Assembly (NCBI GenBank): GCA_036252695.1 | Contig: GCA_036252695.1_4122.1 | DNA length: 64,000 nucleotides | From: a phage | Strand: one strand, 5' to 3' | Shown: positions 1 to 64,000 of the stretch, piece by piece | Position numbering within the stretch: the first letter of the stretch is position 1 | How the letters are laid out: every line of letters starts with the position of its first letter | Made by a program: the position numbers and the translations under genes | The notes under the pieces: generated by a model | Told to the model about the DNA's origin: nothing | What the model saw: only the letters and a program-made list of their open reading frames with translations | The model's database searches: none

Positions 1-255
1 CAAAATGAGCAATCAGGATTTCGTTCCATCCATGTTGAATACAAAGGTAATACTGTAGTTGCAATTATTGCTAACAAAACTCTAGGAAACTGGACTGCAC
101 AGGTTGTTCCTATGGGATATTCTTACACATCTGATGAGGTACAATTCCTGGCTGAACTATATCGCCAAGTGCCGTTTATCATTAATGTACTAGAAGGTAA
201 TGATACATTATCACATGCAGATGTGATTAATTTTCTTGGAAACTTGCATGTGTGA
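1..255 (+). CDS. 3' end of an upstream gene (partial)
   Basis: Frame-1 reading frame open from the window edge to a TGA near 253-255; no start codon inside the window. Confidence 0.35.
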   Translation, partial: QNEQSGFRSIHVEYKGNTVVAIIANKTLGNWTAQVVPMGYSYTSDEVQFLAELYRQVPFIINVLEGNDTLSHADVINFLGNLHV

Positions 256-535
256 TGAAATAAATCTTACAGGATATTTTTTACAAGAATCAATGATTAA
301 ATTTAGTGAAAAATTTTCAGTACTGGATGGTATCGAAATGTGGCATGTCAAACCACTGTTCCACACTTTCAGTAAAGAGCACAAAATGTTATTGACTGAA
401 GCGAGTAAATCAAATAACATATGTGAAATCAAAATTGGTGTAAATGTCTATAAAGGGATGGTTATCTTTTTTGACAATAACAGCAACTACTTTTATATTG
501 TTAAGGAGCATTACGTTGACAAATACAAATACTAA
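236..535 (+). CDS. hypothetical protein
   Basis: 99-aa ATG-initiated ORF on the coding strand, compact overlap with neighbours. Confidence 0.4.
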   Translation: METCMCDEINLTGYFLQESMIKFSEKFSVLDGIEMWHVKPLFHTFSKEHKMLLTEASKSNNICEIKIGVNVYKGMVIFFDNNSNYFYIVKEHYVDKYKY

Positions 536-1130
536 TACATACTTCCGTTATCTTCGCTTAGGTCTTTCCCTACGTCCGATCCGTGGAAAGTGCGATTCAC
601 TCGCTGACCTTGACTATGCATATGCATTACATCATGAAGGTGTACAGTATGTATTGGGTGATTATGGTGAATTTGAAGAAACAAATGACAGTACTGGAAT
701 TAATGCTGGTGTAGAAAATCTTAACAACATTGCTAACAGTTCTCGCCATGACATTGTGTTACAGATTCAAAACTTTATTGAGCAGCACACAGGTAAACGT
801 GTTTGGTGCTATGTCGGTACTGATGCACAAATGTCAATTTCATTCGGTAACGATGAAGGATATGTTGCACAGCTTATTATGGATTTTGAATCTGAAGAGA
901 AGTTTTTAGAATTCAAAGAAAAGATTATTCAGTCACTTGTTGATATGGGTATCCCCGAAGATAAAATGCCAGAAGTTCAAAACATTGATGAATTTGTTTT
1001 GATTCCATCTGATGAGAAATATGATGCAATGTTTACTGCTCTTAATATTCCAGGAGTTATTGTGGAGTACTTTGATGATGGTGATGATAGTATCTATATC
1101 GATCTAGATGACGATGACGACGATGAATAA
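444..1130 (+). CDS. hypothetical acidic protein (start uncertain)
   Basis: 228-aa ORF ending in a poly-Asp/Glu tail (DLDDDDDDE); the N-terminal ~30 codons overlap the previous ORF and are low complexity, so the true start is probably downstream. Confidence 0.45.
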   Translation: MSIKGWLSFLTITATTFILLRSITLTNTNTNTYFRYLRLGLSLRPIRGKCDSLADLDYAYALHHEGVQYVLGDYGEFEETNDSTGINAGVENLNNIANSSRHDIVLQIQNFIEQHTGKRVWCYVGTDAQMSISFGNDEGYVAQLIMDFESEEKFLEFKEKIIQSLVDMGIPEDKMPEVQNIDEFVLIPSDEKYDAMFTALNIPGVIVEYFDDGDDSIYIDLDDDDDDE

Positions 1131-1137
1131 TGTACAT

Positions 1138-1166
1138 AGCCCGACATAAGTTCGGGCTATTTTTGT
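1138..1166 (+). terminator. rho-independent terminator
   Basis: Hairpin agcccga-loop-tcgggct followed by a T-run, directly after the stop of the acidic protein gene. Confidence 0.5.
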
Positions 1167-1176
1167 AAGGGGATAT

Positions 1177-1452
1177 ATGAATTATAAAGTTCTACAATAT
1201 ACATACAGTGTTTTGTTTGATTTACATCACAATGGAAGATATCTCAATACAATACGAGAAAACACATTCACTCATACTATCTGGATTAATCACTTAATAA
1301 TGATACGTGAATATTTTGTTAATAGTGAGATAATCATTCGTGGTAAAAAACAGAAGATAGAACAAGTTAATAGTTTTGGTGGTAAATTAGTACTATCATT
1401 TATAGATAGTAATACTAATGAAAGATATAGTATAGATTTGGTGGACATATGA
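1177..1452 (+). CDS. hypothetical protein, small paralog family
   Basis: 91-aa ORF; shares overall pattern with neighbouring small ORFs (N-terminal aromatic-rich helix, central Gly-Lys motif). Confidence 0.5.
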   Translation: MNYKVLQYTYSVLFDLHHNGRYLNTIRENTFTHTIWINHLIMIREYFVNSEIIIRGKKQKIEQVNSFGGKLVLSFIDSNTNERYSIDLVDI

Positions 1453-1715
1453 ATTATAAAGATTTCCTACTAACATACAAGATTATTCGAGATTTAGCAC
1501 ACGACAATGATAGCCCTAGTCTAGAAGACACATGCACTGAAATGATTCATACAATTCGTGGTAAGATTAAAAAAAAATTCAGTACTGTTATTATTGGTGA
1601 TGACCATGCAGAATTTTCTGATATAATCATTAGACGTGATGGTAAAGTTGAGGTTCAGTACTACACTGATTTTGGATTTACCAGTATTCCGTTGGAGATA
1701 TTCCCTTGGGATTAA
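1449..1715 (+). CDS. hypothetical protein, small paralog family
   Basis: 88-aa ORF with ATGA stop-start overlap with the previous gene; N-terminus MNYK.. like the preceding ORF. Confidence 0.5.
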   Translation: MNYKDFLLTYKIIRDLAHDNDSPSLEDTCTEMIHTIRGKIKKKFSTVIIGDDHAEFSDIIIRRDGKVEVQYYTDFGFTSIPLEIFPWD

Positions 1716-2017
1716 ATTTAAATGATATACAATTCACTTATAAGATCCTATATGATTTGTATGATGTATACCTTGTTAGTAACAAAATAGGTTCACATAA
1801 CCCATACAAAGAACAACCATTTATTGATTTATATATTGAGTACTTAGATTCAGTAGGTGAATATATAAAAAAGAATTACAGTACTTTTATCGACGGAAAT
1901 GATATATTCGAGTTCTCTGGAGTTAAATCATACAATGGGATTATCCATGTTGAATTTCTTGAAATAACCGATAGGGGATTTATCGAGATTAAAGTTGTGA
2001 AGTTGGTGAATTTATAA
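1706..2017 (+). CDS. hypothetical protein, small paralog family
   Basis: 103-aa ORF; N-terminal LNDIQFTYK motif shared with the next ORF. Confidence 0.5.
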   Translation: MGLNLNDIQFTYKILYDLYDVYLVSNKIGSHNPYKEQPFIDLYIEYLDSVGEYIKKNYSTFIDGNDIFEFSGVKSYNGIIHVEFLEITDRGFIEIKVVKLVNL

Positions 2018-2027
2018 GAGGTTACAT

Positions 2028-2339
2028 ATGTTATTAAATGATATACAATTCACATACAAATTTTTGTATATCCAATACGCTACGGTTGATGCTGGAGAAT
2101 ATCTCTACGGTGAAATCTATCGTTCGGTATGGATAAAGTTTTTGGATGAATTACATGAATATTACCATGATTTGTGTATAGTTCGTGATAATAAAATATA
2201 CAAATTCCGCGATATTGTTAGTCATAGCGGTAAGCTACGATTGGAATTAAGTACTGATAGTGATGTTGATTGGATTGGTGTAAATTTACTGGAGTTGGAG
2301 AATGAAAAACAACTTAAAGGAAATACAAGTATTTTATAA
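2028..2339 (+). CDS. hypothetical protein, small paralog family
   Basis: 103-aa ORF; MLLNDIQFTYKFLY N-terminus is a near-duplicate of the preceding ORF. Confidence 0.5.
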   Translation: MLLNDIQFTYKFLYIQYATVDAGEYLYGEIYRSVWIKFLDELHEYYHDLCIVRDNKIYKFRDIVSHSGKLRLELSTDSDVDWIGVNLLELENEKQLKGNTSIL

Positions 2340-2586
2340 ATTCTTATACTTGTCATATGTAAAAGATGAGTACTATGAAAGTGTGTATTATTTTTTATGG
2401 CAACATTACCGTACTATAGTAAGAGATTTATATATAGGAAAATCTATCATATCCAATGGTGAAAAATGTATATGTACTGATGTTGTTAGTTTTAATGGTT
2501 CTTTAACACTGTGTTTCAGATGCGATAATAATAATGGGTCATTTTCATTAAACGTATATCAGTTAGAAGGAATAAATTTTGAATAA
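2302..2586 (+). CDS. hypothetical protein, small paralog family
   Basis: 94-aa ORF with LYIGKSII motif. Confidence 0.45.
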   Translation: MKNNLKEIQVFYKFLYLSYVKDEYYESVYYFLWQHYRTIVRDLYIGKSIISNGEKCICTDVVSFNGSLTLCFRCDNNNGSFSLNVYQLEGINFE

Positions 2587-2779
2587 ATGTCCATATTGTA
2601 ACAGTACTCAATTAGCTCGTTTCCGTTTAGATTCAGACTGGGCGACTGGTGCTGGTGATTTCTTCCCTATTAATGATGATGCAGAATACACCGAAGAACA
2701 GCACAAAGATTTTGATAAATCATGGCGACCTGACATTGAGTGCATTTATTGCCTTAATTGTGAGCGTGTTCATGACTAA
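2579..2779 (+). CDS. small zinc-ribbon protein
   Basis: 66-aa ORF with CPYC ... CIYCLNC cysteine pairs. Confidence 0.45.
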   Translation: MNKCPYCNSTQLARFRLDSDWATGAGDFFPINDDAEYTEEQHKDFDKSWRPDIECIYCLNCERVHD

Positions 2780-3035
2780 AGCTGAACTAATAGTTCATAC
2801 ATATAAAATGATATCAAGTACTGAGTTATCATATAGTGCAGATAATCCAGTACTGGATTATTTTGTTGAATTATTGAAAGAGCATTATATTGGTAAATCA
2901 CTGATTCTTAATAATATTAATTTCACGGTAAAGGATGTAGCACCTGGAAAAAACGTACTAATAGTATGTGTTACTTCATCTGATAACCCAGTATACCCAA
3001 TATCAATAATTTTTGAGATATTAGGAGATTTATGA
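2772..3035 (+). CDS. hypothetical protein, small paralog family
   Basis: Internal ATG of ORF 2649..3035, overlapping the previous stop (ATGA); contains KEHYIGKSLIL motif. Confidence 0.45.
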   Translation: MTKAELIVHTYKMISSTELSYSADNPVLDYFVELLKEHYIGKSLILNNINFTVKDVAPGKNVLIVCVTSSDNPVYPISIIFEILGDL

Positions 3036-3322
3036 ATATCATTTTAATGCAGAAAACATATGCTATATTGGTGAAAGATTATTCCATTACTTTCGATTCA
3101 CAAGAAAGTGCTCTACATAACCTATACAAAAACGTAACACAAGAATACAGAAATATGTTTTCTGACTTAGTAGTAGGAAGGTATTTCAGTACTAGAAAAT
3201 ACCCAAAACTTCAAATAGTTGATGTTTCTTTTTATTTCAATGGTCATATTACTATTCATAGTTTAGACCAAGATTCAACAACGTACTTAAACTTTTCATT
3301 TGATGAGGTAACATTTTTATGA
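3032..3322 (+). CDS. hypothetical protein
   Basis: 96-aa ORF, ATGA overlap with the upstream gene. Confidence 0.5.
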   Translation: MNIILMQKTYAILVKDYSITFDSQESALHNLYKNVTQEYRNMFSDLVVGRYFSTRKYPKLQIVDVSFYFNGHITIHSLDQDSTTYLNFSFDEVTFL

Positions 3323-3495
3323 GAACAGTATTTTTTATCTGGAGTCTTTTTTCATTGGCAGTACTGACAGTATGTGGGATTTGTTTCCTTTCATCAATTA
3401 ATACTTGGTATATCAATTTACTATTTCCATTTGTCGGTGTTGGATTAGGATTTACTTTACATAGTGTATGTAAGGATTACAATGAGAACAAATGA
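3319..3495 (+). CDS. small hydrophobic membrane protein
   Basis: 58-aa ORF absent from the supplied track (below its size cutoff); two hydrophobic segments; ATGA overlap with the upstream gene. Confidence 0.3.
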   Translation: MRTVFFIWSLFSLAVLTVCGICFLSSINTWYINLLFPFVGVGLGFTLHSVCKDYNENK

Positions 3496-3760
3496 AGTAC
3501 TTGTTGCTGAAACAATGAAGATGATTTACGATATCACGTCAGCACAGAATATGCCATATCCAACTAAGTCTTTATTGAGGACTGTGTATCTGGGGATAGT
3601 ACAGGAGTACTACAAATCCAAGCACAGAAGCATTATTAGTGTTTATCGTGATTATGAAAGGATTCGTATTTTATTCTGGAACAAGAATCGAGTACGTTCT
3701 GAATGTGATCTAGTAGATTTTAAATTAGAGAATCTTTATTGCTATAAACAGGGACAATAG
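3482..3760 (+). CDS. hypothetical protein
   Basis: ATG at 3482 preceded by AAGGA; reading frame of track ORF 3464..3760. Confidence 0.45.
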   Translation: MRTNEVLVAETMKMIYDITSAQNMPYPTKSLLRTVYLGIVQEYYKSKHRSIISVYRDYERIRILFWNKNRVRSECDLVDFKLENLYCYKQGQ

Positions 3761-3779
3761 TCTAATTCATGATATAATA
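3751..3779 (+). promoter_or_regulatory. sigma70-like early promoter (GGGACA -35, TGaTATAAT extended -10)
   Basis: gggaca, 16-nt spacer, TG-a-tataat; same architecture recurs at four other sites. Confidence 0.5.
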
Positions 3780-3818
3780 ATGGGTAAGGAACAATAATTA
3801 ACACAAGGAGTGTGTGAA

Positions 3819-4547
3819 ATGCTTGACCGTATCCGTTTCGCTACAGAGATGGCGAATGAATTAAACATGGCAAATTTCCAAATGTTAACATCAGTAATGG
3901 CTGAACATGCATGTGCTTATTCTGTAAGTGGTGTGCAGTGTGGTCAGGAGAATATGTTAGCAGATGTTTATAGTGAAGTACAAAGTAAGCAATATAGTGT
4001 AAAGACATATAAGGATAAGTTTGTTAGTCTTTATATGAACGAAGATATTGCCGAAGACCGCAAATTCACTGATTTTATTATTGAACGCCGAGTATCAGGT
4101 GTATCTAATCCTAATGCATCAAGCGATGAAGTTTTTGCAGAAGTACTGAAAGATATATACGAAAATGAATTAAAAAGTAAGAATCATTACAATGTACGTG
4201 AAACTAACACAGTGCTCTTGGGATATGATGAAGACGAAGAATACTATTATTTTCGTATGACTGAAGTTCCTTTTGAATACAAATCTCCATATACAACTAC
4301 AGTGAAAGAATTTACTGAAAAAAGTAAAAACTTTATGAAGCATGAAGGAAATCGTTGTAGTATAAATGGTTATGACGAAAATGGCATTCACATTTATGAA
4401 TGGGTTCACCCAAATTGTCAGACATACACTCGTTGCTTGAAAAAACGTTATAATTTAGAAGAGCATGAATCATTCTATTTTAAAGTTAAGAAGCAAGGTT
4501 ATACTCGCCCCGCCGATTCTGAATTGATGGGTATGATATATTTCTAA
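3819..4547 (+). CDS. hypothetical protein
   Basis: ATG at 3819 preceded by AAGGAG with 8-nt spacing; ~243 aa, downstream of the promoter. Confidence 0.6.
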   Translation: MLDRIRFATEMANELNMANFQMLTSVMAEHACAYSVSGVQCGQENMLADVYSEVQSKQYSVKTYKDKFVSLYMNEDIAEDRKFTDFIIERRVSGVSNPNASSDEVFAEVLKDIYENELKSKNHYNVRETNTVLLGYDEDEEYYYFRMTEVPFEYKSPYTTTVKEFTEKSKNFMKHEGNRCSINGYDENGIHIYEWVHPNCQTYTRCLKKRYNLEEHESFYFKVKKQGYTRPADSELMGMIYF

Positions 4548-4557
4548 GGAAACTTCT

Positions 4558-4839
4558 ATGGATTTTTATCTACACACATGGACATACGAACAATATATTA
4601 CATTATATCTTGAAATTATTAACACAGAACCTAGGTGTGGTTGTAGGTTCGCAGATATCATAAAAGAGTATGCTGACGAGTTCGAGTTTGTGTATCTTGG
4701 GTCTGATATATTTGTAAAAAGTGTAGGTAAAACCGGACGAATCACTGATATAGATTACGACACTGTTAGTGTGAATTTCTATGTTGATTTTCCTGATGCT
4801 GGCGTTGATGGTGTATATTGTCTTTATGAAATAATTTAA
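4558..4839 (+). CDS. hypothetical protein
   Basis: 93-aa ORF followed by a terminator. Confidence 0.5.
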   Translation: MDFYLHTWTYEQYITLYLEIINTEPRCGCRFADIIKEYADEFEFVYLGSDIFVKSVGKTGRITDIDYDTVSVNFYVDFPDAGVDGVYCLYEII

Positions 4840-4845
4840 ATTCTT

Positions 4846-4870
4846 AGGCCAGCGTTTGCTGGTCTTTTTT
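4846..4870 (+). terminator. rho-independent terminator
   Basis: ggccagc-gttt-gctggtc hairpin followed by a T-run. Confidence 0.5.
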
Positions 4871-4883
4871 CGCAGGTACAAAG

Positions 4884-5186
4884 ATGTTCAGTATAGATTT
4901 AATTAACAGTACTATCAAAATGTTGGCTGATTTGGTGAGACAATCCAATGGAACTTTATATCCATCAATGTATAAAATGTTTGACCGATACATCAAGGAT
5001 TGTAACATATCATTATATGGACTTGCTGTTGATATAGACGATTACTATGGAATTAATACTTCATATAAAACAGGAATTTTAATTGGTATTAATATAAAGA
5101 TGGGGTATTTACCTTATTACTGTATAGGATTACCAGATAATACTTTTGTAGAATATCCAGCCAGTACTATTAAATTAAGAGGATAA
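4884..5186 (+). CDS. hypothetical protein
   Basis: 100-aa ORF. Confidence 0.5.
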   Translation: MFSIDLINSTIKMLADLVRQSNGTLYPSMYKMFDRYIKDCNISLYGLAVDIDDYYGINTSYKTGILIGINIKMGYLPYYCIGLPDNTFVEYPASTIKLRG

Positions 5187-5193
5187 AACTAAA

Positions 5194-5772
5194 ATGAATG
5201 TATTAGAATTAAGTACTAAGCTGATTAGTATGCGTAATGAGTGGTACGATTGGTTTTATAATGGTACTGATATGGATTTTTCAAAATATCCATTTATGGA
5301 ATCAGGATGTGATGCAAGATACCGCTGGTTGAGCAAAGATTGTTCTGGTTTACATATTCTAGTTGACGATAGTGGTCAGGGAATTATAAAAGATTTACTT
5401 CAAGTTGAACAACTCGTCCATGATAATTGGTGTGATAACGATCCATACCTTGGAAATATGATTTATGTAAGTGAAGATGATTGCATATTCGTTATCCAGC
5501 GTCATGGTAATTCTATGTTTTATGTAGCAGATAGCAGTACTCCAGAAGGTGCAGCAGCCGATGGACTTATGCCTAAGATTGATATATTGGAATTTGGATT
5601 ACCTGAGCACTTCCAGATTAGTACTTTATACGATATTCCACCACTTGAGTTCTTTGAAGAATTTAAATTGTACTACAATGATCTTCAAAAATTGAGTACT
5701 GATCGACGCATTGAAATAACTGTTAAGTACATGGACGGAACGAAATTAACTGATACGGGGATAGAATTTTGA
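5194..5772 (+). CDS. hypothetical protein
   Basis: 192-aa ORF preceded by a GGA-rich RBS. Confidence 0.55.
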   Translation: MNVLELSTKLISMRNEWYDWFYNGTDMDFSKYPFMESGCDARYRWLSKDCSGLHILVDDSGQGIIKDLLQVEQLVHDNWCDNDPYLGNMIYVSEDDCIFVIQRHGNSMFYVADSSTPEGAAADGLMPKIDILEFGLPEHFQISTLYDIPPLEFFEEFKLYYNDLQKLSTDRRIEITVKYMDGTKLTDTGIEF

Positions 5773-6458
5773 TTAAAGATTTAGATAGAATTTTATATGT
5801 ACTAAGGGGTGTAATTACATTACATCCACAAATCAATCGAATTGAAAGTACATTTCAGTTGGAGTCAAGAGAAACTCCATATTCACATATATCAAATGTA
5901 GTTGGTTCACTCAGTACTGAAGACTCGTCTTACGATATTTGTGTATGTGAAGTACAACCAAGTTCGGATCTTGGATTTGCTATTTTTGATAAAGATCAAA
6001 ATCTCATTAGTATGTTTCAGTGCAATAATCCTTTTTGGAAAACATGCCTGTATCCAGAGTGGGCTATGCTTGATCCAACCAAGAGTACCATTAAAGTTTA
6101 TGACTCTAAAAATGATGAAGTCGTTATTGATTTGGATGAGTCAATGTCAGAGGAAGAACACTTTCAGCTAATGATGATGCGTGCTATGCCGGAATACAAT
6201 GCAATGATTAACACTGTGCAATACATTAAGGATACCATGCCAGCGTTGCGTACACATGAGTTTTGTCATCCGGTATTGTATGAACATCTAGATTTAGACT
6301 TCAGTACTATTAAATTTAAAGATAGTGTTAAAAAATATATTCAAGAGAATGTTAAATTTGATTTTATTAGTACTATGAACAATAATCCAAAAACTAATTT
6401 TAGGCATCAGTACAATGAATCTTTGTCTAATGGACGTGATACCAGTTGGTGGAAATAA
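5769..6458 (+). CDS. hypothetical protein
   Basis: 229-aa ORF with stop-start overlap. Confidence 0.55.
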   Translation: MIKDLDRILYVLRGVITLHPQINRIESTFQLESRETPYSHISNVVGSLSTEDSSYDICVCEVQPSSDLGFAIFDKDQNLISMFQCNNPFWKTCLYPEWAMLDPTKSTIKVYDSKNDEVVIDLDESMSEEEHFQLMMMRAMPEYNAMINTVQYIKDTMPALRTHEFCHPVLYEHLDLDFSTIKFKDSVKKYIQENVKFDFISTMNNNPKTNFRHQYNESLSNGRDTSWWK

Positions 6459-6459
6459 T

Positions 6460-6723
6460 ATGAATATTCAAGATAGATTACAATTACTGTACACACTTGA
6501 ACAGGCTGCTTATGATCTTGTTCGAAAAATCTCAGATGAACTACCTAAAGGAACTAAAGTTCGTGTACGTGAGATGAATTATTTTTCTGGAGTAATTGAA
6601 GAACAAGTACTAACAGTGAATAAAGTAACATACTATGAATCTGAGTTGTCTATTCAGTGTGAATCTGATGATGGATTAATATCATATTATGGAACTGATG
6701 TAGATATAGAGGTAATAAAATGA
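6460..6723 (+). CDS. hypothetical protein, small paralog family
   Basis: Internal ATG at 6460 just after the upstream stop; LPKGTKVRVREMNYF motif like other small paralogs. Confidence 0.45.
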   Translation: MNIQDRLQLLYTLEQAAYDLVRKISDELPKGTKVRVREMNYFSGVIEEQVLTVNKVTYYESELSIQCESDDGLISYYGTDVDIEVIK

Positions 6724-7862
6724 CCCTTTTGCAAATATATGAAGATTTAATGCACTTATGTAATACAAACGATGCATTCTTTTATGTGGATCATAAAAGT
6801 CCTGCTGGTGGCACGTATCGTGTATTCAGTTATCGTCTAGCATCATACACTGATTTCATGCAACCAAATGCGTTGGAAACCCGTGGCTCTATGTGGGAAA
6901 TTGATGAAGAAGGTGAAATGATACGTTGTGCAGCACGTACAATGAAAAAGTTCTTCAATGCTTACGAGAATCCTGCTACAATGTTCCCTGCTAACACCAC
7001 ATGCGATGACATTGCGGTAGTGATGCCTAAGTTGGATGGTTCGATTATCAGTACTTACCGTGATAATGATGGTGAGATTCGTTGTAAATCACATACTGCA
7101 TTGTATTCTGACCATGCGATTAACAGTACTCGACTTATTAACGAGAACCAGAATTTGTATCAGTACATCGACGAAGCGGAACGTTTAGGTTACACAGTTA
7201 ATATGGAGTATACAAGCCCAGAGTACCGAATTGTATTACCATATCAGGTAGAACAACTGTTTGTACTGAACGTTCGTCATCGTGTGAGTGGTGAGTTGCT
7301 ATGTGGTAAAGCACTACGTGATAAGTTTCCATGTCTTGCACAGTACAGTACTAATATGACTGGAAAAGATATTCATCACACTTTTCCGGTACGAAATACC
7401 TTCCGTGAAAGCGTGGAGGAAGTTCATAAAATGCTTGATATTGAGGGTTTTGTGTGCATCCTAAATAATGGGACAATGTGTAAAATAAAGACTGACTGGT
7501 ACAGTTCATTACATCTTACAAAAGATAGTATTATTATTGATTCTCATTTATATGAAGCAGTATTAAATGGTTCAAGTGATGATTTAAAACAATTGTTCAG
7601 TACTGATGAATATGCTATGCAAAAGATATTAAGAATGGAACAATTGGTATTTTCGTGCTATAATGCATTACAAGATGAAGTAGAAAGCTTCGTCAAGGAA
7701 CACAAGCACTTGGAGCGAAAGGAATTCGCAATGAAGGTTCAGGAGTGTTTAACTAATGAACTGAATCGTCAGGGCTTGGCCTTTGCAATGTATAACAATA
7801 AGAAAGTTGATTACAAAGAGACTCTTATAAAATACATGAAAATTGTACTAAAGGATTTTTAG
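6720..7862 (+). CDS. rnlA: RNA ligase 1 (T4 gp63-like)
   Basis: 380-aa protein colinear with T4 Rnl1 as recalled: FFYVDHKS..GGTYRVFSY, ETRGSMWEI and the nucleotidyl-lysine motif MPKLDGS. Confidence 0.8.
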   Translation: MTLLQIYEDLMHLCNTNDAFFYVDHKSPAGGTYRVFSYRLASYTDFMQPNALETRGSMWEIDEEGEMIRCAARTMKKFFNAYENPATMFPANTTCDDIAVVMPKLDGSIISTYRDNDGEIRCKSHTALYSDHAINSTRLINENQNLYQYIDEAERLGYTVNMEYTSPEYRIVLPYQVEQLFVLNVRHRVSGELLCGKALRDKFPCLAQYSTNMTGKDIHHTFPVRNTFRESVEEVHKMLDIEGFVCILNNGTMCKIKTDWYSSLHLTKDSIIIDSHLYEAVLNGSSDDLKQLFSTDEYAMQKILRMEQLVFSCYNALQDEVESFVKEHKHLERKEFAMKVQECLTNELNRQGLAFAMYNNKKVDYKETLIKYMKIVLKDF

Positions 7863-7892
7863 TACTATCTAGCCTAAGCACAAGGAGAAGTG

Positions 7893-8147
7893 ATGGCTAA
7901 ACCTAAGTATAAAAATGACGGTTCCCTTTCTCCGACTGAGTTCAGGAAAATACAAGAAGAAATCGATGAATTACAGCACAAACGCTCAATGAAAGGTGTG
8001 AAGATAAGTAAGAAACGAATCGAGAATACCTTCGGATGTAGTAGTACTGAATACAAGAAGAAAAGGAAACCAAAAGGTGTTAAGCCGAGAATACATGATG
8101 TAACTCGCTATACATCGAAACGTGAAAATAAATTTGACCCACTATAA
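7893..8147 (+). CDS. hypothetical basic protein
   Basis: ATG at 7893 after AAGGAG; Lys/Arg-rich 85-aa product. Confidence 0.5.
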   Translation: MAKPKYKNDGSLSPTEFRKIQEEIDELQHKRSMKGVKISKKRIENTFGCSSTEYKKKRKPKGVKPRIHDVTRYTSKRENKFDPL

Positions 8148-8156
8148 GGAGTTCAT

Positions 8157-8393
8157 ATGAAAGTTGAAGTTCAGCATAGTATTGTTCAGGATATGTCAGT
8201 AGTTAAATTTCTTTCCTTGAAAGATTATTTCAGATGTATCAAGTTCCTAGAAGAATCTCAATTACAGTGGACCCCATTAAAGTACAGTTCATCCAATGAT
8301 ACTGCTAGTATTCGTTGTGATGAATCTGTACTTGTGAAAATCTCCAAGCGATTTGGAGTTGGGAAATATAATGATAAACAATGCACAAAGTAA
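8157..8393 (+). CDS. hypothetical protein
   Basis: 78-aa ORF. Confidence 0.45.
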   Translation: MKVEVQHSIVQDMSVVKFLSLKDYFRCIKFLEESQLQWTPLKYSSSNDTASIRCDESVLVKISKRFGVGKYNDKQCTK

Positions 8394-8682
8394 TTTACTA
8401 TATATAAAGTCAGTAGAAGCTGAAATTAAAAATTCAGTACAAACTATCGTCGATGAAATGATTGACAAATACAAGAGCAATCTTATTGGGAAGAAAGTCA
8501 GATGTTGGGATTACACATTTAAACACTGGTACGATTCCGAGATTGTGAAAGTTGATGTGAATACTGATAGTAATGGTCTAATTAATGGTATTGCGTATAT
8601 TGGTGTTTTAATACGAAAGGGAACACCACAGGAATGGCTCACCTATCATAATATAGAGCATGTTAAATTTTTAGAGGATTAA
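8371..8682 (+). CDS. hypothetical protein, small paralog family
   Basis: ATG at 8371; LIGKKVRCWDY motif; overlaps the previous ORF, so one of the two starts is uncertain. Confidence 0.45.
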   Translation: MINNAQSNLLYIKSVEAEIKNSVQTIVDEMIDKYKSNLIGKKVRCWDYTFKHWYDSEIVKVDVNTDSNGLINGIAYIGVLIRKGTPQEWLTYHNIEHVKFLED

Positions 8683-8685
8683 AGG

Positions 8686-9618
8686 ATGCCAACTATCACA
8701 CTAACAGTTGGATTGCCTGGGTGTGGTAAAACTACATGGGCAGTGCAAGAGATTAAAAAAGCCAAATCCAAGACTATCAACATCAACCGTGATGATATTC
8801 GTGAATCTATGGCTGGGTCACATGATGCTTACAAATTCAACGATGCTAATGAGCAGTACGTAGATAATTTACAGTTCAGTGCAGCAAATTCAGCAGCAGA
8901 GAATGGTTGGAACATCATAGTATCCGATACAAACCTTAAACCACATTTCCGTAATCTCTGGAAAGTATGGGCTACAGATAATGGTTATGATTACAAAGAA
9001 AAGAACTTCTATGATGATTTTGTACCTAATGAAGACCGTGGTGCAGATGTTCATGAATTCTTTAAGATTAAAGAGTTCGTAAAACTTTGTAAGAAATATA
9101 ACCTCCAGCGTGAGCGTTCAGTACCAGATGATATCATTGACAAAATGGCAGATACGTACTATTATAGTAAAGCATTACACATTGGTTACTATGGTAATTC
9201 ACGCGAAGCTGCTATCATCGTTGATATCGATGGAACTCTTGCTCATAAATGGGGTCGTAATCCTTACGATGAAAGTACTGTTCTTCAGGATACACCTGAT
9301 GAAGAAGTTATTTTGTCTATTATCGCTGAAGCAGTTTTTCATAAACGCAAGATTATCGTCATGAGTGGGCGTACTGAAGGGTGTCGTGCGGATACCGAAC
9401 AGTGGCTTAAGAATTGGGGTGTTCCTTACGATGCATTGTTTATGCGAGATATCGATGATAAACGTCCTGATGATGTTGTAAAATTCGACCTGTACATGAA
9501 AAATGTGGTTGATCATTACGATGTTAAAAAGGTATATGATGACCGCGATCAAGTTGTATTCATGTGGCGTAAGCTACTTGGGTTGAAAGTTTTCCAAGTG
9601 GCTGAAGGAAATTTCTAA
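8686..9618 (+). CDS. pseT: polynucleotide 5'-kinase / 3'-phosphatase
   Basis: N-terminal Walker A (GLPGCGKTT) kinase module and C-terminal DxDGT (VDIDGTLA) HAD-type phosphatase module; colinear with T4 Pnk; GAGGA RBS. Confidence 0.85.
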   Translation: MPTITLTVGLPGCGKTTWAVQEIKKAKSKTININRDDIRESMAGSHDAYKFNDANEQYVDNLQFSAANSAAENGWNIIVSDTNLKPHFRNLWKVWATDNGYDYKEKNFYDDFVPNEDRGADVHEFFKIKEFVKLCKKYNLQRERSVPDDIIDKMADTYYYSKALHIGYYGNSREAAIIVDIDGTLAHKWGRNPYDESTVLQDTPDEEVILSIIAEAVFHKRKIIVMSGRTEGCRADTEQWLKNWGVPYDALFMRDIDDKRPDDVVKFDLYMKNVVDHYDVKKVYDDRDQVVFMWRKLLGLKVFQVAEGNF

Positions 9619-9624
9619 TACAAA

Positions 9625-9654
9625 AGGGATCATATATTGGTCCCTTTTTCTTTT
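9625..9654 (+). terminator. rho-independent terminator
   Basis: 8-bp stem hairpin (agggatca / tggtccct) followed by a T-run after the pnk stop. Confidence 0.5.
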
Positions 9655-9685
9655 AAGGTACATTATAGTGAATGTAACAACACAG

Positions 9686-9844
9686 ATGTTATTACAAAAA
9701 GACTACTTAGAAAATATAGAACGATACTATAGATTGTCTTTGTATGAAAATAAGCATAAAAATTATAGTTTTGATAAACTACTAAATTCCAGTACTGATG
9801 ATTATCTATTTTCATCAATGTTTTATGTGAGAGGTTTATTATAA
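9686..9844 (+). CDS. possible small ORF (52 aa)
   Basis: ORF below the track cutoff in the 225-bp gap after the terminator; no clear RBS. Confidence 0.2.
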   Translation: MLLQKDYLENIERYYRLSLYENKHKNYSFDKLLNSSTDDYLFSSMFYVRGLL

Positions 9845-10104
9845 TGGATAAATTTCACACAGATATAACACAGATAGGTAATCTTATCAATAGTCTAATT
9901 ACTGATTTAGAAGAAAAGTACTTAGGTCGAAATGTATACGTAGAAATGTATGAAACATATGGTGTTATTGATATGATTTATTACAGTGCATTGAAGTGTG
10001 AAATACGTTTAACAGTATGTTTGTTTGAAAAAAATACATTCAACAGAAGTACTGCAATTCGCCAAGTTGGAGTTGATGATATAGAATTATACGAGGAACA
10101 ATGA
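9844..10104 (+). CDS. hypothetical protein, small paralog family
   Basis: 86-aa ORF with EEKYLGRNVYVEMY motif. Confidence 0.5.
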   Translation: MDKFHTDITQIGNLINSLITDLEEKYLGRNVYVEMYETYGVIDMIYYSALKCEIRLTVCLFEKNTFNRSTAIRQVGVDDIELYEEQ

Positions 10105-10355
10105 TGTTTGAGCAGGACTTAGAGATATTCAAAAGTCATATTGATTACTTGACTATATTAGAAAATGATTTAACTACAAAGTACAAAGGCATTCGTGTTC
10201 TGTGCTGGTATGATGATTGGGATTATAAACGTGAACTCACGATTGATCGAATTTATTTCAGTGACGGTGTACTAAATGTACATGGTGTAAATGATTTTGG
10301 TCATTCATATACATATTCTAATAATGCTAAATTTAAAAGGATCTACAATGAATGA
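10101..10355 (+). CDS. hypothetical protein, small paralog family
   Basis: 84-aa ORF, ATGA overlap; TTKYKGIRVLCWYD motif. Confidence 0.5.
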   Translation: MMFEQDLEIFKSHIDYLTILENDLTTKYKGIRVLCWYDDWDYKRELTIDRIYFSDGVLNVHGVNDFGHSYTYSNNAKFKRIYNE

Positions 10356-10650
10356 ATATTATCATAATTTATTCGATTACATAAAACTAATAGATGATCT
10401 TTCTTTTGAATTTCTCAGTACTGAAAAAGTTCTTGAACCTCTCTATTATGATTGTATTAGTTCACTATGTTTAGATGAAAAAGAGATATTAGCAAACAAC
10501 TTACCATCCACGGTCTGTACAATCAATGGTTCCAAGGCATTAGTGTGCGAGGTTAATTTTCATAAATCACTTAATACAATTGTTTACAAGTTCGATAACA
10601 CTTGGGTAAATCATGTAACCAGTAATATTAAATCTGTGAGATTTTTATGA
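10348..10650 (+). CDS. hypothetical protein
   Basis: ATG at 10348 after AAAAGGA, overlapping the upstream stop. Confidence 0.45.
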   Translation: MNEYYHNLFDYIKLIDDLSFEFLSTEKVLEPLYYDCISSLCLDEKEILANNLPSTVCTINGSKALVCEVNFHKSLNTIVYKFDNTWVNHVTSNIKSVRFL

Positions 10651-10943
10651 ATATAAAAAAATTATTTGAACAAGTAAATTTATTGTACTGGTGTTCAGAC
10701 GGTTCAGATAAGGAATATAGTGAAGTTTATTTAGAACTGTTTAGAACTGAAATTCATCAAATTCGAAGATACCTAATTGATAACAAAACTAAAGTACAAG
10801 TAAGATACCATAACGGTACTTTAAAGAATGGTGTAATTATTGGATTGATAGTTACACGAATGTCTAATAATATTAAAGTTGCAGTTAGATTAATGACTGA
10901 TGATGGTGTCTACACAATAGAAGCTAGTGAGATTATATATTAA
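10647..10943 (+). CDS. hypothetical protein
   Basis: 98-aa ORF with stop-start overlap. Confidence 0.5.
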   Translation: MNIKKLFEQVNLLYWCSDGSDKEYSEVYLELFRTEIHQIRRYLIDNKTKVQVRYHNGTLKNGVIIGLIVTRMSNNIKVAVRLMTDDGVYTIEASEIIY

Positions 10944-11249
10944 ATGGATATACAAACATTCAATAAACTTAAGTACTATGATGATGGTTTTGCATTAATA
11001 ATTAACGAACTTGATGGAATACCATACGAATATCATAATCAAGTAATGAAGATAATAAAATGTATATGTGAAGAATTAAAAAGTATATTTAAAAATGAAT
11101 ATGTTTATGATTTAGGTAATAATAGCAAAAAACTATACATAAAGAAATTCTGGGGAACGCATTGCGGTTTGATGGTCGATTTAGGTTTAAGTTTAGACGA
11201 TAATTCTGAATCATGTTCATTATATATAGATGAAATGCGAATATCATGA
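10944..11249 (+). CDS. hypothetical protein
   Basis: 101-aa ORF. Confidence 0.5.
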   Translation: MDIQTFNKLKYYDDGFALIINELDGIPYEYHNQVMKIIKCICEELKSIFKNEYVYDLGNNSKKLYIKKFWGTHCGLMVDLGLSLDDNSESCSLYIDEMRIS

Positions 11250-11306
11250 GACGTATCAGAATTCGGTGATATAATTTGATTACATCACCAATAGGGAGAA
11301 GTTGAA

Positions 11307-11633
11307 GTGAATGGTTCGTTTTTAACAATATTAGAAAAGACAACCGAGATGCTTTCTAGCTCGTTAATGCAGATTTTCAGTACTAATAATTTATACAATA
11401 CCCAGGTGTTAGATTCAATTAATAATAACTATGTGGTAAGTATATCTGATGAAATATGTCCATTTAACGCGTATTCAATTTATAGTGTAGAAGAGTTTCA
11501 TATATCCGAGATTCGATGTGGTTTTGGTGCTTGGTTAGTTCTAAATGAACGTTCAGGGTTGTCTTTATACATCGAAGAAGTTAGTAAATTTATATACAAA
11601 GGAGTAGAATATGTTAACCCCAATTATTCTTAG
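11307..11633 (+). CDS. hypothetical protein (GTG start)
   Basis: 108-aa ORF; GTG preceded by AGGGAG; weak extended -10 (TGATATAAT) about 35 nt upstream. Confidence 0.45.
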   Translation: MNGSFLTILEKTTEMLSSSLMQIFSTNNLYNTQVLDSINNNYVVSISDEICPFNAYSIYSVEEFHISEIRCGFGAWLVLNERSGLSLYIEEVSKFIYKGVEYVNPNYS

Positions 11634-12240
11634 CAGTGCATATGTAATCGGTATTATTATTTCTGGTATGCTTGCATATAACTATAACCGAAGTGTTCTA
11701 GGTTATGTAGTACTTGGTACAGTACTAAGTCCAGTGATTGCCATTGGTCTTCTTGTTATGCTAGGTGAGAAAAATACAAGCTTCTTTATTACTAAAGAAC
11801 TTGATAAAATCACTCCAGCACCAGAAACAGTTATTCCAGAAGTTAAAGAAGAAGTTAAAGAAGTTGAAGTTCAAATGCAAGTTAAAGTGTATAATACACT
11901 TGAAGAAACTGATCCTAAAGTTGTAGTGAATGTAGTTCCAGTCGTTGAAGATGTGAAACCAAAAGCTCCTAAAGTACAGAAAAATACTAAAACTGCAAAG
12001 AAAGCTCGTTACACTAAAGGTAAGAACAAAGGTAAATCTAAGGATGAACCACAACTAGGTGTTCATGACCATACTGCACAAATTGCAACGGCAGCGACCG
12101 CAGCAGCAATCGTAACATCACCAATCTACAACAATGATGATTACAGTGATTATAGCCGTCACAGCAGTTCTTCCTCTGATTCTTGTTCCTATGATAGCTC
12201 TAGTTCTGATTCAAGTTCATCGTCTGGAAGTTGTGATTAA
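11611..12240 (+). CDS. membrane protein with low-complexity tail
   Basis: Two N-terminal hydrophobic segments, then PEVKEE repeats and a Ser/Asp-rich C-terminus; AAAGGAG RBS. Confidence 0.55.
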   Translation: MLTPIILSSAYVIGIIISGMLAYNYNRSVLGYVVLGTVLSPVIAIGLLVMLGEKNTSFFITKELDKITPAPETVIPEVKEEVKEVEVQMQVKVYNTLEETDPKVVVNVVPVVEDVKPKAPKVQKNTKTAKKARYTKGKNKGKSKDEPQLGVHDHTAQIATAATAAAIVTSPIYNNDDYSDYSRHSSSSSDSCSYDSSSSDSSSSSGSCD

Positions 12241-12569
12241 TGTCAATGAAACCACTAATTCAACATAATATTTTTTATAGGTCATTATTCAAAATTCAAG
12301 ATGATTTTTATCAGACGTTGAGTAATGATCTTATAGGTAAAACTGTACGATATTCGGAACAATACATCAAACGTATGACAAGTGAGTATATTGACCCTGA
12401 ATACGAATACGACATTGAACACATTAATCCCAATACTAGAATGAAAATCATTGAGATATTTAAGAATGGGAGAACTATAGGTGCTGAAATTGAGTACTTG
12501 AATTGTGATTGTTACATAGATACCGAGTTAAGTTTGGATTATCTTGTTTTAGTGGATGATGAGGAATAA
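12240..12569 (+). CDS. hypothetical protein, small paralog family
   Basis: 109-aa ORF with LIGKTVRYSEQY motif. Confidence 0.5.
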   Translation: MSMKPLIQHNIFYRSLFKIQDDFYQTLSNDLIGKTVRYSEQYIKRMTSEYIDPEYEYDIEHINPNTRMKIIEIFKNGRTIGAEIEYLNCDCYIDTELSLDYLVLVDDEE

Positions 12570-12571
12570 TT

Positions 12572-12787
12572 ATGATAACATTTTTTGCAATATATGGTTT
12601 TGTAGCATTTGTTACATTTATAACCAACTTTCTAGTACTTAATTGGGGTTGTTTTAAAGATGAAATCATGATTATCATGAATCTCCAAACAGCAGCACTG
12701 ATGGCTATTATTTGGCCTGTAACATTAGTATATATTTTTATTTCACTTACCCAAGATATTATTAACAAATATAAGAGAAAGAAATAA
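12572..12787 (+). CDS. small membrane protein
   Basis: 71-aa ORF with two hydrophobic helices. Confidence 0.45.
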   Translation: MITFFAIYGFVAFVTFITNFLVLNWGCFKDEIMIIMNLQTAALMAIIWPVTLVYIFISLTQDIINKYKRKK

Positions 12788-13038
12788 TGTTCAACACTGA
12801 CTTATCACATTTGCGATATCTTATGTCTTTGGCTGATGATTTTATAAATGATCTGAAGCCAAAATATATTGGTCAAGAAGTACGATTAATAAACTCCAGA
12901 GGGTATGGAAAGTATATTATTACTGATATGTATATTAGTGGTGGTGAATGGCGTTTTAAAATTAATACTTATCTTAAAGATGGTTCTTTTGCTGGAACAC
13001 AAGTTACTAAACACACTAATATTATATGGTTGGAGTAA
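12787..13038 (+). CDS. hypothetical protein, small paralog family
   Basis: 83-aa ORF with KPKYIGQEVRLIN motif. Confidence 0.5.
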   Translation: MFNTDLSHLRYLMSLADDFINDLKPKYIGQEVRLINSRGYGKYIITDMYISGGEWRFKINTYLKDGSFAGTQVTKHTNIIWLE

Positions 13039-13040
13039 TA

Positions 13041-13784
13041 ATGAAACACTTCTTAGAAGTAACTGTACCTGATGATAAAGATTTATACATTGTAGGTGAT
13101 TTGCATGGTAATGGTAAACTATGGGATGCTACAGTGAAAGAATTTGGTATTACACACAATGATTATGTTTTCAGTGTAGGTGATATTATCGACCGTGGAG
13201 AACAAAATTCAAAGCTCCTTTTTGAATTTTTGTTCGGAGAAAATCGTTACATGATTGCGGGTAATCATGAGATGATGTGCGTTGATTCGGAAACACTTCG
13301 AGATTGGTATCATTGTTGGATAAGTAATGGTGGTGATAAATTCCTTGATGAAGTTGGAGGAACAGGCATTCAATTCTTTCGTCAGTACTTAAAGGATCTC
13401 CCTATGATTATCCAAATCAATCACCGAGGATTGAAGATTGGGTTAGTTCATGCTGGAGTTCCGTTGGAATATACAACATGGGAACGATTTGTTAATGGGA
13501 CAAAATCACTTAGTGCTGATATAATTGATAAGTGCTTGTGGGATAGAAAAACATTCGATTATTGTAGAACTAATAATACATATTATGCACCTAAGTTAGA
13601 TGGAGTGCATTGTGTCTTTAGTGGACATACAGCAGTTACAGACCCACTCATTTACGGTAATCGCATTTGGATTGATAGTCAGTTCTTGACGGGTGACTTA
13701 ACTCTCGCTACTCCACAAAGTGGTGGGATGAGATACTTACGTAAAGAAAAAGATGAGTACTCATTCAATCGTTTCAAAAGGTAA
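13041..13784 (+). CDS. Ser/Thr protein phosphatase (calcineurin-like metallophosphoesterase)
   Basis: GDLHG, GDIIDRG and GNHE metal-binding motifs in canonical order; ATG at 13041 after GGAG. Confidence 0.75.
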   Translation: MKHFLEVTVPDDKDLYIVGDLHGNGKLWDATVKEFGITHNDYVFSVGDIIDRGEQNSKLLFEFLFGENRYMIAGNHEMMCVDSETLRDWYHCWISNGGDKFLDEVGGTGIQFFRQYLKDLPMIIQINHRGLKIGLVHAGVPLEYTTWERFVNGTKSLSADIIDKCLWDRKTFDYCRTNNTYYAPKLDGVHCVFSGHTAVTDPLIYGNRIWIDSQFLTGDLTLATPQSGGMRYLRKEKDEYSFNRFKR

Positions 13785-13789
13785 TAATT

Positions 13790-14059
13790 ATGCATGATGT
13801 AGTTAAAAAATATTTGAATGATAGATATATTATGAAAAAATCTATTAATTCTATCCTAAAAGACCATGCAAATCAAATACGTGAGATTCTATCAAATAAA
13901 CTTATTGGTTGTTCAGTTGAGTTCAACTACAAAAAGAATGTCGTGAAGGTTGGAGTTATTAAACGTGTAGTTGCTGTTTATGACCAAGATGTATATGTTG
14001 AAATAGAATATGATGGTAAATTATCACAATTAAGTACTGAAGATTTAACATTTTTATAA
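13790..14059 (+). CDS. hypothetical protein, small paralog family
   Basis: 89-aa ORF with SNKLIGCSVEF motif. Confidence 0.5.
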   Translation: MHDVVKKYLNDRYIMKKSINSILKDHANQIREILSNKLIGCSVEFNYKKNVVKVGVIKRVVAVYDQDVYVEIEYDGKLSQLSTEDLTFL

Positions 14060-14069
14060 GGAAATAGAA

Positions 14070-14297
14070 ATGAAAGTAATTCAAGTTATGGTAGAAAAAT
14101 ACCAAACTGAAGATGGTCGTATTTTTGATTCAGCTAAACAAGCTGAACACCATGAACGTATTATTTCTGGTGCACGTAAAGTATGTCCTACATGTAATGG
14201 AACACAACAAGTACCGTCAGAAGATTACCGCAGCTTTTATGCTTGTCCACACTGTGATGGGAAAGGCTACGTAGAAAAACAAGAGGTATGGAAATGA
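14070..14297 (+). CDS. small zinc-ribbon protein
   Basis: 75 aa with CPTC ... CPHC cysteine pairs. Confidence 0.45.
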   Translation: MKVIQVMVEKYQTEDGRIFDSAKQAEHHERIISGARKVCPTCNGTQQVPSEDYRSFYACPHCDGKGYVEKQEVWK

Positions 14298-14707
14298 AAT
14301 TGTATTGCTTAACTAATATGTACTGCCAAGGTGTCCAAGCTGGTATTCAAGCATTCCATGCTGGTGTTAAACTAATTAAAGAATATGAAGGTACTGCTTT
14401 CAGTACTATTATTGATGAATGGTACTATGAACACGAAACTATTGTAGTACTAAATGCTGGTGGACATGATAAGTTAAATTCTTATTATAACAACCTTAGC
14501 AAACAGGGAAAAGTTCCGTTTGCCAAATTCAATGAAGCTGGATTGAATGATGCTATTACCTGTGTAGCAGTACTGTGTACGTCTGAAATGATTGAAGACA
14601 TGGCTGTTATGCGTATGAATCTTCCTGCTGGTGATCAACTAATGCAAGTAAAATATGGTGCATTGTTTGACACATTAAAAGCAATCAGTACAATGAGGAC
14701 TATTTGA
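14288..14707 (+). CDS. hypothetical protein
   Basis: 139-aa ORF with stop-start overlap. Confidence 0.5.
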   Translation: MEMKLYCLTNMYCQGVQAGIQAFHAGVKLIKEYEGTAFSTIIDEWYYEHETIVVLNAGGHDKLNSYYNNLSKQGKVPFAKFNEAGLNDAITCVAVLCTSEMIEDMAVMRMNLPAGDQLMQVKYGALFDTLKAISTMRTI

Positions 14708-15906
14708 TGGATTTTCCAGAGAAGTTATTTGTTGCACGTTCCTATGTAAACCACAACCAAGTTGATGGTTTTATTATCGATGCAACAAAATCACATACAA
14801 AAGCGTTTGAAACAAAGAAAGAGAGAGCAGAGTACTGGGCAAAGAAGAACAATCTTCCATCGTTATATATTGACAACGTTCCAACTACGGGATTTTGTGT
14901 AGTTGATAAATTAACAACTCATGCACGAGAAACATATTTCACGATCCGTCACCCAGAAGGATTTGAATTTATGATTAGTGCAAAAAACATGAATGATTTA
15001 ATTATCAATAACGATATAATCAAAGGTGTTTTTGTAGACCCAATGTTTTTCAACAATAACTTAGAATTAATTAATGGTAAAACAAAAACGTTTGCTAAGT
15101 TAGTTGAAAAAGAAAATAAAAAAGAACAACAAAAAGAAACTGTAGCAGGTCTTAAAGTTGGTGATGGTTTCACTTATCTTAAAGAAGATTACTATTACTG
15201 CGGTAAAGTACATGCAATTTGTATAAAGAAAACTAAAGAATTTGCATATCCCGACAAAAGTTCAGTTTATCATTTACTTTTTAACAGTACTCGTGGAACT
15301 TATGCATTGAATCAACGTTTGGATAATTACAATCTTGAACCTCGTGCACTCTTGAATAAGAAGACTACGGCAGATGAAGAAATTAAACTTGCTAATGAAT
15401 TTTGGCAAAGCTATAGAACAAACAGACATAACCCATTAGGTGAATCTAACATTCCAGTACTGGTACACAATAAATCATTTAAAGCAAAAGACCTTAAAAT
15501 TAAATACGAAGAAATAAATGTTGATGATCTTATGAATAATGGACGTTTCAACGAGAACGTACCATTTATGACTAAAGATAATGAACAAACATATCGCGTA
15601 TTTTTTGGTGTAAGTAATAATACAACGCGTAGTTATTATGGACGTAGCGGGGATTATAATATTCATTATAATGATAAATTTGAACGCTTTAGTGCATACC
15701 CAGTTCAAATTGATGATAATGGAATTATGTCAATGGATGTTGATATTAATGAGCACACATCATTTAGTACATGGAACGGTTATCGTTCACCATTCTTCCC
15801 ACCAAATGAACGCAAAACATCAAGTTCTCGTTACTACCAAGATAAGCCGTGCCACGTCCAGCTATCAATTAATAATCCACTTTATATTGGAAAGTATTAT
15901 CTATAA
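14704..15906 (+). CDS. hypothetical protein
   Basis: 400-aa ORF with ATGA overlap; no motif recognised. Confidence 0.55.
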   Translation: MMDFPEKLFVARSYVNHNQVDGFIIDATKSHTKAFETKKERAEYWAKKNNLPSLYIDNVPTTGFCVVDKLTTHARETYFTIRHPEGFEFMISAKNMNDLIINNDIIKGVFVDPMFFNNNLELINGKTKTFAKLVEKENKKEQQKETVAGLKVGDGFTYLKEDYYYCGKVHAICIKKTKEFAYPDKSSVYHLLFNSTRGTYALNQRLDNYNLEPRALLNKKTTADEEIKLANEFWQSYRTNRHNPLGESNIPVLVHNKSFKAKDLKIKYEEINVDDLMNNGRFNENVPFMTKDNEQTYRVFFGVSNNTTRSYYGRSGDYNIHYNDKFERFSAYPVQIDDNGIMSMDVDINEHTSFSTWNGYRSPFFPPNERKTSSSRYYQDKPCHVQLSINNPLYIGKYYL

Positions 15907-15917
15907 AGGAATATACA

Positions 15918-17336
15918 ATGAGCATTTTAGCAATTCTTGAAAGCATTAAAAATACTAGCAGTACTCTAGGCAAAAAAGCTATTCTTGAACAAAATAAAGA
16001 TAATGTAACTTTACAAAAAGTACTGAAATATACACTCGATCCTAGTATTGTAAGTGGGTATAAAAAGCTACCAGACGCTGATAACGTGTATCAACATATG
16101 ACCTTGGATGAAGCTATTGATAAACTAGAATGCATCTATAAGCGTGCATTGACGGGACATACAGGGCGTGATTTCATTGCTTCAGTACTAGGTAGTGTGA
16201 GTCCAGATGATGCTGAAGTTCTTCGTAAGATGCTTACAAAGAACTTAGATTGTGGTATTCAAGAAAAGAACTGCAATGATGTATTTGGTAAAGGATTTAT
16301 TAAAGATGAACCATATATGCGTTGTTCTTTGCTTGATAAAAAGACTGTTAAGAACATCAACTTCAAAGGTCATGGTTATGCTGTCTCCGAGGTCAAGATG
16401 GATGGTCAGTACTTAAACCATGTAGTCATTAATGGTGCTCTTACCTCTTCCTCCCGTAATGGTAAACTATATGACTTCTTAGGTTGTCGTGATGGTGAGA
16501 TGGCAGGTCTTGCACATCAAATTCAAATGAATGATGAACGTTTTAGTAGTGGTGTCGTCTTTATGGGTGAAGGTCTAGTACTTGATAATGACGGTGAAAC
16601 TATTCTTCCACGAACAACTGGTAATGGTATCATTCAGAAGGCTGGTAAAGATAGTATTAGTCAGAATGAAGCAATGCGTACTGTATTTGTACTATGGGAT
16701 GTTGTTCCTTATGATGCATTCTGTGAAGGTACATGGAATGTAAAACGTAAAGAACGCCGAGAACTTCTTGAATCTGCCATCAATGCATTGGGTAGTGATT
16801 TTGTACGTATGGTGAAATACCGTAAGGTTCAAAACATTAAAGAAGCATTTGAGTACAATAACGAACTCATGGATCAGGGTGAAGAAGGTTCAGTACTGAA
16901 ATGTGAAGATGGTATCTGGAAATCACATACATCTCCTAAGCAGTTGAAAGTAAAACTAAAAATGCAATTGGATTTGCGTATTGTTGGTTTCAACGAAGGT
17001 GAAGGTAAGCGTAAAGGTTCACTTGGTTCTTTACAACTTGAAAGTGCATGTGGCACACTGAAGGTAAATGTAGGAACAGGTATCCGTGAAAAAGATGCAG
17101 AGTGGACATTCAAAACCATTTGGGAACGAATGCAAGAACTAATTGGTAAAGTCGTTACCGTTGAGTGCAATGAGATTGTAATCGACAAGCGTACAGGTGA
17201 ACCATCACTATTTTTACCAGTGTTTATTGAATTTAGATTTGACAAAAACACATGTGACGATTATACTCGTATTTTAGAAATTCGTGATAGTGCTGTTGAG
17301 GTATTCTCGAACAGTATCATTGAAGCACTTAGCTAA
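15918..17336 (+). CDS. ATP-dependent DNA ligase (T4 gp30-like)
   Basis: 472 aa; KxDG adenylation motif (EVKMDGQ); N-terminus (ILEQNKDN) colinear with T4 DNA ligase as recalled. Confidence 0.85.
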   Translation: MSILAILESIKNTSSTLGKKAILEQNKDNVTLQKVLKYTLDPSIVSGYKKLPDADNVYQHMTLDEAIDKLECIYKRALTGHTGRDFIASVLGSVSPDDAEVLRKMLTKNLDCGIQEKNCNDVFGKGFIKDEPYMRCSLLDKKTVKNINFKGHGYAVSEVKMDGQYLNHVVINGALTSSSRNGKLYDFLGCRDGEMAGLAHQIQMNDERFSSGVVFMGEGLVLDNDGETILPRTTGNGIIQKAGKDSISQNEAMRTVFVLWDVVPYDAFCEGTWNVKRKERRELLESAINALGSDFVRMVKYRKVQNIKEAFEYNNELMDQGEEGSVLKCEDGIWKSHTSPKQLKVKLKMQLDLRIVGFNEGEGKRKGSLGSLQLESACGTLKVNVGTGIREKDAEWTFKTIWERMQELIGKVVTVECNEIVIDKRTGEPSLFLPVFIEFRFDKNTCDDYTRILEIRDSAVEVFSNSIIEALS

Positions 17337-17355
17337 TCATTTATTGGAGGTAATT

Positions 17356-18147
17356 ATGAAATTTGTTGTAACATCTGACGTACACGGTGGAACTGATTAC
17401 CTCCATAGCGGTGATTACAGTGATGTAGTACTGATCATTGCTGGTGACTTTGATGAAGTGAAACGTAGTCGTTATCGTACTGGGATCGAAGAACTGTGTA
17501 AGCAGTTCTATAAGGTAGTACTGGTTCCAGGAAATCACGAATACTACGGTTCCAATATCCAAAAGACGCATCAAGTACTGTCCGATATGCAAGATGAGAT
17601 TCCTAATTTTATCTTTTTGCAAAACAAATTTGTATGGCTGGATGGAGTACTGCTTGTTGGTAGTACTCTGTGGACAGACTTCGATAAAGGTAATTCTTTG
17701 ACGAAGTTTGATGCTCGTCAGAAGATGAACGATTACAAACATATCCGTCATGGAACAACATCAGAGCCTTGGCGTAAGAAACTGACACCTGATGATACTG
17801 AGTTTATGCATCACAAAGATAAACAATTTATCAAAAATTCTATTGACACAGTTCGCTTTATGCATGATAATGATTTCAAGGTCATCGTGATTACTCATCA
17901 CGCACCAAGTTATCAAAGTGTTTCACCAAAATATAAAAATGATTCACTAAATGGTTGTTACTGTTCCGATATGGATCAGTACATTGAAGATTTGGGTGCT
18001 GATGTTTGGATTCATGGTCATGTTCATAGTAGCTTTGACTACCACATTGGTAAGACACGTATCATTTGTAATCCACGAGGCTATGAATCGTATAGTGGAG
18101 CTTGTGAGAATTTTGATTACAATCCTAAATTTGTATTTGAAATTTAA
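17356..18147 (+). CDS. metallophosphoesterase
   Basis: SDVHGG, AGDFD, GNHEYY and GHVHSS motifs; ATG at 17356 after GGAGG. Confidence 0.7.
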   Translation: MKFVVTSDVHGGTDYLHSGDYSDVVLIIAGDFDEVKRSRYRTGIEELCKQFYKVVLVPGNHEYYGSNIQKTHQVLSDMQDEIPNFIFLQNKFVWLDGVLLVGSTLWTDFDKGNSLTKFDARQKMNDYKHIRHGTTSEPWRKKLTPDDTEFMHHKDKQFIKNSIDTVRFMHDNDFKVIVITHHAPSYQSVSPKYKNDSLNGCYCSDMDQYIEDLGADVWIHGHVHSSFDYHIGKTRIICNPRGYESYSGACENFDYNPKFVFEI

Positions 18148-18159
18148 TGTGAGGATACA

Positions 18160-18543
18160 GTGTCATTAATTTATTTTGAACTGCCAGAATATACCAATTA
18201 TCCAAGCCGAGTTATTTGCTCAGTTTATAGTAATGCATATCATCACTTGTTAGTGAATAGTAATAAAGCTGTGCATTATTATCGAAATAAAGAACCACGT
18301 ACATTAAAGAATCGTTATGGGTTTGACCCAACTAACACTGAAGTTGAACTCTGTGATCTGTTCGGGGAAGTAATGGTGGTATTGAAACGAGATATTCATC
18401 TTTTCCATACATACAAACTTAATCAGTACTTTATGGAAACACTGTCTATACGTTCCCATGCTCCGATGATTAAAGTTGATTTGAATTATGTTGATGATAA
18501 ATTGAAATATGATTTCATTAATTCACTTGTTTATTTGGAGTAA
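18160..18543 (+). CDS. hypothetical protein
   Basis: 127-aa ORF. Confidence 0.5.
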   Translation: MSLIYFELPEYTNYPSRVICSVYSNAYHHLLVNSNKAVHYYRNKEPRTLKNRYGFDPTNTEVELCDLFGEVMVVLKRDIHLFHTYKLNQYFMETLSIRSHAPMIKVDLNYVDDKLKYDFINSLVYLE

Positions 18544-18544
18544 T

Positions 18545-18949
18545 ATGAATATACGTTCAGTACGAATATTTTCATTTGTTGATATGAATAAAAAACACTC
18601 TTATGTGTTTGAAAATGTCAATAAGTTAAATCCTCATACGGCAAAAATGATTGAAACCATGAAGAACTTGAGTTTACATATAGAAGTTTACTATCTTCAT
18701 GACGATTCTGTTTATGTATATGATGATGGATGGTATGACGGTGTGTTTTATGATGACATTAGCACTACTGCTGATTACTACTTTCTAGTGAGTAATCCAC
18801 TATTCAGTACTAAAACTTTGTTTGACATTACCGATACAAGCGTGTATGATACAAGTCATGTTGAGTTACTTAAGTTTGATCCAGTATTATTCAACAAAGA
18901 GACGGCGTATTGGATGACTGATTTCTTTTCAAATATTCCAGTAAAATAG
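18545..18949 (+). CDS. hypothetical protein
   Basis: ATG at 18545 directly after the upstream stop; reading frame of track ORF 18509..18949. Confidence 0.5.
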   Translation: MNIRSVRIFSFVDMNKKHSYVFENVNKLNPHTAKMIETMKNLSLHIEVYYLHDDSVYVYDDGWYDGVFYDDISTTADYYFLVSNPLFSTKTLFDITDTSVYDTSHVELLKFDPVLFNKETAYWMTDFFSNIPVK

Positions 18950-18951
18950 TT

Positions 18952-18979
18952 TGGACATTTTAAATCTTAGTGATATAAT
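18952..18979 (+). promoter_or_regulatory. sigma70-like early promoter
   Basis: tggaca, 16-nt spacer, TG-a-tataat, about 35 nt upstream of clpP. Confidence 0.55.
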
Positions 18980-19013
18980 ACTCACAACAACGAAATAATA
19001 GAGGAAATTAATA

Positions 19014-19709
19014 ATGGTTGAACAATTCATGTTTGGTGGTTATGCTAATGGCGAAGTACGTAACATTTCTATTCCTTACGTAGTTGAGAAAGTTAATGGT
19101 TCAGAACGTACATATGATCTAGCATCTCGTATGATGCAAGACCGTATCATTTTCCTTGATACTGATTTCAATGATCAAATGGCACATATCATCAAACAAC
19201 AATTGGTATGGTTAGACTCACAAGGTGATTCCCCTATTACATTCTACATTAGTTCACCGGGTGGTTCAGTACACGCAGGTTTGGGTATTGCAGATGTTGC
19301 TAAGTCTTGTATTTCGCCAATTCGCACTGTAGTAATGGGCTATGCAGCATCAATGGGTTGCTATACACAATCTGTTATTGGGACTAAAGGTTTCCGTTTA
19401 GGTGGTAAACGCTCATACTTCATGTGTCACCAAGTAAGTTCTGGTACACAAGGTCTAATTACAGACCAGAAGATTTCCCTACAACATTCTGATGCACTGA
19501 ATACATTGTTGACCAAAGAAATTGCAGAAGCTGTAGGTGTATCACATGAACAATTACTAAAAGATGCTGACCGCGATTTGTGGTTAAATGCAGAAGAAGC
19601 ACTTGAATATGGTGAACATGGTTTCATTGATGGTATTATTCTTGGTCCACGTAACGAAGAAGGCAAGTACTTAGTTAAGCGTCGCGGTGGTGTAGAAGAG
19701 TGGGTGTAA
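19014..19709 (+). CDS. clpP: ClpP-family serine protease
   Basis: SSPGG, GYAASMG (Ser), MCHQV (His) and DADRD (Asp) in ClpP order; colinear with bacterial ClpP. Confidence 0.85.
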   Translation: MVEQFMFGGYANGEVRNISIPYVVEKVNGSERTYDLASRMMQDRIIFLDTDFNDQMAHIIKQQLVWLDSQGDSPITFYISSPGGSVHAGLGIADVAKSCISPIRTVVMGYAASMGCYTQSVIGTKGFRLGGKRSYFMCHQVSSGTQGLITDQKISLQHSDALNTLLTKEIAEAVGVSHEQLLKDADRDLWLNAEEALEYGEHGFIDGIILGPRNEEGKYLVKRRGGVEEWV

Positions 19710-19757
19710 GATAGATTTTGATGCCTCAATATGGGGCATCATCTTTGTGGAGATTAT

Positions 19758-20048
19758 ATGAAAGTACTAGTACGTAATAATACGGAAGTAGCAAATGTAT
19801 TAGAAGATTCCGATTTTATTAATGTTGCGTTCGATCAAATTAGTGCAGTAGCACTTGAATTAAAAAATGTAGATGAATCTGAGCGTGTGCTGAATGGTTT
19901 TGCAATTGTACTTGAATTAATGAATGAAGTACTAATTAAAAAGAACATTAATCCAGTTGATGCGGTTCAACATGCAGAAGCTGTGCGTAAAGAACACGGT
20001 ACATTCTCTGACAAAAAATACATTCAAACTGATGAGGTAAAAGAATAA
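19758..20048 (+). CDS. hypothetical protein
   Basis: ATG at 19758 after GGAG; acidic ~96-aa product. Confidence 0.5.
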   Translation: MKVLVRNNTEVANVLEDSDFINVAFDQISAVALELKNVDESERVLNGFAIVLELMNEVLIKKNINPVDAVQHAEAVRKEHGTFSDKKYIQTDEVKE

Positions 20049-20049
20049 T

Positions 20050-20496
20050 ATGTCCAATGCACAATATAAAGATGGTTATGACGCATACAAAGCAAAAGTA
20101 GTTCTAAGTGCTGAACAGCTAAAAATGCAGCATCCATTATATCGTCAGGGCTATCGTGCAGCACAAGCAGAAGCAATGAAGAAAAATAATGTAACTTTCC
20201 CTACTACACTATATGATATTCCAAAACGTCCACACATTTTTAAAGCTGAATGGACTGATATTATGGCAGCGACAAAGCGTCCACGCTTTGCTAAATTACA
20301 CACCGATGAAGGTCGCTGGTTGCTAATGGGGATTATGAAAGCAGTTGAGAATCAATCTCATAAGATTGTTCGTTATAAAGATGTTGTTGCTATGGTTGAT
20401 AAAGCATTTGACCTTGTACTTCAATATGGTTATGATGAAGGTGTTCTAACTGTTTCTGATTGTGAAAAATATCAGTACACCCCATATCAAAAATAA
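20050..20496 (+). CDS. hypothetical protein
   Basis: 148-aa ORF. Confidence 0.5.
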   Translation: MSNAQYKDGYDAYKAKVVLSAEQLKMQHPLYRQGYRAAQAEAMKKNNVTFPTTLYDIPKRPHIFKAEWTDIMAATKRPRFAKLHTDEGRWLLMGIMKAVENQSHKIVRYKDVVAMVDKAFDLVLQYGYDEGVLTVSDCEKYQYTPYQK

Positions 20497-20506
20497 TATT
20501 GTGAAA

Positions 20507-20536
20507 AGGAATCCTATCATGGGATTCCTATTTTTA
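20507..20536 (+). terminator. rho-independent terminator
   Basis: Perfect 8-bp stem (aggaatcc / ggattcct) followed by a T-run. Confidence 0.55.
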
Positions 20537-20622
20537 TTGCTGTATATCAATTTTCCATTGATCATATTTTGATCTATATGAGCTAAATACCCAAGGAATC
20601 ATTGTTACTAGGGTAGGTGAAT

Positions 20623-21171
20623 ATGCAGCAATATAATTTAACTGAAGAACAAAGTGATATTTTTTACCATCATATGTTTTTAATTGATGAATTTGCTTTA
20701 AAAATTAATTCTGAAGCAATTGATATATTGAAGAAATGGTATAGTTGTTATAATAAAAACAAAAAGTGGTATTGGTTTAATAGAAATATAAAATCATTTC
20801 TAAAAACAATCACATACACTGATAGTATTGAGTTAATACATAGTTCTATTGGATATAGTTACTTAACTAAACACAACAGTACTATGATGTTATCAGGGTT
20901 TAAAGTTGAAAGAATTTCCAAGTTAACAGGTTTGTCATTAGAAACAATTCTATATGATATTGAGAAAATTTGGAAAACTATAGAATTAATGCATAAAAAT
21001 ATGTCATTCATATATAGAAATTATGATATATTCACTGATGTACGACAATATCATAATAAACCGTATGTATTGGATGAAAAGTACTATAATCATATGGAAG
21101 TTTGTTCTAAACTCGTTGATGATTGGAATCTAGAGGGACATAATGAAATACACACACCTAAGTATAGATGA
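20623..21171 (+). CDS. hypothetical protein
   Basis: ATG at 20623; ~182 aa. Confidence 0.5.
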   Translation: MQQYNLTEEQSDIFYHHMFLIDEFALKINSEAIDILKKWYSCYNKNKKWYWFNRNIKSFLKTITYTDSIELIHSSIGYSYLTKHNSTMMLSGFKVERISKLTGLSLETILYDIEKIWKTIELMHKNMSFIYRNYDIFTDVRQYHNKPYVLDEKYYNHMEVCSKLVDDWNLEGHNEIHTPKYR

Positions 21172-21667
21172 TACTAATATCTGGTTAGATAACATAATCA
21201 AGACATTAGAATTAATTAAACTTACATTACAAAAAACTACTGATATTGAAATTAATATTAAACAAGAAATATTAAACTATTATCATAGAAACAAATATAG
21301 CACGTTTATCTCTAAATTAATTTATGGATTATATGATATTGAAGATATTTGCATCGGTTACAGTACTGGTATTTGCTTCACAGTTAATGGTTTAAAAAAT
21401 GATTTAAATTTCAGACTTTCCGATGAAGAGCAAGATTTTCGTAGATTTTGTGATAATATTATGGATACAGATAAAATTACATTTGTTATTGAATTAAATC
21501 AAACGTGGTCTACATATGCAGATAAACCATTTGAAATTAATGAAACAGATGTGTTAAACTATATTCGAGTTATGAAAATTCATGATTTGTGTAAAAACGC
21601 ATTGTTAAGTATTGGAGCTTATAATGAAACATACGACTTGGTTGAAGATAGCAGAAGTAGTTGCTGA
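21143..21667 (+). CDS. hypothetical protein
   Basis: 174-aa ORF. Confidence 0.5.
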   Translation: MKYTHLSIDDTNIWLDNIIKTLELIKLTLQKTTDIEINIKQEILNYYHRNKYSTFISKLIYGLYDIEDICIGYSTGICFTVNGLKNDLNFRLSDEEQDFRRFCDNIMDTDKITFVIELNQTWSTYADKPFEINETDVLNYIRVMKIHDLCKNALLSIGAYNETYDLVEDSRSSC

Positions 21668-22103
21668 GGAAAGTAAATGTATTTCACAAAAAGTTGGTTG
21701 TGTTATTGTTAAAAATAACCGAGTATTGAGTACTGGATACAATGGTACTCCATCAAAACAACCAAATTGTTGTGATGTGAATCAACACTTAGTCAATGAT
21801 GGACGTTTTCAAGACTGGGTTAGTGATGAAGCAAAGCATGAACATCATGAGTGGAGTAATATTCATGAAATCCATGCTGAAATGAACGCTTTACTCTATA
21901 GTTCTCCTACTGAACGTCAAGGTGCTACTCTTTACACAACACTACAACCATGTTATACTTGTTCTAAGTTGATCGCAGGTAGTGGGATTTCACGTGTAAT
22001 TTATCTCAAAAATTATCCTCGTACACCACCAGAAGCTATTAAAGTACTGGAAGATGCTGGAATTATTGTTAATTGCATTTATGATAAGGGTCTTGATAAA
22101 TGA
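21624..22103 (+). CDS. cd: dCMP deaminase
   Basis: HAEMNA and PCYTCSK zinc-binding deaminase motifs; N-terminal ESKC; ATG at 21624 after GGAG. Confidence 0.8.
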   Translation: MKHTTWLKIAEVVAEESKCISQKVGCVIVKNNRVLSTGYNGTPSKQPNCCDVNQHLVNDGRFQDWVSDEAKHEHHEWSNIHEIHAEMNALLYSSPTERQGATLYTTLQPCYTCSKLIAGSGISRVIYLKNYPRTPPEAIKVLEDAGIIVNCIYDKGLDK

Positions 22104-22357
22104 CAGTAATAATTATTATTGCTTTTCTAATAACAGTGTTTTTTATTTTTATGTTATATATAGTTGCTATGGATGAACCTAATACTTCTTTTCGAAATTA
22201 TGAAGTTCGTTTTTCTGCACAAAATAATAAGTACTATATTGTAAACTGTATACACCGTAGTGAGAAAAGGGTAACAAGTAGATTTGGATTTACCATTTAT
22301 TATAAAGACCGAGTAGAAGCTGATATGATTTGTCAGAAGCTTAATACTGTAGAATAA
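22100..22357 (+). CDS. small membrane protein
   Basis: 85 aa with an N-terminal hydrophobic helix; ATGA overlap with cd. Confidence 0.5.
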   Translation: MTVIIIIAFLITVFFIFMLYIVAMDEPNTSFRNYEVRFSAQNNKYYIVNCIHRSEKRVTSRFGFTIYYKDRVEADMICQKLNTVE

Positions 22358-22384
22358 AAAAAGGAGCCGTATGGCTCCTTTTTT
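22356..22384. terminator. bidirectional rho-independent terminator
   Basis: Perfect palindrome aaaaaaggagcc-gtat-ggctcctttttt between convergent genes. Confidence 0.65.
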
Positions 22385-22385
22385 G

Positions 22386-22763
22386 TTAACCAGGGAGGTT
22401 ACAATAATACAAATCCCAAGGGTGATATTTCATCGCACCAGTACTCAATTTAATTTTATGAAACTGGAATGATTCGGCAAATGCACTATCGTCAATCTTA
22501 ATACAAAAAGTGTTTTTGGCTAGAGTTGGTGCAATTTCCAATGCTGTTTTAGATGCATCTAATCTAATTTTATCTTTATCATAACTAGTGATAGTTACAA
22601 AACGATAAACATTAAAATCAGTATCAATGAGATCGTAAACACAACTAGAACGTTGATTAAAGATGTTCAAGTTATATTTCAATTCACCGTTTATATTAGC
22701 TGCGGTTACACAAAACCCGCCGATATTGAATGGTAGTTTACCTTGTGCTGCGATAGCTTTCAT
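22386..22763 (-). CDS. hypothetical protein (only minus-strand gene in the window)
   Basis: 125-aa ORF on the opposite strand with AAGGAAA RBS (minus strand); bidirectional terminator on one side, AT-rich promoter region on the other. Confidence 0.55.
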   Translation of the reverse strand: MKAIAAQGKLPFNIGGFCVTAANINGELKYNLNIFNQRSSCVYDLIDTDFNVYRFVTITSYDKDKIRLDASKTALEIAPTLAKNTFCIKIDDSAFAESFQFHKIKLSTGAMKYHPWDLYYCNLPG

Positions 22764-22833
22764 ATTTTATTTCCTTTTTTAAATATAAGTATGAAATATA
22801 TTTGTTTTTTACATCAGATGCACCATGAACTAG

Positions 22834-22862
22834 TTGACAAAACATCAGTGGTATGATATGAT
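22834..22862 (+). promoter_or_regulatory. sigma70-like promoter (TTGACA-17-TATGAT)
   Basis: Consensus -35 with 17-nt spacer in the divergent intergenic region. Confidence 0.45.
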
Positions 22863-22924
22863 CTGTTATAAACTGTACACCTTAAGTTTTATTTTTAAAA
22901 ATTTGAGTTAAGTACAGAAAAAGT

Positions 22925-22953
22925 TTGACTTAAGTGTTTAAGTACTATATTAT
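22925..22953 (+). promoter_or_regulatory. second sigma70-like promoter (TTGACT-17-TATTAT)
   Basis: Tandem to the previous promoter, about 35 nt upstream of the protease gene. Confidence 0.4.
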
Positions 22954-22988
22954 TTATATCTTCCTAAACAAAATTGAGGACTTGTTAT

Positions 22989-23597
22989 ATGAAAAGACTA
23001 TGGCTTGAAGTGATACAAGCAGCGATGTTTCTATTGTTAATAAATTTTCCAGCCAGTGCTGGTATTGAAAGTAAAAATGTGATAAAGTATAATCCTGAAA
23101 CCCGAAATGTATATTTCATATCAGATATTACAGATGGGTCACTCAAGAGAATGATAGAGTTGTATGATAAAGAACACTATGATACCATCACAATTACATC
23201 TCCTGGTGGTGATTTTGATGCAGGTATTCGAATGGCAAACTTTGTTAGAGACAATGGGATAAATTTAATTGTTTCTAGGTATTGCAATTCAGCATGTACT
23301 GTGGTATTCTTTAGTGTATCTCCCGAAAAGCGATATATGACAAATCGCTCAGTACTGGGTCTTCATAACATTTCGATTAAAAGTAATGTTACTGATGGTG
23401 ATAATTCATTTGTGTCTGTAAGACAGCTATCAACTTTTACCGAAGAAATGGCAACAAAGGTAGGTTTCCTTTTTTCACTATATGCAGCAAATGGAATCCC
23501 ACCAGAAGTTCTATTTAGAGTTAGTCGTTCTCGTGGTGAAGATGTTGTAATATTAACAAAACCAGAACTGGTTTTTTACGGTTCAGTCAAACAATAA
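22989..23597 (+). CDS. ClpP-like (SPGG-motif) serine protease with a signal peptide
   Basis: ATG at 22989 after TGAGGA; hydrophobic N-terminus ending ASAG; ITSPGGDFDAG core and CNSAC / LGLHN at the positions of the ClpP Ser and His. Confidence 0.55.
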   Translation: MKRLWLEVIQAAMFLLLINFPASAGIESKNVIKYNPETRNVYFISDITDGSLKRMIELYDKEHYDTITITSPGGDFDAGIRMANFVRDNGINLIVSRYCNSACTVVFFSVSPEKRYMTNRSVLGLHNISIKSNVTDGDNSFVSVRQLSTFTEEMATKVGFLFSLYAANGIPPEVLFRVSRSRGEDVVILTKPELVFYGSVKQ

Positions 23598-23667
23598 AAA
23601 TAATTAAAATAACAGGATGATTATGATGTACTTCCTTTGTTATTAATTATATTGAGATTATATAACT

Positions 23668-23928
23668 ATGACAAACATCCAAAACTTGACATCTATTATT
23701 TTTTATGCTACTGTAGTAATGTATGCTACAGTTATTTTTCTAACAGTTTTCATTTACAAAGATTATCGTAATGGCTTTATTGATCCAACTACAATGAAGT
23801 TCAATTCAAAATTCGAAGCAATAATTTATTATGTACTATCAACTTCATACTTGGTGTGCCTAATGTTGTTAGGAGCACTAATTTATATCTTATACACAAC
23901 ATTATTTGCAATTGGAGCTATTTTATGA
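23668..23928 (+). CDS. small membrane protein
   Basis: 86 aa with several hydrophobic helices. Confidence 0.5.
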   Translation: MTNIQNLTSIIFYATVVMYATVIFLTVFIYKDYRNGFIDPTTMKFNSKFEAIIYYVLSTSYLVCLMLLGALIYILYTTLFAIGAIL

Positions 23929-24518
23929 CCTGTATTATTGCACACACTGACGGAGTAAGTTCTTTTATTGCTGGGGATAAGTTAGGAAGCAATGGATTTA
24001 CAAAAACTGTTCAAACTGAGCCAAAGGTATTCGAGAAAGAATTTATCAAGTTACATGATGATGGACTAACTAGAACTAAAGAAGTAATGGCATTGGGTTA
24101 TACTACATCATTTCGTATGGGTCAGTTGTTAAATTATAACCTTAATTTACCTGAACAAGATGCTAGTCAAACATTTTCACAATATTTGGTTCTTAAAGTT
24201 ATTCCAATCATTCGTCAAATGTTTAAAGAAGAATGGGGTGCACGAGATGCATCACAAGATGTAGGTGGTGGACAATTTATCATTCTCCACAATCATACAA
24301 TCTATGAAGTTCAAGAAGACTTTTCAGTACTACAACCTAAAACAAGAATTACCGCAGTAGGTAGTGGGACATATCATGCAATTGCAGCAATGCAAGCATA
24401 TATTGAAGTTGAGAACGAATCTAAAAAACCACTACACGAACGTATCAAATCAATTTTTAAAATTGTTAGTGATAATGTAACAAGCGTAAGCGAAGAGTTT
24501 GATGTTTTAAAATATTAA
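23925..24518 (+). CDS. HslV-like Ntn-hydrolase (proteasome beta-subunit fold) peptidase
   Basis: Internal ATG with ATGA overlap gives M-T-CIIAHTDGVSSFIAGD (Thr2 nucleophile, like HslV TTIVSV..VIAGDG); later ITAVGSGTYHAIAA resembles HslV IAIGSGGPYAQAA. Confidence 0.55.
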   Translation: MTCIIAHTDGVSSFIAGDKLGSNGFTKTVQTEPKVFEKEFIKLHDDGLTRTKEVMALGYTTSFRMGQLLNYNLNLPEQDASQTFSQYLVLKVIPIIRQMFKEEWGARDASQDVGGGQFIILHNHTIYEVQEDFSVLQPKTRITAVGSGTYHAIAAMQAYIEVENESKKPLHERIKSIFKIVSDNVTSVSEEFDVLKY

Positions 24519-24545
24519 AAGTACTAATATTATAAGAGAGAATAG

Positions 24546-24746
24546 ATGATGGCATACACAATTTATGAATGGGTTTTGAGTTTTTTTATAGTTTTTTCTA
24601 TTGTTGTAATTTATAACAATGCTAAATGCTTATATAGGGACTTGAAATCCAATGGTTATCACAAAGATAATAATTTTATGTATGCCTATCATATTGGAAT
24701 CATTCTGTTATTATCAATATATTTAATTGTTTTTTATAAGGATTGA
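24546..24746 (+). CDS. small membrane protein
   Basis: 66 aa with two hydrophobic helices. Confidence 0.45.
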   Translation: MMAYTIYEWVLSFFIVFSIVVIYNNAKCLYRDLKSNGYHKDNNFMYAYHIGIILLLSIYLIVFYKD

Positions 24747-24748
24747 AT

Positions 24749-25501
24749 ATGATATCAGAAAAATTTATAAGCAATGAAGGTAAAAAGCGATTACTGATTA
24801 TATCAGGTGCAGGACTTTCTGTTGAAAGTGGTATGGAACCTTTTCGATTTGATGATGGTTTGTGGGATACATTTAAAATTAATGATGTATGTAACATTGC
24901 TAGTTTAACTACAAAATATCATGTTGTTCATTCTTTCTATAATACATTACGTGTAAAATTGGGACAATGCGAACCAAATGCAATGCATTATTTTATAAAA
25001 TCGTTAGAAGATCAATATGGTGATTGCTTCCTTCATATGACTTCTAACATGGACGATCTTTATACTCGTATTGGTGGTCATGAGCTTAAACTTCATGGAA
25101 ACTTGTGTGAAGTTATTGAAAATTATAGTATCAATTCTGATGATTATAATGTTATTAACTGCGGATACGAACCATACATACCAAAACATGATGTTTTTGC
25201 TAAACCAAATGTAGTAATGATTGGAGAATATCATCGTTATGTTGATGGTATACGCTTACCAATTTACGAAGAACGAAATAATGTGTTGAAATCTCTTAAT
25301 GAAAATGATACAGTTATTGTAATTGGTAGTAGCGATACAGTACTGGTATGGTCGAGATTAGCAGCAGCATTACCATGTTATAGTGTTAATGTTAACATTC
25401 GTAAAAATGATAATGATTTTTTGTTTAATGAAAAAGTTATCAAGCCAGCAACCAAAGCAATACCACATCTAGAGACTATAATTAAGGAACGTATGAAATG
25501 A
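24749..25501 (+). CDS. Sir2-family NAD-dependent deacylase (CobB-type sirtuin)
   Basis: ISGAGLSVESGMEPFRFDDGLW NAD-binding motif; PNAMH..HMTSNMDDL (TQNID-like) and catalytic LHG colinear with E. coli CobB as recalled; ATG at 24749 after AAGGA. Confidence 0.75.
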   Translation: MISEKFISNEGKKRLLIISGAGLSVESGMEPFRFDDGLWDTFKINDVCNIASLTTKYHVVHSFYNTLRVKLGQCEPNAMHYFIKSLEDQYGDCFLHMTSNMDDLYTRIGGHELKLHGNLCEVIENYSINSDDYNVINCGYEPYIPKHDVFAKPNVVMIGEYHRYVDGIRLPIYEERNNVLKSLNENDTVIVIGSSDTVLVWSRLAAALPCYSVNVNIRKNDNDFLFNEKVIKPATKAIPHLETIIKERMK

Positions 25502-26049
25502 GTGTTAAAGAAGTTCCCTTTGGTGAATATGGCTCACGTGCAAATTTTGTATTTTGTTATTTCTTTGCAAGAAAATGTAACCCTTACAAAAACTATGAGT
25601 TGAATGATATACCAGAAGTAAATTTAGTTTTACTACAATTACGATGGGATGGTCTTCTTGGTGGATGTGGTGGAACCGTAGAAAGTACTGATATCTCACT
25701 AGAAGATGCGTTGCGTCGTGAAGTTCAAGAAGAAATGGATTACAATATTTTTGTTTCCCATCTTCGACCACTCAAAACTTTTGAAATTTACCCAGGTGCA
25801 AACAGTCACAGTTTTAGCTATGAAGTAACCTATGACGAGTTGAAACACATTAGAGATGGATACACTAATGCTAAACATGCAAGTGCAGAAGTTGCTGGTG
25901 TAAATTTATGTCATATTTCTCGTTATTCTAAGGGACAAAATCGAGAAGCGGGATATAATAATCTTATGACACAGAACTTCATCGGTACAGCAAGACAAGA
26001 ATTGGAGTATCTGGTTCAAAAAGAAAACTTACTAATTAGTTATCTATAG
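25498..26049 (+). CDS. Nudix-like hydrolase
   Basis: Nudix-box-like GGTVEST..LRREVQEEMDY segment (spacing slightly non-canonical); ATGA overlap with the sirtuin gene. Confidence 0.5.
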   Translation: MSVKEVPFGEYGSRANFVFCYFFARKCNPYKNYELNDIPEVNLVLLQLRWDGLLGGCGGTVESTDISLEDALRREVQEEMDYNIFVSHLRPLKTFEIYPGANSHSFSYEVTYDELKHIRDGYTNAKHASAEVAGVNLCHISRYSKGQNREAGYNNLMTQNFIGTARQELEYLVQKENLLISYL

Positions 26050-26058
26050 GAGTTTAAC

Positions 26059-26379
26059 ATGTCTTACGCAATGTTTTTGGATGATATTCGTGATGCAAAT
26101 CTATATTATCCAAACCAAGATATGGTGGTATGTCGTGACTTTAAAAGTGCATGTGAATATGTTATTGAAAATGGAATTCCAGCATTTGTATCATTCGACC
26201 ATGACTTGGGTGATGTGAGCGAAGACGAAAAGACTGGATATTCTTTTGCTAAGTTTCTTATTGATTATATGTTTGATAATAATATTAAAGAACCGTTTGA
26301 GTACTTTGTTCACAGTAGTAATCCTGTTGGTAAAATTAATATTGAAACATACTTAAACAATGGATTTAACGCATTATGA
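26059..26379 (+). CDS. hypothetical protein, possibly receiver-like fold
   Basis: 106 aa with LDDIRD, VSFDHDLG and VHSSNPVG in the order of receiver-domain acidic pocket / Asp / Ser-Thr positions; weak inference. Confidence 0.45.
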   Translation: MSYAMFLDDIRDANLYYPNQDMVVCRDFKSACEYVIENGIPAFVSFDHDLGDVSEDEKTGYSFAKFLIDYMFDNNIKEPFEYFVHSSNPVGKINIETYLNNGFNAL

Positions 26380-26678
26380 TTCAAACACACATCAAAAGTC
26401 TTATTTGTACTGTTCTGTTAGGTGCAGGAGTTCTTTGGTTCGGACAGTATCACGAGAACACTAAGCGTACCAACATTCACTACAATACCGCAGAAGTTGT
26501 TAGTTTAGGACAATGTAGCGAGTCCAAATGTTCATTCATGTATAAAACCCAAAGTGGTGAAGTACGTAATGGACTATCAAGAGAACCAGTTTCAATTGGT
26601 CAACTTGTTTACCAGGAGTGCTGGGAAGAAAAGGTTCGAGGTTCACGTTGCTATGTTGAATACGAACCAAATATGTAA
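26376..26678 (+). CDS. membrane-anchored hypothetical protein
   Basis: 100 aa with an N-terminal hydrophobic helix; stop-start overlap. Confidence 0.5.
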   Translation: MIQTHIKSLICTVLLGAGVLWFGQYHENTKRTNIHYNTAEVVSLGQCSESKCSFMYKTQSGEVRNGLSREPVSIGQLVYQECWEEKVRGSRCYVEYEPNM

Positions 26679-26738
26679 TAATCCGAGTCAATAACATTAG
26701 TCGAGTACAAGGATGTACTCATAACTCAAGGATGTTTT

Positions 26739-28178
26739 ATGAAAAAATATACAATTGACACAAATGTACTACTATCTGACCCTAATGCATCTATTGCTTT
26801 TGATGGTGCTGCAATCATTCTACCATTTACAGTACTGGAAGAATTGGATTCAATTAAGAGTCGTAATGTAGATGTTTCACGCGATGCTCGTGTTGCTATT
26901 CGTAACATTGAAGCAATTATTGCAGATGCATCACATGATGAGATTAGTAGTACTGGTGTTAATATTGCTGATGTTCATACCAATATGAATCCTGATAGCA
27001 AATTGTTTGTTATTACAAACGAAGAAGCTGAAGCACTAATTCGTACTAAAGGTTCAGAAGAGAAAGTTCAAACCCTTCTCAAAAGCACAGTACCTGATGA
27101 TAAAATCATTCTGGTAGCTTTAGCAACAGAATCAGTACTGGTAACTCGTGATATCAACATGCGTATCAAAGCACTAAGTTATGGTGTCGAGGTACAAGAT
27201 TATCGCCATGATATTGTTATTGGTGATAGTGATTTGATTCACATTGGTCAACACCATTTGGAAATTAATTTTTGGGAAGTATATAGCAACTTAACCAATA
27301 CTAATATTCAATCCGAACAAGTTGGTCGTCGTTTGTATCATTACATTTCTAAAAGCTTGATTGAACATTTGCTTCCACAAAATCTATGCATCGGTGATTA
27401 TCTATATGATGATGCTGACGTATTATTTGTGTACGAAGGACAATCAGCAATTGAGGAAGATGATGGAACACTAACACCAGAAGATATTTTGGTATTCCAA
27501 GACATTGGACAATCAGTGGCTTTACGTGCTAAAGTATGGGATATTAAAGCAAAGAATATCCAACAAGCACTCGCCATCAACAGTATTCTCGATCCTGATG
27601 TACATCTAACAGTACTGCTAGGTTCTGCTGGTACTGGTAAAACACTAATTACAATTGCTACTGCATTAGAATTAGTACTGGAAAAACGTAAATACGACCG
27701 AATCATCTTCTCTAAAACTCAAGACTCACAGTTTGAAGATATTGGTTTCTTGCCAGGTTCAGAAGCAGAAAAAGTGATTCCATTCTGTGGAGCCGCGATT
27801 GATGCGTTAGAGTTTCTTCATAAAGATGATGCCAACCCACAAGGTAGTATTGAAGAGATTATGAAACGTAATGTTATTCAATTTAAAGCACTAAACTTTG
27901 TACGTGGACGTTCATTCACCAACACTATTCTAGTAGTTGATGAATTCCAAAACATTACACCTGCACAAGCAAAAACCATCTTGACACGAGCAGGGTTAAA
28001 CTGTAAAGTAGTAATTATGGGTAACTTGAGTCAGATTGACAGTAAGTTTATTAGTCCTGTTAACAGTGGTTTGACATATGTAACTGAGAAGTTTAAAGAC
28101 TGGGCAGGTTGTCGTGTCATCGAACTAGAAGGTGTTGTTCGTTCACCACTGGCTGAATTTGCTGAAGAAAATATGTAA
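26739..28178 (+). CDS. phoH: PIN-PhoH (PhoH2-like) ATPase
   Basis: N-terminal PIN-like region (YTIDTNVLL) fused to a PhoH-type NTPase with Walker A GSAGTGKT and DEFQN Walker B. Confidence 0.75.
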   Translation: MKKYTIDTNVLLSDPNASIAFDGAAIILPFTVLEELDSIKSRNVDVSRDARVAIRNIEAIIADASHDEISSTGVNIADVHTNMNPDSKLFVITNEEAEALIRTKGSEEKVQTLLKSTVPDDKIILVALATESVLVTRDINMRIKALSYGVEVQDYRHDIVIGDSDLIHIGQHHLEINFWEVYSNLTNTNIQSEQVGRRLYHYISKSLIEHLLPQNLCIGDYLYDDADVLFVYEGQSAIEEDDGTLTPEDILVFQDIGQSVALRAKVWDIKAKNIQQALAINSILDPDVHLTVLLGSAGTGKTLITIATALELVLEKRKYDRIIFSKTQDSQFEDIGFLPGSEAEKVIPFCGAAIDALEFLHKDDANPQGSIEEIMKRNVIQFKALNFVRGRSFTNTILVVDEFQNITPAQAKTILTRAGLNCKVVIMGNLSQIDSKFISPVNSGLTYVTEKFKDWAGCRVIELEGVVRSPLAEFAEENM

Positions 28179-28186
28179 TATTGTAT

Positions 28187-28215
28187 GGGACATTACGTCC
28201 CATACATGATATAAT
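28187..28215 (+). promoter_or_regulatory. sigma70-like early promoter with overlapping hairpin
   Basis: gggaca, 17-nt spacer, TG-a-tataat; the -35 lies in a tgggac-attac-gtccca hairpin right after the phoH stop. Confidence 0.55.
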
Positions 28216-28246
28216 GTTGTTATCATAATACAGAAGGAGATATAAA

Positions 28247-28435
28247 ATGGCTAAACAACCTAAGAAACAAGAACCAGTAGCAAAAGTTAAGAAAGAGAAA
28301 GTTATTCAATCCAAAGAACAACGTATGTACGAACAACGTAAGAGTGAAACCCTATCCGGTCTACAAGCTCTACGTAAGCAAGGTGTACTAACTCGTGCAC
28401 AGTACCGTGAACTAGTAGCTCAGAAAGGTTTTTGA
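28247..28435 (+). CDS. small basic protein
   Basis: 62 aa, Lys/Glu-rich, behind a strong promoter and GAAGGAG RBS; C-terminal LTRAQYRELV resembles a SHOCT-like motif. Confidence 0.55.
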   Translation: MAKQPKKQEPVAKVKKEKVIQSKEQRMYEQRKSETLSGLQALRKQGVLTRAQYRELVAQKGF

Positions 28436-28539
28436 TTCATTTGAAGCAATATTGTGGAGTTCTTAATAAATACTTTTATAAGAATAATAATACTTTTTAT
28501 TAAATTAAAAAGAACTCCATGTGTTATTTCAGTTTTTCG

Positions 28540-28566
28540 TCCCTGTCTTTTGGCAGGGATTTTTTA
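28540..28566 (+). terminator. rho-independent terminator
   Basis: tccctg-loop-caggga hairpin followed by a T-run; a separate 10-bp inverted repeat (tggagttctt / aagaactcca) lies upstream. Confidence 0.5.
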
Positions 28567-28661
28567 TATCTATATCTTGACAAAAGGAACAAATCATGAG
28601 AACATGTATTAAAGGAAGAATGACTTTCCATTAGGTTATTTTAACTTAAAGGAGATTTCAT

Positions 28662-29219
28662 ATGTTTTTTGACCAAACATTTACGTTGTATCACGATTCT
28701 GGTAAAGTTGAGATTGTAGACGATCTACTTCAATACATTGCTGACCATCAAGGGATAGATCGTTTCCACAGTAAGATGAAATTTGATTTAGCAGAATTCA
28801 ACAAAAAGAATCGTGAAACTTTTTGGAAGAACCGTTTCTATTACGAATTGTTCCCAGAAGAGTTTGTGGGTTATTATCTTTGTACTGAAAAAGGATTACT
28901 TGTATCTCCTGATTTACTTATGGGTGAATACATGATACTCTATAATGAGTACTGGGAACATAAACGTAAAGCTCGTGATACGGAATGGCGACATAAGCGT
29001 TCGTATATGTACAAACATAACCACTCCCGATACAAGCGTCCTAAGACTCAACAAGAGCGTCGTATGGCTTGTGCAGTACTGAAGGATGAGGGGGAACCTG
29101 ATATACGTGGAAGACGTAAGATGCGTTCATTACCATCGTATTGGGACGATATCAGAACAAGACATAGTACTGGCTGGAAATACAGTACTAAACGTAAACA
29201 TCAATACAAAGGGAGCTAA
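28662..29219 (+). CDS. hypothetical basic protein
   Basis: 185 aa, Arg/Lys-rich C-terminal half; AAGGAG RBS. Confidence 0.55.
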   Translation: MFFDQTFTLYHDSGKVEIVDDLLQYIADHQGIDRFHSKMKFDLAEFNKKNRETFWKNRFYYELFPEEFVGYYLCTEKGLLVSPDLLMGEYMILYNEYWEHKRKARDTEWRHKRSYMYKHNHSRYKRPKTQQERRMACAVLKDEGEPDIRGRRKMRSLPSYWDDIRTRHSTGWKYSTKRKHQYKGS

Positions 29220-29246
29220 TGCTCCCTAATTTTATAGGTGAACTTT

Positions 29247-29576
29247 ATGAACAAAATTGACGTTACTGTAGTGATTGGTTATATTGAAATTGAACCGTGT
29301 GGCATTGATACCTTTATTGACACTCTTAATAAGTATCGTGCTGAATATAACGGTCACATTAGTCTTTCACCAGACAGTGGTTACGGCGGTTTTCATGGAT
29401 ACAATGTAATTTGGACCAGAGAAGAAACTGACGAAGAATATAATACACGAATTGAAGCTGAATCTAAAAGATGTGAAGAAATTGAACGTCAAGAAATGAA
29501 ACACTTAATGAACAAGAAATCATTAAGTACCGAAGAGAAATCTAAACTGCTAAAATACATCAAGGATTACATGTAA
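29247..29576 (+). CDS. hypothetical protein
   Basis: ATG at 29247 (track ORF opens at GTG 29238). Confidence 0.5.
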   Translation: MNKIDVTVVIGYIEIEPCGIDTFIDTLNKYRAEYNGHISLSPDSGYGGFHGYNVIWTREETDEEYNTRIEAESKRCEEIERQEMKHLMNKKSLSTEEKSKLLKYIKDYM

Positions 29577-30226
29577 TGAAAAATGTAACTCAAGAAAAGA
29601 TTCTGTACCTTGCAAAGTACAATGGTGGTTTCAATATCATTAGCCGTGAGTACAGTGGTAATTTGGCTAAGTTGATTGACAGTTTGTTAGAATTTGATTT
29701 CATTAAATGGGAAACTAATGAACTTTGGTACGAATATGCTGGTCAGAAATGGGAAAGTGATTATGATAATGCAATACATTCATACACTATCACCAAAGCA
29801 GGTGAAGTTCGATTAGCCATTATGCGTTGTGCATATACTTACAAAAATCATAAAGGTGAAGAAAAACATATTCGCAGAAATGAAGAGCTATTACTTCTCA
29901 TGGAAGCAGCAAAAGTTACAATGCATGATTTGTTCCACCACCCACGTTGGTATGAAAATCTAACAAAAGCAGAGTACAAAGCTTTACGTTACATTGATGA
30001 ACAAAACAATACCCCAGTTGTAGTTGATGATGTTTGTGATGGTGAACTAACCATCAAAAACGTATTTGAAAGCACCAGTACTGAAAGTATTACAGACATT
30101 TCTGTACAGATGGCACTAAAAGCAATGGAACTTTTCAAGACACAATATGAAGGACACAGTGCTGAAGAAGTAGAGCGTGAGTTCATCACACGCGTACAGA
30201 TTGCATTGTTCCAATCGAAAAAGTAG
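29576..30226 (+). CDS. hypothetical protein
   Basis: 216-aa ORF with ATGA overlap. Confidence 0.55.
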   Translation: MKNVTQEKILYLAKYNGGFNIISREYSGNLAKLIDSLLEFDFIKWETNELWYEYAGQKWESDYDNAIHSYTITKAGEVRLAIMRCAYTYKNHKGEEKHIRRNEELLLLMEAAKVTMHDLFHHPRWYENLTKAEYKALRYIDEQNNTPVVVDDVCDGELTIKNVFESTSTESITDISVQMALKAMELFKTQYEGHSAEEVEREFITRVQIALFQSKK

Positions 30227-30443
30227 GATGATATGAAATATGAACATCCGTGATGGGTTATCATATAAAGAAGCAGGTAAAGATGGTGTCAAAGGTGAAG
30301 CTGTAGATCTTTGCATTTGTGCACTTGACATGTTCGCTTTGTAATGCGATAATATGAGTTCAGAAGAGATGGAACGTGAGTTCCTTACTTACATGAATGT
30401 TAAACTAGCCAAATGGCGTAAATCAATTCAATAGGTATTTTAA

Positions 30444-31415
30444 ATGAAAACTAAAATTATTTCTGAACAAAAAATTGGCAATACTACAGTACTGAATCTT
30501 GAAGTTCAAGGTCTTAGTAATGTTCGTTCTCTTACGGTTTGTACTCAGAGAGATGATTTGACTGATTTCTATAGCTCAGAATACATGTCAGAAGAACCTT
30601 GGGATATGGGATGGTTGGACGGTAGTAGTTATATCAGTTCACGTTATAGTTTTGGTTCTCATGAAAATATTGAACAATTAAAAAATGAGTATATTAAACT
30701 CAGTGATACTATTGAAATGAAAGAAGAAGATTGTGTAGAACTTTTCATTTTTGAATTCGATGCCGGAAATGGTAATTCATTACTAGTAAGTAATATTGAA
30801 GAACATTTAATGTATCATGAAATTGAAGATGTAGATTTTGAAAGTATTAAAAATGTTGTTCATATGGTTGGTGGTAGTATTACTGATGATTCAGATATCG
30901 GTCATAATATTTCACTGTGCTTAATTTCTCATCCAAAAACTCGTGGTTTTAAAGTTCCACAAGATGAAACTTACGTGTCTGAAACTGCTGATGAAGGAAT
31001 TTATCCTTGGAATGATTATGTAGAATACTATGGTCATTTCTGTTCTGATACAAAAGAACTGAAAAAAGGCGAACAATATTTTGATATGTTCCGTGCTGCA
31101 CAGCGTTTAGTACTGAATAATACTGAACTATTTCCTGATCGCGGCGAAGAAAATATGATTGATATTATCTTCAAGAACTATGATTATGTACAGAACATTC
31201 CTGATAATGTACATTTGGAATATGTTCACGGTTCTTCAAACAAATTCTATAATATTGAATTGAATGCTCCAGTGTGTGAAGTAATTATTGAGTACGGTGC
31301 TATTGGTAAAACCAGTACTACAGATGGTGAAGAATTCGAAACTATTGAAGAAGCACGTAAGTTCTTCGAGAAGAAAGTAATTTCTAAAATTAAAAGTGGT
31401 TATAGCCCAAAATGA
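30444..31415 (+). CDS. WGR-domain protein
   Basis: C-terminal ~80 aa (SSNKFYNIEL..YGAIGKT...EEARKFFEKK...GY) matches the WGR pattern; N-terminal 240 aa unassigned. Confidence 0.55.
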   Translation: MKTKIISEQKIGNTTVLNLEVQGLSNVRSLTVCTQRDDLTDFYSSEYMSEEPWDMGWLDGSSYISSRYSFGSHENIEQLKNEYIKLSDTIEMKEEDCVELFIFEFDAGNGNSLLVSNIEEHLMYHEIEDVDFESIKNVVHMVGGSITDDSDIGHNISLCLISHPKTRGFKVPQDETYVSETADEGIYPWNDYVEYYGHFCSDTKELKKGEQYFDMFRAAQRLVLNNTELFPDRGEENMIDIIFKNYDYVQNIPDNVHLEYVHGSSNKFYNIELNAPVCEVIIEYGAIGKTSTTDGEEFETIEEARKFFEKKVISKIKSGYSPK

Positions 31416-31792
31416 AAATCACACGCTTTGGTAAAACCTTTGAACTAAACATTGTTTCTGTTTATAAAAAAGGAAAATCAGGAAAGTTAAGCACTGATAA
31501 TATTAGATTTGTTATTAGTGATTATTATGATATGTTTAATCAGGCATTTGAAGAAAATAAATTTGGTTTGATTTTATGTAAACCACAAAAACCGGAATTA
31601 GGTATTTTGGATTTAAGAACTGATAAGTCTGATTTTATTGGTAATCTTGATATTATTGAATTTAAAGTTGATATATCAAAAGAACATTTTAGAGTTAAAA
31701 ACTATAATTATTACAAAGTTGATATTAATTCTATCGAAGTACAAAAAGTACTTGATGAACTTATCAGTAATAATTCGTGTTTTACTAAATGA
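31412..31792 (+). CDS. hypothetical protein
   Basis: 126-aa ORF with ATGA overlap. Confidence 0.5.
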   Translation: MKITRFGKTFELNIVSVYKKGKSGKLSTDNIRFVISDYYDMFNQAFEENKFGLILCKPQKPELGILDLRTDKSDFIGNLDIIEFKVDISKEHFRVKNYNYYKVDINSIEVQKVLDELISNNSCFTK

Positions 31793-32037
31793 GAAAAAAT
31801 ATCATGAAAAATATATTCATTACATTAACAATATTTGTATCCATTATTCTCTGTGGTTGTGCTCCTAAAGTTGATGAGATGGATGCTGAAATCATCCGTC
31901 AAGGTTTAACAAAACTAAATCATCAAGGAACACTATACGCATGTCATACTATGCGTCATGGGCAAGATCTTAACCTCATGTGCAGGAAGATTGTGAATCG
32001 CAAACGTCTTAATACTGTTCCGAAGGATGCACAATGA
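31789..32037 (+). CDS. putative lipoprotein
   Basis: Hydrophobic signal sequence ending in lipobox-like ILCGCA. Confidence 0.5.
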   Translation: MRKNIMKNIFITLTIFVSIILCGCAPKVDEMDAEIIRQGLTKLNHQGTLYACHTMRHGQDLNLMCRKIVNRKRLNTVPKDAQ

Positions 32038-32200
32038 AAGAAGTAATTGGCTACAAATGTAAAAATTGTGGCAAAGATAAGGGTAAGCATTCAATACAAG
32101 GGATGGCTTGTCCAAATCCAGGACGTGGAAATTTCAGAGGGTTCAGTACTGAAAAGTCTTACGAACCGGATCATACCAAACCTGTAATGGGTTATAAATT

Positions 32201-32560
32201 ATGAGTGATTATGTAGCATTTCTTCATCGCTTTGGAGAAGCTAAAGAAAAACATATTATCCGTATGCCATTATATGGTGAAAAAGACTGGTACAAAAGTA
32301 CTGTCAGTGTAGGTGCATTTCGTGACCGTGAAGCTGGATTCTTTCTGGGTAAGCAACATGAACGAGAGGTACTTTGCTCACTTTGGCGTTTAGATGAATG
32401 GGATAGTGATAACGTAAGAACTGCTGAATCAATGATGGCTATTGTTGGTATTGCGAACTATCAGCACCCATATGATCTATTACCTACATTTGAACATGCT
32501 TCTTTGTTTGACTTTTACAAAGCAGTAGGGTATGATTATAAAAAGAAACGTTACGTTTAA
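32201..32560 (+). CDS. hypothetical protein
   Basis: 119-aa ORF. Confidence 0.5.
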   Translation: MSDYVAFLHRFGEAKEKHIIRMPLYGEKDWYKSTVSVGAFRDREAGFFLGKQHEREVLCSLWRLDEWDSDNVRTAESMMAIVGIANYQHPYDLLPTFEHASLFDFYKAVGYDYKKKRYV

Positions 32561-32606
32561 CATCAGTACTGCCATCGTGTGCAGTACTTTTTAATTGGAG
32601 ATTACT

Positions 32607-33221
32607 ATGACTACATCGGAAAAGTACTGGTGGATTTTGGGTCATCCTAAATTCATAAACAAAGATATGGTTCCAGCTAGGATTGATATTGAACCTCATG
32701 ATGTGTGTCCAATGACAAATCGAATTGAAGATTTCAAAGCATTGAATACAAAGACTCAATTTTGGGTAGAATTTCTTTCACCAATGTATATTGAGCAAGA
32801 CGACGAATGGGTACAAGCACATGATTATCAATTGGATTGTGGTGGTGATACGTATGAAGAGGCCATTGATGAATTATACAAAAATGTTCTGAACACATAT
32901 GGGGATTATACCCAACAGGAAGCAGATGATAAATTTCATAAAATACATTCATTCAATGCATCACAATCAATATATAATCCCGCTAAAACAGTTTGGGAGG
33001 AACGACACAGTTGGAGTTCATGTGTAATCGATGAAGAAACCAAAGAAAAAATCATCGATGACATAAAAAATTTAAAAAATACAATCCAAGCCTTGCGTGC
33101 ATTCATAAAGTCTTGTACAATAGGAGAACAGCAAGAGGCAAAGATACATTTGGAGAGTGAAGAATGTAAACTTTGGGTTCTAGAAAAATCACTTGAAAAG
33201 GGTATAGACTTAGACTTATGA
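32607..33221 (+). CDS. hypothetical protein
   Basis: ATG at 32607 after GGAG (track ORF opens at TTG 32595). Confidence 0.5.
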   Translation: MTTSEKYWWILGHPKFINKDMVPARIDIEPHDVCPMTNRIEDFKALNTKTQFWVEFLSPMYIEQDDEWVQAHDYQLDCGGDTYEEAIDELYKNVLNTYGDYTQQEADDKFHKIHSFNASQSIYNPAKTVWEERHSWSSCVIDEETKEKIIDDIKNLKNTIQALRAFIKSCTIGEQQEAKIHLESEECKLWVLEKSLEKGIDLDL

Positions 33222-33586
33222 ATAGTAAATTGGAGAAACTTGTTGAAGAATTACGCCGGATGCCACCTATTGAGCAAGTAGGGAACTACAAGCGGTATCG
33301 TGTGATTGCTCGTGCACTGGATAAAAAAGGTCGAGTACTGGCAACTCGCACAAATTCTTATACACAGACTCACCCAGTACAGAAGGGTTTCGCCATTCGT
33401 GCTGGGCGACCGCAAGGTGAGTTTCTTCATGCTGAAATTTCATGTTTACTGGCTGCTCGTGCTGATGTTCATACTTTACTGATTGCACGGATAAGTAAAG
33501 ATGGAATTCCTGTACCTGCCAAACCATGTGAAATTTGCACATTAGCAATTATGGAATACGGGGTTAAGGAAATTATCCACACATGA
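33218..33586 (+). CDS. small CDA-fold deaminase-like protein
   Basis: HAEISCLLAA and PCEICTLA zinc-binding motifs (H-A-E ... P-C-x-x-C) in a 122-aa protein, distinct from cd. Confidence 0.5.
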   Translation: MNSKLEKLVEELRRMPPIEQVGNYKRYRVIARALDKKGRVLATRTNSYTQTHPVQKGFAIRAGRPQGEFLHAEISCLLAARADVHTLLIARISKDGIPVPAKPCEICTLAIMEYGVKEIIHT

Positions 33587-33807
33587 AGAAAATCGAGCGT
33601 TATACAAACCATACTGTTGTAGTTGAAAATGATATATTTTATTATTATATTTTCAGACCTATACATTGTTGCCAAATAACAACATTCAATAGTGGAAGGT
33701 TTTATGACAAGAACTTTCACATTACTGAGTTAGCAAAATATTCCAGTACTGAACACTTTAGTAATCTAGTATATGTGTACTGTATACCAAACCCAAATAA
33801 TAAGTAG
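33583..33807 (+). CDS. hypothetical protein
   Basis: 74-aa ORF. Confidence 0.4.
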   Translation: MKKIERYTNHTVVVENDIFYYYIFRPIHCCQITTFNSGRFYDKNFHITELAKYSSTEHFSNLVYVYCIPNPNNK

Positions 33808-33816
33808 GAGATTAAA

Positions 33817-34176
33817 ATGGCTAAAACTATTTCTTTAAAAAATGAAAATGTAGGACAACGCAAAGATGGTTTCTTTGGATTCTCATGGACAACACTATTC
33901 TTTGGACCATTCCCTGCATTGTTTCGTGGTGACTTTATTACGTTCATCGGTGCATTTGTAATTTACTTCATCCTCAACGCAGTGTCATTTTGGATTGTGG
34001 GTACAATTGCAATGGTCGTGTGGGCATTTCTTTACAATAAGTACTACACAGTGAATCTCATTAAGAATGGGTATAAATTCAATGGCACACATGAAGAAAA
34101 TGCTGAAGCTGCAATGGCTTTACAAATTGATTTGAATAAAAACAACACAGTTGATAAAAACAAAGATCCAGAATAA
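33817..34176 (+). CDS. membrane protein
   Basis: 119 aa with two or three hydrophobic helices; AGGAG RBS. Confidence 0.55.
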   Translation: MAKTISLKNENVGQRKDGFFGFSWTTLFFGPFPALFRGDFITFIGAFVIYFILNAVSFWIVGTIAMVVWAFLYNKYYTVNLIKNGYKFNGTHEENAEAAMALQIDLNKNNTVDKNKDPE

Positions 34177-34395
34177 ATGGAAAAATATGACATAATTTAC
34201 GATTATTATGGTAAGGCTTATATGAAGTGTGGGCGTTATGTTGAACTCTCTAATAGAGAATCAATAGATCCCCACACTCTTATAACAATTCATAATTCGT
34301 ACTATAAAAAAGTTACAATAGCTAATTTCGCTACATACGTGAATAATCCATTATTTCCTTACATTATTCAGTACTACTGTCGAGTTATAAAATAA
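34177..34395 (+). CDS. hypothetical protein
   Basis: 72-aa ORF. Confidence 0.45.
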   Translation: MEKYDIIYDYYGKAYMKCGRYVELSNRESIDPHTLITIHNSYYKKVTIANFATYVNNPLFPYIIQYYCRVIK

Positions 34396-34405
34396 GGTAA
34401 AAAAA

Positions 34406-34816
34406 ATGTTAGCCGATGATTTTATGTCTCTAAGTACCAAGATATTTGATATATTAGGAGATGAAATAGATTTCCACCTAAATGATACAACTATACCGTT
34501 CGAAGATGGTGGTTATTTTTTTGCATTTGGTTATAAGTACAATGTTGATTTCTCAATTCCGATTCCTGATGGAAGTGATTATACATCATCAACATATTTT
34601 GAATTTCAGTTCAACGGACACAAAGAGCGTTTACTAACATATAGACGTAAAGGTAATTTCAGTAGACCAGAGATTATATTAATGGATATTGAAAAACGAA
34701 TAGAAATTGCAAAGAATAATCCATTCTTCAGTTCTTATGCGTTAAACCAACTTATTGAACTATTTGATGGCTATCCAGACAGAATACGAGGGTCGTTACG
34801 TATCAATGCAGAATGA
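34406..34816 (+). CDS. hypothetical protein
   Basis: 136-aa ORF. Confidence 0.5.
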   Translation: MLADDFMSLSTKIFDILGDEIDFHLNDTTIPFEDGGYFFAFGYKYNVDFSIPIPDGSDYTSSTYFEFQFNGHKERLLTYRRKGNFSRPEIILMDIEKRIEIAKNNPFFSSYALNQLIELFDGYPDRIRGSLRINAE

Positions 34817-34991
34817 AATCTTTAAAAAAGAATACGATGGTGAAAGTCTCTATGATATTCAGAGAGATGTGCATGAAGCCTTCGATTCAAGATTTAACCC
34901 ATTAGCTGAACAAATCCCACAAGATGAGTTTGGTTTTCAAGAAGGGACGTTCACAGTAACTATTACATGGAGTCCAGATGAGACTAGCTAA
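34806..34991 (+). CDS. hypothetical protein
   Basis: Internal ATG of track ORF 34755..34991; start uncertain. Confidence 0.35.
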   Translation: MQNEIFKKEYDGESLYDIQRDVHEAFDSRFNPLAEQIPQDEFGFQEGTFTVTITWSPDETS

Positions 34992-35093
34992 ACTTGTCAT
35001 AGGTTGCAGTGCACTTGCTGCATATATGCTTTTTTCCGCACCAACCAATGTATTACTGCTAATTTGGGCAGTTGTTATATTAGCAGTACTTTA

Positions 35094-35117
35094 AAAGCAC
35101 CCTTGTGGTGCTTTTTC
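35094..35117 (+). terminator. rho-independent terminator
   Basis: agcacc-cttgt-ggtgct hairpin followed by a T-run; near-identical to the one after nrdG. Confidence 0.5.
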
Positions 35118-35254
35118 TATTTGTGCAAATAAAAAGCAATGTGACTTTTCCTTGATATAGGTCAAGAGAAATAACCTGTTCTGACGCTATAATGTTGTCT
35201 GGTGATATTAAATATCTTCACCCCCAGATGATTTCAAAATACAAGGAATGTACA

Positions 35255-37060
35255 ATGCAATTAGATAAATTATATACCGATGTAACAAATTTCCTAAATC
35301 AGAGTAATACTGATCTTACTAATGAAAACGCTAATAAAGATGCAAAATGCGTCAATACACATAGAGATTTACTAGCAGGTATTCTATCTAAGCATTATTC
35401 ACAAGATGTTATTCCCACCGAGTTAATGCAATGGCATAATGATGGATATGGTCATATTCATGATTTAGATTACTATATTAGCCCATTGACCAATTGTTGC
35501 TTGGTTAACTATCCTGATATGCTTAAAAACGGCTTCACTATTGGTTGTGCTAAAATTGAAGAACCAAAAAGTTTCAGTGTAGCTTGCACAGTACTGACAC
35601 AAATTGTCCAAGCTGTTGCCAGTTCCCAGTACGGTGGACAATCGTTGGCTCATATTGACGTTGGTCTTGAACCTTACGTCCAAAAGTCATGGGATAAGCT
35701 GTTAGAAAAACAAAAGAAATATAATCTAAGTGATGAGTTCATTGAAGAAGAATTACGAAAAGAAGTATACGATGGATGTCAAACATTACTTTACCAGACT
35801 AATTCAATGATTAGCACTAATGGACAAGCTGCATTCATTTCTCTTAGTTTAGGGCTTAATACTTCTAAATTTGGTAAATTAATCACTGAACAGTACTTAA
35901 AAGTTCATGAGAATGGTTTAGGTAAAGATAAGATTACTCCAGTGTTTCCTAAAGTAATTTTCTTTTTACAAGATGGTATAAACATGAATACCAATGATAG
36001 TAATTATGACCTTAAACAGTTAGCTATGCGTTGTGCATCAAAACGAATCTACCCAGACTTTGTTTCAGTTCCATTAAATCACAAAGTGACTGGAAGTAGT
36101 AGTACTGCTGTAACACCGATGGGCTGTCGTTCATTCTTAGGAAAATGGGAAGATTCAAATGGAAATGAACAATACAACGGTCGTTTCAATTTAGGCGTAG
36201 TTTCTATCAATTTACCTCTAATTGCTCTTGAGAGTGCTTCTGATGGAGAGTTTTTTGATAAGATAGACGAGCACATGAATATTGCATATCGTGCTCAGAT
36301 GAACCGTGTGGAGCGTTTAAAAGGCACTAAAGCGAAGCAGAATCCAATTTTGTTCATGGAAGGTGCATTAGCACGTTTAGGTGCAGAAGAAACCATTGAC
36401 AAGCTATTTTACAATGGTTATGCTAGTATTAGTATTGGTTATGTTGGTCTTGTTGAATGTTCAGAAATCCTCACTGGTTCTATCAGTAAGGAGTTTTGTA
36501 TGTCAGTACTGAATTATATGAAAGTAAAATGTGATGAGTTCAAAAAAGAAAGTAATATTGCTTTTAGTCTATATGGAACTCCAGCAGAGTCGCTTTGTTA
36601 TAAATTTGCACGTTGCATTGAAGCAAAATATCCTTCAGTACTAAAACGTGATTACATCACAAATTCCTTCCATCAACCAGTATGGGTAGAAAGTTCTCCA
36701 TTTGATAAATGGAGTTATGAAGAAGGGTTTGCTTACCTAAGTAACGGTGGAAACATCAGTTATGTTGAATCTCCAAACTTAGCAAACAACATTCAAGCAC
36801 TTGAAACATTAGTTAACTATGCGTACACTAAGATACCATATTTTGGTATTAACCAACCAGTTGACCATTGTTATGAATGTGGCTTCCAGGGTGAGTTCAG
36901 TGTAGATAAACATGGTTTCCACTGTCCGGTATGTGATAATCGTAATGAGAAGACAATCTCAGTGATTCGTCGTGTTTCTGGTTACTTGGGTAATCCTTCT
37001 TCGCGTGGATTCAATAAAGGCAAACAACAAGAGTGTTGTGAGCGTATTCAGCACAAATAA
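35255..37060 (+). CDS. nrdD: anaerobic ribonucleoside-triphosphate reductase
   Basis: Glycyl-radical motif RRVSGYLGNP near the C-terminus, zinc ribbon CYECG...CPVCD, N-terminal NENANKD as in T4 NrdD; start taken at in-frame ATG 35255 after AAGGA (track ORF opens at 35192). Confidence 0.85.
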   Translation: MQLDKLYTDVTNFLNQSNTDLTNENANKDAKCVNTHRDLLAGILSKHYSQDVIPTELMQWHNDGYGHIHDLDYYISPLTNCCLVNYPDMLKNGFTIGCAKIEEPKSFSVACTVLTQIVQAVASSQYGGQSLAHIDVGLEPYVQKSWDKLLEKQKKYNLSDEFIEEELRKEVYDGCQTLLYQTNSMISTNGQAAFISLSLGLNTSKFGKLITEQYLKVHENGLGKDKITPVFPKVIFFLQDGINMNTNDSNYDLKQLAMRCASKRIYPDFVSVPLNHKVTGSSSTAVTPMGCRSFLGKWEDSNGNEQYNGRFNLGVVSINLPLIALESASDGEFFDKIDEHMNIAYRAQMNRVERLKGTKAKQNPILFMEGALARLGAEETIDKLFYNGYASISIGYVGLVECSEILTGSISKEFCMSVLNYMKVKCDEFKKESNIAFSLYGTPAESLCYKFARCIEAKYPSVLKRDYITNSFHQPVWVESSPFDKWSYEEGFAYLSNGGNISYVESPNLANNIQALETLVNYAYTKIPYFGINQPVDHCYECGFQGEFSVDKHGFHCPVCDNRNEKTISVIRRVSGYLGNPSSRGFNKGKQQECCERIQHK

Positions 37061-37068
37061 GGTAAATT

Positions 37069-37401
37069 ATGGATTTAAAGCCAATTGTGGTTAACAAATA
37101 CAAAGAACCGTATGATGTGTATATTGGACGTGGGTCTAAATGGGGAAACCCATTTACCCATATTAAAGATAAACAAACTAAAGCCGAATTCATTGTTAGT
37201 ACAAGAGAAGAATCAATTGAAAAATTCAGAGAATACATTATTGAACGTATTTCTTGTGGAGAAGTTAAGATTGATGAATTACTTGAACTCGCAGGGAAAC
37301 GCCTTGGTTGTTTCTGTAAACCAAAATCATGTCACGGCGATGTTCTTGTCGAAATAGTGAGTGCAATATTAGATGAATTACCAGACGATAATGAAGGATG
37401 A
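37069..37401 (+). CDS. hypothetical protein (DUF4326-like)
   Basis: 110 aa with YIGRGSKWGNPF motif, between nrdD and nrdG; family assignment from memory only. Confidence 0.5.
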   Translation: MDLKPIVVNKYKEPYDVYIGRGSKWGNPFTHIKDKQTKAEFIVSTREESIEKFREYIIERISCGEVKIDELLELAGKRLGCFCKPKSCHGDVLVEIVSAILDELPDDNEG

Positions 37402-37843
37402 TTTAGTAAATGGAGAGGGCGTTCGCTGCTCTTTATTTGTTAGTGGGTGTTCGCACGGATGTGATGGTTGCTTCAATGAAGAAGCATGGGACTACCGAAG
37501 TGGACAAGAGTTCAGTACTGAAACAGTTGAGATTATACTACAGGAACTAAAAAAACCATATGTTAGTGGTTTGTCACTTCTAGGCGGCGATCCATTAATG
37601 AAAAAGAATATAGATGAAGTTTTAAATCTATGCAAAGTAGTTAAAGAAACTTATCCTAGTAAAACTATTTGGTGCTGGAGTGGGTATACTTTAGATGAGA
37701 TTATGAAAAATCATGCTAAAGATATACTTCAGTACTTAGATGTATTAGTTGATGGTAAGTTTATCGAGTCCGAAAAGAATTTAAAATTACCTTTCCGTGG
37801 TTCAAATAATCAAAGAATACTATATAAAAATAAAGATTTTTAA
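37373..37843 (+). CDS. nrdG: anaerobic RNR activating protein (radical SAM)
   Basis: CxxxCxxC cluster (GCSHGCDGC), N-terminus colinear with T4 NrdG; start may be ATG 37391 instead. Confidence 0.8.
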   Translation: MNYQTIMKDDLVNGEGVRCSLFVSGCSHGCDGCFNEEAWDYRSGQEFSTETVEIILQELKKPYVSGLSLLGGDPLMKKNIDEVLNLCKVVKETYPSKTIWCWSGYTLDEIMKNHAKDILQYLDVLVDGKFIESEKNLKLPFRGSNNQRILYKNKDF

Positions 37844-37846
37844 CAT

Positions 37847-37869
37847 AAGCACCCATTGGGTGCTTTTTT
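37847..37869 (+). terminator. rho-independent terminator
   Basis: Perfect aagcaccc-att-gggtgctt hairpin followed by a T-run. Confidence 0.55.
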
Positions 37870-37877
37870 GTTATGTA

Positions 37878-37885
37878 TATAAATA
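37878..37885 (+). promoter_or_regulatory. T4-type late promoter box TATAAATA
   Basis: Exact TATAAATA 34 nt upstream of the first fibre-like gene; the only clear copy found by eye in intergenic DNA. Confidence 0.5.
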
Positions 37886-37919
37886 CATTAACTAATATCT
37901 AATTTATAAGGGATATATA

Positions 37920-40616
37920 ATGTCAAAGAAAATATATGGTGGCTTGGATGTCACACATAATGTGACAGTTAATGGTAAAAGAACAATACAAGGTATCAAT
38001 GATCAAGTATTTGATGCTAATGGCAATATGGAGCTAGATACTTATTCAAGAGATGAAGTACTAGATATCGTCAGTATGATGCCAATTTCCCATTATGGGT
38101 CACAAAACTATCTTCCTGCTGGTGTATCTGGTGATTTCAATGGTGCATCTGAAAACCAGTCCCAACGTAGAAATAAAATTTTATTAGAAAACGATGGTAC
38201 ACTCGTATTATTACGTAGTGGTACAAACGGTAGTGTTGAGGGATTATATTATTCATATTTGGCTAACGCATTATCAGTTGATGACATGAGCCGTACAATT
38301 AACACCAGTCGTCAATACAAGCCTGGTTTTTTCGGTTCAAATCGCGTCGCAATTGGCTTATACAATACTGATCCAAATATTTTACTCGGTAGATATGTAG
38401 ACACTTCTAACAGTACTAATGGATTGTTTATTTCTATTACTAATGGTACATTAGATGATAAATTACATACTGGTTTTTTTGTAAATCAAGCAGATATTTG
38501 CCCTGAAGGTGGTATAGAATTTGCAATGATGGCTGAAGATGGTTCAATCTATGTCTTTAGTGTTCTTAATGAAAATAACCAACTACAGTTAGTTGTTGTC
38601 CGAGTTGTATATAATATTAGCAATGGAACATATACGGCAACTCGTATTACAGGATGGACTACAAAAACATTCTATAATACAACTTATTCTGCACAGAATA
38701 ACATGGTTATTACTAATCAAGTAACTTCAACTAATATAGCAGATAAGCCTTATGTGTATGTACCACAAAACCTACGTGGTATTGGGATTTATATGACATC
38801 CATTGATTTGTATGTTGCACAGCAACCAGGAACACAGAACTTTCGTTTTAGAATGAATGGTGATGCATGGTTTACAATGGCGACATATAATGCCCGACCA
38901 CAACATAGCTACAGCTTTGCATTTAATATGAGTACTAAACAATGCACCCTAGACGCTGGGAATGACATAGGTTCATATCAAGCACCATTGGTTATAACCA
39001 ATACTGGTTCTGCATTAGTGCCTACAGGTAACGTTTTAAATAATGATCCATTATATAATCATGCTAATGCAAGAAACATTTATAGTTCTTATTTTTACTT
39101 AAGTTCAGGTGAAGCTTTTTGTACTGTGTGTCCAAACTTAGCAGAACCATTACTTATGCAAAAAGCAAAGTTTCCTATACAAATTGTTTATAGTATGATT
39201 AACGTTCGTGCAGTACAATCAACTGATTTTAAAGGTGGAGTTGTTAGACCATCCTTTGGTTCAGCAGTTGGTTCATTTATTAATGGTGTGGAGTTGTTAC
39301 CAGATAATAGTACTAAACAATATTCACGTGCGTCTGGTAGTGGTGGGTTTAGACCATCATATGCAGTTCATAAAAGTACTCCTAATTTTACATTTAAATC
39401 ATTATCTTTAGGAACCATACAAGGTTATGAACCTACAACTGAACGTGGTTATGTAGATGATAATGCCAATAATAGAATTTTCATTAGTAGTATTTCAGGT
39501 TCAACTGTAACAACTAATGGCGGTATTTTTATGGTTGGTCAACGTTATTCACAATCATTTTCATATGATAAAAACTTAAATGGTACTGGTGTTATTAGTG
39601 TTACACAATCAGTTCTAGATAACTTTAGAAATACAGAATATGCTAAAGTTCTAAGTGACTGGAACTTATCTTCACAAGCTTATCGTGATATGACATTATT
39701 TGTTCCACAACAAACTGACATTCCGGCTTTTGTTATGTTGAGTACTATAACAAATGACTATAAAAACTATATTAGAATTGCTGAAGTTAACGTTAATACT
39801 AGAGTTGGAAATATAACATCTATTACCTTTAAGCGTTTAGTACTAGAAAATACATATGGTGAAAACTTTACACCTAATGGTAATGGTTCGATTGCATCTT
39901 CTTCTGTTGGGTTAACAATTTATGATGGTGGTTCATTCTACTTCATTGGTGGTTCTGACCCATTAACACATCCAACAATAGGAAATACAGCAACTCATCA
40001 ATTTAGAGCATATGTAACTAAATCAACTGCACAATTTACAAGTTTTGTTATTACTGGTTCTCATGCCAGTTATGAACAAGGAAGACAACCCACTGCGTTG
40101 CCTGGTATTGGATTTGGTATTTTTGATCCACTGGATTATACAAATAAAATGTCATTTCAAAAATATGGAACAACGATAGCCGACTATAATAACTGGACTC
40201 CACAAGGTAGCCCAATTAACGTAGTATCACAAGACGTTGCTCAAGGGTTTATTGTTTATTTTACAGAGGAAACACCAGTTATACTATCAGGTAAGTCTTT
40301 TACACTACCAGTTTCAAATATTGATTTGAGAACTATAAAATCTAATCCAGCAAATACAACATTTTATGTATATGTTAAATTAGAACAAGGGTTGGCAAAC
40401 TACTACATAACTACTGATGTTATTTCCGAAACAGGAACAACTGCATATAATATTTTTTGGATAGGTACTATTCAAACTAACGCAATTCAAATCGAAACTA
40501 TTAATATACAAAAACGTTCACGTTTAGATATATTTGGTGCTTCACTTGAATCAGCAGGTTCATCGTTCCCAGTTAGCTACGGTCTACCATCACAAACAGG
40601 AACCATAAACTGGTAA
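37920..40616 (+). CDS. putative tail fibre / receptor-binding protein (paralog A)
   Basis: 898 aa, Ser/Thr/Asn/Gly-rich; N-terminal, internal and C-terminal (GSSFPVSYGLPSQTGTINW) modules shared with the 939-aa ORF. Confidence 0.5.
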   Translation: MSKKIYGGLDVTHNVTVNGKRTIQGINDQVFDANGNMELDTYSRDEVLDIVSMMPISHYGSQNYLPAGVSGDFNGASENQSQRRNKILLENDGTLVLLRSGTNGSVEGLYYSYLANALSVDDMSRTINTSRQYKPGFFGSNRVAIGLYNTDPNILLGRYVDTSNSTNGLFISITNGTLDDKLHTGFFVNQADICPEGGIEFAMMAEDGSIYVFSVLNENNQLQLVVVRVVYNISNGTYTATRITGWTTKTFYNTTYSAQNNMVITNQVTSTNIADKPYVYVPQNLRGIGIYMTSIDLYVAQQPGTQNFRFRMNGDAWFTMATYNARPQHSYSFAFNMSTKQCTLDAGNDIGSYQAPLVITNTGSALVPTGNVLNNDPLYNHANARNIYSSYFYLSSGEAFCTVCPNLAEPLLMQKAKFPIQIVYSMINVRAVQSTDFKGGVVRPSFGSAVGSFINGVELLPDNSTKQYSRASGSGGFRPSYAVHKSTPNFTFKSLSLGTIQGYEPTTERGYVDDNANNRIFISSISGSTVTTNGGIFMVGQRYSQSFSYDKNLNGTGVISVTQSVLDNFRNTEYAKVLSDWNLSSQAYRDMTLFVPQQTDIPAFVMLSTITNDYKNYIRIAEVNVNTRVGNITSITFKRLVLENTYGENFTPNGNGSIASSSVGLTIYDGGSFYFIGGSDPLTHPTIGNTATHQFRAYVTKSTAQFTSFVITGSHASYEQGRQPTALPGIGFGIFDPLDYTNKMSFQKYGTTIADYNNWTPQGSPINVVSQDVAQGFIVYFTEETPVILSGKSFTLPVSNIDLRTIKSNPANTTFYVYVKLEQGLANYYITTDVISETGTTAYNIFWIGTIQTNAIQIETINIQKRSRLDIFGASLESAGSSFPVSYGLPSQTGTINW

Positions 40617-40627
40617 AGGATTACATA

Positions 40628-41215
40628 ATGGCATTTAAAATAAGAGCAGACCTTAAGGCAATGCAACAAGTTACAGTACAGGGTAAAAGTACTGGACTTG
40701 GTGTATTAGGTAATAATATGACTTATTACCCAACAAATTCAAATGGGGAATGTACATTCCCCTCTATTACCAAAGATGAAGTTAACTTTATTGTCAATGG
40801 ATTACCACTTACACAATACGGAGAATTGTATGATGACGCTAGTCTAAATATTACTTCATCAGGCTATAGTCTTACATTTAATAGACAGATACCATCATTT
40901 ATTGGTGGTTATCTTTATAAATTTCCAGCAGTTTCTATTTTTGCTTCAACTGTTTCATCTGGAACACAAACACAATATGTATATGCAACGTTAGTTCTCG
41001 GTGAACCAATTTATAAAATATCACCAACACAAATACAAGAATCTGAAATTATAATGTTTATTGGAACACTGACCGTTGGTACAAGTGGTATTACAAATAT
41101 AAACATTAATAAAGTATCCAGATTTAGTACATATAGACCTAGTGTTACACAAAAAGGTTCTTCATTCCCAGTCAGTACTGGAAAACCATCAGAAACTGGT
41201 ACAATTGGTTGGTAA
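40628..41215 (+). CDS. short fibre-related protein sharing the C-terminal module
   Basis: 195 aa ending KVSRFSTYRPSVTQKGSSFPVSTGKPSETGTIGW, matching the C-termini of both large neighbours. Confidence 0.5.
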   Translation: MAFKIRADLKAMQQVTVQGKSTGLGVLGNNMTYYPTNSNGECTFPSITKDEVNFIVNGLPLTQYGELYDDASLNITSSGYSLTFNRQIPSFIGGYLYKFPAVSIFASTVSSGTQTQYVYATLVLGEPIYKISPTQIQESEIIMFIGTLTVGTSGITNININKVSRFSTYRPSVTQKGSSFPVSTGKPSETGTIGW

Positions 41216-41231
41216 ATTAAGGAAAAGAAAG

Positions 41232-43961
41232 ATGTCATCAAAACGAATTATAGGAAGTGCCGAGATCCTTGGGAACTTGGCAATTGGACAAAGGTACGCT
41301 ATGCGTACTTTTAATGGAACCTCACCGAATGCCAATACTGGAATTGTTCAATATCCAATATATAAGCGTTCAGAAGTTCAAAGTATTTTAGATATGTTGC
41401 CTATATCACGTGTAGGAGAAATGGATTACTTGCCATTAAACGTAAGTGGGTCGTATGAAGGTGCTACACCTATGTCAAGTGACCAAGTAGTTCAGCCAAC
41501 AATTATTGAAGATGATGGAACCGCCGTTGTTCTGCGTAGCGGAACCAATGGTAGTACTAAAGGTTTTTATTATTCATTTATACGAGAAATCAGAAATATA
41601 ACCATGATTTCACAAGAAAGTGTTATTTCAACCAATTCAATGTATAAACCTTCAATTATGAGTAGTACAGAGAATATTAAGTATTTTATTGGCTCTAATG
41701 GTTATGAAATGCTTGGATGTTTAAGTACAGAAGATAATTATATTTTTACTATAACTAATGGTACATTCAACGAAGTATCACATATTCATGCTAAAGTACC
41801 AAGTACTTCTTTTGGTAATGATATGCCTATATATACTCATATTGTTGGAACAAAAGTATATATTTGGTGTAAAGATAAAAGTGTTTCTAATTTAGGATTA
41901 GCACTTTCAATTTATACAGTAGAGCTAAGTGATGTGAAAGCAAGCTCAATGGCATCATTAACAAAAGTTACTGGATTATCAGGGCAAACTGTTCGAAATA
42001 CAAGTTATTCTGCATCTAATAACATAAGAGTGTTTGATAGATTATATAGTGTTGGTACTAGCTCGGATTCATTATTCGAAGTTACATCACCAGTCTCACG
42101 TGTAGAATTTTCGGATTATACAGACTTTAATATACAAGCAAACGTTAGTACTGATTTATCCAAAATACGTGTAACTTTATACCCAACCCATAGAATGGTT
42201 ACACCTTTATATATTTCAACAGTGTATGGTACTGGTATCAGTTTTGTTTATAATATAAACTCAAAATCTATGTCACTAGATGGTTCTGCTCGTGCTCCTG
42301 CTACAGTTTCATATGATAATGGATTTCAAGTTTCTAACCCATTTGAAATCAATATGGTCAACTTTACTGGGACAACTGCTGCTGGTGTATTAGGAAACGC
42401 AGGTGGTTTATGTCAAACCAAAGATGGTTTAGTATTTGCATCTAAATTTAGATGGAGTTCAACTGAATTTTATGGTCTACAACGATATAAGGTTAGTGGT
42501 ACACCGTTTGATTCATGGGTTGCTAGTACTAGATCCGCAAGTAACGTTATAAATGCAAACGTTTTACCAGTTTTTGGTAGTGCTGTTGGTGCAAACCTAT
42601 TAGGTGTACGTTTCATCGATAATAGAAAAATATTATTAGCATGTTCTGGTACGTATGATGATGTAACATATAATTATAATAATACTGTTTTTTCTGAAAT
42701 AGGCTCACAACCAACATATCAATATAACTCAGTTCAAAATAATACTACATTAAATGGTTTTGCACCACAATCTAATCGTAAACAAATAGGTGATGATTTT
42801 ACATACACTGCTATGATTTCTCTTGTTGATACCGATGGTAGTGTTAGATGTTATGGAACATCATTCATTGAAGGTGTATATAAAACAAGTGGTGGATTAT
42901 TAAACCCAGATACTTTAGAATTTGATGAAACATATACAATAGAACCAACGGTATTAGAATCATTAAAACAAGATATTTTTGCTAATCTAGGAAACTCTGG
43001 CATTGTTGGTACACTATCTGGACAAATTGTATTATATTATGTACCTGATAATACTTTTTCTAAATCCATTGCAGTAGTTTCAGCATATAATCTTAACAAT
43101 AACCAAGGTTATGCAATCTATGCCGAAGTTGATGTTGTATTATCTGGATCTAACATAACTTCAGCTACATTGGTAAGTACTAGATATGAGACACTTAGTT
43201 CTGTTACAGGAATTATTACTGAAGCATATATGAAACGTTGTACTGGTCTAACAGTTGCTAAATATTCAGGATTTGGTTATATTGGTGTTGATGCAGTTCA
43301 TCAATTTTCACAACCAGGTAATGCACAATTTAAGATGATGATAGCTAAAACAGTAAATGGTGTCATAACATCAAATCGTTTTTTATCATCTAGTTACATC
43401 CAACTCGGTGCAGCATATCAACATGGTGTTATTCCTGGTGTTGGTTTTGGATATTACAATTTTCAAGATTCTGACTATCAAACCAAATCTGTATTCAGCG
43501 TTTTTGGTACAACATCTGCTGAAATGGATGGTTTAATTAGCGGAAATGGTAGCGTTAAAGAAAAGATTGTGGTAGTATCACAAGACGTTGCACAAGGATT
43601 CTCAGTGTACTTTACACGTGAAGTTCCGGTATTTTTAGGTGGAATTTTCGACAGACTACCTATACAAAGTGTAGATTTAAGTACTGTAAAAAATAATCCA
43701 GCTAATACTACGTTCTATTTGTATATACAAATGAACAGGAATACTAAGAAAGCTTCATATGTTATTAGTACTGAAACTATTGATGAATCTTTAACTAGCA
43801 CTTACATTGGTAAGATAGTTACTGGAACTTCAGGAATTACTTCGATTGATACTGAAAAAGTGACTCGTTTTTTGACATATCGCCCAAGTACAACGAAACG
43901 TGGTTCAGCGATACCTGCCAGTACTGGTGTACCGTCTGGGTCAGGCACACGTTGGAAATAA
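41232..43961 (+). CDS. putative tail fibre / receptor-binding protein (paralog B)
   Basis: ATG at 41232 after AAGGA; shares LRSGTNGS, VVSQDVAQGF..VYFT and C-terminal motifs with paralog A. Confidence 0.5.
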   Translation: MSSKRIIGSAEILGNLAIGQRYAMRTFNGTSPNANTGIVQYPIYKRSEVQSILDMLPISRVGEMDYLPLNVSGSYEGATPMSSDQVVQPTIIEDDGTAVVLRSGTNGSTKGFYYSFIREIRNITMISQESVISTNSMYKPSIMSSTENIKYFIGSNGYEMLGCLSTEDNYIFTITNGTFNEVSHIHAKVPSTSFGNDMPIYTHIVGTKVYIWCKDKSVSNLGLALSIYTVELSDVKASSMASLTKVTGLSGQTVRNTSYSASNNIRVFDRLYSVGTSSDSLFEVTSPVSRVEFSDYTDFNIQANVSTDLSKIRVTLYPTHRMVTPLYISTVYGTGISFVYNINSKSMSLDGSARAPATVSYDNGFQVSNPFEINMVNFTGTTAAGVLGNAGGLCQTKDGLVFASKFRWSSTEFYGLQRYKVSGTPFDSWVASTRSASNVINANVLPVFGSAVGANLLGVRFIDNRKILLACSGTYDDVTYNYNNTVFSEIGSQPTYQYNSVQNNTTLNGFAPQSNRKQIGDDFTYTAMISLVDTDGSVRCYGTSFIEGVYKTSGGLLNPDTLEFDETYTIEPTVLESLKQDIFANLGNSGIVGTLSGQIVLYYVPDNTFSKSIAVVSAYNLNNNQGYAIYAEVDVVLSGSNITSATLVSTRYETLSSVTGIITEAYMKRCTGLTVAKYSGFGYIGVDAVHQFSQPGNAQFKMMIAKTVNGVITSNRFLSSSYIQLGAAYQHGVIPGVGFGYYNFQDSDYQTKSVFSVFGTTSAEMDGLISGNGSVKEKIVVVSQDVAQGFSVYFTREVPVFLGGIFDRLPIQSVDLSTVKNNPANTTFYLYIQMNRNTKKASYVISTETIDESLTSTYIGKIVTGTSGITSIDTEKVTRFLTYRPSTTKRGSAIPASTGVPSGSGTRWK

Positions 43962-43967
43962 TTTTAA

Positions 43968-43996
43968 AGCTCGTCTATTGACGGGCTTTTCTTTTA
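43968..43996 (+). terminator. rho-independent terminator
   Basis: aagctcgtc-tatt-gacgggctt hairpin (one G-U pair) followed by a T-run; a TTGACG-17-TATAAT promoter-like element overlaps its 3' side. Confidence 0.45.
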
Positions 43997-44028
43997 TGTG
44001 TATAATTGAATAAAAATAGGAGGAAATT

Positions 44029-44595
44029 ATGGTTAAATCTTTGCTACCACCACCAAAACGTCATAAAATCAAAGAAATGAAAGAACAACGTACATTAAAG
44101 ATGTACAACAATTTAGTTCAGTTACTGTGTAAAAGTCCATCGCTCAAAGCAGAGTTTAAAACTGATGATGACCGCAAAGCACTAATTGAGATGAAGTATA
44201 TGCTCAGTAAAATGTCCTTTTACAAATTTGTAAAAGAATACACAACTGACCCATTTAGTCCTCGTTGGAGATCCAAACCAAGAGAGTATTTTTACGGTGG
44301 TTCATATACGGATCGCATTCAAGACACAGTGATGGGAGTTGAATTTGAAATCGATTATGAGCCGAATGGTGTGGAAAGCTGGCCGATTGAGAAACGTTTA
44401 CCAAGTGAAGAAGAAATTTATGTTTATGCAAGAAAACTTTCAAATTTCAGTTCAAGAATTACTCTAGGCAATTTAGATTCATTTATTATTTTCTATACAC
44501 GTGTTGGTGTAGATAAAATGGTAACTAAACTCAATGAACTTTCATTACAACAAAAACAGATTAATGCATACAAAGACATTACTGATTTATACTAA
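44029..44595 (+). CDS. hypothetical protein (triplicated family, copy 1)
   Basis: 188 aa; motif D.R..L...KY.LSK shared with the next two ORFs; GGAGG RBS. Confidence 0.55.
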   Translation: MVKSLLPPPKRHKIKEMKEQRTLKMYNNLVQLLCKSPSLKAEFKTDDDRKALIEMKYMLSKMSFYKFVKEYTTDPFSPRWRSKPREYFYGGSYTDRIQDTVMGVEFEIDYEPNGVESWPIEKRLPSEEEIYVYARKLSNFSSRITLGNLDSFIIFYTRVGVDKMVTKLNELSLQQKQINAYKDITDLY

Positions 44596-44601
44596 TGAGG
44601 A

Positions 44602-45123
44602 ATGGATATGTTTTTTGGATCAGTTGGAAAACAAAACAGTACTTTAATTTGGCATGAAATTATCTTTAAAATTATATCTAAAAGCTACTCACTAAAGGAT
44701 ATTATTACCACAGATAATGATAGACGTATCCTGTTAGATGCAAAATATAAATTGAGCAAACACCCTTTACTTTCTTTAATCATTGATTACGTTTGTGATT
44801 ATGAATCTAGTCGTTGGAAGTGGGAAGACGGCGGTTTATTTCGTGGAAAAACATTCTACGGTGCGGAACGATATGTTTTCAGTGATACATCAAATGGCGT
44901 TAAGTTTGTTATTAGAAACTTTAACTCCAAAGAAAATGATTATCTTGAAAGTGGAGTGAAAGTATATATCGATAATAATAGCAATGTACTAACATATGAC
45001 GAATCACTAATTATGTTACAAATAATGCGTGGTGTTGAAGGTGTAAGAAACAACCTTACTAAATTGAAAATCCAGCAAAATGATATACATAATAGACAGA
45101 AAATTAAGGGTTTATATAAATGA
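44602..45123 (+). CDS. hypothetical protein (triplicated family, copy 2)
   Basis: 173 aa paralog (TDNDRRILLDAKYKLSK). Confidence 0.55.
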   Translation: MDMFFGSVGKQNSTLIWHEIIFKIISKSYSLKDIITTDNDRRILLDAKYKLSKHPLLSLIIDYVCDYESSRWKWEDGGLFRGKTFYGAERYVFSDTSNGVKFVIRNFNSKENDYLESGVKVYIDNNSNVLTYDESLIMLQIMRGVEGVRNNLTKLKIQQNDIHNRQKIKGLYK

Positions 45124-45629
45124 TTTCATTTTTCAAAAAGAAACAAAAAGTTGATGAAACCGGATTAGAATCGTTTCTATGGACTCTTATCATCAAAAAA
45201 AGTCCATTGATAAAAGAATATGCTATCAATGATGCTAATAGAAAAACTATCATTGAATACAAATATGAATTATCTAAATGTGATCCAATTGTTTATCACT
45301 TTGCGAAGTACTGTTCAAAAAATTTATCGGATATCACAATCTACCACGAGTCAGTCCCAATGAGTTTTCCTTATGGTGATTGGGTAGATACTTTTGATAT
45401 TTTTGATGGGTCAAATGGTTTCAGTTTCTTTTACTCGTCAAATAAAGCAAGTGTTCGTATTAAAACAGACATAGGTTGGACAAAGCATAGCTCAAATAAA
45501 GAAGATTATAATTTATTAGCTGACGTATACCGAAGTGTGAAGAATTCAAAGGATATTGATGAAAGAATTAAAAAGCAAAATCGTATATCTTTATCACTTG
45601 AAACATACAAGTCAAAGTATGGTGGTTAA
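45120..45629 (+). CDS. hypothetical protein (triplicated family, copy 3)
   Basis: 169 aa paralog (NDANRKTIIEYKYELSK); ATGA overlap. Confidence 0.55.
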   Translation: MISFFKKKQKVDETGLESFLWTLIIKKSPLIKEYAINDANRKTIIEYKYELSKCDPIVYHFAKYCSKNLSDITIYHESVPMSFPYGDWVDTFDIFDGSNGFSFFYSSNKASVRIKTDIGWTKHSSNKEDYNLLADVYRSVKNSKDIDERIKKQNRISLSLETYKSKYGG

Positions 45630-45631
45630 CT

Positions 45632-46033
45632 ATGACTACAGTTGATGATATCTATAGCACTATACGCAATATGAGTACAGATAGAAAAGTATTTGGCGAT
45701 AAAGAAAAATCTAAGTGTTATGGTATTGATTCTTTTGATATAATTTCTTATGAGTACAATACAAGTGGAAATAGTTCACTGAATATCGTCTGTCCTCGTG
45801 ATCCAGAAAATAATTTTATGTATGTTGAAATTAATAATGATGGAATGTTTTTTACAAAAGTTTTCAAAGGTGGAATTAATTACGAACCTATTGAATGTAT
45901 GAATGAAGAAACTTTCTTTCAAGAAGATACAATTATCAATTTAGGTTTTAGTTTTGATGATTATAAAACATTAGAACATGACTTTAATCGTTATTATAAT
46001 GGTTTCTTAAAGGAGTTAACAATTTATCTATGA
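45632..46033 (+). CDS. hypothetical protein
   Basis: 133-aa ORF. Confidence 0.5.
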   Translation: MTTVDDIYSTIRNMSTDRKVFGDKEKSKCYGIDSFDIISYEYNTSGNSSLNIVCPRDPENNFMYVEINNDGMFFTKVFKGGINYEPIECMNEETFFQEDTIINLGFSFDDYKTLEHDFNRYYNGFLKELTIYL

Positions 46034-48306
46034 ATAACCAATATATTGAACAAACAATAGTGAAACACTTGGCTGGGTCACAAGCCTACGGAACCAGTAC
46101 ACCTGAAAGTGATACTGATTATCGTGGTATTTTTCTTGCTAATAAAGAATTTATTCTTACACCCTTCTATAAGGTCAAAGAGGTAGCTGATAAAAGCGAA
46201 GAAGATACTAAATTCTATGAGTTGAATCAGTATTTAAAATTATACACTGAAGCTAACCCTAATATTCTTGAATCACTTTGGGTTGAACCTGAACACATTG
46301 TTGAAAGTACTGAAATTTATGACTATCTTCGTTCATTTAACCAAAAACTTCTTAGTTCCAAGATTGCATTTTCATATACTGGTTATGCATATAATCAGAT
46401 TAAGCGTATGACAAATCATCACGGTTGGATGGATAAAGAGCATATTGCTGAACGTAAACTAAATGAAATTTTAGAAGAACATCCAGTCGATGAGGTTCTT
46501 GCGTGGATGTATGATTCATTTCCACAATATCTTGTTGAACGTTTAGATACATCGAACTTACATCCATTTAATGCTAAAAAGATTGATTTTGAAAAATATA
46601 TGCGTGATACGTCATTGCAGTTAGTTTCGAAAAATCCATTAAAGCAATATCATTTTGTAAGATTAGTGCATAACTACACTACTGATAAAATTCTAGATCG
46701 TGATTTCAATTTATTGAATTTTAATAATGGCTATGAACTAATTCATTACGGAGAAAACATTTTTGCGATTATTAAAAATCCGAATGAAAGTACTATCAAT
46801 GCTGATGGTTCACTACGTTACTTCAATAAAGAACGTACTTCGGAAGAATTAAAAGTTCGTCCTGAACTCATTGTAAAATTCAATGAAAAGGAATACAAAG
46901 AAAATAGTGAGAACCGTAAGAGTTATCACAAATGGAAGCAGAACCGTAATGCCAAACGTGCTATTCTTGAATCACACCACGGTTATGACTGTTATAGTTT
47001 TGATACTGAATTCTTAACTAAAGATGGTTGGAAGTTATTTGATGATATTACTGAAAACGATCTATTAGCTACTTTTGACAAAAATCACAAAGTTGAATAT
47101 CAGAAATACACTGAACGTTTTGATAATTTATATAATGGCAATCTATACCATTTCACTGGTCATCACCAAGATACTTTAGTGACTGCTAACCACCGAATGT
47201 ATGTTAAGGATTATGCACGAAATCAACAAAAAGATATGTCTGATTGGAAATTTGTAGAAGCAGCACAATTAAAAGAAACATATAAAATTTTGAATACAAT
47301 ATCCCCAATAACTAAAGAACACAAAGATAAAAAAAGTCCAATTGACTACATGGATATCAAAGTTTATCTTCAACTCATGGGATGGTTTATTTCAGATGGG
47401 TGCATAAATTTCAGGGATGGTAAAGTAAAATCTTTATATATTTCCCAGTCAAAAACTAGTCAAGGTATGCGTTGTGCTTTATCAAAATACAAAAAATCTG
47501 GTCAATTAATGTTTAATGAATACATTATAGAAAAGAAAGATTATCAAGCTAATGACGAATCAAGATATACATTCCCAAGTGAAGTAGCTGAAGCATTATA
47601 TAATGATTGTGGACATGGTTCATATAATAAACGAATTCCAAATTGGGTATTTGATTTAACAAAACGTAAAATGGATTTCCTTCTGAAAGGTTTGTTACAA
47701 GGGGATGGAACAAAACGAAATTTAGTTAATGACAATGATACATTTGTATATTATACTGCCAATTCATTATTAGCTGATGATGTTCAAAAACTAGCATTAC
47801 TATGTGGTTATGAAACATCAAAATGGGGACCATACACAAACGAAACCAATTTTGGTAGTGTTGATATATATCAAATTCATATCAATATGAAACCCAAAAC
47901 CGAAAAAATGAACATGAAACAAAATCTTGAAAAAATTCCAGTTACTAATTACAGAACTGTGTGTTTTTCTGTTCCCAACGGAACACTCATTACTCGTAGA
48001 AATGGAAAAACCGCATTACATGGAAATTGCAAACATGCTATGCATACAATCAGGCTGCTGAATACAGCCGAGGAAGCACTTGAAACTGGTATCATCCAAG
48101 TTCACCGACCGGATGCTGCTATGTTGATGGACATTCGTAACGGGAAGTGGTTGTATCAAGAAGTTATGGATTATTTCAACGAAAAGGTTGACTACATCCG
48201 AAATGTGGCGTATCATAAAACTCATCTACCGAAGCGACCGAACATAAAGTTGGCGACAAAGGTACTATTAGATATCCGTGAAATGCAATGGTACAGTAAA
48301 AAATAA
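46030..48306 (+). CDS. Pol-beta-superfamily nucleotidyltransferase interrupted by an intein-like insertion
   Basis: N-terminal LAGSQAYGTSTPESDTDYRG (GS...SDxD) nucleotidyltransferase motif; a central ~346 aa carries intein/homing-endonuclease hallmarks. Confidence 0.55.
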   Translation: MNNQYIEQTIVKHLAGSQAYGTSTPESDTDYRGIFLANKEFILTPFYKVKEVADKSEEDTKFYELNQYLKLYTEANPNILESLWVEPEHIVESTEIYDYLRSFNQKLLSSKIAFSYTGYAYNQIKRMTNHHGWMDKEHIAERKLNEILEEHPVDEVLAWMYDSFPQYLVERLDTSNLHPFNAKKIDFEKYMRDTSLQLVSKNPLKQYHFVRLVHNYTTDKILDRDFNLLNFNNGYELIHYGENIFAIIKNPNESTINADGSLRYFNKERTSEELKVRPELIVKFNEKEYKENSENRKSYHKWKQNRNAKRAILESHHGYDCYSFDTEFLTKDGWKLFDDITENDLLATFDKNHKVEYQKYTERFDNLYNGNLYHFTGHHQDTLVTANHRMYVKDYARNQQKDMSDWKFVEAAQLKETYKILNTISPITKEHKDKKSPIDYMDIKVYLQLMGWFISDGCINFRDGKVKSLYISQSKTSQGMRCALSKYKKSGQLMFNEYIIEKKDYQANDESRYTFPSEVAEALYNDCGHGSYNKRIPNWVFDLTKRKMDFLLKGLLQGDGTKRNLVNDNDTFVYYTANSLLADDVQKLALLCGYETSKWGPYTNETNFGSVDIYQIHINMKPKTEKMNMKQNLEKIPVTNYRTVCFSVPNGTLITRRNGKTALHGNCKHAMHTIRLLNTAEEALETGIIQVHRPDAAMLMDIRNGKWLYQEVMDYFNEKVDYIRNVAYHKTHLPKRPNIKLATKVLLDIREMQWYSKK
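46990..48027 (+). mobile_element. intein-like element with LAGLIDADG homing endonuclease
   Basis: Begins CYSFDTEFLTKDGW (block A-like), then TANH (block B-like), two LAGLIDADG-like motifs (LMGWFISDGC and LKGLLQGDGT), ends ..ALHGN followed by Cys. Confidence 0.45.
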
Positions 48307-48316
48307 GAGGATTGTT

Positions 48317-48736
48317 ATGCTAAACGAACAAATCAAAGACGCACTACGTGTACTGAATCTCGAAGTTAACCGCATCCAGAAAAGTACTGACCGTTATAAA
48401 GTAATGCATGAAATCAAACAAGAATTGGAATCTATTAATAAGGGAGAGTGGTGGTATCTTCAGCCCGAATATCAAACTCGTGAATTAAACGATGTTGAAA
48501 AAGAAATTGTCAAATTCATCACTACTCGTTATTGTGATACATCAGAGAATGATGTATCAGCGAACTTCAATCTTACTAAATTGGAAGTCGAAGAAAAATT
48601 CCATTTTGATTGGCTTGATTGGATTGAAATGGTAATGGAACTAGAAGAAAAATTCAATGTTGAAGTTGATGAAAAGTTCGAGAATAATGAAACTAAGCTG
48701 TATGAACTAGTAGAACATATTCAAAAAATGTTGTAA
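48317..48736 (+). CDS. hypothetical protein
   Basis: Internal ATG of track ORF 48278..48736 after AGAGGA; acidic product. Confidence 0.5.
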   Translation: MLNEQIKDALRVLNLEVNRIQKSTDRYKVMHEIKQELESINKGEWWYLQPEYQTRELNDVEKEIVKFITTRYCDTSENDVSANFNLTKLEVEEKFHFDWLDWIEMVMELEEKFNVEVDEKFENNETKLYELVEHIQKML

Positions 48737-48789
48737 AACTATACAATTGTATACTCTAAATAATATCATCAACTATAGGAGATATTATT

Positions 48790-49164
48790 ATGAGTATGTT
48801 AGAAATAATTGTTTCAAAAATTCTTATTCCATTTTGGAAACCAATTTCTTTTGTATTATTAATTGGCGGTTCAGCTTATGCTGGTTGGGAAGCTAATACT
48901 TATTACAGTGGATATCAACAAAGCATAGAGCAACAAATAGCTAAAAAAGTTGATACCGCCTTGGATAAAATGCAACAAGAAAATGCAAAAAATTACCTTG
49001 AAACTAAAAAAATCATGGAAGATAATGCTAAAGTTATTGAAACAAAGGTTCCTTTTATTGTAGAACGTGAAGTTTATAAGAATGTATGTTTAGATGAAGA
49101 TGGTGTAAAAGTACTAAATGAACTAAAACAAAATTCTCAAGCAGCGAGGAATAAATTCAAATGA
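48790..49164 (+). CDS. candidate i-spanin (inner-membrane spanin)
   Basis: 124 aa: N-terminal transmembrane helix then charged, probably coiled-coil domain; followed by an overlapping lipoprotein gene. Confidence 0.45.
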   Translation: MSMLEIIVSKILIPFWKPISFVLLIGGSAYAGWEANTYYSGYQQSIEQQIAKKVDTALDKMQQENAKNYLETKKIMEDNAKVIETKVPFIVEREVYKNVCLDEDGVKVLNELKQNSQAARNKFK

Positions 49165-49469
49165 AAAAATTATTAGTTCCAATGATTTCTTTTTTAATTA
49201 TAAGTGGGTGTGCCGAGCAAGTAAAACTACAATCCCCCGCACCAATTAAACAAGAAATTCTGTTAGAAAGATGTGATGATGATACACCTCTACCACAAAA
49301 AATTATGATTGACAAAAATGGTTTTAAAGGTTATGATGGTGCAGAAATTCTTAAAGTACTTACTCGTTGGGATGCAGTATACAATGAATGTGCTTTAAAA
49401 CATGACGCATTGATTAAAACTATTCGTGATTTACAAGGTAAAGATATTAAAATCAATATCAAGGAATAA
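49161..49469 (+). CDS. candidate o-spanin (outer-membrane lipoprotein)
   Basis: Signal sequence with lipobox IISGC; ATGA overlap with the upstream membrane protein. Confidence 0.45.
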   Translation: MKKLLVPMISFLIISGCAEQVKLQSPAPIKQEILLERCDDDTPLPQKIMIDKNGFKGYDGAEILKVLTRWDAVYNECALKHDALIKTIRDLQGKDIKINIKE

Positions 49470-49470
49470 A

Positions 49471-50082
49471 ATGAACAAATATCATGTTTACTATACGACT
49501 AAATTATCACTTCTTGAAGAATTAAATCAACGAAGTACTAAGATGAAACGCTACACTTTAAATGGAATTACTTTTAGGTATTTCCCACAAAAAGTTCTTA
49601 CATTTATTAAGAATCCAAAATGCGTGGCATGTGGGATTGAAGCCACTGAAGTACGCATTGAACGTTCATTTTGTTCTGATCCAGTATATGGTAAACCACA
49701 TTTAAATATATATGCTGTATGTGGTCTTTATGAAGTGTTGATGACAGTTGATCATAATCATCTGGCATCTAAGGGTGGACCTGATTTAGAGTCAAACTTT
49801 AATACTATGTGCTCCAGATGTAATCAACTACGTTCGAATAAAACTGAAACAGTTGATGAGTTTCTTGAGAAAGTTAAAGGTCGTAATCTTCTCCAAGAAC
49901 ATATGAATAATTTCTTTAATGTACAAAAAAAGAAAAATAACATTGACAAGTCGAAACTACTAGAAGAACGTAGGTTACGTCAAGAATTATGGGAAACTGA
50001 TCATCTATGGCATGTTCGAGAGTTTGGTCGTCATATGAAAGCTTTGAAAAAAGAACAAAAGAAATTGAATAAACATGATTGA
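49471..50082 (+). CDS. HNH endonuclease
   Basis: CVACG ... VDHNHLASKGG ... N ... CSRCN motif typical of HNH; ATG at 49471 after AAGGA. Confidence 0.6.
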   Translation: MNKYHVYYTTKLSLLEELNQRSTKMKRYTLNGITFRYFPQKVLTFIKNPKCVACGIEATEVRIERSFCSDPVYGKPHLNIYAVCGLYEVLMTVDHNHLASKGGPDLESNFNTMCSRCNQLRSNKTETVDEFLEKVKGRNLLQEHMNNFFNVQKKKNNIDKSKLLEERRLRQELWETDHLWHVREFGRHMKALKKEQKKLNKHD

Positions 50083-50095
50083 TATGATATTATAG

Positions 50096-50123
50096 GGACT
50101 TGAGTATTCAAGTCCTTTTTTTT
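50096..50123 (+). terminator. rho-independent terminator
   Basis: Perfect ggacttga-gtat-tcaagtcc hairpin followed by eight T. Confidence 0.6.
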
Positions 50124-50134
50124 GGAGAAAATAT

Positions 50135-50407
50135 ATGAAAACTAAATTATTTCCACAACAAATAATGATTGAACTGTGCGAACATCAGTCTGGTGAAGTT
50201 GTTACAATCAGTGGTGATACGTATTCCATCATTTTAAATGAACAACAATTTGATCATACAAATCATACGAATGAACTGTATAATCTTATGTTTATGGACG
50301 ATAAGAGTGAAAAATACTATCATTGTACATATGAACGATGTATAGATACAACACCATTTTGTAATGAAATGGTTGGTGTTAAATGTTATGAATGTGAAGT
50401 GTTATGA
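50135..50407 (+). CDS. Cys-rich hypothetical protein (tandem duplicate 1)
   Basis: 90 aa; MELCEH..VVTISG...YYHCTYER...PFC.EM.GVKCYE shared with the next ORF. Confidence 0.55.
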   Translation: MKTKLFPQQIMIELCEHQSGEVVTISGDTYSIILNEQQFDHTNHTNELYNLMFMDDKSEKYYHCTYERCIDTTPFCNEMVGVKCYECEVL

Positions 50408-50427
50408 AGTTTTTTAGGTAAAAATAT

Positions 50428-50784
50428 ATGAAAACAAAAATCTTTCTACCACAAACCATGATGGAACTGTGTGAACATGATGCAGGAGATGTTGTCACTA
50501 TTAGTGGTTCCTGGAATGAGAGTACTGAAGACTTTATGCCAGATGAGGTATATTCTGTTGTTTTAAATGAACAGTACAATACAAGCCGTTGGAATGAACA
50601 GTACAATCTAGTTTTTCTTGACAATAACAATGAAAAGTACTATCATTGTACGTATGAACGAGGTCTGACAGAACGTAACTACACAACTCCTTTCTGTGAT
50701 GAAATGGATGGTGTAAAGTGCTATGAAGTTTCTGTTCGTCAGGTTCCAGTTGTTACTTACAAAACCGAGTGGGATTATCTGTAA
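50428..50784 (+). CDS. Cys-rich hypothetical protein (tandem duplicate 2)
   Basis: 118 aa paralog of the previous ORF. Confidence 0.55.
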   Translation: MKTKIFLPQTMMELCEHDAGDVVTISGSWNESTEDFMPDEVYSVVLNEQYNTSRWNEQYNLVFLDNNNEKYYHCTYERGLTERNYTTPFCDEMDGVKCYEVSVRQVPVVTYKTEWDYL

Positions 50785-51182
50785 TGCTTAAAGATTTAGA
50801 TTTTTCAAATTTAGAGATCATCAGTGCAGTGAAGAATATTACTGATATGGATGATGAAAAAGGTGTAATGGTAACTATCACTTTCGTAAAGGAAGAGGAT
50901 AGCTATAAGCATCTTACTGGAATTGAAGAACTAATTCATAAAACCAATCTTGAGAATGATGGTAAACTCATCAAGCTTCAGGCTTCATATACGCAAAAAA
51001 CGTCAAATTTTATAGACCTAAATAATGTAGTCAAGGTGGTATACAATCATCCTGATCACACATATAGGAACACGACAAGAAATGAAAATGTTGCTAACGA
51101 TTCGAATATTATCGAAGATGTTGAATTCATAAACACAATTTTTGATCGTTGTTCTAAGGATTTAAAAAAAGTATACATGTAA
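50769..51182 (+). CDS. hypothetical protein
   Basis: 137-aa ORF. Confidence 0.5.
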   Translation: MGLSVMLKDLDFSNLEIISAVKNITDMDDEKGVMVTITFVKEEDSYKHLTGIEELIHKTNLENDGKLIKLQASYTQKTSNFIDLNNVVKVVYNHPDHTYRNTTRNENVANDSNIIEDVEFINTIFDRCSKDLKKVYM

Positions 51183-51183
51183 T

Positions 51184-51211
51184 GGGACATTATATGTTCC
51201 AATGATATAAT
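51184..51211 (+). promoter_or_regulatory. sigma70-like early promoter
   Basis: gggaca, 16-nt spacer, TG-a-tataat, pointing into an ORF-free region. Confidence 0.55.
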
Positions 51212-51484
51212 GTATATAGAAAATGACAACGGACATTGAAAAATGGACACTGAGAACCTACTTCTCTTGAAAATGTAAAGGATAGATGAGCTTTACCGTT
51301 GTAGCGAACAGCAGAAGAAACCTGTTAGAGTACTGGCATTTAAACAAACACGATGTAAGACCACGAATCACGGCGACACGGCTGTATAAAGAACTCCGAT
51401 AAGCATACAGAGAGTTCCTAGATAGATGTATAAGGTTCGCACCTTACCAGATTTGCTAAGGGAGTTTAAGAATAGCGGACGCAA

Positions 51485-51517
51485 TTTTACAAGAAAGTTG
51501 CGTCCAAAATTTGAGAA
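51485..51517 (+). repeat. direct repeat copy 1
   Basis: ttttacaagaaagttgcgtccaaaatttgagaa; core cgtccaaaatttgagaa identical to copy 2. Confidence 0.6.
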
Positions 51518-51634
51518 CAGGTACTTACTTTGATCGAATAGAGTTAGTACTGAGTGCTGTTGATGAAAAGACCAGCGACCGTTGCATATGACTGCGATAG
51601 AGAGAAACCGAGCAACCCGCTTTCGCTCTCTAAA

Positions 51635-51670
51635 TTTTGGTACAAGAAAGATCCGTCCAAAATTTGAGAA
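51635..51670 (+). repeat. direct repeat copy 2
   Basis: ttttggtacaagaaagatccgtccaaaatttgagaa. Confidence 0.6.
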
Positions 51671-51707
51671 ATTCGCAATTCGATAATATCCGATGCCATC
51701 ATCGTCA

Positions 51708-51735
51708 AGAGAGACTTAATTGTCTCTTTTTTATT
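51708..51735 (+). terminator. rho-independent terminator
   Basis: agagac-ttaatt-gtctct hairpin followed by six T. Confidence 0.55.
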
Positions 51736-51872
51736 ACCTTCATTCCCCTGCGGGGGGATGTAATAGTCCTCAACAAATCCCGTCAAGTTTTTAAAGTACA
51801 TTATCATTTTCAGAAGGAACTAGTTTACGAAGTAAACGCAGTGACTTCTTGAGTTACGAGAGAACGAAGTGA

Positions 51873-52301
51873 ATGAGTAACACAACGAAAATATCCGATA
51901 AATCTGAATTAACACAAATGTTATTCAAAGAATATTTTGAGTTCCAGATAAAAGACGAACATCAATTACCACAGCAATATTTGAAAAGAATTAAAGATCC
52001 GTCAGTAATTACTAAAGAAACTAATTTTTATAATAGTATTTTAGATTTCGTTAAATCAGTTCATACAACAAGACCTATTGTAGTTTTGTTTTTTGATAAA
52101 TCTATTCCTTTAGTAGTTCCTGAAAATGTATTTTTTATCTCAGAAACTGATTTAAATAATCAAAGTACTGTAAGTAGATTAAGAAATTGCTTACTTGTAG
52201 TATGTGATTCTTCTTTGTATAATAATAGAATACTATGGGATAGAAGTAAACGCAATGCAGTTTCGGAAATGAATCCTGAAATTACCTTTATTATTAACTA
52301 A
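51873..52301 (+). CDS. hypothetical protein
   Basis: 142-aa ORF. Confidence 0.5.
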   Translation: MSNTTKISDKSELTQMLFKEYFEFQIKDEHQLPQQYLKRIKDPSVITKETNFYNSILDFVKSVHTTRPIVVLFFDKSIPLVVPENVFFISETDLNNQSTVSRLRNCLLVVCDSSLYNNRILWDRSKRNAVSEMNPEITFIIN

Positions 52302-52333
52302 ATAATAATAGAATAACTCTAAGGAGAGATATT

Positions 52334-52774
52334 ATGGAAGATATTAATGATTTACGACACGTAATGGACTTTATCGGAAGTACTGAAGAAGATAATTCAT
52401 ATGATGAAGTACTATTAACTTTTATTGAAAATAGTTTGTTTTTAAGTTCTGCTGCACATAACTGGCACTTACAATGTCATTTTTATACAAAGCATTTACA
52501 ATTAGATGAACTATATAAAGAATTACCAGAATATGTAGACGCATTTGTTGAAGGTATCATGAATAATCGTGGTGCTTTGCAAGTTGGGACTGGTAATAGT
52601 TATCGTTTTACACCAATTGAAGATTGTGTACCAATTCTTGAAGAATATGTTGAGCAATGCAGAGCAATTCATGATATGCTTGAAGAATCGGGTGATTACG
52701 GCAGTGTAAACACATTAGAAGATATTATGAGTTTTGTTGAAGGAACACTTTACAAACTTAAAGTTTTACAATAA
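52334..52774 (+). CDS. hypothetical acidic protein
   Basis: 146-aa ORF after AAGGAGAG RBS, followed by a terminator. Confidence 0.55.
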   Translation: MEDINDLRHVMDFIGSTEEDNSYDEVLLTFIENSLFLSSAAHNWHLQCHFYTKHLQLDELYKELPEYVDAFVEGIMNNRGALQVGTGNSYRFTPIEDCVPILEEYVEQCRAIHDMLEESGDYGSVNTLEDIMSFVEGTLYKLKVLQ

Positions 52775-52782
52775 ACTATATG

Positions 52783-52811
52783 GAGAGTCGCTATGACTCT
52801 CCTTTTATTTT
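52783..52811 (+). terminator. rho-independent terminator
   Basis: Perfect ggagagtc-gctat-gactctcc hairpin followed by a T-run; overlaps the first codons of track ORF 52793. Confidence 0.55.
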
Positions 52812-52822
52812 GGAGAAATAAT

Positions 52823-53455
52823 ATGAAATCGCATGAATTAGCAAAATTACTACTGTCTCAACCGAATCTAGACATTTATCATTATGATGCAGAGAGTGAC
52901 TTGCATTATCAGAATTTTGATAATAGATTAATGGTTACACCATCTGGTATTTTCACCACAGTAAAAACCACATTAGATTATGAAAATGTACTTACTCCAT
53001 ACCATACACCACTCTTGGGTCACGTCCAAATTTTCTTTAAGGATGGTACTATTACTCCAAAATTGGAGGGTTCACATATCCAAACTGTTCTTAACTTAGA
53101 ATATGGGTTGGTATTTAACATTCCTTATGAAAAGCCAATTATTTTATTAGGTAAAAATCAATCAACACAATTCACTAATCAACATGCTGTTTGTTATACA
53201 TCCGATGATATTGATTTCATTTCAGTACTGACAGAATATGATCCTAATACTTGGCACGAAACATGGGAAACTATGTCATATGATGAAGCAATTGAATGTG
53301 GTAAAAATTTAGCCAAAATGTTATTTCCACCGAAAAAAGAACTTTCACAAGAACAAAATGAATCATTTTCTAAAGATTTTCCTGATTCTGAATTCAATGT
53401 TAAAGTATCAACTACCAAAATTGGTGAATTTCTAAATGAAAATCAAAAAGATTAA
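52823..53455 (+). CDS. hypothetical protein (duplicate pair, copy 1)
   Basis: ATG at 52823 after GGAGAAA, downstream of the terminator; N-terminus MKSHELAKLLLSQPNLDIYHY parallels ORF 53825. Confidence 0.55.
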   Translation: MKSHELAKLLLSQPNLDIYHYDAESDLHYQNFDNRLMVTPSGIFTTVKTTLDYENVLTPYHTPLLGHVQIFFKDGTITPKLEGSHIQTVLNLEYGLVFNIPYEKPIILLGKNQSTQFTNQHAVCYTSDDIDFISVLTEYDPNTWHETWETMSYDEAIECGKNLAKMLFPPKKELSQEQNESFSKDFPDSEFNVKVSTTKIGEFLNENQKD

Positions 53456-53828
53456 ATTCCACCAGCATTGTTCTATACATGTCTGTGATGATTGTGGTAT
53501 ACAAATGAGTGATATTTATACAGTTTCCTGTAAAGGTTTCAAATTCACTCACGGTGAACCTGCATATTGTTATGGCACAGAAGAAGGTGATATCGAAGTA
53601 GTACTGAAAGAATTGTTCCAGTACTTGCAAAGTGTAGGTCATGATGTTACAATACCCACATATTATGAAGATGATTATGATGCACATGTAGAAGAAAATA
53701 CATATTATAATCAATTCGTTTATGGTAATGGTTTTATCACATACCTACATGAGAATGGTATTGGGGTAAAAACTAAGTACACCAGTGATGATTATGATGA
53801 TGATAATTCTATGGAGATTGTAGATTGA
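53436..53828 (+). CDS. hypothetical protein
   Basis: 130-aa ORF. Confidence 0.5.
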   Translation: MKIKKIKFHQHCSIHVCDDCGIQMSDIYTVSCKGFKFTHGEPAYCYGTEEGDIEVVLKELFQYLQSVGHDVTIPTYYEDDYDAHVEENTYYNQFVYGNGFITYLHENGIGVKTKYTSDDYDDDNSMEIVD

Positions 53829-54409
53829 AAGCAAAAGACTTAGCAGCACTGTTGTTGCAGAATCCTGAAATGGAAGTGTATCATGAGCACATGCACATTG
53901 ATGACATGTGTGACGCTTACTATTCACCAGAAAATGTGTCTGGTATTGAAATTACCCCTAGTGGAGTATTCATCAGTACTGAACGTATTGATTACAATTC
54001 CCAGCAAGAAATCAAAACTCCACATAATAAACCTCGCATTGGTGCAATTGACCTAGTATTTCATCAGGACCGTTTGGTGGAATATGATGAAGACGATGGT
54101 ACTACCCGAACAGATGTTGAGAATGTTGTTTTTCGTTTTTATAATGCATACGAAGACCCAACTACTGGAGAAGATTTCTTCCGTGAGCTATTAGAGGATG
54201 GAGAAGTTTATGGTCAGGATGGTACGGTTTTTGTACTGGACCCTAACTATGAGCCAGATCACAATACATGGCAATTCTATACACCAGAAGATGTAATGGA
54301 AGTTAAAGTACTTATCGATATTGACGATAAATGGAATCCTATGTATACTTCAATGACATATGAAGAAGCCAAAGAATACTTCGTTTCTAAACTAAACATT
54401 ACAAAATAA
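53825..54409 (+). CDS. hypothetical protein (duplicate pair, copy 2)
   Basis: 194 aa; MKAKDLAALLLQNPEMEVYHEH N-terminus and ITPSG.F.. core shared with 52823..53455. Confidence 0.55.
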   Translation: MKAKDLAALLLQNPEMEVYHEHMHIDDMCDAYYSPENVSGIEITPSGVFISTERIDYNSQQEIKTPHNKPRIGAIDLVFHQDRLVEYDEDDGTTRTDVENVVFRFYNAYEDPTTGEDFFRELLEDGEVYGQDGTVFVLDPNYEPDHNTWQFYTPEDVMEVKVLIDIDDKWNPMYTSMTYEEAKEYFVSKLNITK

Positions 54410-54426
54410 TAAGGATTCACAAATTT

Positions 54427-54708
54427 ATGAAAATTGTTGCAAGTGCATGGATGAAACTACCAGATGGTACAACTGCTTTTGAAGAATATGGCTTTGTTGA
54501 AAGTGTCGATGAATTAAAGCGTTTCAAGTGTGAAAATGATGATGATGTTTTTGATATTGTATTTGTATATCATCATATTCCTAATGATACTGATTATGAA
54601 CATTATTATTATCATCCTGATTTGTTGGAAACACTTGTATGCGACAACTATCATGAAATTGATGAAAATACAGCTTTACTAATGTTGAGTACCGTATCTC
54701 CGGTATAA
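54427..54708 (+). CDS. hypothetical protein
   Basis: 93-aa ORF. Confidence 0.5.
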   Translation: MKIVASAWMKLPDGTTAFEEYGFVESVDELKRFKCENDDDVFDIVFVYHHIPNDTDYEHYYYHPDLLETLVCDNYHEIDENTALLMLSTVSPV

Positions 54709-54716
54709 GGAGTAAT

Positions 54717-64000: not shown

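Follow-up and report, generated by a model that had tools for sequence, protein, structure and literature searches.

The nrdD and nrdG genes of this phage lie between two hairpins with the same stem, which raises the question of how the operon is expressed and whether the hairpin pair is itself a regulatory element. The window, that is, the whole stretch of 64,000 nt analysed, matched Escherichia phage vB_EcoM_G17 at 100% identity; this Asteriusvirus is a Rak2-like jumbo phage, of a lineage apart from T4. The frame of T4-like relatives chosen in an earlier, sequence-only reading was therefore misplaced, and the operon was compared across Rak2-like relatives. The nrdD-DUF4326-nrdG genes form an ordinary anaerobic ribonucleotide reductase (RNR) operon between two look-alike terminators, and this is already known, the GenBank record annotating both terminators and the DUF4326 domain. 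As first described, the operon is textbook material and matters little. The new point is a strongly conserved FNR box ahead of nrdD, at which FNR, the oxygen sensor of the host, is predicted to bind. The features of the locus are as follows.

34978-35094, + strand: annotated CDS G17_00428, a 38-aa hydrophobic ORF, last gene of the upstream transcription unit
35093-35120, + strand: hairpin 1 with T-tract (fold, terminator scan, ARNOLD terminator in GenBank)
35152-35165, + strand: predicted FNR box TTGATATAGGTCAA, one mismatch to TTGAT-N4-ATCAA
35188-35193, + strand: perfect sigma-70 -10 hexamer TATAAT (from the sequence), 22 nt after the FNR box
35209-35222, + strand: invariant leader block TAAATATCTTCACC, consensus TAAATAA(A)TTCACC
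35255-37060, + strand: nrdD, class III anaerobic ribonucleotide reductase, 601 aa (Pfam, E. coli NrdD alignment)
37069-37401, + strand: DUF4326 gene, 110 aa (PF14216; WGNPF and CxCxPxxCHGD motifs)
37373-37843, + strand: nrdG, radical-SAM activase of NrdD, 156 aa (PF13353, PF04055)
37847-37871, + strand: hairpin 2 with T-tract (fold, terminator scan, GenBank annotation)
37878-37886, + strand: T4-late-type promoter motif TATAAATAC, preceding an 898-aa ORF (37920-40616)

The reductase and its activase

The identities first proposed for nrdD and nrdG were correct. NrdD matched PF13597 over the whole profile (E = 1.9e-166, 1-562/562) and the Gly_radical domain PF01228 (E = 1.2e-22), and its translation contains the glycyl-radical motif RRVSGYLG (RVSGY) and a C-terminal CYECGF...CPVCDN (CxxC...CxxC, Zn-ribbon). 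NrdG matched PF13353 (E = 2.6e-53) and PF04055 (E = 3e-09) and carries the cluster motif CSHGCDGC (CX3CX2C). By these features the two proteins qualify as a class III anaerobic ribonucleotide reductase, with oxygen-sensitive NTP reduction as the predicted activity. At 35255, the annotated nrdD start, AAGGAA serves as the ribosome-binding site, and a 622-aa ORF opening at 35192 was rejected as an over-extension.

The gene order equals that of E. coli nrdDG, whose NrdG belongs to the same Pfam families and whose NrdD is collinear with the phage protein (44% identity, residues 5-600 vs 96-704). However, E. coli NrdD has an N-terminal ATP-cone, which this alignment shows to be absent from phage NrdD, and E. 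coli nrdDG has no passenger gene between nrdD and nrdG. T4 nrdD likewise encodes a class III reductase of ~600 aa without the ATP-cone. T4 nrdD (sunY) carries a group I intron, whereas G17 nrdD has none, as the sequence-only reading had noticed: it is a single ORF with full-length Pfam coverage in one stretch and a collinear alignment, and an Rfam scan of the whole window matched no family, group I introns included. A ~520-bp "insertion" in the relative UE-S1 proved to be a GrcA-like gene rather than an intron.

Two predicted terminators with a common stem

Hairpin 1 (AAAAGCACC-CTTGT-GGTGCTTTT, 35093-35115, with the T-tract reaching ~35120) had an RNA MFE of -10.9 kcal/mol (z = -3.8), and hairpin 2 (AAGCACCC-ATT-GGGTGCTT, 37847-37865, then TTTTTT) had an MFE of -15.0 kcal/mol (z = -4.1); in both cases 0 of 200 shuffles folded as well. 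Both are thus stable and flank the operon as had been claimed from the letters alone, with sequence, fold and terminator scan in agreement; the scan, which detected both, found 17 sites over 15 kb, where 5.9 were expected. Each combines a stable stem, 5-6 T after the stem and a position on the coding strand, the features of an intrinsic terminator, and each begins 0-4 nt past a stop codon, that of nrdG for hairpin 2 and that of the 38-aa ORF, which runs into the stem, for hairpin 1. Hairpin 1 is accordingly the predicted intrinsic terminator of the upstream unit, which would shield the nrd promoter from read-through, and hairpin 2 the predicted terminator of the operon; we infer their efficiency from sequence. 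The upstream genes belong to nucleotide metabolism, and the 38-aa ORF had no match in Pfam, PHROG or PADLOC. On the other side, TATAAATAC occurs once in the window, is kept as ATAAATAC in UE-S1, A4 and GAP32, and marks the start of a separate unit outside the nrd operon; in CBB and GAP32, ATAAATA has been reported as a motif preceding structural genes (PMC5259590).

The common stem AAGCACC/GGTGCTT was also borne out, since AAGCACC-N3-8-GGTGCTT was found in the 64-kb window only at these two sites (0/100 shuffles), and the stems of ~20 further terminator-like hairpins there are unrelated to it. The proposal of a "duplicated regulatory element" stood only in part. A duplication is plausible, but the similarity is limited to ~20 nt (A-tract, stem and T-tract), the flanks of the two hairpins show no similarity to each other, and AAGCACC...GGTGCTT hairpins are so common in unrelated viral contigs that duplication and convergence cannot be separated. 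Within the 114 of 371 kb of G17 searched for further terminator copies, repeated stems were GCCAGTAC (x7), GGGTTGAC (x3) and AGCCCAC (x2). In the early gene arrays of G17, terminator stems thus recur as they do in the nrd pair, although there they follow tandem paralogues, whereas the nrd pair flanks one operon. Repeated terminator families are common in G17, so the hairpin pair is not special; the shared stem most likely reflects local terminator duplication, frequent in this genome, and the pair most likely has no special joint function.

The hairpins were then compared across relatives. UE-S1, A4, RaK2 and the IMG/VR loci L130, L132 and L168 retain the hairpin 1 stem, GCACC(C)/(G)GGTGC, one stem being combined with four different loops. 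The hairpin 2 stem is preserved among 11 distinct Rak2-like sequences: all 88 cells are paired (100%), with one compensatory change from A-U to G-C, one wobble, and loops of 3-5 nt that all differ. Hairpin 1 is absent from Mimasvirus and Eneladusvirus; the sequences without it (GAP32, pEa_SNUABM_49, L134, L135, L138, L192 and L196) have an ACCCC-N5/7-GGGGT hairpin with a T-run just upstream of the leader block, and a terminator-like hairpin therefore closely precedes nrdD in every lineage.

A sequence-specific role for the pair, either as targets of an RNA-binding or antitermination factor or as direct repeats bounding a mobile or recombining nrd cassette, is very improbable. It would fit the retention of GCACC(C) at both positions in every lineage with both hairpins despite diverged loops and flanks, the 6 of 8 hairpin 2 pairs that never vary among the 11 distinct sequences, and the differing gene content between the hairpins. 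However, the hairpins have all the features of ordinary terminators placed right after stop codons, RaK2 has replaced hairpin 2 by an unrelated terminator, two genera do without hairpin 1, and the compensated stem pair of hairpin 2 in L137 and L138 has changed its sequence. The variable cargo lies inside the operon and not at the hairpins, the stem recurs in unrelated viruses as repeated terminators do in G17, and no relative without the nrd cassette was found among those compared. Ordinary termination at both ends remains the preferred reading. In having its own promoter and intrinsic terminators at both ends, the nrd unit resembles the insulated "moron"-style units of phages, but these are sporadic, whereas the nrd unit is kept across at least four genera.

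A conserved FNR box and its predicted promoter

The FNR box lies between hairpin 1 and nrdD and has FNR-type TTGA rather than CRP-type GTGA half-sites. It occupies -90 to -103 relative to the ATG in 14/14 Rak2-like nrdD loci of IMG/VR and in 5/5 GenBank relatives read, mostly as a perfect TTGAT-N4-ATCAA. Column conservation was 1.0 and 0.96 in the half-sites compared to 0.64-0.67 in flanks and spacer, and in more distant lineages the half-sites were 90-100% identical to G17 compared to 33-48% for flanks and spacer, all of these sequences being phylogenetically related. In the AT-rich window the pattern at ≤ 1 mismatch is not rare (17 found vs 9.8 expected), so it is position and conservation that carry the argument. 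The window contains two perfect boxes at other sites, both of them intragenic. Among scannable IMG/VR loci outside the Rak2-like group, a site ≤ 200 nt from the ORF start occurred only in L171, L176 and L144, and T4-like nrdD loci had no FNR box within that distance of the start. Two unrelated Aeromonas-phage-like contigs showed the order nrdB, terminator, perfect box, 22 nt, TAnnnT, nrdD.

The centre of the box lies 29.5 nt upstream of TATAAT, and the -35 position reads AGAGAA (1/6 matches). A start near 35200, predicted from the -10 hexamer, would put the FNR centre at -41.5, the class II geometry. The G17 promoter shares with class II FNR promoters of enterobacteria, in which the centre is near -41.5 and overlaps a weak -35, the TTGAT-N4-ATCAA palindrome, the 22 nt to the -10 and the lack of a -35 match, but differs from them in belonging to a virulent phage genome and in having an invariant element at +10 to +23. 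The box-to-hexamer distance is 22 nt in G17, Asteriusvirus and Alcyoneusvirus and 23 nt in the remaining lineages. Asteriusvirus, Alcyoneusvirus, L130, L132 and L168 all retain TATAAT, and the hexamer at this position is degenerate in L138 and L192 (GTTTTT, GTTGAA). Downstream, TAAATA of the leader block is invariant and starts exactly 43 nt after the end of the box in 15 distinct sequences, with no indel in between. The block is weak as an RNA hairpin and may be an alternative -10 with its start site, which would place FNR at -61.5, or an operator; this class I reading fits as well as class II.

In the host, nrdDG is stated to be activated anaerobically by FNR in a passage of PMC2892513 that cites Roca 2008, and NrdR acts at two tandem 16-bp boxes ~31-32 bp apart in the promoter (PMC2892513). 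FNR-type boxes are visible upstream of E. coli nrdDG as in the phage, although E. coli has two sites far upstream of the -10 and the phage a single box at class II distance. The NrdR pattern ACACWATATATWGTGT at ≤ 3 mismatches gave no match in 35095-35255 upstream of phage nrdD, whereas the same search recovered both known boxes upstream of E. coli nrdD, 31 nt apart; the leader block, an invariant TAAATA...CACC element extra to the E. coli arrangement, was thereby rejected as an NrdR box.

The conserved box and promoter are the most informative element of the interval, and the sequence-only reading had missed them. No description of FNR control of a phage nrdD was found in the searchable literature, an absence that does not prove novelty, and the CBB promoter tables give no promoter for CBB nrdD.

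We consider it probable that nrdD-DUF4326-nrdG is an insulated, self-contained unit switched on by FNR under anaerobiosis. Hairpin 1 would stop transcription from the upstream nucleotide-metabolism genes and hairpin 2 would end the operon ahead of the late-type promoter, and expression would therefore depend on the promoter between hairpin 1 and nrdD, which has no usable -35 and carries the FNR site in its place; [4Fe-4S]-FNR, formed only without oxygen, would recruit host RNA polymerase to it, so that the oxygen-sensitive enzyme would be made only when workable. Having neither NrdR boxes nor an ATP-cone in NrdD, the phage would have retained control by oxygen but given up dATP feedback.

The main alternative, which we regard as possible but distinctly less probable, is that a phage-specific promoter or regulator acts via TAAATAA(A)TTCACC, the palindrome being a class I site or bound by a non-FNR factor (a phage protein or another CRP/FNR-family member), and that oxygen is not the controlling signal or not the sole one. 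TAAATA is the most invariant element and keeps its fixed distance from the box, while the class II -10 decays in L138 and L192; TAAATA itself may be the true -10, or the block may bind a factor that dominates regulation. Rak2-like phages encode their own RpoD-like and gp55-like sigma factors and use an ATAAATA late motif (PMC5259590), and a start at the conserved CA (A35220) would set the box centre at the canonical class I position. However, the leader block has no second copy in the window, upstream of other genes or elsewhere, which argues against a promoter of general use in the phage. The A of the published late motif never occurs as the first base of the block, and TAAATA lacks the -7 T that sigma-70 needs. 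The palindrome is the exact FNR consensus in most lineages, with the FNR-type TTGA. The known hosts (Escherichia, Klebsiella, Cronobacter, Erwinia and Yersinia) are without exception facultative anaerobes, and the genes under control have anaerobic functions.

The wider proposal is that Rak2-like jumbo phages and, independently, ~50-kb Aeromonas-type phages wired the anaerobic RNR operon to FNR and discarded dATP feedback, with TAAATAA(A)TTCACC as a second control element, perhaps a phage-factor site that times the operon; its chances seem evenly balanced. If FNR control is true, a virulent phage reads the host redox state to choose its dNTP-synthesis pathway, and the box is a candidate case of a lytic-phage metabolic gene under a host environmental sensor. 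It would bear on phages against gut E. coli, Klebsiella and Cronobacter in anoxic niches, and would account for the terminators at both ends of the operon.

The DUF4326 gene in the nrdD-nrdG slot

The small WGNPF gene had been described as DUF4326-like and inserted between nrdD and nrdG, and a profile search confirmed its product as DUF4326 (PF14216, E = 6e-24; 84.9 bits against a gathering cut-off of 25), with 3114 homologues at E ≤ 0.001. WGNPF covers residues 25-29; across 37 homologues W25, G26 and P28 are nearly invariant, F29 is not among the conserved positions, and D16, Y18, G20, R21, S23, N27, C81, C83, P85, C88, H89, G90 and D91 are invariant. Comparison of Rak2-like relatives bore out the insertion. 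DUF4326 occupies the slot in Asteriusvirus and Alcyoneusvirus, nrdD is directly followed by nrdG in L130, L132 and L138, and other lineages carry different cargo. The T4 slot, in which the gene is mobD, likewise accepts extra genes. DUF4326 therefore looks like lineage-specific cargo.

That DUF4326 is instead a functional RNR accessory, such as a phosphatase for one of its nucleotide products or by-products, seems unlikely. In two phage groups unrelated to each other the gene does stand beside RNR genes: the homologue T4 NrdA.1 (44% identical to the G17 protein) has the same WGNPF and CxCxPxxCHGD motifs, although its gene is upstream of nrdB in the td/nrdA-nrdB region and not between nrdD and nrdG as in Asteriusvirus and Alcyoneusvirus. 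The 3' end of the G17 gene also overlaps the nrdG start by 29 nt. The AF2 model (mean pLDDT 90.9) has a strand-C83-X5-H89-helix arrangement, a CX5H loop that would fit the rhodanese/phosphatase-like assignment predicted by Iyer, Burroughs and Aravind (PMC9503650); that DUF4326 acts in a phosphatase-like way on ADP-ribose derivatives has been published only as a prediction (PMC9503650, PMC7824862). Against an RNR role, the domain fusions described in the literature indicate NAD/ADP-ribose conflict systems, and neither structure nor profile backs any specific chemistry: Foldseek of the model against PDB gave nothing at E ≤ 0.001 (best E 2.1), no PDB sequence matched, and profile and Pfam searches showed no rhodanese, Cdc25 or PTP similarity. 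The gene is also missing from the operon in L130, L132, L138, GAP32 and pEa_SNUABM_49; in Yersinia phage fHe-Yen9-04 it lies elsewhere, adjoining a tRNA-His guanylyltransferase gene, and in four further phage contexts that were sampled no RNR gene lies next to it. The operon of relatives includes a GrcA-type glycyl-radical gene, another anaerobic function.

Composition and genomic setting of the nrd operon

Comparison of positions 34900-38000 revealed 100% identity to Escherichia phage vB_EcoM_G17 (MK327931.1; Asteriusvirus; 370,817 bp), 97-98% identity to 121Q, PBECO4 and other Asteriusvirus phages, and ~70% identity to RaK2 (Alcyoneusvirus), GAP32 (Mimasvirus) and Erwinia/Yersinia Eneladusvirus phages. 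These matches identify the phage as a Rak2-like jumbo phage, and the T4-like relatives assumed in an earlier sequence-only reading were not supported. The gene identities proposed there were confirmed by Pfam:

35255-37060, nrdD
37069-37401, DUF4326 gene, with the WGNPF motif at residues 25-29
37373-37843, nrdG

The nrdD gene is one ORF; its product spans the entire Pfam profile and aligns collinearly with E. coli NrdD, and an Rfam search of the entire window returned zero family matches. It is therefore uninterrupted by an intron, as had been claimed. Compared with E. coli NrdD, the phage protein lacks the ATP-cone. Two transcription units 5' of the operon, an ORF at 33218-33586 carries a GenBank note of identity to the 121Q 'dCMP deaminase'; the operon therefore lies in a nucleotide-metabolism neighbourhood, which is conserved in A4, RaK2 and GAP32.

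The GenBank record of G17 already carries nrdD, nrdG, the middle gene as 'conserved domain DUF4326', and, as ARNOLD terminators, both flanking hairpins (hairpin 1, 35093-35115, 5' of nrdD; hairpin 2, 37847-37865, 3' of nrdG). The earlier reading is right on most points, and the operon that it describes is ordinary and was annotated before. What our sequence comparison adds is a putative FNR-type promoter, well conserved and previously unannotated, together with an unexplained leader element of invariant sequence; the literature searched contained no description of either at phage nrdD.

Putative FNR-type promoter and leader block of nrdD

Between hairpin 1 and nrdD, TTGATATAGGTCAA at 35152-35165 differs by 1 mismatch from the FNR consensus TTGAT-N4-ATCAA, and 22 nt separate it from a perfect TATAAT (35188-35193); a -35 match is absent. 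This spacing is that expected of class II activation by FNR: a transcription start near 35200 would place the site at -41.5. In the AT-rich window, the pattern was found 17 times at ≤ 1 mismatch against 9.8 expected. Perfect copies at 5986-5999 and 47861-47874 were intragenic (long ORFs 5769-6458 and 46030-48306, respectively), without promoter context, and probably arose by chance in coding DNA of high AT content. Because the pattern at this threshold is not rare and two perfect copies elsewhere are intragenic, the case for FNR rests on conservation.

The putative FNR box, mostly of perfect consensus, was present in 5 of 5 GenBank relatives read and in 14 of 14 Rak2-like loci from IMG/VR. When 14 distinct sequences were compared without gaps, half-sites were 90-100% identical to those of G17, with identity of the flanks and spacer falling to 33-48% in more distant lineages. 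Among the nrdD loci returned from IMG/VR, a site in the 200 nt preceding the true ORF start was detected only in Rak2-like loci, in one doubtful case and in two Aeromonas-phage-like contigs. FNR-like matches at many non-Rak2 nrdD genes (L139-L160) were rejected, as they lay within the ATP-cone coding region, where they encode VDFDQ, and vanished at the true ORF start. The host nrdDG operon is known to need FNR (PMC2892513). A pair of FNR sites and a pair of NrdR boxes were visible upstream of E. coli nrdDG; the search that recovered both of these NrdR boxes as a positive control detected none in the phage nrdD promoter.

The Aeromonas-phage-like contigs (L171:2900-3000 and L176:2900-3000; IMG/VR contigs of ~46-53 kb) carry nrdB followed by a GC-rich terminator; a perfect FNR/ANR box (TTGATTTTAATCAA or TTGATCTCAATCAA) comes next, and 22 nt separate it from a TAnnnT that precedes nrdD. 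The nearest phage matches of L171 were Aeromonas phages LA93P1/PVN03. These contigs represent a second, unrelated phage group, which shows the same putative promoter layout independently of the Rak2-like phages.

Exactly 43 nt past the FNR box in all 15 distinct sequences, the leader contains an invariant TAAATA, after which comes (A)(A)TTCACC (35209-35222 in G17). The block was not repeated elsewhere in the window, and this single copy led us to reject it as a general phage promoter. Comparison with the NrdR box gave no match, no known motif fitting the block was found, and its first base always departs from that of the published late motif ATAAATA. An RNA hairpin was suggested by ends that appear complementary by eye and was rejected, since minimum free energies lay between -0.9 and -9 kcal/mol and z was near 0 in most lineages; the nrdD leader of one locus (L134) gave no fold at all. 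The strict DNA spacing of the block to the FNR box points to a DNA-level element rather than an RNA hairpin. The leader block is intact in L138 and L192, two loci with a degenerate class II -10. A real -10 at TAAATA, with transcription beginning at the conserved CA (35220), would put the FNR box at -61.5, the class I position; under either choice of -10, the promoter would be FNR-dependent.

Predicted flanking terminators and proposed insulation of the operon

The sequence-only reading described the operon as bracketed by near-identical terminators, and both hairpins were present as described. Stable folding was demonstrated for hairpin 1 (-10.9 kcal/mol, z = -3.8) and hairpin 2 (-15.0 kcal/mol, z = -4.1), with 0 of 200 shuffles folding equally well in either case. 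Each begins a few bases from a stop codon and is followed by a T-run, and a consensus scan called both terminators. The pattern AAGCACC-N3-8-GGTGCTT occurred at just these two sites in 64 kb and nowhere in shuffles, and the ~20 further terminator-like hairpins in the window had unrelated stems. Together, folding, T-runs, consensus scan and pattern search support two predicted terminators with a common stem.

The hairpin 1 stem GCACC(C)/(G)GGTGC is kept with four different loops (G17, UE-S1, A4, RaK2 and loci L130, L132 and L168); the hairpin was absent in the Mimasvirus and Eneladusvirus lineages compared. The hairpin 2 stem (A)AGCACCC/GGGTGCT(T) is kept in 11 distinct sequences with loops that are all different: 88 of 88 alignment cells were paired and 6 of 8 pairs were invariant, with 1 compensatory change (A-U to G-C) and 1 wobble. 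RaK2 has an unrelated terminator in place of hairpin 2. Wherever both hairpins occur in a lineage, their stem is common.

Their description as a duplicated regulatory element is plausible rather than established: the stem is shared, the likeness does not extend beyond A-tract, stem and T-tract, and no special joint function is needed. Another 50 kb of G17 (L218, record 1-50000) contained several families of repeated terminators, including 7 copies of GCCAGTAC, 3 identical copies of GGGTTGAC-TTCG and 2 identical copies of AGCCCAC-CTTAAACA. Examples in L218 (28575-28593, 31035-31053, 43893-43920, 45308-45333 and 46588-46617) lie 3' of tandem paralogous genes. Terminators in G17 thus seem to be copied with, or between, adjacent genes, and the near-identical pair is one case of this habit of the genome. 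An origin of hairpins 1 and 2 by local duplication is plausible, being typical of the G17 genome, and is not provable for this pair. Among the matches listed in an IMG/VR pattern scan were unrelated viral contigs, in which the same hairpin pattern was common; the scan was therefore uninformative as a per-genome copy count, and the AAGCACC-type pattern is generic. A related stem also forms a third hairpin, AAGCACCGT-ACTAG-ACGGTGCTT, in one Rak2-like contig (L196, ~703; 2298 nt upstream of nrdD), which hints that such stems recur in Rak2-like genomes outside the nrd operon.

In lineages that lack hairpin 1, the spacer from the FNR box to the TAAATA block contains an ACCCC-N5/7-GGGGT hairpin and a T-run; this hairpin possibly replaces hairpin 1 as the upstream terminator. 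A terminator-like hairpin therefore stands directly 5' of the nrdD leader in every lineage. The palindrome, which overlaps the putative -10, was seen in Mimasvirus/Eneladusvirus lineages (L005:1380-1420, L006, L134, L135, L138, L192 and L196) and not in the Asteriusvirus spacer. On the downstream side, a late motif follows hairpin 2:

37878-37886, TATAAATAC, directly 3' of hairpin 2 and 34 nt before an 898-aa ORF (37920-40616)

This motif occurs once in the window, agrees with the T4-late-like motif that has been described in CBB and GAP32, and is conserved as ATAAATAC in UE-S1, A4 and GAP32. With a terminator-like hairpin 5' of the nrdD leader and hairpin 2 before the late motif, the operon would be shielded from adjacent transcription units. 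Such insulation would be required for conditional, oxygen-dependent nrd expression.

Variable genes between nrdD and nrdG

The small WGNPF ORF proved to have homologues: 3114 were found for DUF4326 at E ≤ 0.001, and 2281 phage records contained matches. The T4 protein NrdA.1, whose gene is annotated upstream of nrdB, shares 44% identity with the G17 protein. The content of the nrdD-nrdG slot varied within the Rak2-like clade as follows.

Content of the slot between nrdD and nrdG
L130, L132, L138 (retrieved loci): empty
G17, 121Q: DUF4326 alone
A4, UE-S1, RaK2: GrcA-type gene and DUF4326
GAP32: methyltransferase-like gene and others
pEa_SNUABM_49: five genes, one GrcA-type

In Yersinia phage fHe-Yen9-04, DUF4326 lies outside the slot, and no RNR neighbours of DUF4326 were found in four other phage contexts; a general DUF4326-RNR genomic association was thus unsupported in these four contigs and in Eneladusvirus. 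The AlphaFold model of the protein had a pLDDT of 90.9 and gave no significant fold match in a Foldseek search of the PDB; a PDB profile search, a permissive Pfam scan and PADLOC yielded no usable match. Iyer, Burroughs and Aravind predict a rhodanese-phosphatase-like domain acting on ADP-ribose-derivative phosphates (PMC7824862, PMC9503650), the only functional proposal in the literature searched. The modelled strand-C83-X5-H89-helix layout is compatible with this prediction.

The GrcA-type gene, absent from G17 and 121Q, encodes 120 aa comprising only a glycyl-radical domain (A4, L003:3641-4003; UE-S1, L002:4336-4695; RaK2, L004:3542-3904; pEa_SNUABM_49, L006:5874-6236). A split 'nrdD / pyruvate formate-lyase' annotation with ~520 extra bases in UE-S1 and A4 had suggested an intron in nrdD; the extra sequence is this separate GrcA/YfiD-like gene, matching the pyruvate formate-lyase C-terminus (4.5e-30) and autonomous glycyl radical cofactor (E = 5.7e-30), with only E = 0.32 against NrdD. 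The gene adds another anaerobic function to the relatives' nrd operon. It appears to be a phage-borne 'spare part' for pyruvate formate-lyase damaged by oxygen, and to be transcribed together with the anaerobic RNR.

Directly 3' of the DUF4326 stop and within the first 60 nt of the nrdG CDS, we observed a terminator-like hairpin at 37414-37434 (AGAGGGCG-TTCGC-TGCTCTTT followed by ATTTG). A similar hairpin occupies the same place in L130, a locus without DUF4326, and the structure may be a mere consequence of the conserved NGEGVRCSLF peptide.

Follow-up and report, generated by a model that had tools for sequence, protein, structure and literature searches.

A late-type cassette of three paralogous genes, a candidate receptor-binding complex of Rak2-like jumbo phages

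The cassette and its transcription signals

The window, the whole 64,000-nucleotide stretch that was analyzed, derives from an Asteriusvirus (a 121Q/G17-like jumbo coliphage) and carries on its plus strand three consecutive genes that correspond to 121Q gp499, gp500, and gp501. Gene 1 (positions 37920 to 40616; open reading frame and structure model) encodes 898 aa, gene 2 (40628 to 41215; open reading frame) encodes 195 aa, and gene 3 (41232 to 43961) encodes 909 aa; the products are designated here type 1, type 2, and type 3 chains, and each gene has its own ribosome-binding site. All three are annotated as hypothetical in 121Q and in almost every one of the 35 listed matching records; a few of these carry no annotation, and genes 2 and 3 are missing from that of phAPEC6. 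A previous reading made from the sequence alone gave the sizes as 898, 195, and 939 aa, of which the first two stand. The 939-aa product is a mechanical GTG open reading frame that begins at 41142 and overlaps gene 2. The true start is the ATG at 41232, because of its AAGGA ribosome-binding site and because this start is common to all orthologues and to the G17 annotation. A second pair of “tail fiber” genes located downstream in G17/121Q (G17_00415 and G17_00414) shows no paralogy to the cassette, and its counterparts are absent from the window.

The surroundings of the cassette are a nucleotide-metabolism, early-type region, with nrdD, a DUF4326 gene, and nrdG upstream and small hypothetical genes and a nucleotidyltransferase downstream; the original description of a late-type cassette inside an early or metabolic region is supported, and terminators insulate the unit on both sides. 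The upstream intrinsic terminator (37847 to 37865, plus strand), a hairpin of the form AAGCACCC-ATT-GGGTGCTT with a T run, closes the nrdD-DUF4326-nrdG unit, is kept in G17, phAPEC6, PBECO4, fEgEco12, Kae01, Munch, and CBB; the G17 and Munch annotations also mark it as a terminator. The exact T4-type late promoter box that had been noted ahead of the three consecutive genes was recovered by motif search at 37878 to 37885 (plus strand), 12 nt past this terminator and 35 nt ahead of the gene 1 ATG. It is the sole plus-strand copy of TATAAATA in the window; both strands together hold 3 copies versus 13.3 expected, and the 7-mer ATAAATA, with 4 copies in the 64 kb versus 46 +/- 7 expected, is depleted about 11-fold. 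The core of the box, ATAAATAC, is kept at the same place in 8 phages of at least 5 genera, and its flanks diverge. A second intrinsic terminator (43966 to 43989, plus strand), identified in the sequence and annotated in G17 and Munch, ends the cassette. Outside it, a sigma-70-like promoter (TTGACG-17-TATAAT, 43978 to 44006, plus strand; a consensus match only, 11/12) could restart transcription of the small downstream genes.

These features are those expected of a T4-type late promoter, with TATAAATA at the -10 position and no need for a -35 element, and the cassette accordingly resembles T4 late units in having an exact box about 35 nt 5' of the first gene and in avoidance of the motif elsewhere. 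A motif ATAAATA ahead of structural genes and a gp55-like sigma factor (CBB_244) were described for the related phage CBB; homologues of T4 gp33 or gp45 were not found in that study. Unlike in T4 late units, what the Rak2-like phages keep is the core ATAAATAC. As judged from these signals, the cassette appears to be a T4-type late transcription unit, presumably expressed late in infection.

Paralogy, modular architecture, and predicted folds

Sequence comparison indicates that the three cassette genes are paralogs. The 898- and 909-aa proteins align end to end (27% identity, E 3e-61), and the 195-aa protein matches the C-termini of both (36 to 43% identity over ~120 aa, E 1e-16 and 8e-24) as well as their N-termini (E 7e-7 and 1e-3). 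Pairwise alignment thus supports the modules said to be shared by the two large proteins, and all the quoted motifs are present. The shared C-terminal motif of ~30 aa also occurs in all three proteins, as proposed, but the true shared unit is longer, ~125 aa, and consists of a folded module of ~95 aa followed by a tail of ~30 aa. This tail is highly conserved, is rich in Gly, Ser, Pro, and Thr, and has a terminal Trp; in gene 1 (KRSRLDIFGASLESAGSSFPVSYGLPSQTGTINW) it has diverged further than the initial consensus implied, and the gene 3 protein ends in ...GTRWK. Monomer models show the tail without structure, and it probably becomes ordered only in the oligomer.

The gene 1 product comprises an N-module (aa 1 to 67, modeled with low confidence), two beta-propeller regions (~aa 85 to 750), a shoulder-like beta-sandwich (~aa 760 to 865), and the conserved tail (aa 866 to 898); the gene 3 product has the same architecture. 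In the gene 2 product, the N-module is directly followed by the shoulder-like beta-sandwich (aa 72 to 166) and the tail (aa 168 to 195). Both of its modules match CBB_148, the middle full-length CBB paralog, best, which on sequence grounds identifies gene 2 as the middle paralog that lost its ~700-aa body and kept the N-module. Relatives with as little as 45% identity keep the short form at 195 to 202 aa. Among the CBB paralogs, CBB_149 is closest to gene 3; GAP32_145 is its counterpart in GAP32.

The two large proteins are full-length matches to the profile phrog_3573 (E 1e-274 and 2e-265) and the 195-aa protein to phrog_26864 (E 4e-115), both of unknown function. At least 602 sequence clusters make up the protein family to which the cassette proteins belong, and Pfam has no model for it. 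When scanned, the three window proteins gave no significant Pfam family (DUF7941, tail-fiber, and pectate-lyase families included) and no NCBIfam family, and neither the tested distant relatives nor the N-terminal motif of phiKZ gp131 matched a Pfam family. Some distant relatives belong to Chimalliviridae.

Structure prediction for gene 1 (pLDDT 84, pTM 0.79) yielded globular beta-propeller domains in place of beta-helices or coiled-coil fibers, so the term “fiber-like,” which implies an elongated fibrous or beta-helical protein, does not apply to the large-protein bodies. The best set of fold matches to the propellers includes sialidases, GH43, GH32, GH68, and GH130 enzymes, a PL24 lyase, and the phi92 endosialidase. 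The resemblance to GH33-type sialidases is one of fold, without a Pfam or NCBIfam match; no Asp-box repeats (S-x-D-x-G-x-T-W) were detected in any of the three proteins, and no other catalytic signatures were found in them.

The C-terminal module has the beta-sandwich fold of shoulder domains, with structural matches to the receptor-binding proteins of phages p2 and 1358, SPP1 gp22, and the type VI secretion protein TssK. In TssK, the shoulder domain forms a trimer and docks on wedge loops of the baseplate, in the way that receptor-binding proteins of phages dock on baseplates (PMC6300606). The shared modules of the cassette proteins, as modeled, look like oligomerization or docking modules of receptor-binding proteins. 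Nevertheless, the comparison reveals several differences. In p2 ORF18, phage 1358, and TssK, the shoulder is N-terminal and is followed by neck and head, whereas in the large cassette proteins it lies C-terminally (~aa 760 to 865), after the propellers; the lactococcal receptor-binding proteins, SPP1 gp22, and TssK show no sequence similarity to the cassette module; and the cassette, which belongs to a jumbo myovirus and not to a lactococcal siphophage, encodes an extra conserved Gly/Ser/Pro-rich tail. In RAY gp20 and in some of the longer relatives, additional sequence follows the shoulder-like module. Searches of PDB sequences gave no match, whether a single protein or the family profile served as the query, and no structure or sequence match placed any cassette protein in a solved virion map.

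Virion homologues and related jumbo-phage loci

The idea that these are virion proteins is supported by relatives of the cassette proteins. The gene 1 orthologue phAPEC6 gp323c is part of the virion proteome (4 peptides), GAP32_144 and GAP32_145 were detected by virion mass spectrometry, and the homologues gp026 and gp028 were detected in Goslar virions. The middle of three copy-number estimates for Goslar gp026, gp027, and gp028 is 12.8, 13.8, and 14.3, respectively, and a Goslar virion holds about 9 to 20 copies. Thus, the large and the small Goslar protein are present in equimolar amounts; the small one, gp028, is a homologue of 169 aa that consists of the modules only, and hhalign detected no similarity between gp27 and the module. 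CBB_147-149 were not detected in the CBB virion mass spectrometry table, and the JP4 supplements, in which protein labeling is ambiguous and which are therefore uninformative, contain no mention of CDS0586-0588. The genomic context in distant relatives is also that of tail genes: in Goslar, the homologues sit between the tail fibers gp25 and gp29, and in RAY, gp18-20 adjoin the baseplate protein gp21, although gp19 and gp20 are not discussed in the RAY paper.

Could the virion detections be carry-over of late nonstructural proteins, given that the phAPEC6 list also holds thymidylate synthase, RecA, and SSB, that the Goslar list holds chimallin and PhuZ, and that CBB mass spectrometry lacked CBB_147-149? 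We regard this as exceedingly improbable in view of independent detection in three distant phages, folds of receptor-binding or baseplate type, chimallivirus neighbors that are tail or baseplate genes, and a promoter of late type.

A further connection leads to phiKZ. A broad profile built from 126 family representatives matches phiKZ gp131 (E 4e-13), gp133, gp135, gp134, and gp132 (weakest E 1e-4), and the matches run through an N-terminal motif of ~40 aa, H-x4-NPH-x-VT...Y-T/S-K-x2-V-D, but in the window proteins only the half with the helix is left (“...DTYSRDEVLDIV...”). A profile restricted to Rak2-like proteins found nothing in phiKZ 120 to 215 kb, and there was no sequence match to the gp131 C-terminal structure; the apparent link between the window proteins and phiKZ is transitive, via this short motif. 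In the phiKZ atlas, the paralogs gp131-135 are modeled as the hetero-oligomeric base of 12 peripheral fibers; this “candidate” complex was obtained by docking AlphaFold3 models of the N-termini into maps at 4.4-4.6 A, and gp131 ends in a propeller of seven blades (PMC13250141). Both systems consist of tandem jumbo-myovirus paralogs that share an N-terminal region among themselves and include a small member (gp132, 110 aa, in phiKZ), and in gp131 and, as predicted, in the large cassette proteins a beta-propeller comes after the shared region. Furthermore, the 12 phiKZ fibers, modeled at the outer baseplate periphery, are close in number to the ~13 copies estimated for Goslar gp26-28. A C-terminal shoulder-like module with its tail is missing from gp131-135, and the cassette family also differs by its two propeller regions and its strict arrangement in three genes. 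The peripheral baseplate and fiber regions are incompletely resolved in the phiKZ cryo-EM study and unassigned in that of Goslar, where gp26-28 have no density assignment; our literature search found no cryo-EM study of a Rak2-like baseplate.

A three-chain model and its alternatives

Members of the family occur as three consecutive genes, or as two sets of three, in 22/22 related loci (retrieved via the tail motif, near-duplicates included), with the compositions LLL, LsL, sLL, and Lss. The Rak2-like members group by chain type, not by phage, and each of the three types has orthologues in different genera. Independent losses removed the propeller body from type 2 in the window phage and from type 1 in L021 and L022, and both end modules were kept. 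The occurrence in threes, together with separate losses of the body from different chains, suggests a three-chain assembly.

In the reading that we favor, the cassette would be a self-contained late operon (terminator, TATAAATA promoter, three genes, terminator), and types 1, 2, and 3 would be the chains of one virion-associated host-adhesion complex of Rak2-like jumbo phages that sits on the tail periphery, at the baseplate or on a tail fiber. The N-terminal module of each chain would contain a helix that, in less derived members, is part of the H-x4-NPH...Y-T/S-K-x2-V-D motif found also in the phiKZ gp131-135 peripheral fiber bases; an optional payload of tandem beta-propellers, with a lectin-, sialidase-, or glycoside-hydrolase-like fold, would follow; the C-terminal beta-sandwich would resemble the shoulder domain that trimerizes and docks lactococcal receptor-binding proteins and TssK; and the conserved tail would form the fourth part. 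The chains would assemble 1:1:1 via the shared end modules, and because the type 2 chain has no propellers in the window phage, its complex would carry two double-propeller bodies that may bind, and possibly cut, a surface glycan at adsorption. That the locus is a late operon encoding a tail-associated, receptor-binding-type complex appears, on balance, rather probable. The step to a 1:1:1 heterotrimer of three chains, taken alone, is tentative, and we lean slightly against it. A bolder version, offered with somewhat more doubt than confidence, posits an obligate asymmetric heterotrimer with one chain per ancient paralog type, ~12 per virion, in which assembly requires all three chains but the payload of any one or two of them is dispensable. 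It would be held together by split end modules, namely, a gp131-like N-terminal helix and a TssK- or receptor-binding-protein-like C-terminal sandwich plus tail, and would explain the repeated “headless” subunits (LsL, sLL, and Lss). If true, the same unit could account for a peripheral baseplate component that is unassigned in both Rak2-like and chimalliviral jumbo phages. The three-chain model, if it holds, would amount to an unusual design for a receptor-binding protein, namely, a heterotrimer whose payloads are dispensable, and to a handle for host-range engineering in jumbo phages.

The Rak2-like jumbo coliphages, such as 121Q, PBECO4, G17, and phAPEC6, are phage-therapy candidates, and their adsorption apparatus is mostly without gene assignments. 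From the present analysis, three “hypothetical” genes gain a concrete proposed role and an architecture and are tied both to a large family and to two recent cryo-EM studies.

Conversely, the triads could reflect three separate homotrimers. The paralogs would then be independent adhesins, each with its own baseplate docking site, and the 195-aa protein a headless stub that occupies such a site, adapts it, or serves the shared module as a folding template or chaperone. The known shoulder-domain matches (the p2 and 1358 receptor-binding proteins and TssK) are indeed homotrimers, SPP1 gp22 is a stand-alone shoulder-like protein, the tails differ among the three types, and tblastn identified only 1 or 2 module genes in some phages, for example, in 1 place in EL-like phages. 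We nevertheless consider this arrangement fairly unlikely, given the strict threes in all 22 loci, the orthology of the types across genera, the retention of both end modules where the body was lost from different types, and the equal amounts of the large and small proteins in Goslar virions. In particular, a chaperone, which had been entertained as one role for the shared C-terminal motif, is unlikely because the module-only homologue is a stoichiometric component of the Goslar virion, equimolar with the large protein. In contrast to the homo-oligomeric shoulder-domain systems, the cassette assembly is probably a hetero-oligomer.

A different question concerns the payload only and fits either mode of assembly, namely, whether the propellers are glycoside hydrolase- or lyase-type depolymerases acting on a surface polysaccharide or passive, lectin-type binders. 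Enzymes are among the top fold matches listed above, and a comparison with RaK2 (Alcyoneusvirus) points in the same direction. There, the slot directly after nrdD...nrdG is occupied by a tail-fiber and tailspike array (gp525-gp534, ORF525-534) that includes capsule depolymerases. Its members are annotated as tail, tail-fiber, and tailspike proteins and resemble K5 lyase and the K1-5/AG3 tailspikes; mass spectrometry of RaK2 virions detected ORF526w-534. The RaK2 array, in the same genomic slot, comprises 10 genes on both strands, compared to three in the cassette; it has no sequence modules in common with the cassette, and no homologue of the cassette family is listed for RaK2. Enzymatic propellers seem unlikely.

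The proteins might also form the “hairy” whiskers of phAPEC6 and CBB, filaments found on both tail sheath and capsid, or serve as their anchors, instead of making baseplate complexes: the authors of both studies expect the hair-like appendages to be among the hypothetical virion proteins, and conserved disordered termini could chain head to tail, as proposed for Goslar DUF7941 proteins. This is very unlikely, however, because ~9 to 20 copies in Goslar and the low peptide counts in phAPEC6 are too few for abundant 120-nm hairs, and the proteins are predicted to be globular, not filamentous, and gave no significant Pfam match to DUF7941. Moreover, the CBB paper states that whiskers are undescribed in other Rak2-like phages, such as GAP32, and expects the whisker genes to be missing from GAP32, which nevertheless carries homologues of all three cassette genes.

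Overall, the observations of the sequence-only reading were confirmed and its interpretation was partly supported; the suggestion of a host-range diversification locus fails within the genus. Along the proteins, conservation is highest at the ends, and the propellers are the most variable. Within the genus, diversifying selection is rejected because dN/dS of the cassette is 0.04 to 0.21, indicative of purifying selection, and a phage of E. coli O157 and one of Salmonella Typhimurium differ by only 5, 0, and 2 residues in the three proteins. For an Asteriusvirus, flagellar receptors have been suggested, as relayed in the Sharanji paper. The diversification idea survives at the family level only, where the RaK2 slot holds the tail-fiber and tailspike array.

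Gene content, paralogy, and putative late promoter

The 6.2-kb locus is 99.6 to 99.7% identical to that of Escherichia phages 121Q, SHEFM2K, G17, and Sharanji and ∼94% identical to that of the PBECO4 group, four of whose members were isolated on Salmonella; all of these phages belong to Asteriusvirus, “Rak2-like” jumbo myoviruses. The cassette genes (37920-43961) are 121Q gp499, gp500, and gp501, labeled “hypothetical protein” in nearly all annotated records listed. The three-gene cassette noticed in the sequence-only reading was confirmed with corrections: the sizes of 898 and 195 aa hold, whereas the 939-aa third ORF is a mechanical GTG ORF, the true start of gene 3 being ATG 41232, for a product of 909 aa. 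The proposed paralogy is borne out by pairwise alignment. Alignment of the large proteins spans their full length (27% identity, E = 3e-61). Similarity of the 195-aa protein to each of them covers two regions, the C-terminal ∼120 aa (E = 1e-16 and 8e-24) and the N-terminal ∼65 aa.

In CBB, GAP32, and relatives, the corresponding locus, again with the cassette following nrdD...nrdG, encodes three ∼900-aa proteins; the paralogy of CBB_147, 148, and 149 is listed, but not discussed, by the CBB authors. Since the best-scoring counterpart of each module of the 195-aa protein is the middle gene, CBB_148, the small protein is the middle paralog minus its central ∼700-aa body. That the small gene is a decaying remnant is ruled out by its length, kept at 195 to 202 aa down to 45% identity, its almost invariant last 35 residues, and its dN/dS of 0.07 to 0.21. 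In the phAPEC6 record (MK817115.1, 4329-7701), genes 2 and 3 are unannotated, with the DNA intact and a 114-nt ORF alone called; tblastn recovers the intact 195-aa gene (99.5% identity). The published search of the phAPEC6 virion proteome could therefore not have identified the two products.

The exact late-promoter box reported before the three genes was recovered: TATAAATA, at 37878-37885, is the sole plus-strand copy in the 64 kb; it follows a strong intrinsic terminator downstream of nrdG (37847-37865) and precedes gene 1. All three genes are preceded by AGG-type ribosome-binding sites, and a second terminator (43966-43989), overlapped by a near-consensus sigma-70-type promoter, follows gene 3. 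Counting both strands, the window holds 3 copies of the TATAAATA 8-mer versus 13.3 expected and 4 of the ATAAATA 7-mer versus 46 ± 7 expected from shuffles; the late-promoter word is strongly avoided across the genome, as a functional promoter word should be. The terminator hairpin and the core ATAAATAC occupy the same position in G17, phAPEC6, PBECO4, and fEgEco12 and are likewise kept there in Klebsiella phage Kae01, Salmonella phage Munch, and Pectobacterium phage CBB, with diverging flanks throughout. The CBB paper describes ATAAATA upstream of structural genes in CBB and GAP32, along with a gp55-like sigma factor. Transcription of the cassette is probably late.

The other plus-strand ATAAATA (AATAAATAC, 28466-28472) is intergenic, after PhoH and a 62-aa ORF and ∼70 nt upstream of a G17-annotated terminator (near 28544-28563); it could be the late promoter of a very short transcript or could read through into the 185-aa gene at 28662. 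Upstream of the cassette, a 110-aa DUF4326 protein (37069-37401) is encoded between nrdD and nrdG, overlapping the nrdG start, a position kept in G17 and phAPEC6. Directly downstream is a tandem array of small genes encoding 188, 173, and 169 aa (44029-45629); the first two are paralogs (29% identity, E = 9e-15), and the resemblance of the third to them is a judgment by eye only.

Predicted folds and distant relatives

AlphaFold2, run on the 898-aa protein with 39 homologs, yielded an all-beta model (pLDDT 84.2, pTM 0.79) with low confidence confined to residues 1-67 and 868-898, the conserved ends. Its strand pattern reads as two propeller regions (∼aa 85-420 and 435-750) with a beta-sandwich (∼aa 760-865) C-terminal to them; the earlier description “fiber-like” was therefore dropped, since proteins of this predicted build would not be fibers. 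No Asp-boxes or catalytic families were found in the cassette proteins by motif search, Pfam, or NCBIfam. Fold matches (scores in parentheses) were the receptor-binding proteins of lactococcal phage p2 (9.2) and phage 1358 (7.6), the tail fibers of cyanophage A-1(L) (8.1) and HFTV1 (7.0), SPP1 gp22 (7.3), TssK (6.5), a phi812 baseplate protein (6.1), and Mtd (4.8). Their common element is presumably the beta-sandwich “shoulder” domain. It is through this domain, a trimerization unit, that receptor-binding proteins and TssK attach to baseplates. For the TssK shoulder, both trimerization and baseplate docking are supported (PMC6300606).

Neither Pfam nor NCBIfam has a model for the family, which at 50% identity forms at least 602 clusters (270 of them with E ≤ 1e-30); most members are 870 to 1000 aa, and in some proteins of 1100 to 2500 aa the unit is embedded. 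Members are present in most of the sampled Rak2-like phages; for RaK2 itself, the table of the CBB paper gives no homolog. Many Chimalliviridae also have members, annotated as virion structural, minor tail, or tail fiber proteins. For example, gp18 (module only), gp19, and gp20 of Erwinia phage RAY adjoin a baseplate assembly gene, and in Goslar the tail-fiber genes gp25 and gp29 flank gp26, a large member, and gp28, a module-only member of 169 aa (hmmsearch 4e-10, hhalign 88%).

A profile built from 126 diverse family representatives matches exactly the phiKZ gp131 paralog set (gp131, 4e-13; gp133, 3.5e-9; gp135, 7e-9; gp134, 2e-6; gp132, 1e-4). The match runs through the motif H-x4-NPH-x-VT-x2-Q-(V/L)-G-x-Y-(T/S)-K-x2-V-D, which in gp131 immediately precedes the propeller. 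Because the window proteins keep only its helix half (DTYSRDEVLDIV) and a Rak2-only profile found no match in phiKZ, their link to the gp131 set is transitive. In the phiKZ atlas (PMC13250141), the N-terminal regions of gp131, 133, 134, and 135 are modeled as the hetero-oligomeric base of 12 peripheral baseplate fibers. On two metagenomic viral contigs, the triad of family genes is flanked on both sides by 510- to 820-aa proteins with the gp131-like N-terminal NPH motif only (L025, 4260-6680 and 16168-17787; L031, 4137-6608 and 13506-15032), which suggests that gp131-type genes and the cassette family are neighbors in some lineages.

Virion association and a possible three-chain complex

Virion proteomics of relatives detected homologs in phAPEC6 (gp323c, the gene 1 ortholog, 4 peptides), GAP32 (GAP32_144 and GAP32_145, per the CBB supplement), and Goslar; mass spectrometry of CBB virions missed all three of CBB_147-149. 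[quoted passage not shown]

In all 22 loci retrieved by a pattern scan of viral contigs, which hinged on the tail motif and returned several near-duplicates, the family is present as a run of three adjacent genes or as two such triplets: small-large-large (7 loci), large-small-small twice (6), three large (5), or large-small-large (4). In a neighbor-joining tree of the C-modules, Rak2-like members cluster by gene position (types 1, 2, and 3) rather than by phage, and the triplication is therefore ancient. The small protein derives from type 1 on two viral contigs (L021 and L022) versus type 2 in the window; thus, the propeller body has been lost independently from different chains, with both end modules always kept.

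These independent losses with end-module retention, the Goslar stoichiometry, and the three-fold shoulder domains are the main argument for a 1:1:1 three-chain complex, to which we give slightly less than an even chance. The best explanation is a late operon encoding a three-chain, propeller-bearing adhesin complex at the tail periphery, whose tail location, stoichiometry, and ligand we infer. Such a complex would be a new architectural variant of known parts, namely, the propeller, the shoulder domain, and the gp131-type N-terminal motif. The original interpretation was partly right, including its view that the shared modules serve attachment: a late structural cassette of duplicated receptor-binding-type proteins stands, whereas fiber-like proteins and diversification within the genus do not.

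Selection and possible recombination in and around the cassette

The cassette is under strong purifying selection within the genus (dN/dS of 0.04 to 0.10 versus PBECO4 and JP4 and 0.09 to 0.21 versus fEgEco12). PBECO4, whose host is E. coli O157, and Salmonella phage SD-2_S15 have near-identical cassettes, which differ at 19 nt and at 5, 0, and 2 amino acids in genes 1 to 3. At genus scale, the cassette is therefore not the host-range diversification locus once suggested. A host-interaction role is nevertheless favored by conservation that peaks at the protein ends and is lowest in the propellers and by RaK2, where the slot directly after nrdG holds a tail-fiber/tailspike array (ORF525-534) in which no sequence similarity to the cassette was found.

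Despite near-identical proteins, dS versus PBECO4 is very uneven (0.50, 0.02, and 0.12 for genes 1 to 3; 0.20 for nrdD and 0.06 for nrdG; PBECO4 and JP4 loci compared), a pattern suggestive of mosaic recombination inside and around the cassette. At window junction 48306/48317, G17 carries ∼3.5 kb (21463-25033 of its locus) that is entirely absent from the window and encodes the 929-aa G17_00414, whose annotation likens it to a 121Q “tail fiber,” and a 178-aa partner; a putative tail-fiber gene 4 kb downstream of the cassette is thus polymorphic for presence or absence. Kinship of this pair with the cassette proteins was ruled out. Finally, the RlaP-type nucleotidyltransferase at 46030-48306 is longer (758 aa) than its G17 counterpart (410 aa); the additional ∼1 kb (∼46993-47997), with a LAGLIDADG_3 domain (CYSFDTEFLT ... 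HGNC), looks like an intein or a homing-endonuclease insertion.

Follow-up and report, generated by a model that had tools for sequence, protein, structure and literature searches.

A probable bifunctional LAGLIDADG intein in the nucleotidyltransferase gene of an Asteriusvirus jumbo phage of Escherichia coli

The 64,000-nt stretch of phage DNA analysed here (the window) contains a 758-aa open reading frame whose product is interrupted, in frame, by a 346-aa insert (Table 1). The insert is very likely a bifunctional intein residing in a nucleotidyltransferase gene, with both the splicing and the endonuclease activity predicted from sequence and from a structural model. This reading draws on the insertion itself, its fold, its conserved residues, its homology to the inteins of mycobacteriophage gp3 proteins and a recombination patch centred on the intein, all of them established by sequence, model or comparison. 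An earlier note on this DNA had read the region as a LAGLIDADG intein within a Pol-beta-type nucleotidyltransferase gene, and that core reading is upheld by the clean indel, the HINT-type model and the gp3 homology described below.

By its profile and motif matches, the host gene is a PF10127/RlaP nucleotidyltransferase of the Pol-beta superfamily (phrog_388) from an Asteriusvirus (121Q-like) E. coli jumbo phage. The Pol-beta-type motif to which the earlier note had pointed in the 758-aa ORF is present at the N-terminus as G16-S17...D28-x-D30, and Pfam RlaP (PF10127) matches aa 13-131 with an E value of 9e-15 and a score of 55.5 bits (cut-off 23). The phrog_388 nucleotidyltransferase profile covers the spliced-type protein from end to end, running contiguously across the junction (E 5e-75); a sequence search of the PDB with the intein-less nucleotidyltransferase gave no meaningful match. 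Alignment with the orthologues of phages vB_Ec-M-J (412 aa) and 121Q (410 aa), both cleanly lacking the 346 aa, opens a single 346-column gap (..HGYD/CKHAMH.., the slash marking the insertion point) that corresponds to aa 321-666 of the ORF and is flanked by D320 and C667, the Cys at +1 being kept in the intein-less orthologues as well. These are homologues of the kind with which the earlier note had proposed to compare the insert; the gap falls exactly on the coordinates it had given for an intein-like segment, and its expected extein of about 412 aa is the length of the vB_Ec-M-J protein. Base composition carries no signal (30.2% GC in the intein vs 32.4% in the N-extein), and a six-frame search of the window by tblastn and with an HMM built from 42 relatives found no further copy of the intein.

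Table 1. Features of the intein-bearing nucleotidyltransferase gene, in window coordinates; residues of the motifs are numbered from the first residue of the intein.
Feature	Position	Strand	Basis and remarks
ORF, nucleotidyltransferase precursor	46030..48306	+	758 aa (ORF list)
N-extein, aa 1-320, ends ..HGYD	46030..46989	+	ORF list, Pfam, alignment with intein-less orthologues
Recombination (co-conversion) patch	46798..~48355	.	Mismatch maps, 100-nt sliding identities
Intein, predicted HINT splicing domain interrupted by LAGLIDADG homing endonuclease, 346 aa	46990..48027	+	Indel, AF2, Foldseek, tblastn
Block A, C1-Y-S-F-D-T-E-F-L-T	46990..47019	+	Cys1 (46990-46992), predicted N-terminal nucleophile; conservation among relatives
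Block B, T65-A-N-H68-R-M70 (TxxH; Met at B:12)	47182..47199	+	Conservation among relatives
LAGLIDADG motif 1, Y126-LQLMGWFISD136-GC, predicted catalytic Asp136	47365..47403	+	Conservation, helix in model, I-DmoI and PI-PkoII matches
LAGLIDADG motif 2, D229-FLLKGLLQGD239-GT, predicted catalytic Asp239	47674..47712	+	Conservation, Pfam LAGLIDADG_3
Blocks F and G, ..RTVC325FSVPNGTLITRRNGKTALH344-G345-N346	47938..48027	+	Cys at F:4, penultimate Gly, terminal Asn
C-extein, aa 667-758 and stop, opens with Cys+1 in conserved CKHAMHTIRLL	48028..48306	+	Conservation, alignment with orthologues

As modelled, the insert has a HINT fold combined with the architecture of a two-motif monomeric LAGLIDADG endonuclease. 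The AF2 model of the intein (pLDDT 94.2, pTM 0.93) found as its top Foldseek matches TliVMA (7qsu, E 6e-16), PI-SceI, PI-PfuI and PI-PkoII, and it also matched the Hedgehog autoprocessing domain and BIL domains. The middle domain matches I-DmoI, with fold matches to I-SceI and PI-PkoII too, LAGLIDADG motif 1 falls on a helix, and for the HINT part there is a match to the AceL NrdHF intein. The four top-ranking inteins have the same combination of HINT domain and double LAGLIDADG (Foldseek probability 1.00, E 6e-16 to 2e-10), but are only 10-12% identical to the window intein, have Asp at F:4 and His at the penultimate position, and contain additional regions for DNA recognition (target lengths of 361-537 aa, vs 346 aa here). 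A profile of the intein family aligned with PDB inteins at an E value of 5e-22 (PI-PkoII); at F:4, C325 fell opposite the Asp of PI-PkoII (VYDLSV) and TliVMA (VYDITT). Pfam LAGLIDADG_3 matches intein aa 231-281 (E 6e-5). The Foldseek and family-profile E values, like that of the tblastn match to a catalogued intein given below, put the resemblance well outside what chance would yield.

The sequence features that had suggested an intein to the earlier note are all present, namely a C-x-x-x-D-T start, a T-x-x-H block, an ..HGN end followed by Cys, and two LAGLIDADG-like motifs, here LMGWFISDGC and LLKGLLQGDGT. Alignment to splicing blocks A, B, F and G, which that note had proposed as a check, succeeded both with 42 intein-bearing relatives, hosted by many unrelated proteins, and in the profile comparison with PDB inteins. 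In block A, C1, T6, L9 and T10 are each present in 41 of the 42 relatives and E7 in 38; in block B, H68 is found in all 42 and Thr or Ser at position 65 in 41, while M70 occurs in 32, the remainder having another hydrophobic residue or Cys (1/42). The endonuclease positions are similarly constant (Asp or Glu at 136, 42/42; G137, 42/42; D239, 41/42), as are C325 (38/42), R336 (42/42) and G345 (41/42). The terminal residue is Asn in 39 relatives and Gln in the other three, the G:5 position (His344 here) is His or Gln within the same-site clade, and the +1 residue is Cys, Ser or Thr in 42/42, variation restricted in the way expected for a nucleophile under selection. At every invariant or near-invariant position (C1, T6, E7, L9, T10, H68, D136, D239, C325, R336, N338, G339, G345, N346 and the +1 C/S/T) the window intein has the consensus residue of the 42 relatives. 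About 20 metagenomic relatives occupy the same site in related nucleotidyltransferases, and a scan of IMG/VR viral contigs with the intein gave no confirmed relative.

The earlier note had left room for an in-frame fusion of a homing-endonuclease domain, which would be retained in the mature protein without splicing. Pfam does recognise only the LAGLIDADG motifs within the insert, but a HINT domain, complete with its blocks A, B, F and G, encloses the endonuclease, the structural matches of the model include entire inteins and not just free endonucleases, and the terminal Asn and the +1 Cys, Ser or Thr are kept across the 42 relatives, which would be pointless in a protein that does not splice. 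A fusion of this kind is scarcely credible, and it was dropped, together with the reading as a degenerate intein, on the conservation among the 42 relatives and on the fold.

As an intein, the insert would be expected to follow the standard class 1 route. Translation of the gene would yield a 758-aa precursor from which the HINT domain excises itself: Cys1 would undergo an N-S acyl shift, helped by T65 and H68; attack by Cys+1 would give a branched intermediate; and cyclisation of Asn346 would release the 346-aa intein, with the exteins ligated into a 412-aa enzyme carrying the junction ..HGYD-CKHAMH...

Two histidines found in other inteins are absent from the window intein. The penultimate His (block G:6), which is common but not obligatory, is replaced by Gly345, and G331 stands where 17 of the 42 relatives have a block-F His. 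The ..HGN end had led the earlier note to consider an atypical or degenerate intein. Judged by comparison with its relatives, however, this ending is a trait of the phage intein family and not a sign of decay, because the penultimate Gly is found in 41 of 42 relatives and splicing is known for a relative that ends in the same way; the block-F Cys is likewise a family trait, not a defect. The intein of mycobacteriophage Cali gp3 also ends with a penultimate Gly (..AMHGN/T), and efficiently splicing phage inteins with this residue are on record (Kelley 2016, PMC5050341). The phosphoesterase/RDF intein of phage Bethlehem splices to completion in E. coli and is slowed when its Gly is changed to His (PMC5050341). 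Other inteins that lack the penultimate His are known to splice (PMC5050341, PMC7664689), and the AceL NrdHF intein, which is without both histidines, still does so within minutes (PMC7891396).

These observations bear on the possibility that the insert descends from an intein but has lost splicing, with the precursor stuck at 758 aa and the accessory nucleotidyltransferase gene tolerably inactivated. The penultimate Gly and G331 could be read in that way, and a literature search found no experiment on inteins at the nucleotidyltransferase site, the assays of Kelley 2016 being confined to terminase and RDF inteins. Invasion also looks recent (99.7% identity to the copy in phage TH47), leaving little time for selection; with so few differences between the copies of the window and TH47, selection on this particular copy would not show. 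Against this, Gly is the family consensus, all other catalytic positions are intact, the Bethlehem and AceL NrdHF inteins splice with the same ending and without both histidines, respectively, and an identical 758-aa protein is intact in five separate assemblies. Loss of splicing is on balance very improbable, and a splicing-competent intein is the preferred reading.

The closest known kin of the window intein are found in mycobacteriophages. The Cali gp3 intein aligns with it over 100% of its length at 32.6% identity (tblastn, E 3e-49), and the tblastn coordinates in Cali (1035-2033) are those given for the intein in Table S2 of Kelley 2016. Both exteins match PF10127 and their junctions align, the Cali gp3 junctions (..GWD/CYLDDTEFLT...VCFTVPNETLVTRRNGKVAMHGN/TKTGYHALRL) placing the insertion at the same site as in the window gene. 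On this homology, the window intein is a same-site counterpart of the 'NT' inteins in gp3 of cluster C1 (Bixzunavirus) phages. The two are colinear (346 aa here, ~333 aa in Cali), share a LAGLIDADG endonuclease, and have in common the N-junction ..G-[YW]-D/C-Y-x-x-D-T-E-F-L-T and the C-junction V-C-F-[ST]-V-P-N-x-T-L-[IV]-T-R-R-N-G-K-x-A-x-H-G-N/[CT]-K-x-x-x-H-x-[IL]-R-L. They differ in the +1 residue (Thr in Cali, Cys here), in an extra middle segment of ~170 aa in the Asteriusvirus extein, and in their bearers, an actinobacteriophage in one case and a jumbo phage of a Gram-negative host (E. coli, ~350 kb, 30-36% GC) in the other. Since 23 'NT' inteins at this site are already catalogued in cluster C1 mycobacteriophages (Kelley 2016, PMC5050341), the suggestion that inteins are not commonly reported in phage accessory nucleotidyltransferases does not hold; IPR018775 is also among the intein-invaded proteins given in a preprint (Gosselin 2025, bioRxiv 10.1101/2025.01.02.630785). 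For the Asteriusvirus jumbo phages of E. coli, no published report of such an intein was found. The Bethlehem phosphoesterase/RDF intein is a more distant relative that aligns end to end with the window intein (E 9e-15) and shares with it Cys1, a TANH block B, the F:4 Cys (VWCLRVPNG), the ..GN end and a LAGLIDADG endonuclease, but it is only 22% identical, resides in a metallophosphoesterase extein, has Thr and not His at G:5, and ends in ..TGN/S.

The Cys at F:4 raises the question of class 3 inteins, which are marked by a WCT signature. The window intein has the Cys at F:4 (C325), but Met70 in place of Trp at B:12 and His344 in place of Thr at G:5, and its Cys1 is present and conserved, whereas class 3 inteins usually have no nucleophile there; membership in class 3 was dropped on these grounds. 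A different form of non-class-1 splicing is conceivable, in which Cys325 acts as a class-3-like relay nucleophile through a block-F branched intermediate, or forms a disulfide with Cys1 or Cys+1 that makes splicing conditional on redox state. The F:4 Cys is present in 38/42 relatives, at the position where class 1 inteins have Asp, and a mutant of the related RDF intein gave disulfide-bonded precursor conformers (PMC5050341). In sequence, moreover, the nearest HINT domain of known structure is that of the AceL NrdHF intein (PDB 6zgq; 26% identity, rmsd 2.2 A over 96 columns), which has equivalents of H68 and M70, the F:4 Cys (C124), and neither the block-F nor the penultimate His. Its class 3 route has been shown, but unlike the contiguous, Cys1-bearing window intein it is split, starts with Ala1, has Thr at G:5 and lacks an endonuclease. 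The presence of Cys1 in 41/42 relatives argues that Cys1 is in use, and two of the three WCT positions differ across the family (Met at B:12, His or Gln at G:5). Cys is also the second commonest F:4 residue in inteins generally (PMC4031507), and published surveys place almost all class 3 phage inteins in Cas4 and terminase genes, not in nucleotidyltransferases. Use of Cys325 in this way is distinctly unlikely for the window intein, for which the class 1 route is preferred. As a speculation of similarly low probability, the widespread phage lineage that combines Cys1, F:4 Cys and penultimate Gly might use its block-F Cys, either as a second branch point of class-3-like type, which would link the chemistries of class 1 and class 3, or as a redox switch, through which the phage nucleotidyltransferase would mature only under certain conditions in the infected cell. 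With an E. coli host and a culturable coliphage, the idea would be directly testable.

The distribution of the intein is sporadic, only one of 33 related phage records in the database bearing it, and its flanks are mosaic. Compared with TH47, the intein itself is 99.7% identical (3 nt differences), vs 84% for the N-extein. The surrounding patch of ~1.56 kb, comprising the intein with 192 bp upstream and ~330 bp downstream, is 98-100% identical to TH47 per 100 nt. Upstream of it, from 44556 to 46030 and on through the gene's first 412 nt, identity per 100 nt is 97-100% to 121Q and 71-97% to TH47; downstream, it is 98.9% to 121Q and ~80% to TH47. A megablast search of RefSeq complete E. coli genomes with 46600-48400 gave no match, so the region is not a resident prophage element in those genomes. 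The intein seems to have moved from phage to phage in recent times, and the combination of patch and sporadic distribution, as read from these comparisons, suggests a signature of homing. During co-infection, the LAGLIDADG endonuclease (D136, D239) would cut intein-less alleles at GGTTATGAC/TGCAAACAT, and repair of the break would copy in the intein along with flanking extein sequence. Intein-less alleles of J type have a site identical to the donor flanks, and those of 121Q type depart from it at 7 of the 48 positions around the insertion point; cleavage of the 121Q allele is assumed in this scheme.

Alternatively, co-infecting Asteriusvirus phages might have exchanged the TH47-like patch by ordinary homologous recombination, with an endonuclease that is perhaps inactive. 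The region is indeed mosaic in these jumbo phages, with a 3.6-kb tail-fibre block unique to 121Q and an additional copy of a paralogue confined to the window lineage. However, a short patch that brackets the intein, with 121Q-like backbone on both sides, is the pattern to be expected from double-strand-break repair at the insertion site, and neither the two catalytic Asp residues nor the glycines of the motifs have been lost. Ordinary recombination is unlikely to be the source, and homing is favoured.

The element is a textbook-quality natural example and not a new kind of element, with a known intein family at a known site, here in E. coli jumbo phages. Its recognition has value for annotation, as the TH47 record is unannotated and the labels given to the related gene of mycobacteriophages vary between 'HNH endonuclease' and 'LAGLIDADG endonuclease'. 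The bounded co-conversion patch documents a seemingly recent transfer of an intein between divergent coliphages. With culturable intein-plus and intein-minus phages, the intein/endonuclease pair is open to study in E. coli, where splicing, homing and the parts played by the penultimate Gly and the block-F Cys may all be addressed.

The nucleotidyltransferase gene lies in DNA of 30-38% GC in which nearly all ORFs are on the + strand, and its product opens with the Pol-beta-type motif reported in the earlier note. An identical 758-aa protein is encoded by five NCBI assembly contigs (275-350 kb), one of which, GCA_036254115.1, shows 100% identity to the window across 8.3 kb. By megablast against phage genomes the window belongs to Asteriusvirus (121Q/PBECO4 group), whose members are E. 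coli jumbo phages of roughly 350 kb. Among 33 matching phage records, one, phage TH47 ('UNVERIFIED' and without annotation), covers the whole gene; eight aligned as two pieces spanning about 1216-1239 bp, and 24 aligned only over gene nt 1-963. Annotated intein-less orthologues from phages vB_Ec-M-J (J, 412 aa) and 121Q (gp506, 410 aa) served for comparison. Against both, the window protein shows one clean 346-column gap, from ..HGYD to CKHAMH.., and the Cys after the insert is also conserved in these empty alleles. The coordinates previously proposed for the insert and the predicted extein of about 412 aa are both exact. The intein-less protein matches phrog_388 'nucleotidyltransferase' end to end, including the junction (E 5e-75). 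A middle segment of ~170 aa in the Asteriusvirus protein has no counterpart in gp3 of mycobacteriophage Cali or in several metagenomic homologues bearing the intein at the same site; part of it is present in another metagenomic homologue, P0011.

Features of the nucleotidyltransferase gene, its intein and neighbouring ORFs (numbering of the 758-aa protein for the Pol-beta-type motif and aa ranges, of the intein for all other residues; conservation among 42 aligned relatives; +1, first C-extein residue)
Feature	Location	Sequence or match	Conservation or identity
Three tandem ORFs	44029-45629	188, 173, 169 aa
Nucleotidyltransferase ORF	46030-48306	758 aa
Pol-beta-type motif	N-terminus	G16-S17 ... 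D28-x-D30
RlaP domain	aa 13-131	PF10127, E 9e-15
Middle segment	46426-46930	aa about 133-300
N-extein			84% nt identity to TH47 (152 of 960 nt differ)
Intein	46990-48027	aa 321-666 exactly	99.7% nt identity to TH47 (3 of 1038 nt differ)
Intein start	Cys1	CYSFDTEFLT	Cys1 41/42
Block B	65-68	T65-A-N-H68	Thr/Ser65 41/42; His68 42/42
LAGLIDADG-type motifs		LMGWFISDGC, LLKGLLQGDGT
LAGLIDADG acidic residue	D136		D or E in 42/42
Asp	D239		41/42
LAGLIDADG_3 domain	aa 551-601	Pfam
Block-F Cys	Cys325		38/42
Arg	Arg336		42/42
Penultimate Gly	Gly345		41/42
Terminal Asn	Asn346	..ALHGN, then Cys	39/42; Gln in other 3
+1 residue	+1		Cys, Ser or Thr in 42/42
C-extein			97.8% nt identity to TH47 (6 of 279 nt differ)
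Acyl-carrier-like ORF	48278-48736
Rz-like spanin ORFs	48790-49469
HNH endonuclease ORF	49426-50082
90-aa paralogue	50135-50407
118-aa paralogue	50428-50784

The opening Cys-x-x-x-Asp-Thr, the T-x-x-H block, the two LAGLIDADG-like motifs and the ..HGN ending before Cys, all read previously from the sequence, were each found in place. As a database query the insert returned 50 proteins, about twenty of which are same-site insertions in related metagenomic nucleotidyltransferases, reading ..G-[YF]-D/C-Y-x-x-D-T-E-F-L-T at the N-terminal junction (marked by a slash) and V-C-F-x-V-P-N-x-T-L-I-T-R-R-N-G-K-x-x-x-[HQ]-G-N/[CST]-K-x-A-x-H at the C-terminal one; more distant matches reside in ThyX, DNA methyltransferases, an RNA polymerase subunit and PolA. 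The window insert has the consensus residue at all strongly conserved positions of the 42-sequence alignment, and +1 varies only among the three possible nucleophiles, as expected if splicing is under selection. From this alignment AlphaFold2 gave a confident model (pLDDT 94.2, pTM 0.93), whose top Foldseek matches in the PDB were whole inteins: TliVMA (7qsu, E 6e-16), PI-SceI, PhoVMA, PI-PfuI and PI-PkoII. The middle domain matched I-DmoI and I-SceI, and the HINT part matched mini-inteins and Hedgehog and BIL domains. The insert combines a complete HINT splicing domain with a LAGLIDADG homing endonuclease of two motifs set into it, and is an intein. The finding is real and its original interpretation correct: of the options offered, an intein stands, atypical in the sense of a non-canonical active site, and a bare endonuclease fusion is rejected in view of the complete HINT domain around the endonuclease.

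The intein family profile matches PI-PkoII (E 5e-22), and its segment rVvCftVpn falls opposite YVYDLSVED of PI-PkoII and VYDITTETHNF of TliVMA, which places Cys325 at block F position 4 (F:4), a position held by Asp in most class 1 inteins. Alignment to the splicing blocks, proposed earlier as a check, finds Cys1, T65/H68, Cys325 at F:4 and Asn346 conserved among the relatives. Across inteins generally, Cys ranks second in frequency at F:4 (Mills, Johnson & Perler 2014, PMC4031507). By sequence, the nearest HINT domain with a solved structure is that of the AceL NrdHF class 3 split intein, which has His68, Met70 and Cys124 at equivalent positions; that intein lacks both assisting histidines and still splices in minutes (PMC7891396). 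Class 3 inteins occur almost exclusively in Cas4 and terminase (Gosselin et al. 2025). The window intein departs from the class 3 signature, with Met rather than Trp at B:12, His rather than Thr at G:5 and a conserved Cys1, and is therefore filed, on sequence, as class 1 with a predicted active site that is non-canonical yet typical of its family. That Cys325 has a functional role, as a class-3-like relay or in redox control, is improbable.

The penultimate Gly of the ..HGN ending, previously regarded as atypical, is the rule in this family. Gly, Lys or Ser often replaces the penultimate His in mycobacteriophage class 1 inteins; one with Gly there, the Bethlehem RDF intein, undergoes complete splicing in E. 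coli and is strongly slowed by a Gly-to-His change (Kelley et al. 2016, PMC5050341). The Bethlehem intein, in a gene annotated as phosphoesterase, aligns end to end with the window intein (E 9e-15), sharing Cys1, TANH, the block-F Cys (VWCLRVPNG in Bethlehem) and, in ..TGN/S, the ..GN ending.

A tblastn search of phage genomes with the intein gave 250 records, led by TH47 (99.7%) and then by gp3 'nucleotidyltransferase' of cluster C1 mycobacteriophages (Bixzunavirus; coverage 100%, identity 32-33%, E about 1e-49). The match in Cali, 1035-2033, coincides with the Cali gp3 intein in Table S2 of Kelley et al. 2016, where it is classed 'NT'; Table 1 of that paper holds 23 NT inteins (PMC5050341), contrary to the earlier impression that inteins in phage accessory nucleotidyltransferases are rarely reported, and nucleotidyltransferase (IPR018775) inteins also appear in the survey of Gosselin et al. 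2025. Cali gp3 shares with the window a homologous extein, the insertion point and the ..HGN ending, its junctions reading ..AYGWD/CYLDDTEFLT and VCFTVPNETLVTRRNGKVAMHGN/TKTGYHALRL. Mycobacteriophage gp3 records (e.g., Colt, Bonray, DirtMonster) leave the intein unmentioned and are labelled inconsistently, as 'HNH endonuclease', 'LAGLIDADG endonuclease' or 'nucleotidyltransferase with HNH endonuclease', the actual type being LAGLIDADG. The next-best full-length relatives are in Prevotella Lak megaphage records without annotation (e.g., MK250020.1 542468-543535; 27-29% identity, E down to 3e-30). More distant phage relatives reside in nicotinamide phosphoribosyltransferase, PhoH, terminase, ribonucleotide reductase, methylases, primase/helicase and Ser/Thr phosphatase. 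This kind of intein is already known, its family and insertion site being those of the catalogued mycobacteriophage gp3 inteins. A literature search found no mention of any intein in Asteriusvirus, and the sole phage-database record carrying it is unannotated.

Comparison with TH47 and 121Q gives evidence that the intein moved recently. The window gene is sharply mosaic. Its nt 1-412 are identical to 121Q and nt 413-768 resemble 121Q without being identical; from nt 769 (window 46798) onwards, far into the intein, it does not differ from TH47 at all. The TH47-like stretch ends near 48355, past which identity to TH47 and J falls to about 80%, and 48374-50146 is 98.9% identical to 121Q. By these identities the window genome is a 121Q-type backbone with a ~1.56-kb patch from a TH47/J-type donor, comprising 192 bp upstream, the 1038-bp intein and about 330 bp downstream. 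The empty donor-type site of J is identical to the window flanks, and the 121Q-type site shows 7 differences over 48 positions. Near-identical inteins in divergent exteins have been taken as evidence of local transfer (Gosselin et al. 2025). Ordinary recombination could leave a patch too, but we consider it unlikely; the pattern is that expected of endonuclease-initiated double-strand-break repair with co-conversion of the flanks.

In 121Q (L002), ~3.6 kb (5311-8729; gp507-509, annotated tail fibre genes) separates the nucleotidyltransferase and acyl-carrier-like genes; this block is missing from the window, J and TH47, and its position, ~48310-48375 of the window, is the junction where the patch ends downstream. 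The acyl-carrier-like ORF overlaps the 3' end of the nucleotidyltransferase gene and has a weak match under the cut-off (PP-binding_2, E 0.0016), its counterpart in related phages being labelled 'acyl carrier protein'; the Rz-like spanin ORFs follow. The free-standing HNH ORF (Pfam HNH E 1e-5; phrog_23285 E 6e-130), 1.4 kb downstream of the intein gene and conserved in 121Q (gp513) and J, is a second, independent homing-type nuclease in this region. The adjacent 90- and 118-aa paralogues (54% identity, E 2e-35; phrog_6343, function unknown) have a Cys-rich C-terminal motif. Of the two, the 90-aa copy (about 50153-50409) is absent from J, TH47 and three of four near-identical contigs with the same intein allele, and is thus a duplication or deletion polymorphism of very recent origin. 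The three tandem paralogous ORFs lie directly upstream of the nucleotidyltransferase gene; ORFs one and two share 29% identity (E 4e-14), the third being weaker. Pfam gave no match to them, and the first has a match to phrog_18641 (function unknown).

What the sequences and the model show is the insertion, its fold, its residues, its homology and the patch. In the mechanism proposed, the gene would be translated into a 758-aa precursor and spliced by the class 1 pathway: an acyl shift by Cys1 with T65 and H68, transesterification by Cys+1, and cyclisation of Asn346, in which His344 perhaps substitutes for the missing penultimate His. Splicing would yield the 412-aa nucleotidyltransferase and liberate a 346-aa endonuclease, which may target empty alleles in co-infection. 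What is new here is that E. coli jumbo phages are carriers of a gp3-type intein at the same site.

Follow-up and report, generated by a model that had tools for sequence, protein, structure and literature searches.

Evidence for a Large Non-Coding RNA Gene of a New Family in Rak2-Like Jumbo Phages

In the window, i.e., the whole 64-kb stretch of phage DNA that was analyzed, positions 51183-51872 on the plus strand are very probably (about 0.95) a gene whose product is a large non-coding RNA from a new family. The window belongs to an Asteriusvirus jumbo phage with 99.7% identity to phage slurp01, and the RNA core covers 51253-51792. That the element is such a gene and also acts at the RNA level is, as a joint claim, highly likely. 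All of the features described in an earlier sequence-only reading of the locus are present in the sequence, and they join into one unit. Of the interpretation given there, the proposal of a structured RNA is strongly backed by deep conservation, extensive covariation, strand specificity, and an own conserved promoter, while the readings of the promoter, the terminator, and the direct repeat need correction. We infer the transcript, its ends, and its abundance from the sequence.

Results

Coding Potential and Searches Against Known RNAs

The element follows an ORF at 50769-51182, which terminates at its own stop codon, and precedes an ORF that starts at 51873. Its GC content is about 40% vs. 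approximately 30-34% in the flanks, and the minimum free energy z-score of the region is -3.66. The absence of a convincing ORF, as described earlier, was confirmed: the longest ORFs are of at most 87 aa, each plus frame contains about 11 stops, indel lengths are mostly not multiples of three, and codon periodicity is absent. No coding signal was found. 'Hypothetical proteins' are annotated across the element in several records (e.g., gene 516 of 121Q, on the minus strand). We rejected a small ORF that would begin at GGGGGGAUG, because the window reads AUG-UAA there and indels shift the frame between copies.

Rfam covariance-model scans, which had been suggested as a check, matched the region to no known family. 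At the gathering score, Rfam 15 (including ROOL, GOLLD, OLE, HEARO, group I/II introns, RNase P, tmRNA, and 6S) gave no matches in the whole 64-kb window; at E-values up to 10, only unrelated chance matches appeared in or near the region, and 14 family members gave no consistent match. ARAGORN detected no tRNA or tmRNA within the 64-kb window, and the repeat search revealed no CRISPR array or further repeat family in the region, in agreement with the sequence-only reading. In slurp01, the tRNA cluster is located at 13-17 kb, away from the RNA copies. A hammerhead-like reading of P1-CAGAUGA-P2-GAA was ruled out by its topology, by an A at U4, and by the lack of a model match. The literature was searched in full text for conserved strings and for studies of ncRNA or RNA-seq in Rak2-like phages; apart from the PA5oct and CBB papers, nothing relevant emerged. 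The RNA family is absent from Rfam 15, no description was found in the searched literature, and it appears to be undescribed.

Family Distribution and Arrangement of the Copies

The region is matched by 72 phage records, all from Rak2-like jumbo phages, at 2-5 places per genome. The nhmmer search of viral and metagenome contigs gave 154 matches (114 full length), so the number of homologs is at least 154, and each of them lies on a Rak2-like jumbo-phage genome or a phage-like contig. A cellular origin of the RNA, looked for in bacterial genomes, was rejected, as only three contigs matched among 100,044 species genomes, and these appear phage-like or mis-binned. When distant phages are compared, nothing but the RNA can still be aligned at the DNA level, and a divergent marine subfamily has only the 3' domain in common with the family.

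The copies number 2, 4, or 5 per genome and are diverged, co-oriented, and directed with the bulk of the genes; the window phage carries four such paralogs, and other genera carry five or two. In 121Q, the four copies lie at about 90.3, 192.8, 247.5, and 326.7 kb. Four to five co-oriented copies 52-86 kb apart, which is also the range of inter-copy distances in the 5-copy genomes, occur in GAP32, CBB, BF, Yen9-04, and several uncultured genomes. In each genome, a minimum gap this wide would arise by chance with a probability of 0.0004-0.005, although the genomes are related to each other. In Yen9-04, a predicted fifth copy was found where expected. The spacing in the window's own genus is only weakly non-random (P ~0.05). 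We rejected a lattice with a spacing of about 80-88 kb common to all genomes: the two copies of RaK2 lie 88 kb apart, and none is located in the predicted 85-130 kb region.

The paralogous copies are ancient and not homogenized, and they keep their positions across genera with no sign of recent transposition. Proteins encoded in their flanks are not systematically paralogous, with only three isolated matches of weak to moderate strength; we therefore rejected the idea that the copies are left over from a tandem duplication of segments or of the whole genome. ORFs downstream of the copies belong to at least 30 unrelated clusters, so a conserved neighbor gene forming an RNA-protein module was also rejected. 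The type-C copy (Munch, Hallingskeid, and GAP32 at 177 kb) has a convergent gene opposite and is itself followed by a bidirectional terminator. In some other copies, a terminal hairpin and then a new promoter precede the next gene.

Conserved Fold and Covariation

Helices were derived from mutual-information analysis and helix extension on 83 sequences, and pairs were counted on alignment A3. The comparison of folding and conservation across relatives, which the sequence-only reading had proposed, revealed a conserved fold with covariation. The model contains 16 helices, three pseudoknots, and 80 pairs, with the following elements in its two domains.

51258-51463, plus strand: 5' domain, from mutual information, A3 pair counts, and RNAalifold
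51258-68/51278-85, plus strand: helix P1, with conserved loop GAAAAUGUA
After P1, plus strand: junction AGAUGAG of the 5' domain
51290-92/51303-05, plus strand: helix P2
51308-12/51381-85, plus strand: helix P3
About 51322-25/51370-73, plus strand: helix P4
51376-78/51427-29, plus strand: pseudoknot PK-A
51391-95/51413-17, plus strand: helix P5
51431-34/51443-46, plus strand: helix P6
Within the 5' domain, plus strand: conserved strand GCUAAGGGAG
51520-51684, plus strand: 3' domain, the most conserved part of the RNA
51520-31/51540-51, plus strand: helix P7
51533-39/51678-84, plus strand: pseudoknot PK-B, with covariation in 7/7 pairs
51555-58/51574-77, plus strand: helix P8
51581-85/51612-16, plus strand: pseudoknot PK-C
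51593-97/51673-77, plus strand: helix P9
51600-04/51620-24, plus strand: helix P10, with loop AAACNGNNCAACCCG
51627-29/51667-69, plus strand: helix P11, extended by module B (51630-51666)

In the 80-pair model, 97.9% of the cells are paired vs. 77.9% in shuffled and at most 43% in slid controls. Compensatory changes were observed in 59 of the 80 pairs, with 749 cells changed on both sides. The covariation score was 0.548, compared with 0.19 after shuffling and at most 0.10 after sliding, and it was reached by none of 500 shuffles. RNAalifold predicted 66 pairs, 44 of them with compensatory changes. Variation of the G.U-only type indicates that the plus strand is the functional one. We are nearly certain that selection maintains an RNA fold of the plus strand, and neither a protein nor a set of DNA repeats. 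With no ORF, more than 400 nt, and many covariation-backed helices and pseudoknots, the element matches the large 'ornate' phage RNAs in kind, not as a homologous family.

Promoter and 5' Leader

The 5' end of the element comprises two features.

51183-51211, plus strand: promoter, with -35-like TGGGACA (51183-89), TG (51203-04), and -10 box TATAAT (51206-11)
51218-51257, plus strand: variable 5' leader, differing in length and sequence between copies

The promoter scan placed the call at 51184-51211, with 10/12 matches plus the TG extension. A single match of this sort is not above chance in the window (18 found vs. 16 expected). TGRRAC, a 17-nt spacing, and TGnTATAAT are found upstream of 74 of the 83 non-redundant family members; the window copy itself has TGGGACA, 16 nt, and a TG-extended TATAAT. 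In phage CBB, a 'divergent RpoD-like' promoter class combines a -35 of TGAAAC/TGGGAC with an extended -10 and is mostly found upstream of a region containing many DNA-synthesis genes (PMC5259590). The promoter of the element matches this class; the sequence-only reading had located it properly and called it early-type, but it is not a canonical early sigma-70 promoter. The putative transcription start lies near 51218. The distance from the -10 box to P1 varies from 27 to 75 nt across copies, and family-wide pairing of the 5' leader with the 3' trailer was not found. A terminal closing stem was rejected: the window has a 30-nt inverted repeat (51219-48 with 51782-811), but the family mean z is -0.34.

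Direct Repeat and Accessory Modules

The direct repeat that had been noticed earlier is real, with two 30-nt copies at 51488-51517 and 51641-51670 that are 93% identical (E = 5e-7). The second copy lies within the 3' domain, and the first is part of an accessory module.

51477-51517, plus strand: accessory module A, with hairpin GGACGCAA/UUGCGUCC and tail CCAAAAUUUGAGAA, holding repeat copy 1

Module A is present in some members and absent in others (A3 columns 301-345). No iteron array, i.e., at least three regularly spaced repeats, was found in the region, which has only the two copies, 153 nt apart. The number of repeat modules in relatives is 0, 1, or 2, at two different insertion points, and the repeat is therefore an optional RNA hairpin module and not the iteron-like element suggested earlier.

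Terminator-Like Hairpin, CGUCA Sites, and 3' Block

The part downstream of the 3' domain contains the following features.

GAUG 51692-95/CGUC 51703-06, plus strand: helix P12, by direct reading; GAUG becomes GACG opposite CGUC in relatives
51703-07, plus strand: CGUCA site 1, which changes in concert with site 2
51709-51732, plus strand: terminator-like hairpin GAGAGAC/GUCUCUU (51709-51728), then a U-run to 51732
51744-51792, plus strand: 3' block, almost invariant, holding P14, GAUG, CUCAACAAAUC, and site 2
UCCCC 51744-48/GGGGG 51753-57, plus strand: helix P14, tolerating G.U pairs
51781-85, plus strand: CGUCA site 2
51793-51872, plus strand: 3' extension to the next ORF, A/U-rich, with hairpin 51823-28/51832-37 and motif GAACGAAGUGA

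The hairpin and U-run read earlier as a terminator are real, but they do not mark the end of the conserved RNA, as conservation continues to about 51792 and more conserved motifs extend as far as the next ORF. This hairpin was not listed by the terminator/promoter scan. Its stem varies in sequence between copies while pairing is kept, and it is missing in about half of the copies, where a U-rich linker of 16-25 nt is found instead. It lies within the conserved element and is probably leaky. In one subgroup, the 5' arm of the terminator is site 1 itself (GUCAGA...UCUGAC, then U8), which suggests that P12 and the terminator would compete there.

The GC-rich hairpin noticed earlier, CCCC (51745-48) with the G-run (51752-57), is conserved. 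Opposite the invariant G-run of P14 only C/U exchanges occur, which points to an RNA of the plus strand. A long-range pairing of UGA (51287-89) with UCA (51783-85) is possible; it is invariant and thus outside the covariation evidence. The perfect hairpin GTTTAC-GAA-GTAAAC at 51823-51837 could likewise be verified, and phage A4 shows a compensatory change in it (GTTATC/GATAAC). Motifs UGAAUUGAG, AACGAAGUGA, and GAAAAUUCUUUGACAU recur downstream of many copies. The stretch after site 2 is A/U-rich, in intergenic DNA that is A/T-rich anyway. The scan of the window found no terminator between the RNA and the ORF at 51873, and since the RNA runs into this ORF it may also act as a leader.

Discussion

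The features of the element suggest the following course of events. Host RNA polymerase would start at the conserved promoter near 51218, and the transcript would fold in two domains that together comprise three pseudoknots and at least 16 helices. The polymerase would meet the hairpin and U-run after about 490 nt, and beyond these lies the conserved 3' block with the C-run/G-run hairpin, CUCAACAAAUC, and the second CGUCA. As a variable terminator-like hairpin is followed by a conserved block, products of about 515 nt and, by read-through, of at least 575 nt would be expected.

Our leading but tentative guess is a trans-acting, compactly folded RNA, either as RNA only or as the core of an RNP. 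Its promoter would be of the class used for the phage's DNA-metabolism genes, and the near-invariant GAAAAYGUA, AGAUGAG, GCUAAGGGAG, GACCGU, AAACNGNNCAACCCG, and G6 may form its functional surfaces. Both co-evolving CGUCA sites could be recognized by one phage-encoded partner, e.g., for processing or binding. The molecule would then be of the same sort as the phage RNAs ROOL and GOLLD.

A trans role does not require four to five ancient, non-homogenized, syntenic paralogs, nor does it require the regular spacing of 52-86 kb or the co-orientation in 5-copy genomes. These properties point to a position-dependent role. The element, a pseudoknotted RNA of ribozyme size conserved throughout the Rak2-like jumbo phages, might act at its own locus to specify co-oriented, widely spaced replication origins or another chromosome-level landmark, which we consider rather doubtful. 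The CGUCA sites would in that case be where a phage enzyme creates or holds a primer end. To our knowledge, such an RNA origin determinant has no described counterpart.

In ColE1, primer formation depends on how RNA II folds. By analogy, each copy might be a T4-type replication origin with a cis-acting RNA whose fold positions or protects the primer, although we regard this as rather unlikely. Phage T4 has at least five origins, which share no common sequence motif; oriF and oriG have a middle-mode promoter (non-sigma-70 -35, sigma-70 -10) and an A+T-rich unwinding element, the RNA transcribed from them forms an R-loop and primes unidirectional synthesis, and oriE has 12-nt iterons (PMC3016281). 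The promoter of the RNA, with its non-canonical -35 and sigma-70 -10, is what this type of origin asks for, and the corresponding CBB class lies mostly upstream of the region rich in DNA-synthesis genes. The co-oriented, widely spaced copies in several genomes, the fifth copy at the predicted position in Yen9-04, and the ancient paralogs that keep their positions without common flanking genes are also consistent with origins. In addition, RaK2 encodes T4-type RNase H, UvsW, gp41/61, and gp43, and the invariant G6 run is followed by A/U-rich sequence. However, no need for 16 covarying helices, three pseudoknots, and invariant loops kept across genera is known for origin transcripts such as those of T4 oriF/oriG or ColE1 RNA II. 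The absence of a shared motif among T4 origins, the two copies of RaK2-type phages with none at the lattice-predicted position, and the weak spacing signal in the window's genus also argue against origins. The GC skew does not change at the copies (0.095 in the 3 kb upstream vs. 0.115 in the 3 kb downstream, p = 0.24, n = 20), a test that bears on bidirectional firing only and not on unidirectional origins. Moreover, in the RNA the G-run pairs with a C/U-run.

Known antiterminator RNAs are about 70-120 nt long. The present RNA, at about 500 nt, is much larger, and we consider it unlikely to be a cis-acting transcription element, either an antitermination RNA like HK022 put or a regulated leader or attenuator, in which the nascent RNA would act on its own polymerase and only modified complexes would pass the embedded terminator into the downstream co-oriented genes. 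Such a role would suit the order of promoter, structured RNA, terminator-like hairpin, conserved RNA, and co-oriented genes in the window and many copies, the lack of a terminator before the ORF at 51873, the competition between P12 and the terminator in the subgroup with site 1 in the 5' arm, and the orientation of the copies with the bulk of the genes. CBB, furthermore, has 74 predicted terminators (PMC5259590). However, a real terminator is absent at that position in about half of the copies, the type-C copy opposes a convergent gene with a bidirectional terminator after it, some copies end in a terminal hairpin with a new promoter before the next gene, and the downstream genes are unrelated among copies.

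We regard it as very improbable that the element is a degenerate self-splicing intron or a mobile element, or that it is a mis-annotated protein gene. The large structured core, the multiple dispersed copies, an HNH endonuclease gene 1.1 kb upstream, and the small ORFs annotated in some records might suggest one of these. However, beyond unrelated chance matches, no Rfam model, intron or other, matched the window and 14 relatives up to an E-value of 10, and no conserved terminal duplex was found. An intron, which the sequence-only reading had also considered, is opposed by the upstream ORF with its own stop, the absence of exon continuity, flanking genes that differ between copies, and the element's own promoter; a mobile element, by the ancient copies that are syntenic across genera; and a protein gene, by the stops in every plus frame, the non-triplet indels, and the lack of codon periodicity. 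That the repeats and hairpins are protein-binding DNA sites of an iteron origin, a CRISPR-like array, or another repeat array can be practically dismissed: the repeat pair is real and T4 oriE has iterons, but there are only two distant repeats and no further repeat family, the module occurs 0-2 times per relative at two insertion points inside a covarying RNA, and variation is of the strand-specific G.U type.

Large, elaborately folded RNAs of bacteria and phages, among them OLE, GOLLD, ROOL, and raiA, are few in number, and for most of them the function is unsolved. The present family is similar to them in size and complexity, and it occurs in cultured lytic phages of E. coli, Salmonella, Klebsiella, Erwinia, and Yersinia, so that knock-outs, antisense knock-down, RNA-seq, pull-downs, and cryo-EM are directly applicable. 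For antisense knock-down in phages, an ASO method is available (PMC12571901). As the most conserved DNA segment common to distant Rak2-like phages, the RNA is a marker of the clade. In 72 of 72 public genomes with the RNA it is unannotated or lies under spurious 'hypothetical proteins', annotations that are corrected here. The multi-copy, co-oriented, and widely spaced layout is unusual for an RNA gene, and a cis function, if true, would bear on the replication or organization of 350-kb phage genomes.

Among known systems, PA5oct, a phage related to the Rak2-like clade, also has ORF-free RNAs: ncRNA001 and ncRNA002 are transcripts of 236-450 nt defined by RNA-seq and highly expressed throughout infection (PMC7318152). 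Unlike the present RNA, they are located in the terminal repeat, and nhmmer detected no homology between the PA5oct lncRNAs and the present family. Similar to HK022 put and leader attenuators, the present RNA is promoter-proximal and structured and, in the window and many other copies, has a terminator-like hairpin and co-oriented genes after it. However, it is about 5-7 times larger than put and antitermination RNAs, the terminator is absent in many copies, and at least one orthologous copy lacks a co-oriented downstream gene. With T4 oriF/oriG and ColE1 RNA II it has in common a non-coding transcript from a promoter with phage-specific -35 and sigma-70 -10, and several units per genome in one direction; the length of about 0.5 kb and a G-run towards the 3' part also resemble ColE1 RNA II. 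In contrast, its fold is far more elaborate and conserved across genera, and its copies form one family, only two of them in RaK2, whereas T4 origins have no common motif.

ROOL and GOLLD are large pseudoknotted phage RNAs of unknown function (bioRxiv 10.1101/2024.12.08.627333). Like them, the present RNA is phage-encoded, several hundred nt long, and free of ORFs, and it has pseudoknots and a large number of helices that covary. It also resembles GOLLD in that the 3' domain is conserved in all members and the 5' domain less so; in the present family, the divergent subfamily has the 3' domain only. There is no homology in sequence or structure, since the Rfam models do not match. ROOL and GOLLD often adjoin tRNA islands, whereas the present RNA does not. 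Its phages are enterobacterial and Vibrio-type jumbo myoviruses, unlike those of ROOL and GOLLD, and it also differs in having 2-5 diverged, dispersed, and co-oriented copies, each with a conserved promoter. ROOL and GOLLD also assemble into homo-oligomeric cages.

Features of the Locus

The phage belongs to the genus Asteriusvirus among the Rak2-like jumbo phages. Over the region, Escherichia phage vB_Eco_slurp01 shares 99.7% identity with it, and 121Q, PBECO4, phAPEC6, and others share 97-99%. The sequence-only reading had described a promoter-to-terminator locus lacking an ORF, and all of its listed features were found in the sequence.

Features of the locus and its neighbors
50769-51182, upstream 137-aa ORF ("structural protein" in the 121Q annotation)
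51183-51211, promoter: TGGGACA, 16 nt, TG-extended TATAAT
51488-51517 and 51641-51670, direct repeat of 30 nt, 93% identical (E = 5e-7)
51709-51732, hairpin and U-run
51744-51757, C-run/G-run hairpin
51823-51837, perfect hairpin
51873-52301, downstream 142-aa ORF

The longest ORF has at most 87 aa, neither a tRNA nor a tmRNA was found in the region, and an Rfam scan of it relaxed to E up to 10 still returned no family. The GC content is ~40%, compared with 30-34% in the flanks, and the folding check that had been suggested gave a structure more stable than shuffled versions (z = -3.66). A 30-nt inverted repeat with 77% complementarity brackets the RNA core in this phage (51219-51248/51782-51811; duplex z about -3), but such a leader/trailer duplex was not family-wide.

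In public records the region is unannotated or overlaid with short "hypothetical proteins". Hypothetical CDSs lie atop the RNA gene on either strand in 121Q (gene 516), A4 (A4_511), SHEFM2K, SD-2_S15, WPEC3, and others, with up to 4-6 in one record; these short CDSs are very probably spurious. Farther upstream, a terminator-like hairpin (50094-50117) comes after an HNH endonuclease ORF (49426-50082, so annotated in 121Q and A4), which has no association with other RNA copies. Two tandem paralogous ORFs of 90 and 118 aa (50135-50407 and 50428-50784) share the N-terminus MKTK(L/I)F..Q..(I/M)ELCEH and the motif EKYYHCTYER. On the other side, a perfect terminator-like palindrome, GGAGAGTCGCTATGACTCTCC (52782-52802), called on both strands, overlaps the start codon of ORF 52793-53455, just 3' of a Dps-like ORF (52334-52774; "starvation-inducible DNA-binding protein" in 121Q).

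Conserved Fold of the RNA

RNAalifold analysis of 50 sequences predicted 66 pairs, with compensatory changes present in 44, and mutual-information analysis of 83 sequences added three pseudoknots. The combined model, counted on alignment A3 of family members, has 16 helices and 80 pairs.

Helices (P) and pseudoknots (PK) of the RNA
P1, 51258-68/51278-85, loop GAAAAUGUA
P2, 51290-92/51303-05
P3, 51308-12/51381-85
P4, about 51322-25/51370-73
PK-A, 51376-78/51427-29
P5, 51391-95/51413-17
P6, 51431-34/51443-46
P7, 51520-31/51540-51
PK-B, 51533-39/51678-84, covariation in 7/7 pairs
P8, 51555-58/51574-77
PK-C, 51581-85/51612-16, P10 loop paired with upstream strand
P9, 51593-97/51673-77
P10, 51600-04/51620-24
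P11, 51627-29/51667-69
P14, 51744-48/51753-57

Paired cells amounted to 97.9%, compared with 77.9% in shuffled controls and at most 43% with the partners slid, and the covariation score was 0.548 (0.19 shuffled, 0.10 or less slid); none of 500 shuffles matched the observed values. Changes on both sides occurred in 59 pairs (749 cells) of the 80-pair model on A3. The fold of the RNA is under strong purifying selection. P14 varies by C/U only, opposite an invariant G-run, an exchange tolerated in a plus-strand RNA and not in its complement, which indicates that the plus strand is the RNA, as do many G.U pairs in other helices. The region is not coding: each plus frame contains ~11 stop codons, 3-periodicity was looked for and is absent, and indel lengths modulo 3 leave remainders of 1, 2, and 0 in 801, 311, and 191 cases, respectively. 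The locus is a gene with its own promoter, encoding an RNA of ~0.5 kb that has two domains and three pseudoknots.

Promoter and 3' Region

A common promoter, TG(A/G)(A/G)AC, 17 nt including a TGn extension, and TATAAT, lies 5' of 74 of the 83 copies, 27-75 nt from P1. Judged by its sequence, it is assigned to the "divergent RpoD-like" class of CBB and GAP32 (-35 TGAAACG), of which CBB has 18 members, 11 of them preceding the DNA-synthesis gene region (PMC5259590). The proposed strong promoter is present, but its "early-type" label therefore needs revision. Transcription would start at about 51218, giving a short form of ~515 nt as well as read-through products at least 575 nt long.

The hairpin and U-run that had been taken as the end of the locus are present, but conserved RNA carries on past them with P14, GAUG, and CUCAACAAAUC(Y)CGUCA, so the terminator-like hairpin is internal. 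It is probably a leaky stop. Its stem varies (GAGAC, GTACAC, GATCC, GTACT, and others) with pairing kept; one subgroup makes it of GUCAGA...UCUGAC followed by U8, and about half of the copies have a U-rich linker alone. Two CGUCA direct repeats, site 1 (51703-07, the 3' arm of hairpin P12) and site 2 (51781-85), flank the terminator and P14. The two sites vary in concert across lineages: AUCAUCGUCAG occurs with AUCUCGUCAG, ACCAGCGUCAA with ACCUCGUCAA, and, in RaK2, ...GCUUCAAG with ...CCUUCAAG (CUUCA at both sites), while a Vibrio-type subfamily has CGAAG at both. A complementary partner sought within the RNA was not found; the co-evolution might most obviously reflect a single phage-encoded partner shared by the sites, or alternative pairing.

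The ~30-nt direct repeat is real, but it represents an accessory RNA hairpin module, roughly ACAAnAnAGnUnCGUCCAAAAUUUGAG, which family members carry at neither, one, or both of two insertion points, between the domains and inside P11. Many copies share further motifs 3' of site 2, namely a TATAAT/TATAAA-like element, UGAAUUGAG, AACGAAGUGA, and GAAAAUUCUUUGACAU, and phage A4 has a compensatory change in the hairpin 51823-37.

Distribution of the Family

By BLASTN, 72 phage records matched the region, all from jumbo phages of about 350 kb in the Rak2-like clade (Asteriusvirus, Mimasvirus, Eneladusvirus, Alcyoneusvirus, and unclassified relatives), with ~70% identity between genera and 2-5 matching places per genome. 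IMG/VR and JGI/ENA metagenomes were scanned with an invariant-base pattern and then filtered with nhmmer, yielding 154 matches, 114 of full length, and from these 83 non-redundant sequences of 419-575 nt; the match in the window is 51253-51792. Among 100,044 species genomes the element occurred on only three contigs, two phage-sized (185 and 299 kb) and one MAG fragment of 2.8 kb. When the 185-kb contig is compared with the complete jumbo-phage genomes of the collection, DNA-level similarity lies mainly in the RNA; only an unannotated 1.8-kb fragment record matched more strongly.

A divergent subfamily on ENA metagenome contigs (loci L143-L145, L150, L152, L188, L201, and L203) shares the 3' domain and 3' block with the main family and has a different 5' domain, with UGAGAG-loop hairpins. 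Its contigs have 41-44% GC, Rak2-like head genes, and a portal protein sharing 64% identity with its counterpart in Vibrio phage 2.275.O and 61% with the one in CBB. A further locus, L160, looks even more distant. The RNA constitutes a new family confined to Rak2-like jumbo phages.

Copies in the Genome and Mode of Action

Within any one genome, all copies lie on the same strand.

Positions of the RNA copies (kb)
GAP32: 35.2, 98.8, 177.5, 261.5, 340.7
CBB: 32.4, 94.3, 174.5, 258.2, 336.4
BF: 30.5, 93.0, 174.5, 258.8, 335.3
Uncultured 366-kb genome: 41.0, 107.7, 187.9, 269.3, 332.5
121Q: 90.3, 192.8, 247.5 (the window's copy), 326.7

In the 5-copy genomes (GAP32, CBB, BF, Yen9-04, and IMGVR_UViG_3300012988_000001; loci L118-L122, L106-L109, L070-L074, L064-L067, and L032-L036), copies are 52-86 kb apart, with many gaps near 80 kb. 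The gaps are concentrated at 78-88 kb. With five points placed at random on a circle, so large a minimum gap would arise with a probability of 0.0004-0.005 per genome, but because the genomes are syntenic relatives this comes close to one observation. In Yen9-04, the pattern scan left a 118-kb gap, and BLAST with an E-type copy located the predicted copy at 334.8 kb. The Asteriusvirus order of copy types (diverged paralogues A-E) differs, being E-A-D-C without B, with copies at least 55 kb apart (P about 0.05). The spacing is broken in RaK2-type phages, which have two copies only (191.4 and 279.7 kb) and no match in the densely coding 85-130 kb, where a lattice predicted a copy. In slurp01, a type A paralogue lies at 135,439-135,899, ~0.9 kb before the window begins, and the other two copies at ~29.5 and ~266.9 kb; the ~29.5-kb copy is directly 3' of an rpoD-like sigma-factor gene, and one RaK2 copy is directly 3' of that phage's sigma-factor gene.

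Fold complexity and invariance, together with variable copy number, favor a folded RNA or RNP that would act in trans, by analogy with ROOL and GOLLD; we give this tentative reading a probability of about 0.4. A T4-type origin transcript (PMC3016281) would suit the promoter class and paralogues that are ancient, non-homogenised, co-oriented, and widely spaced, and is considered unlikely. Some other mode of action is rated the same, and a new type of cis-acting genome element is likewise improbable. The layout of promoter, RNA, terminator, and gene would fit a cis-acting antitermination or leader element, the most doubtful of these possibilities. The ORFs downstream of the copies group into at least 30 unrelated clusters, a convergent gene faces the type-C copy, and the flanks of paralogous copies have no paralogous proteins systematically in common, the exceptions being three isolated matches of weak to moderate strength. 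No change in GC skew is seen across the element.

Comparison with Known RNAs

No known family matches the RNA, so tests of membership in specific families were negative, and no description of it was found in the searchable literature. The lncRNAs of the related jumbo phage PA5oct, defined by RNA-seq at 8263-8498 and 21951-22401 (L129), showed no homology to the family and may be functional analogues. In kind, our RNA resembles the "ornate" phage RNAs, but its host range is different, it is without tRNA neighbors, it has a dedicated promoter class, and it is multi-copy and dispersed. We rate it as a new class within a kind already known.
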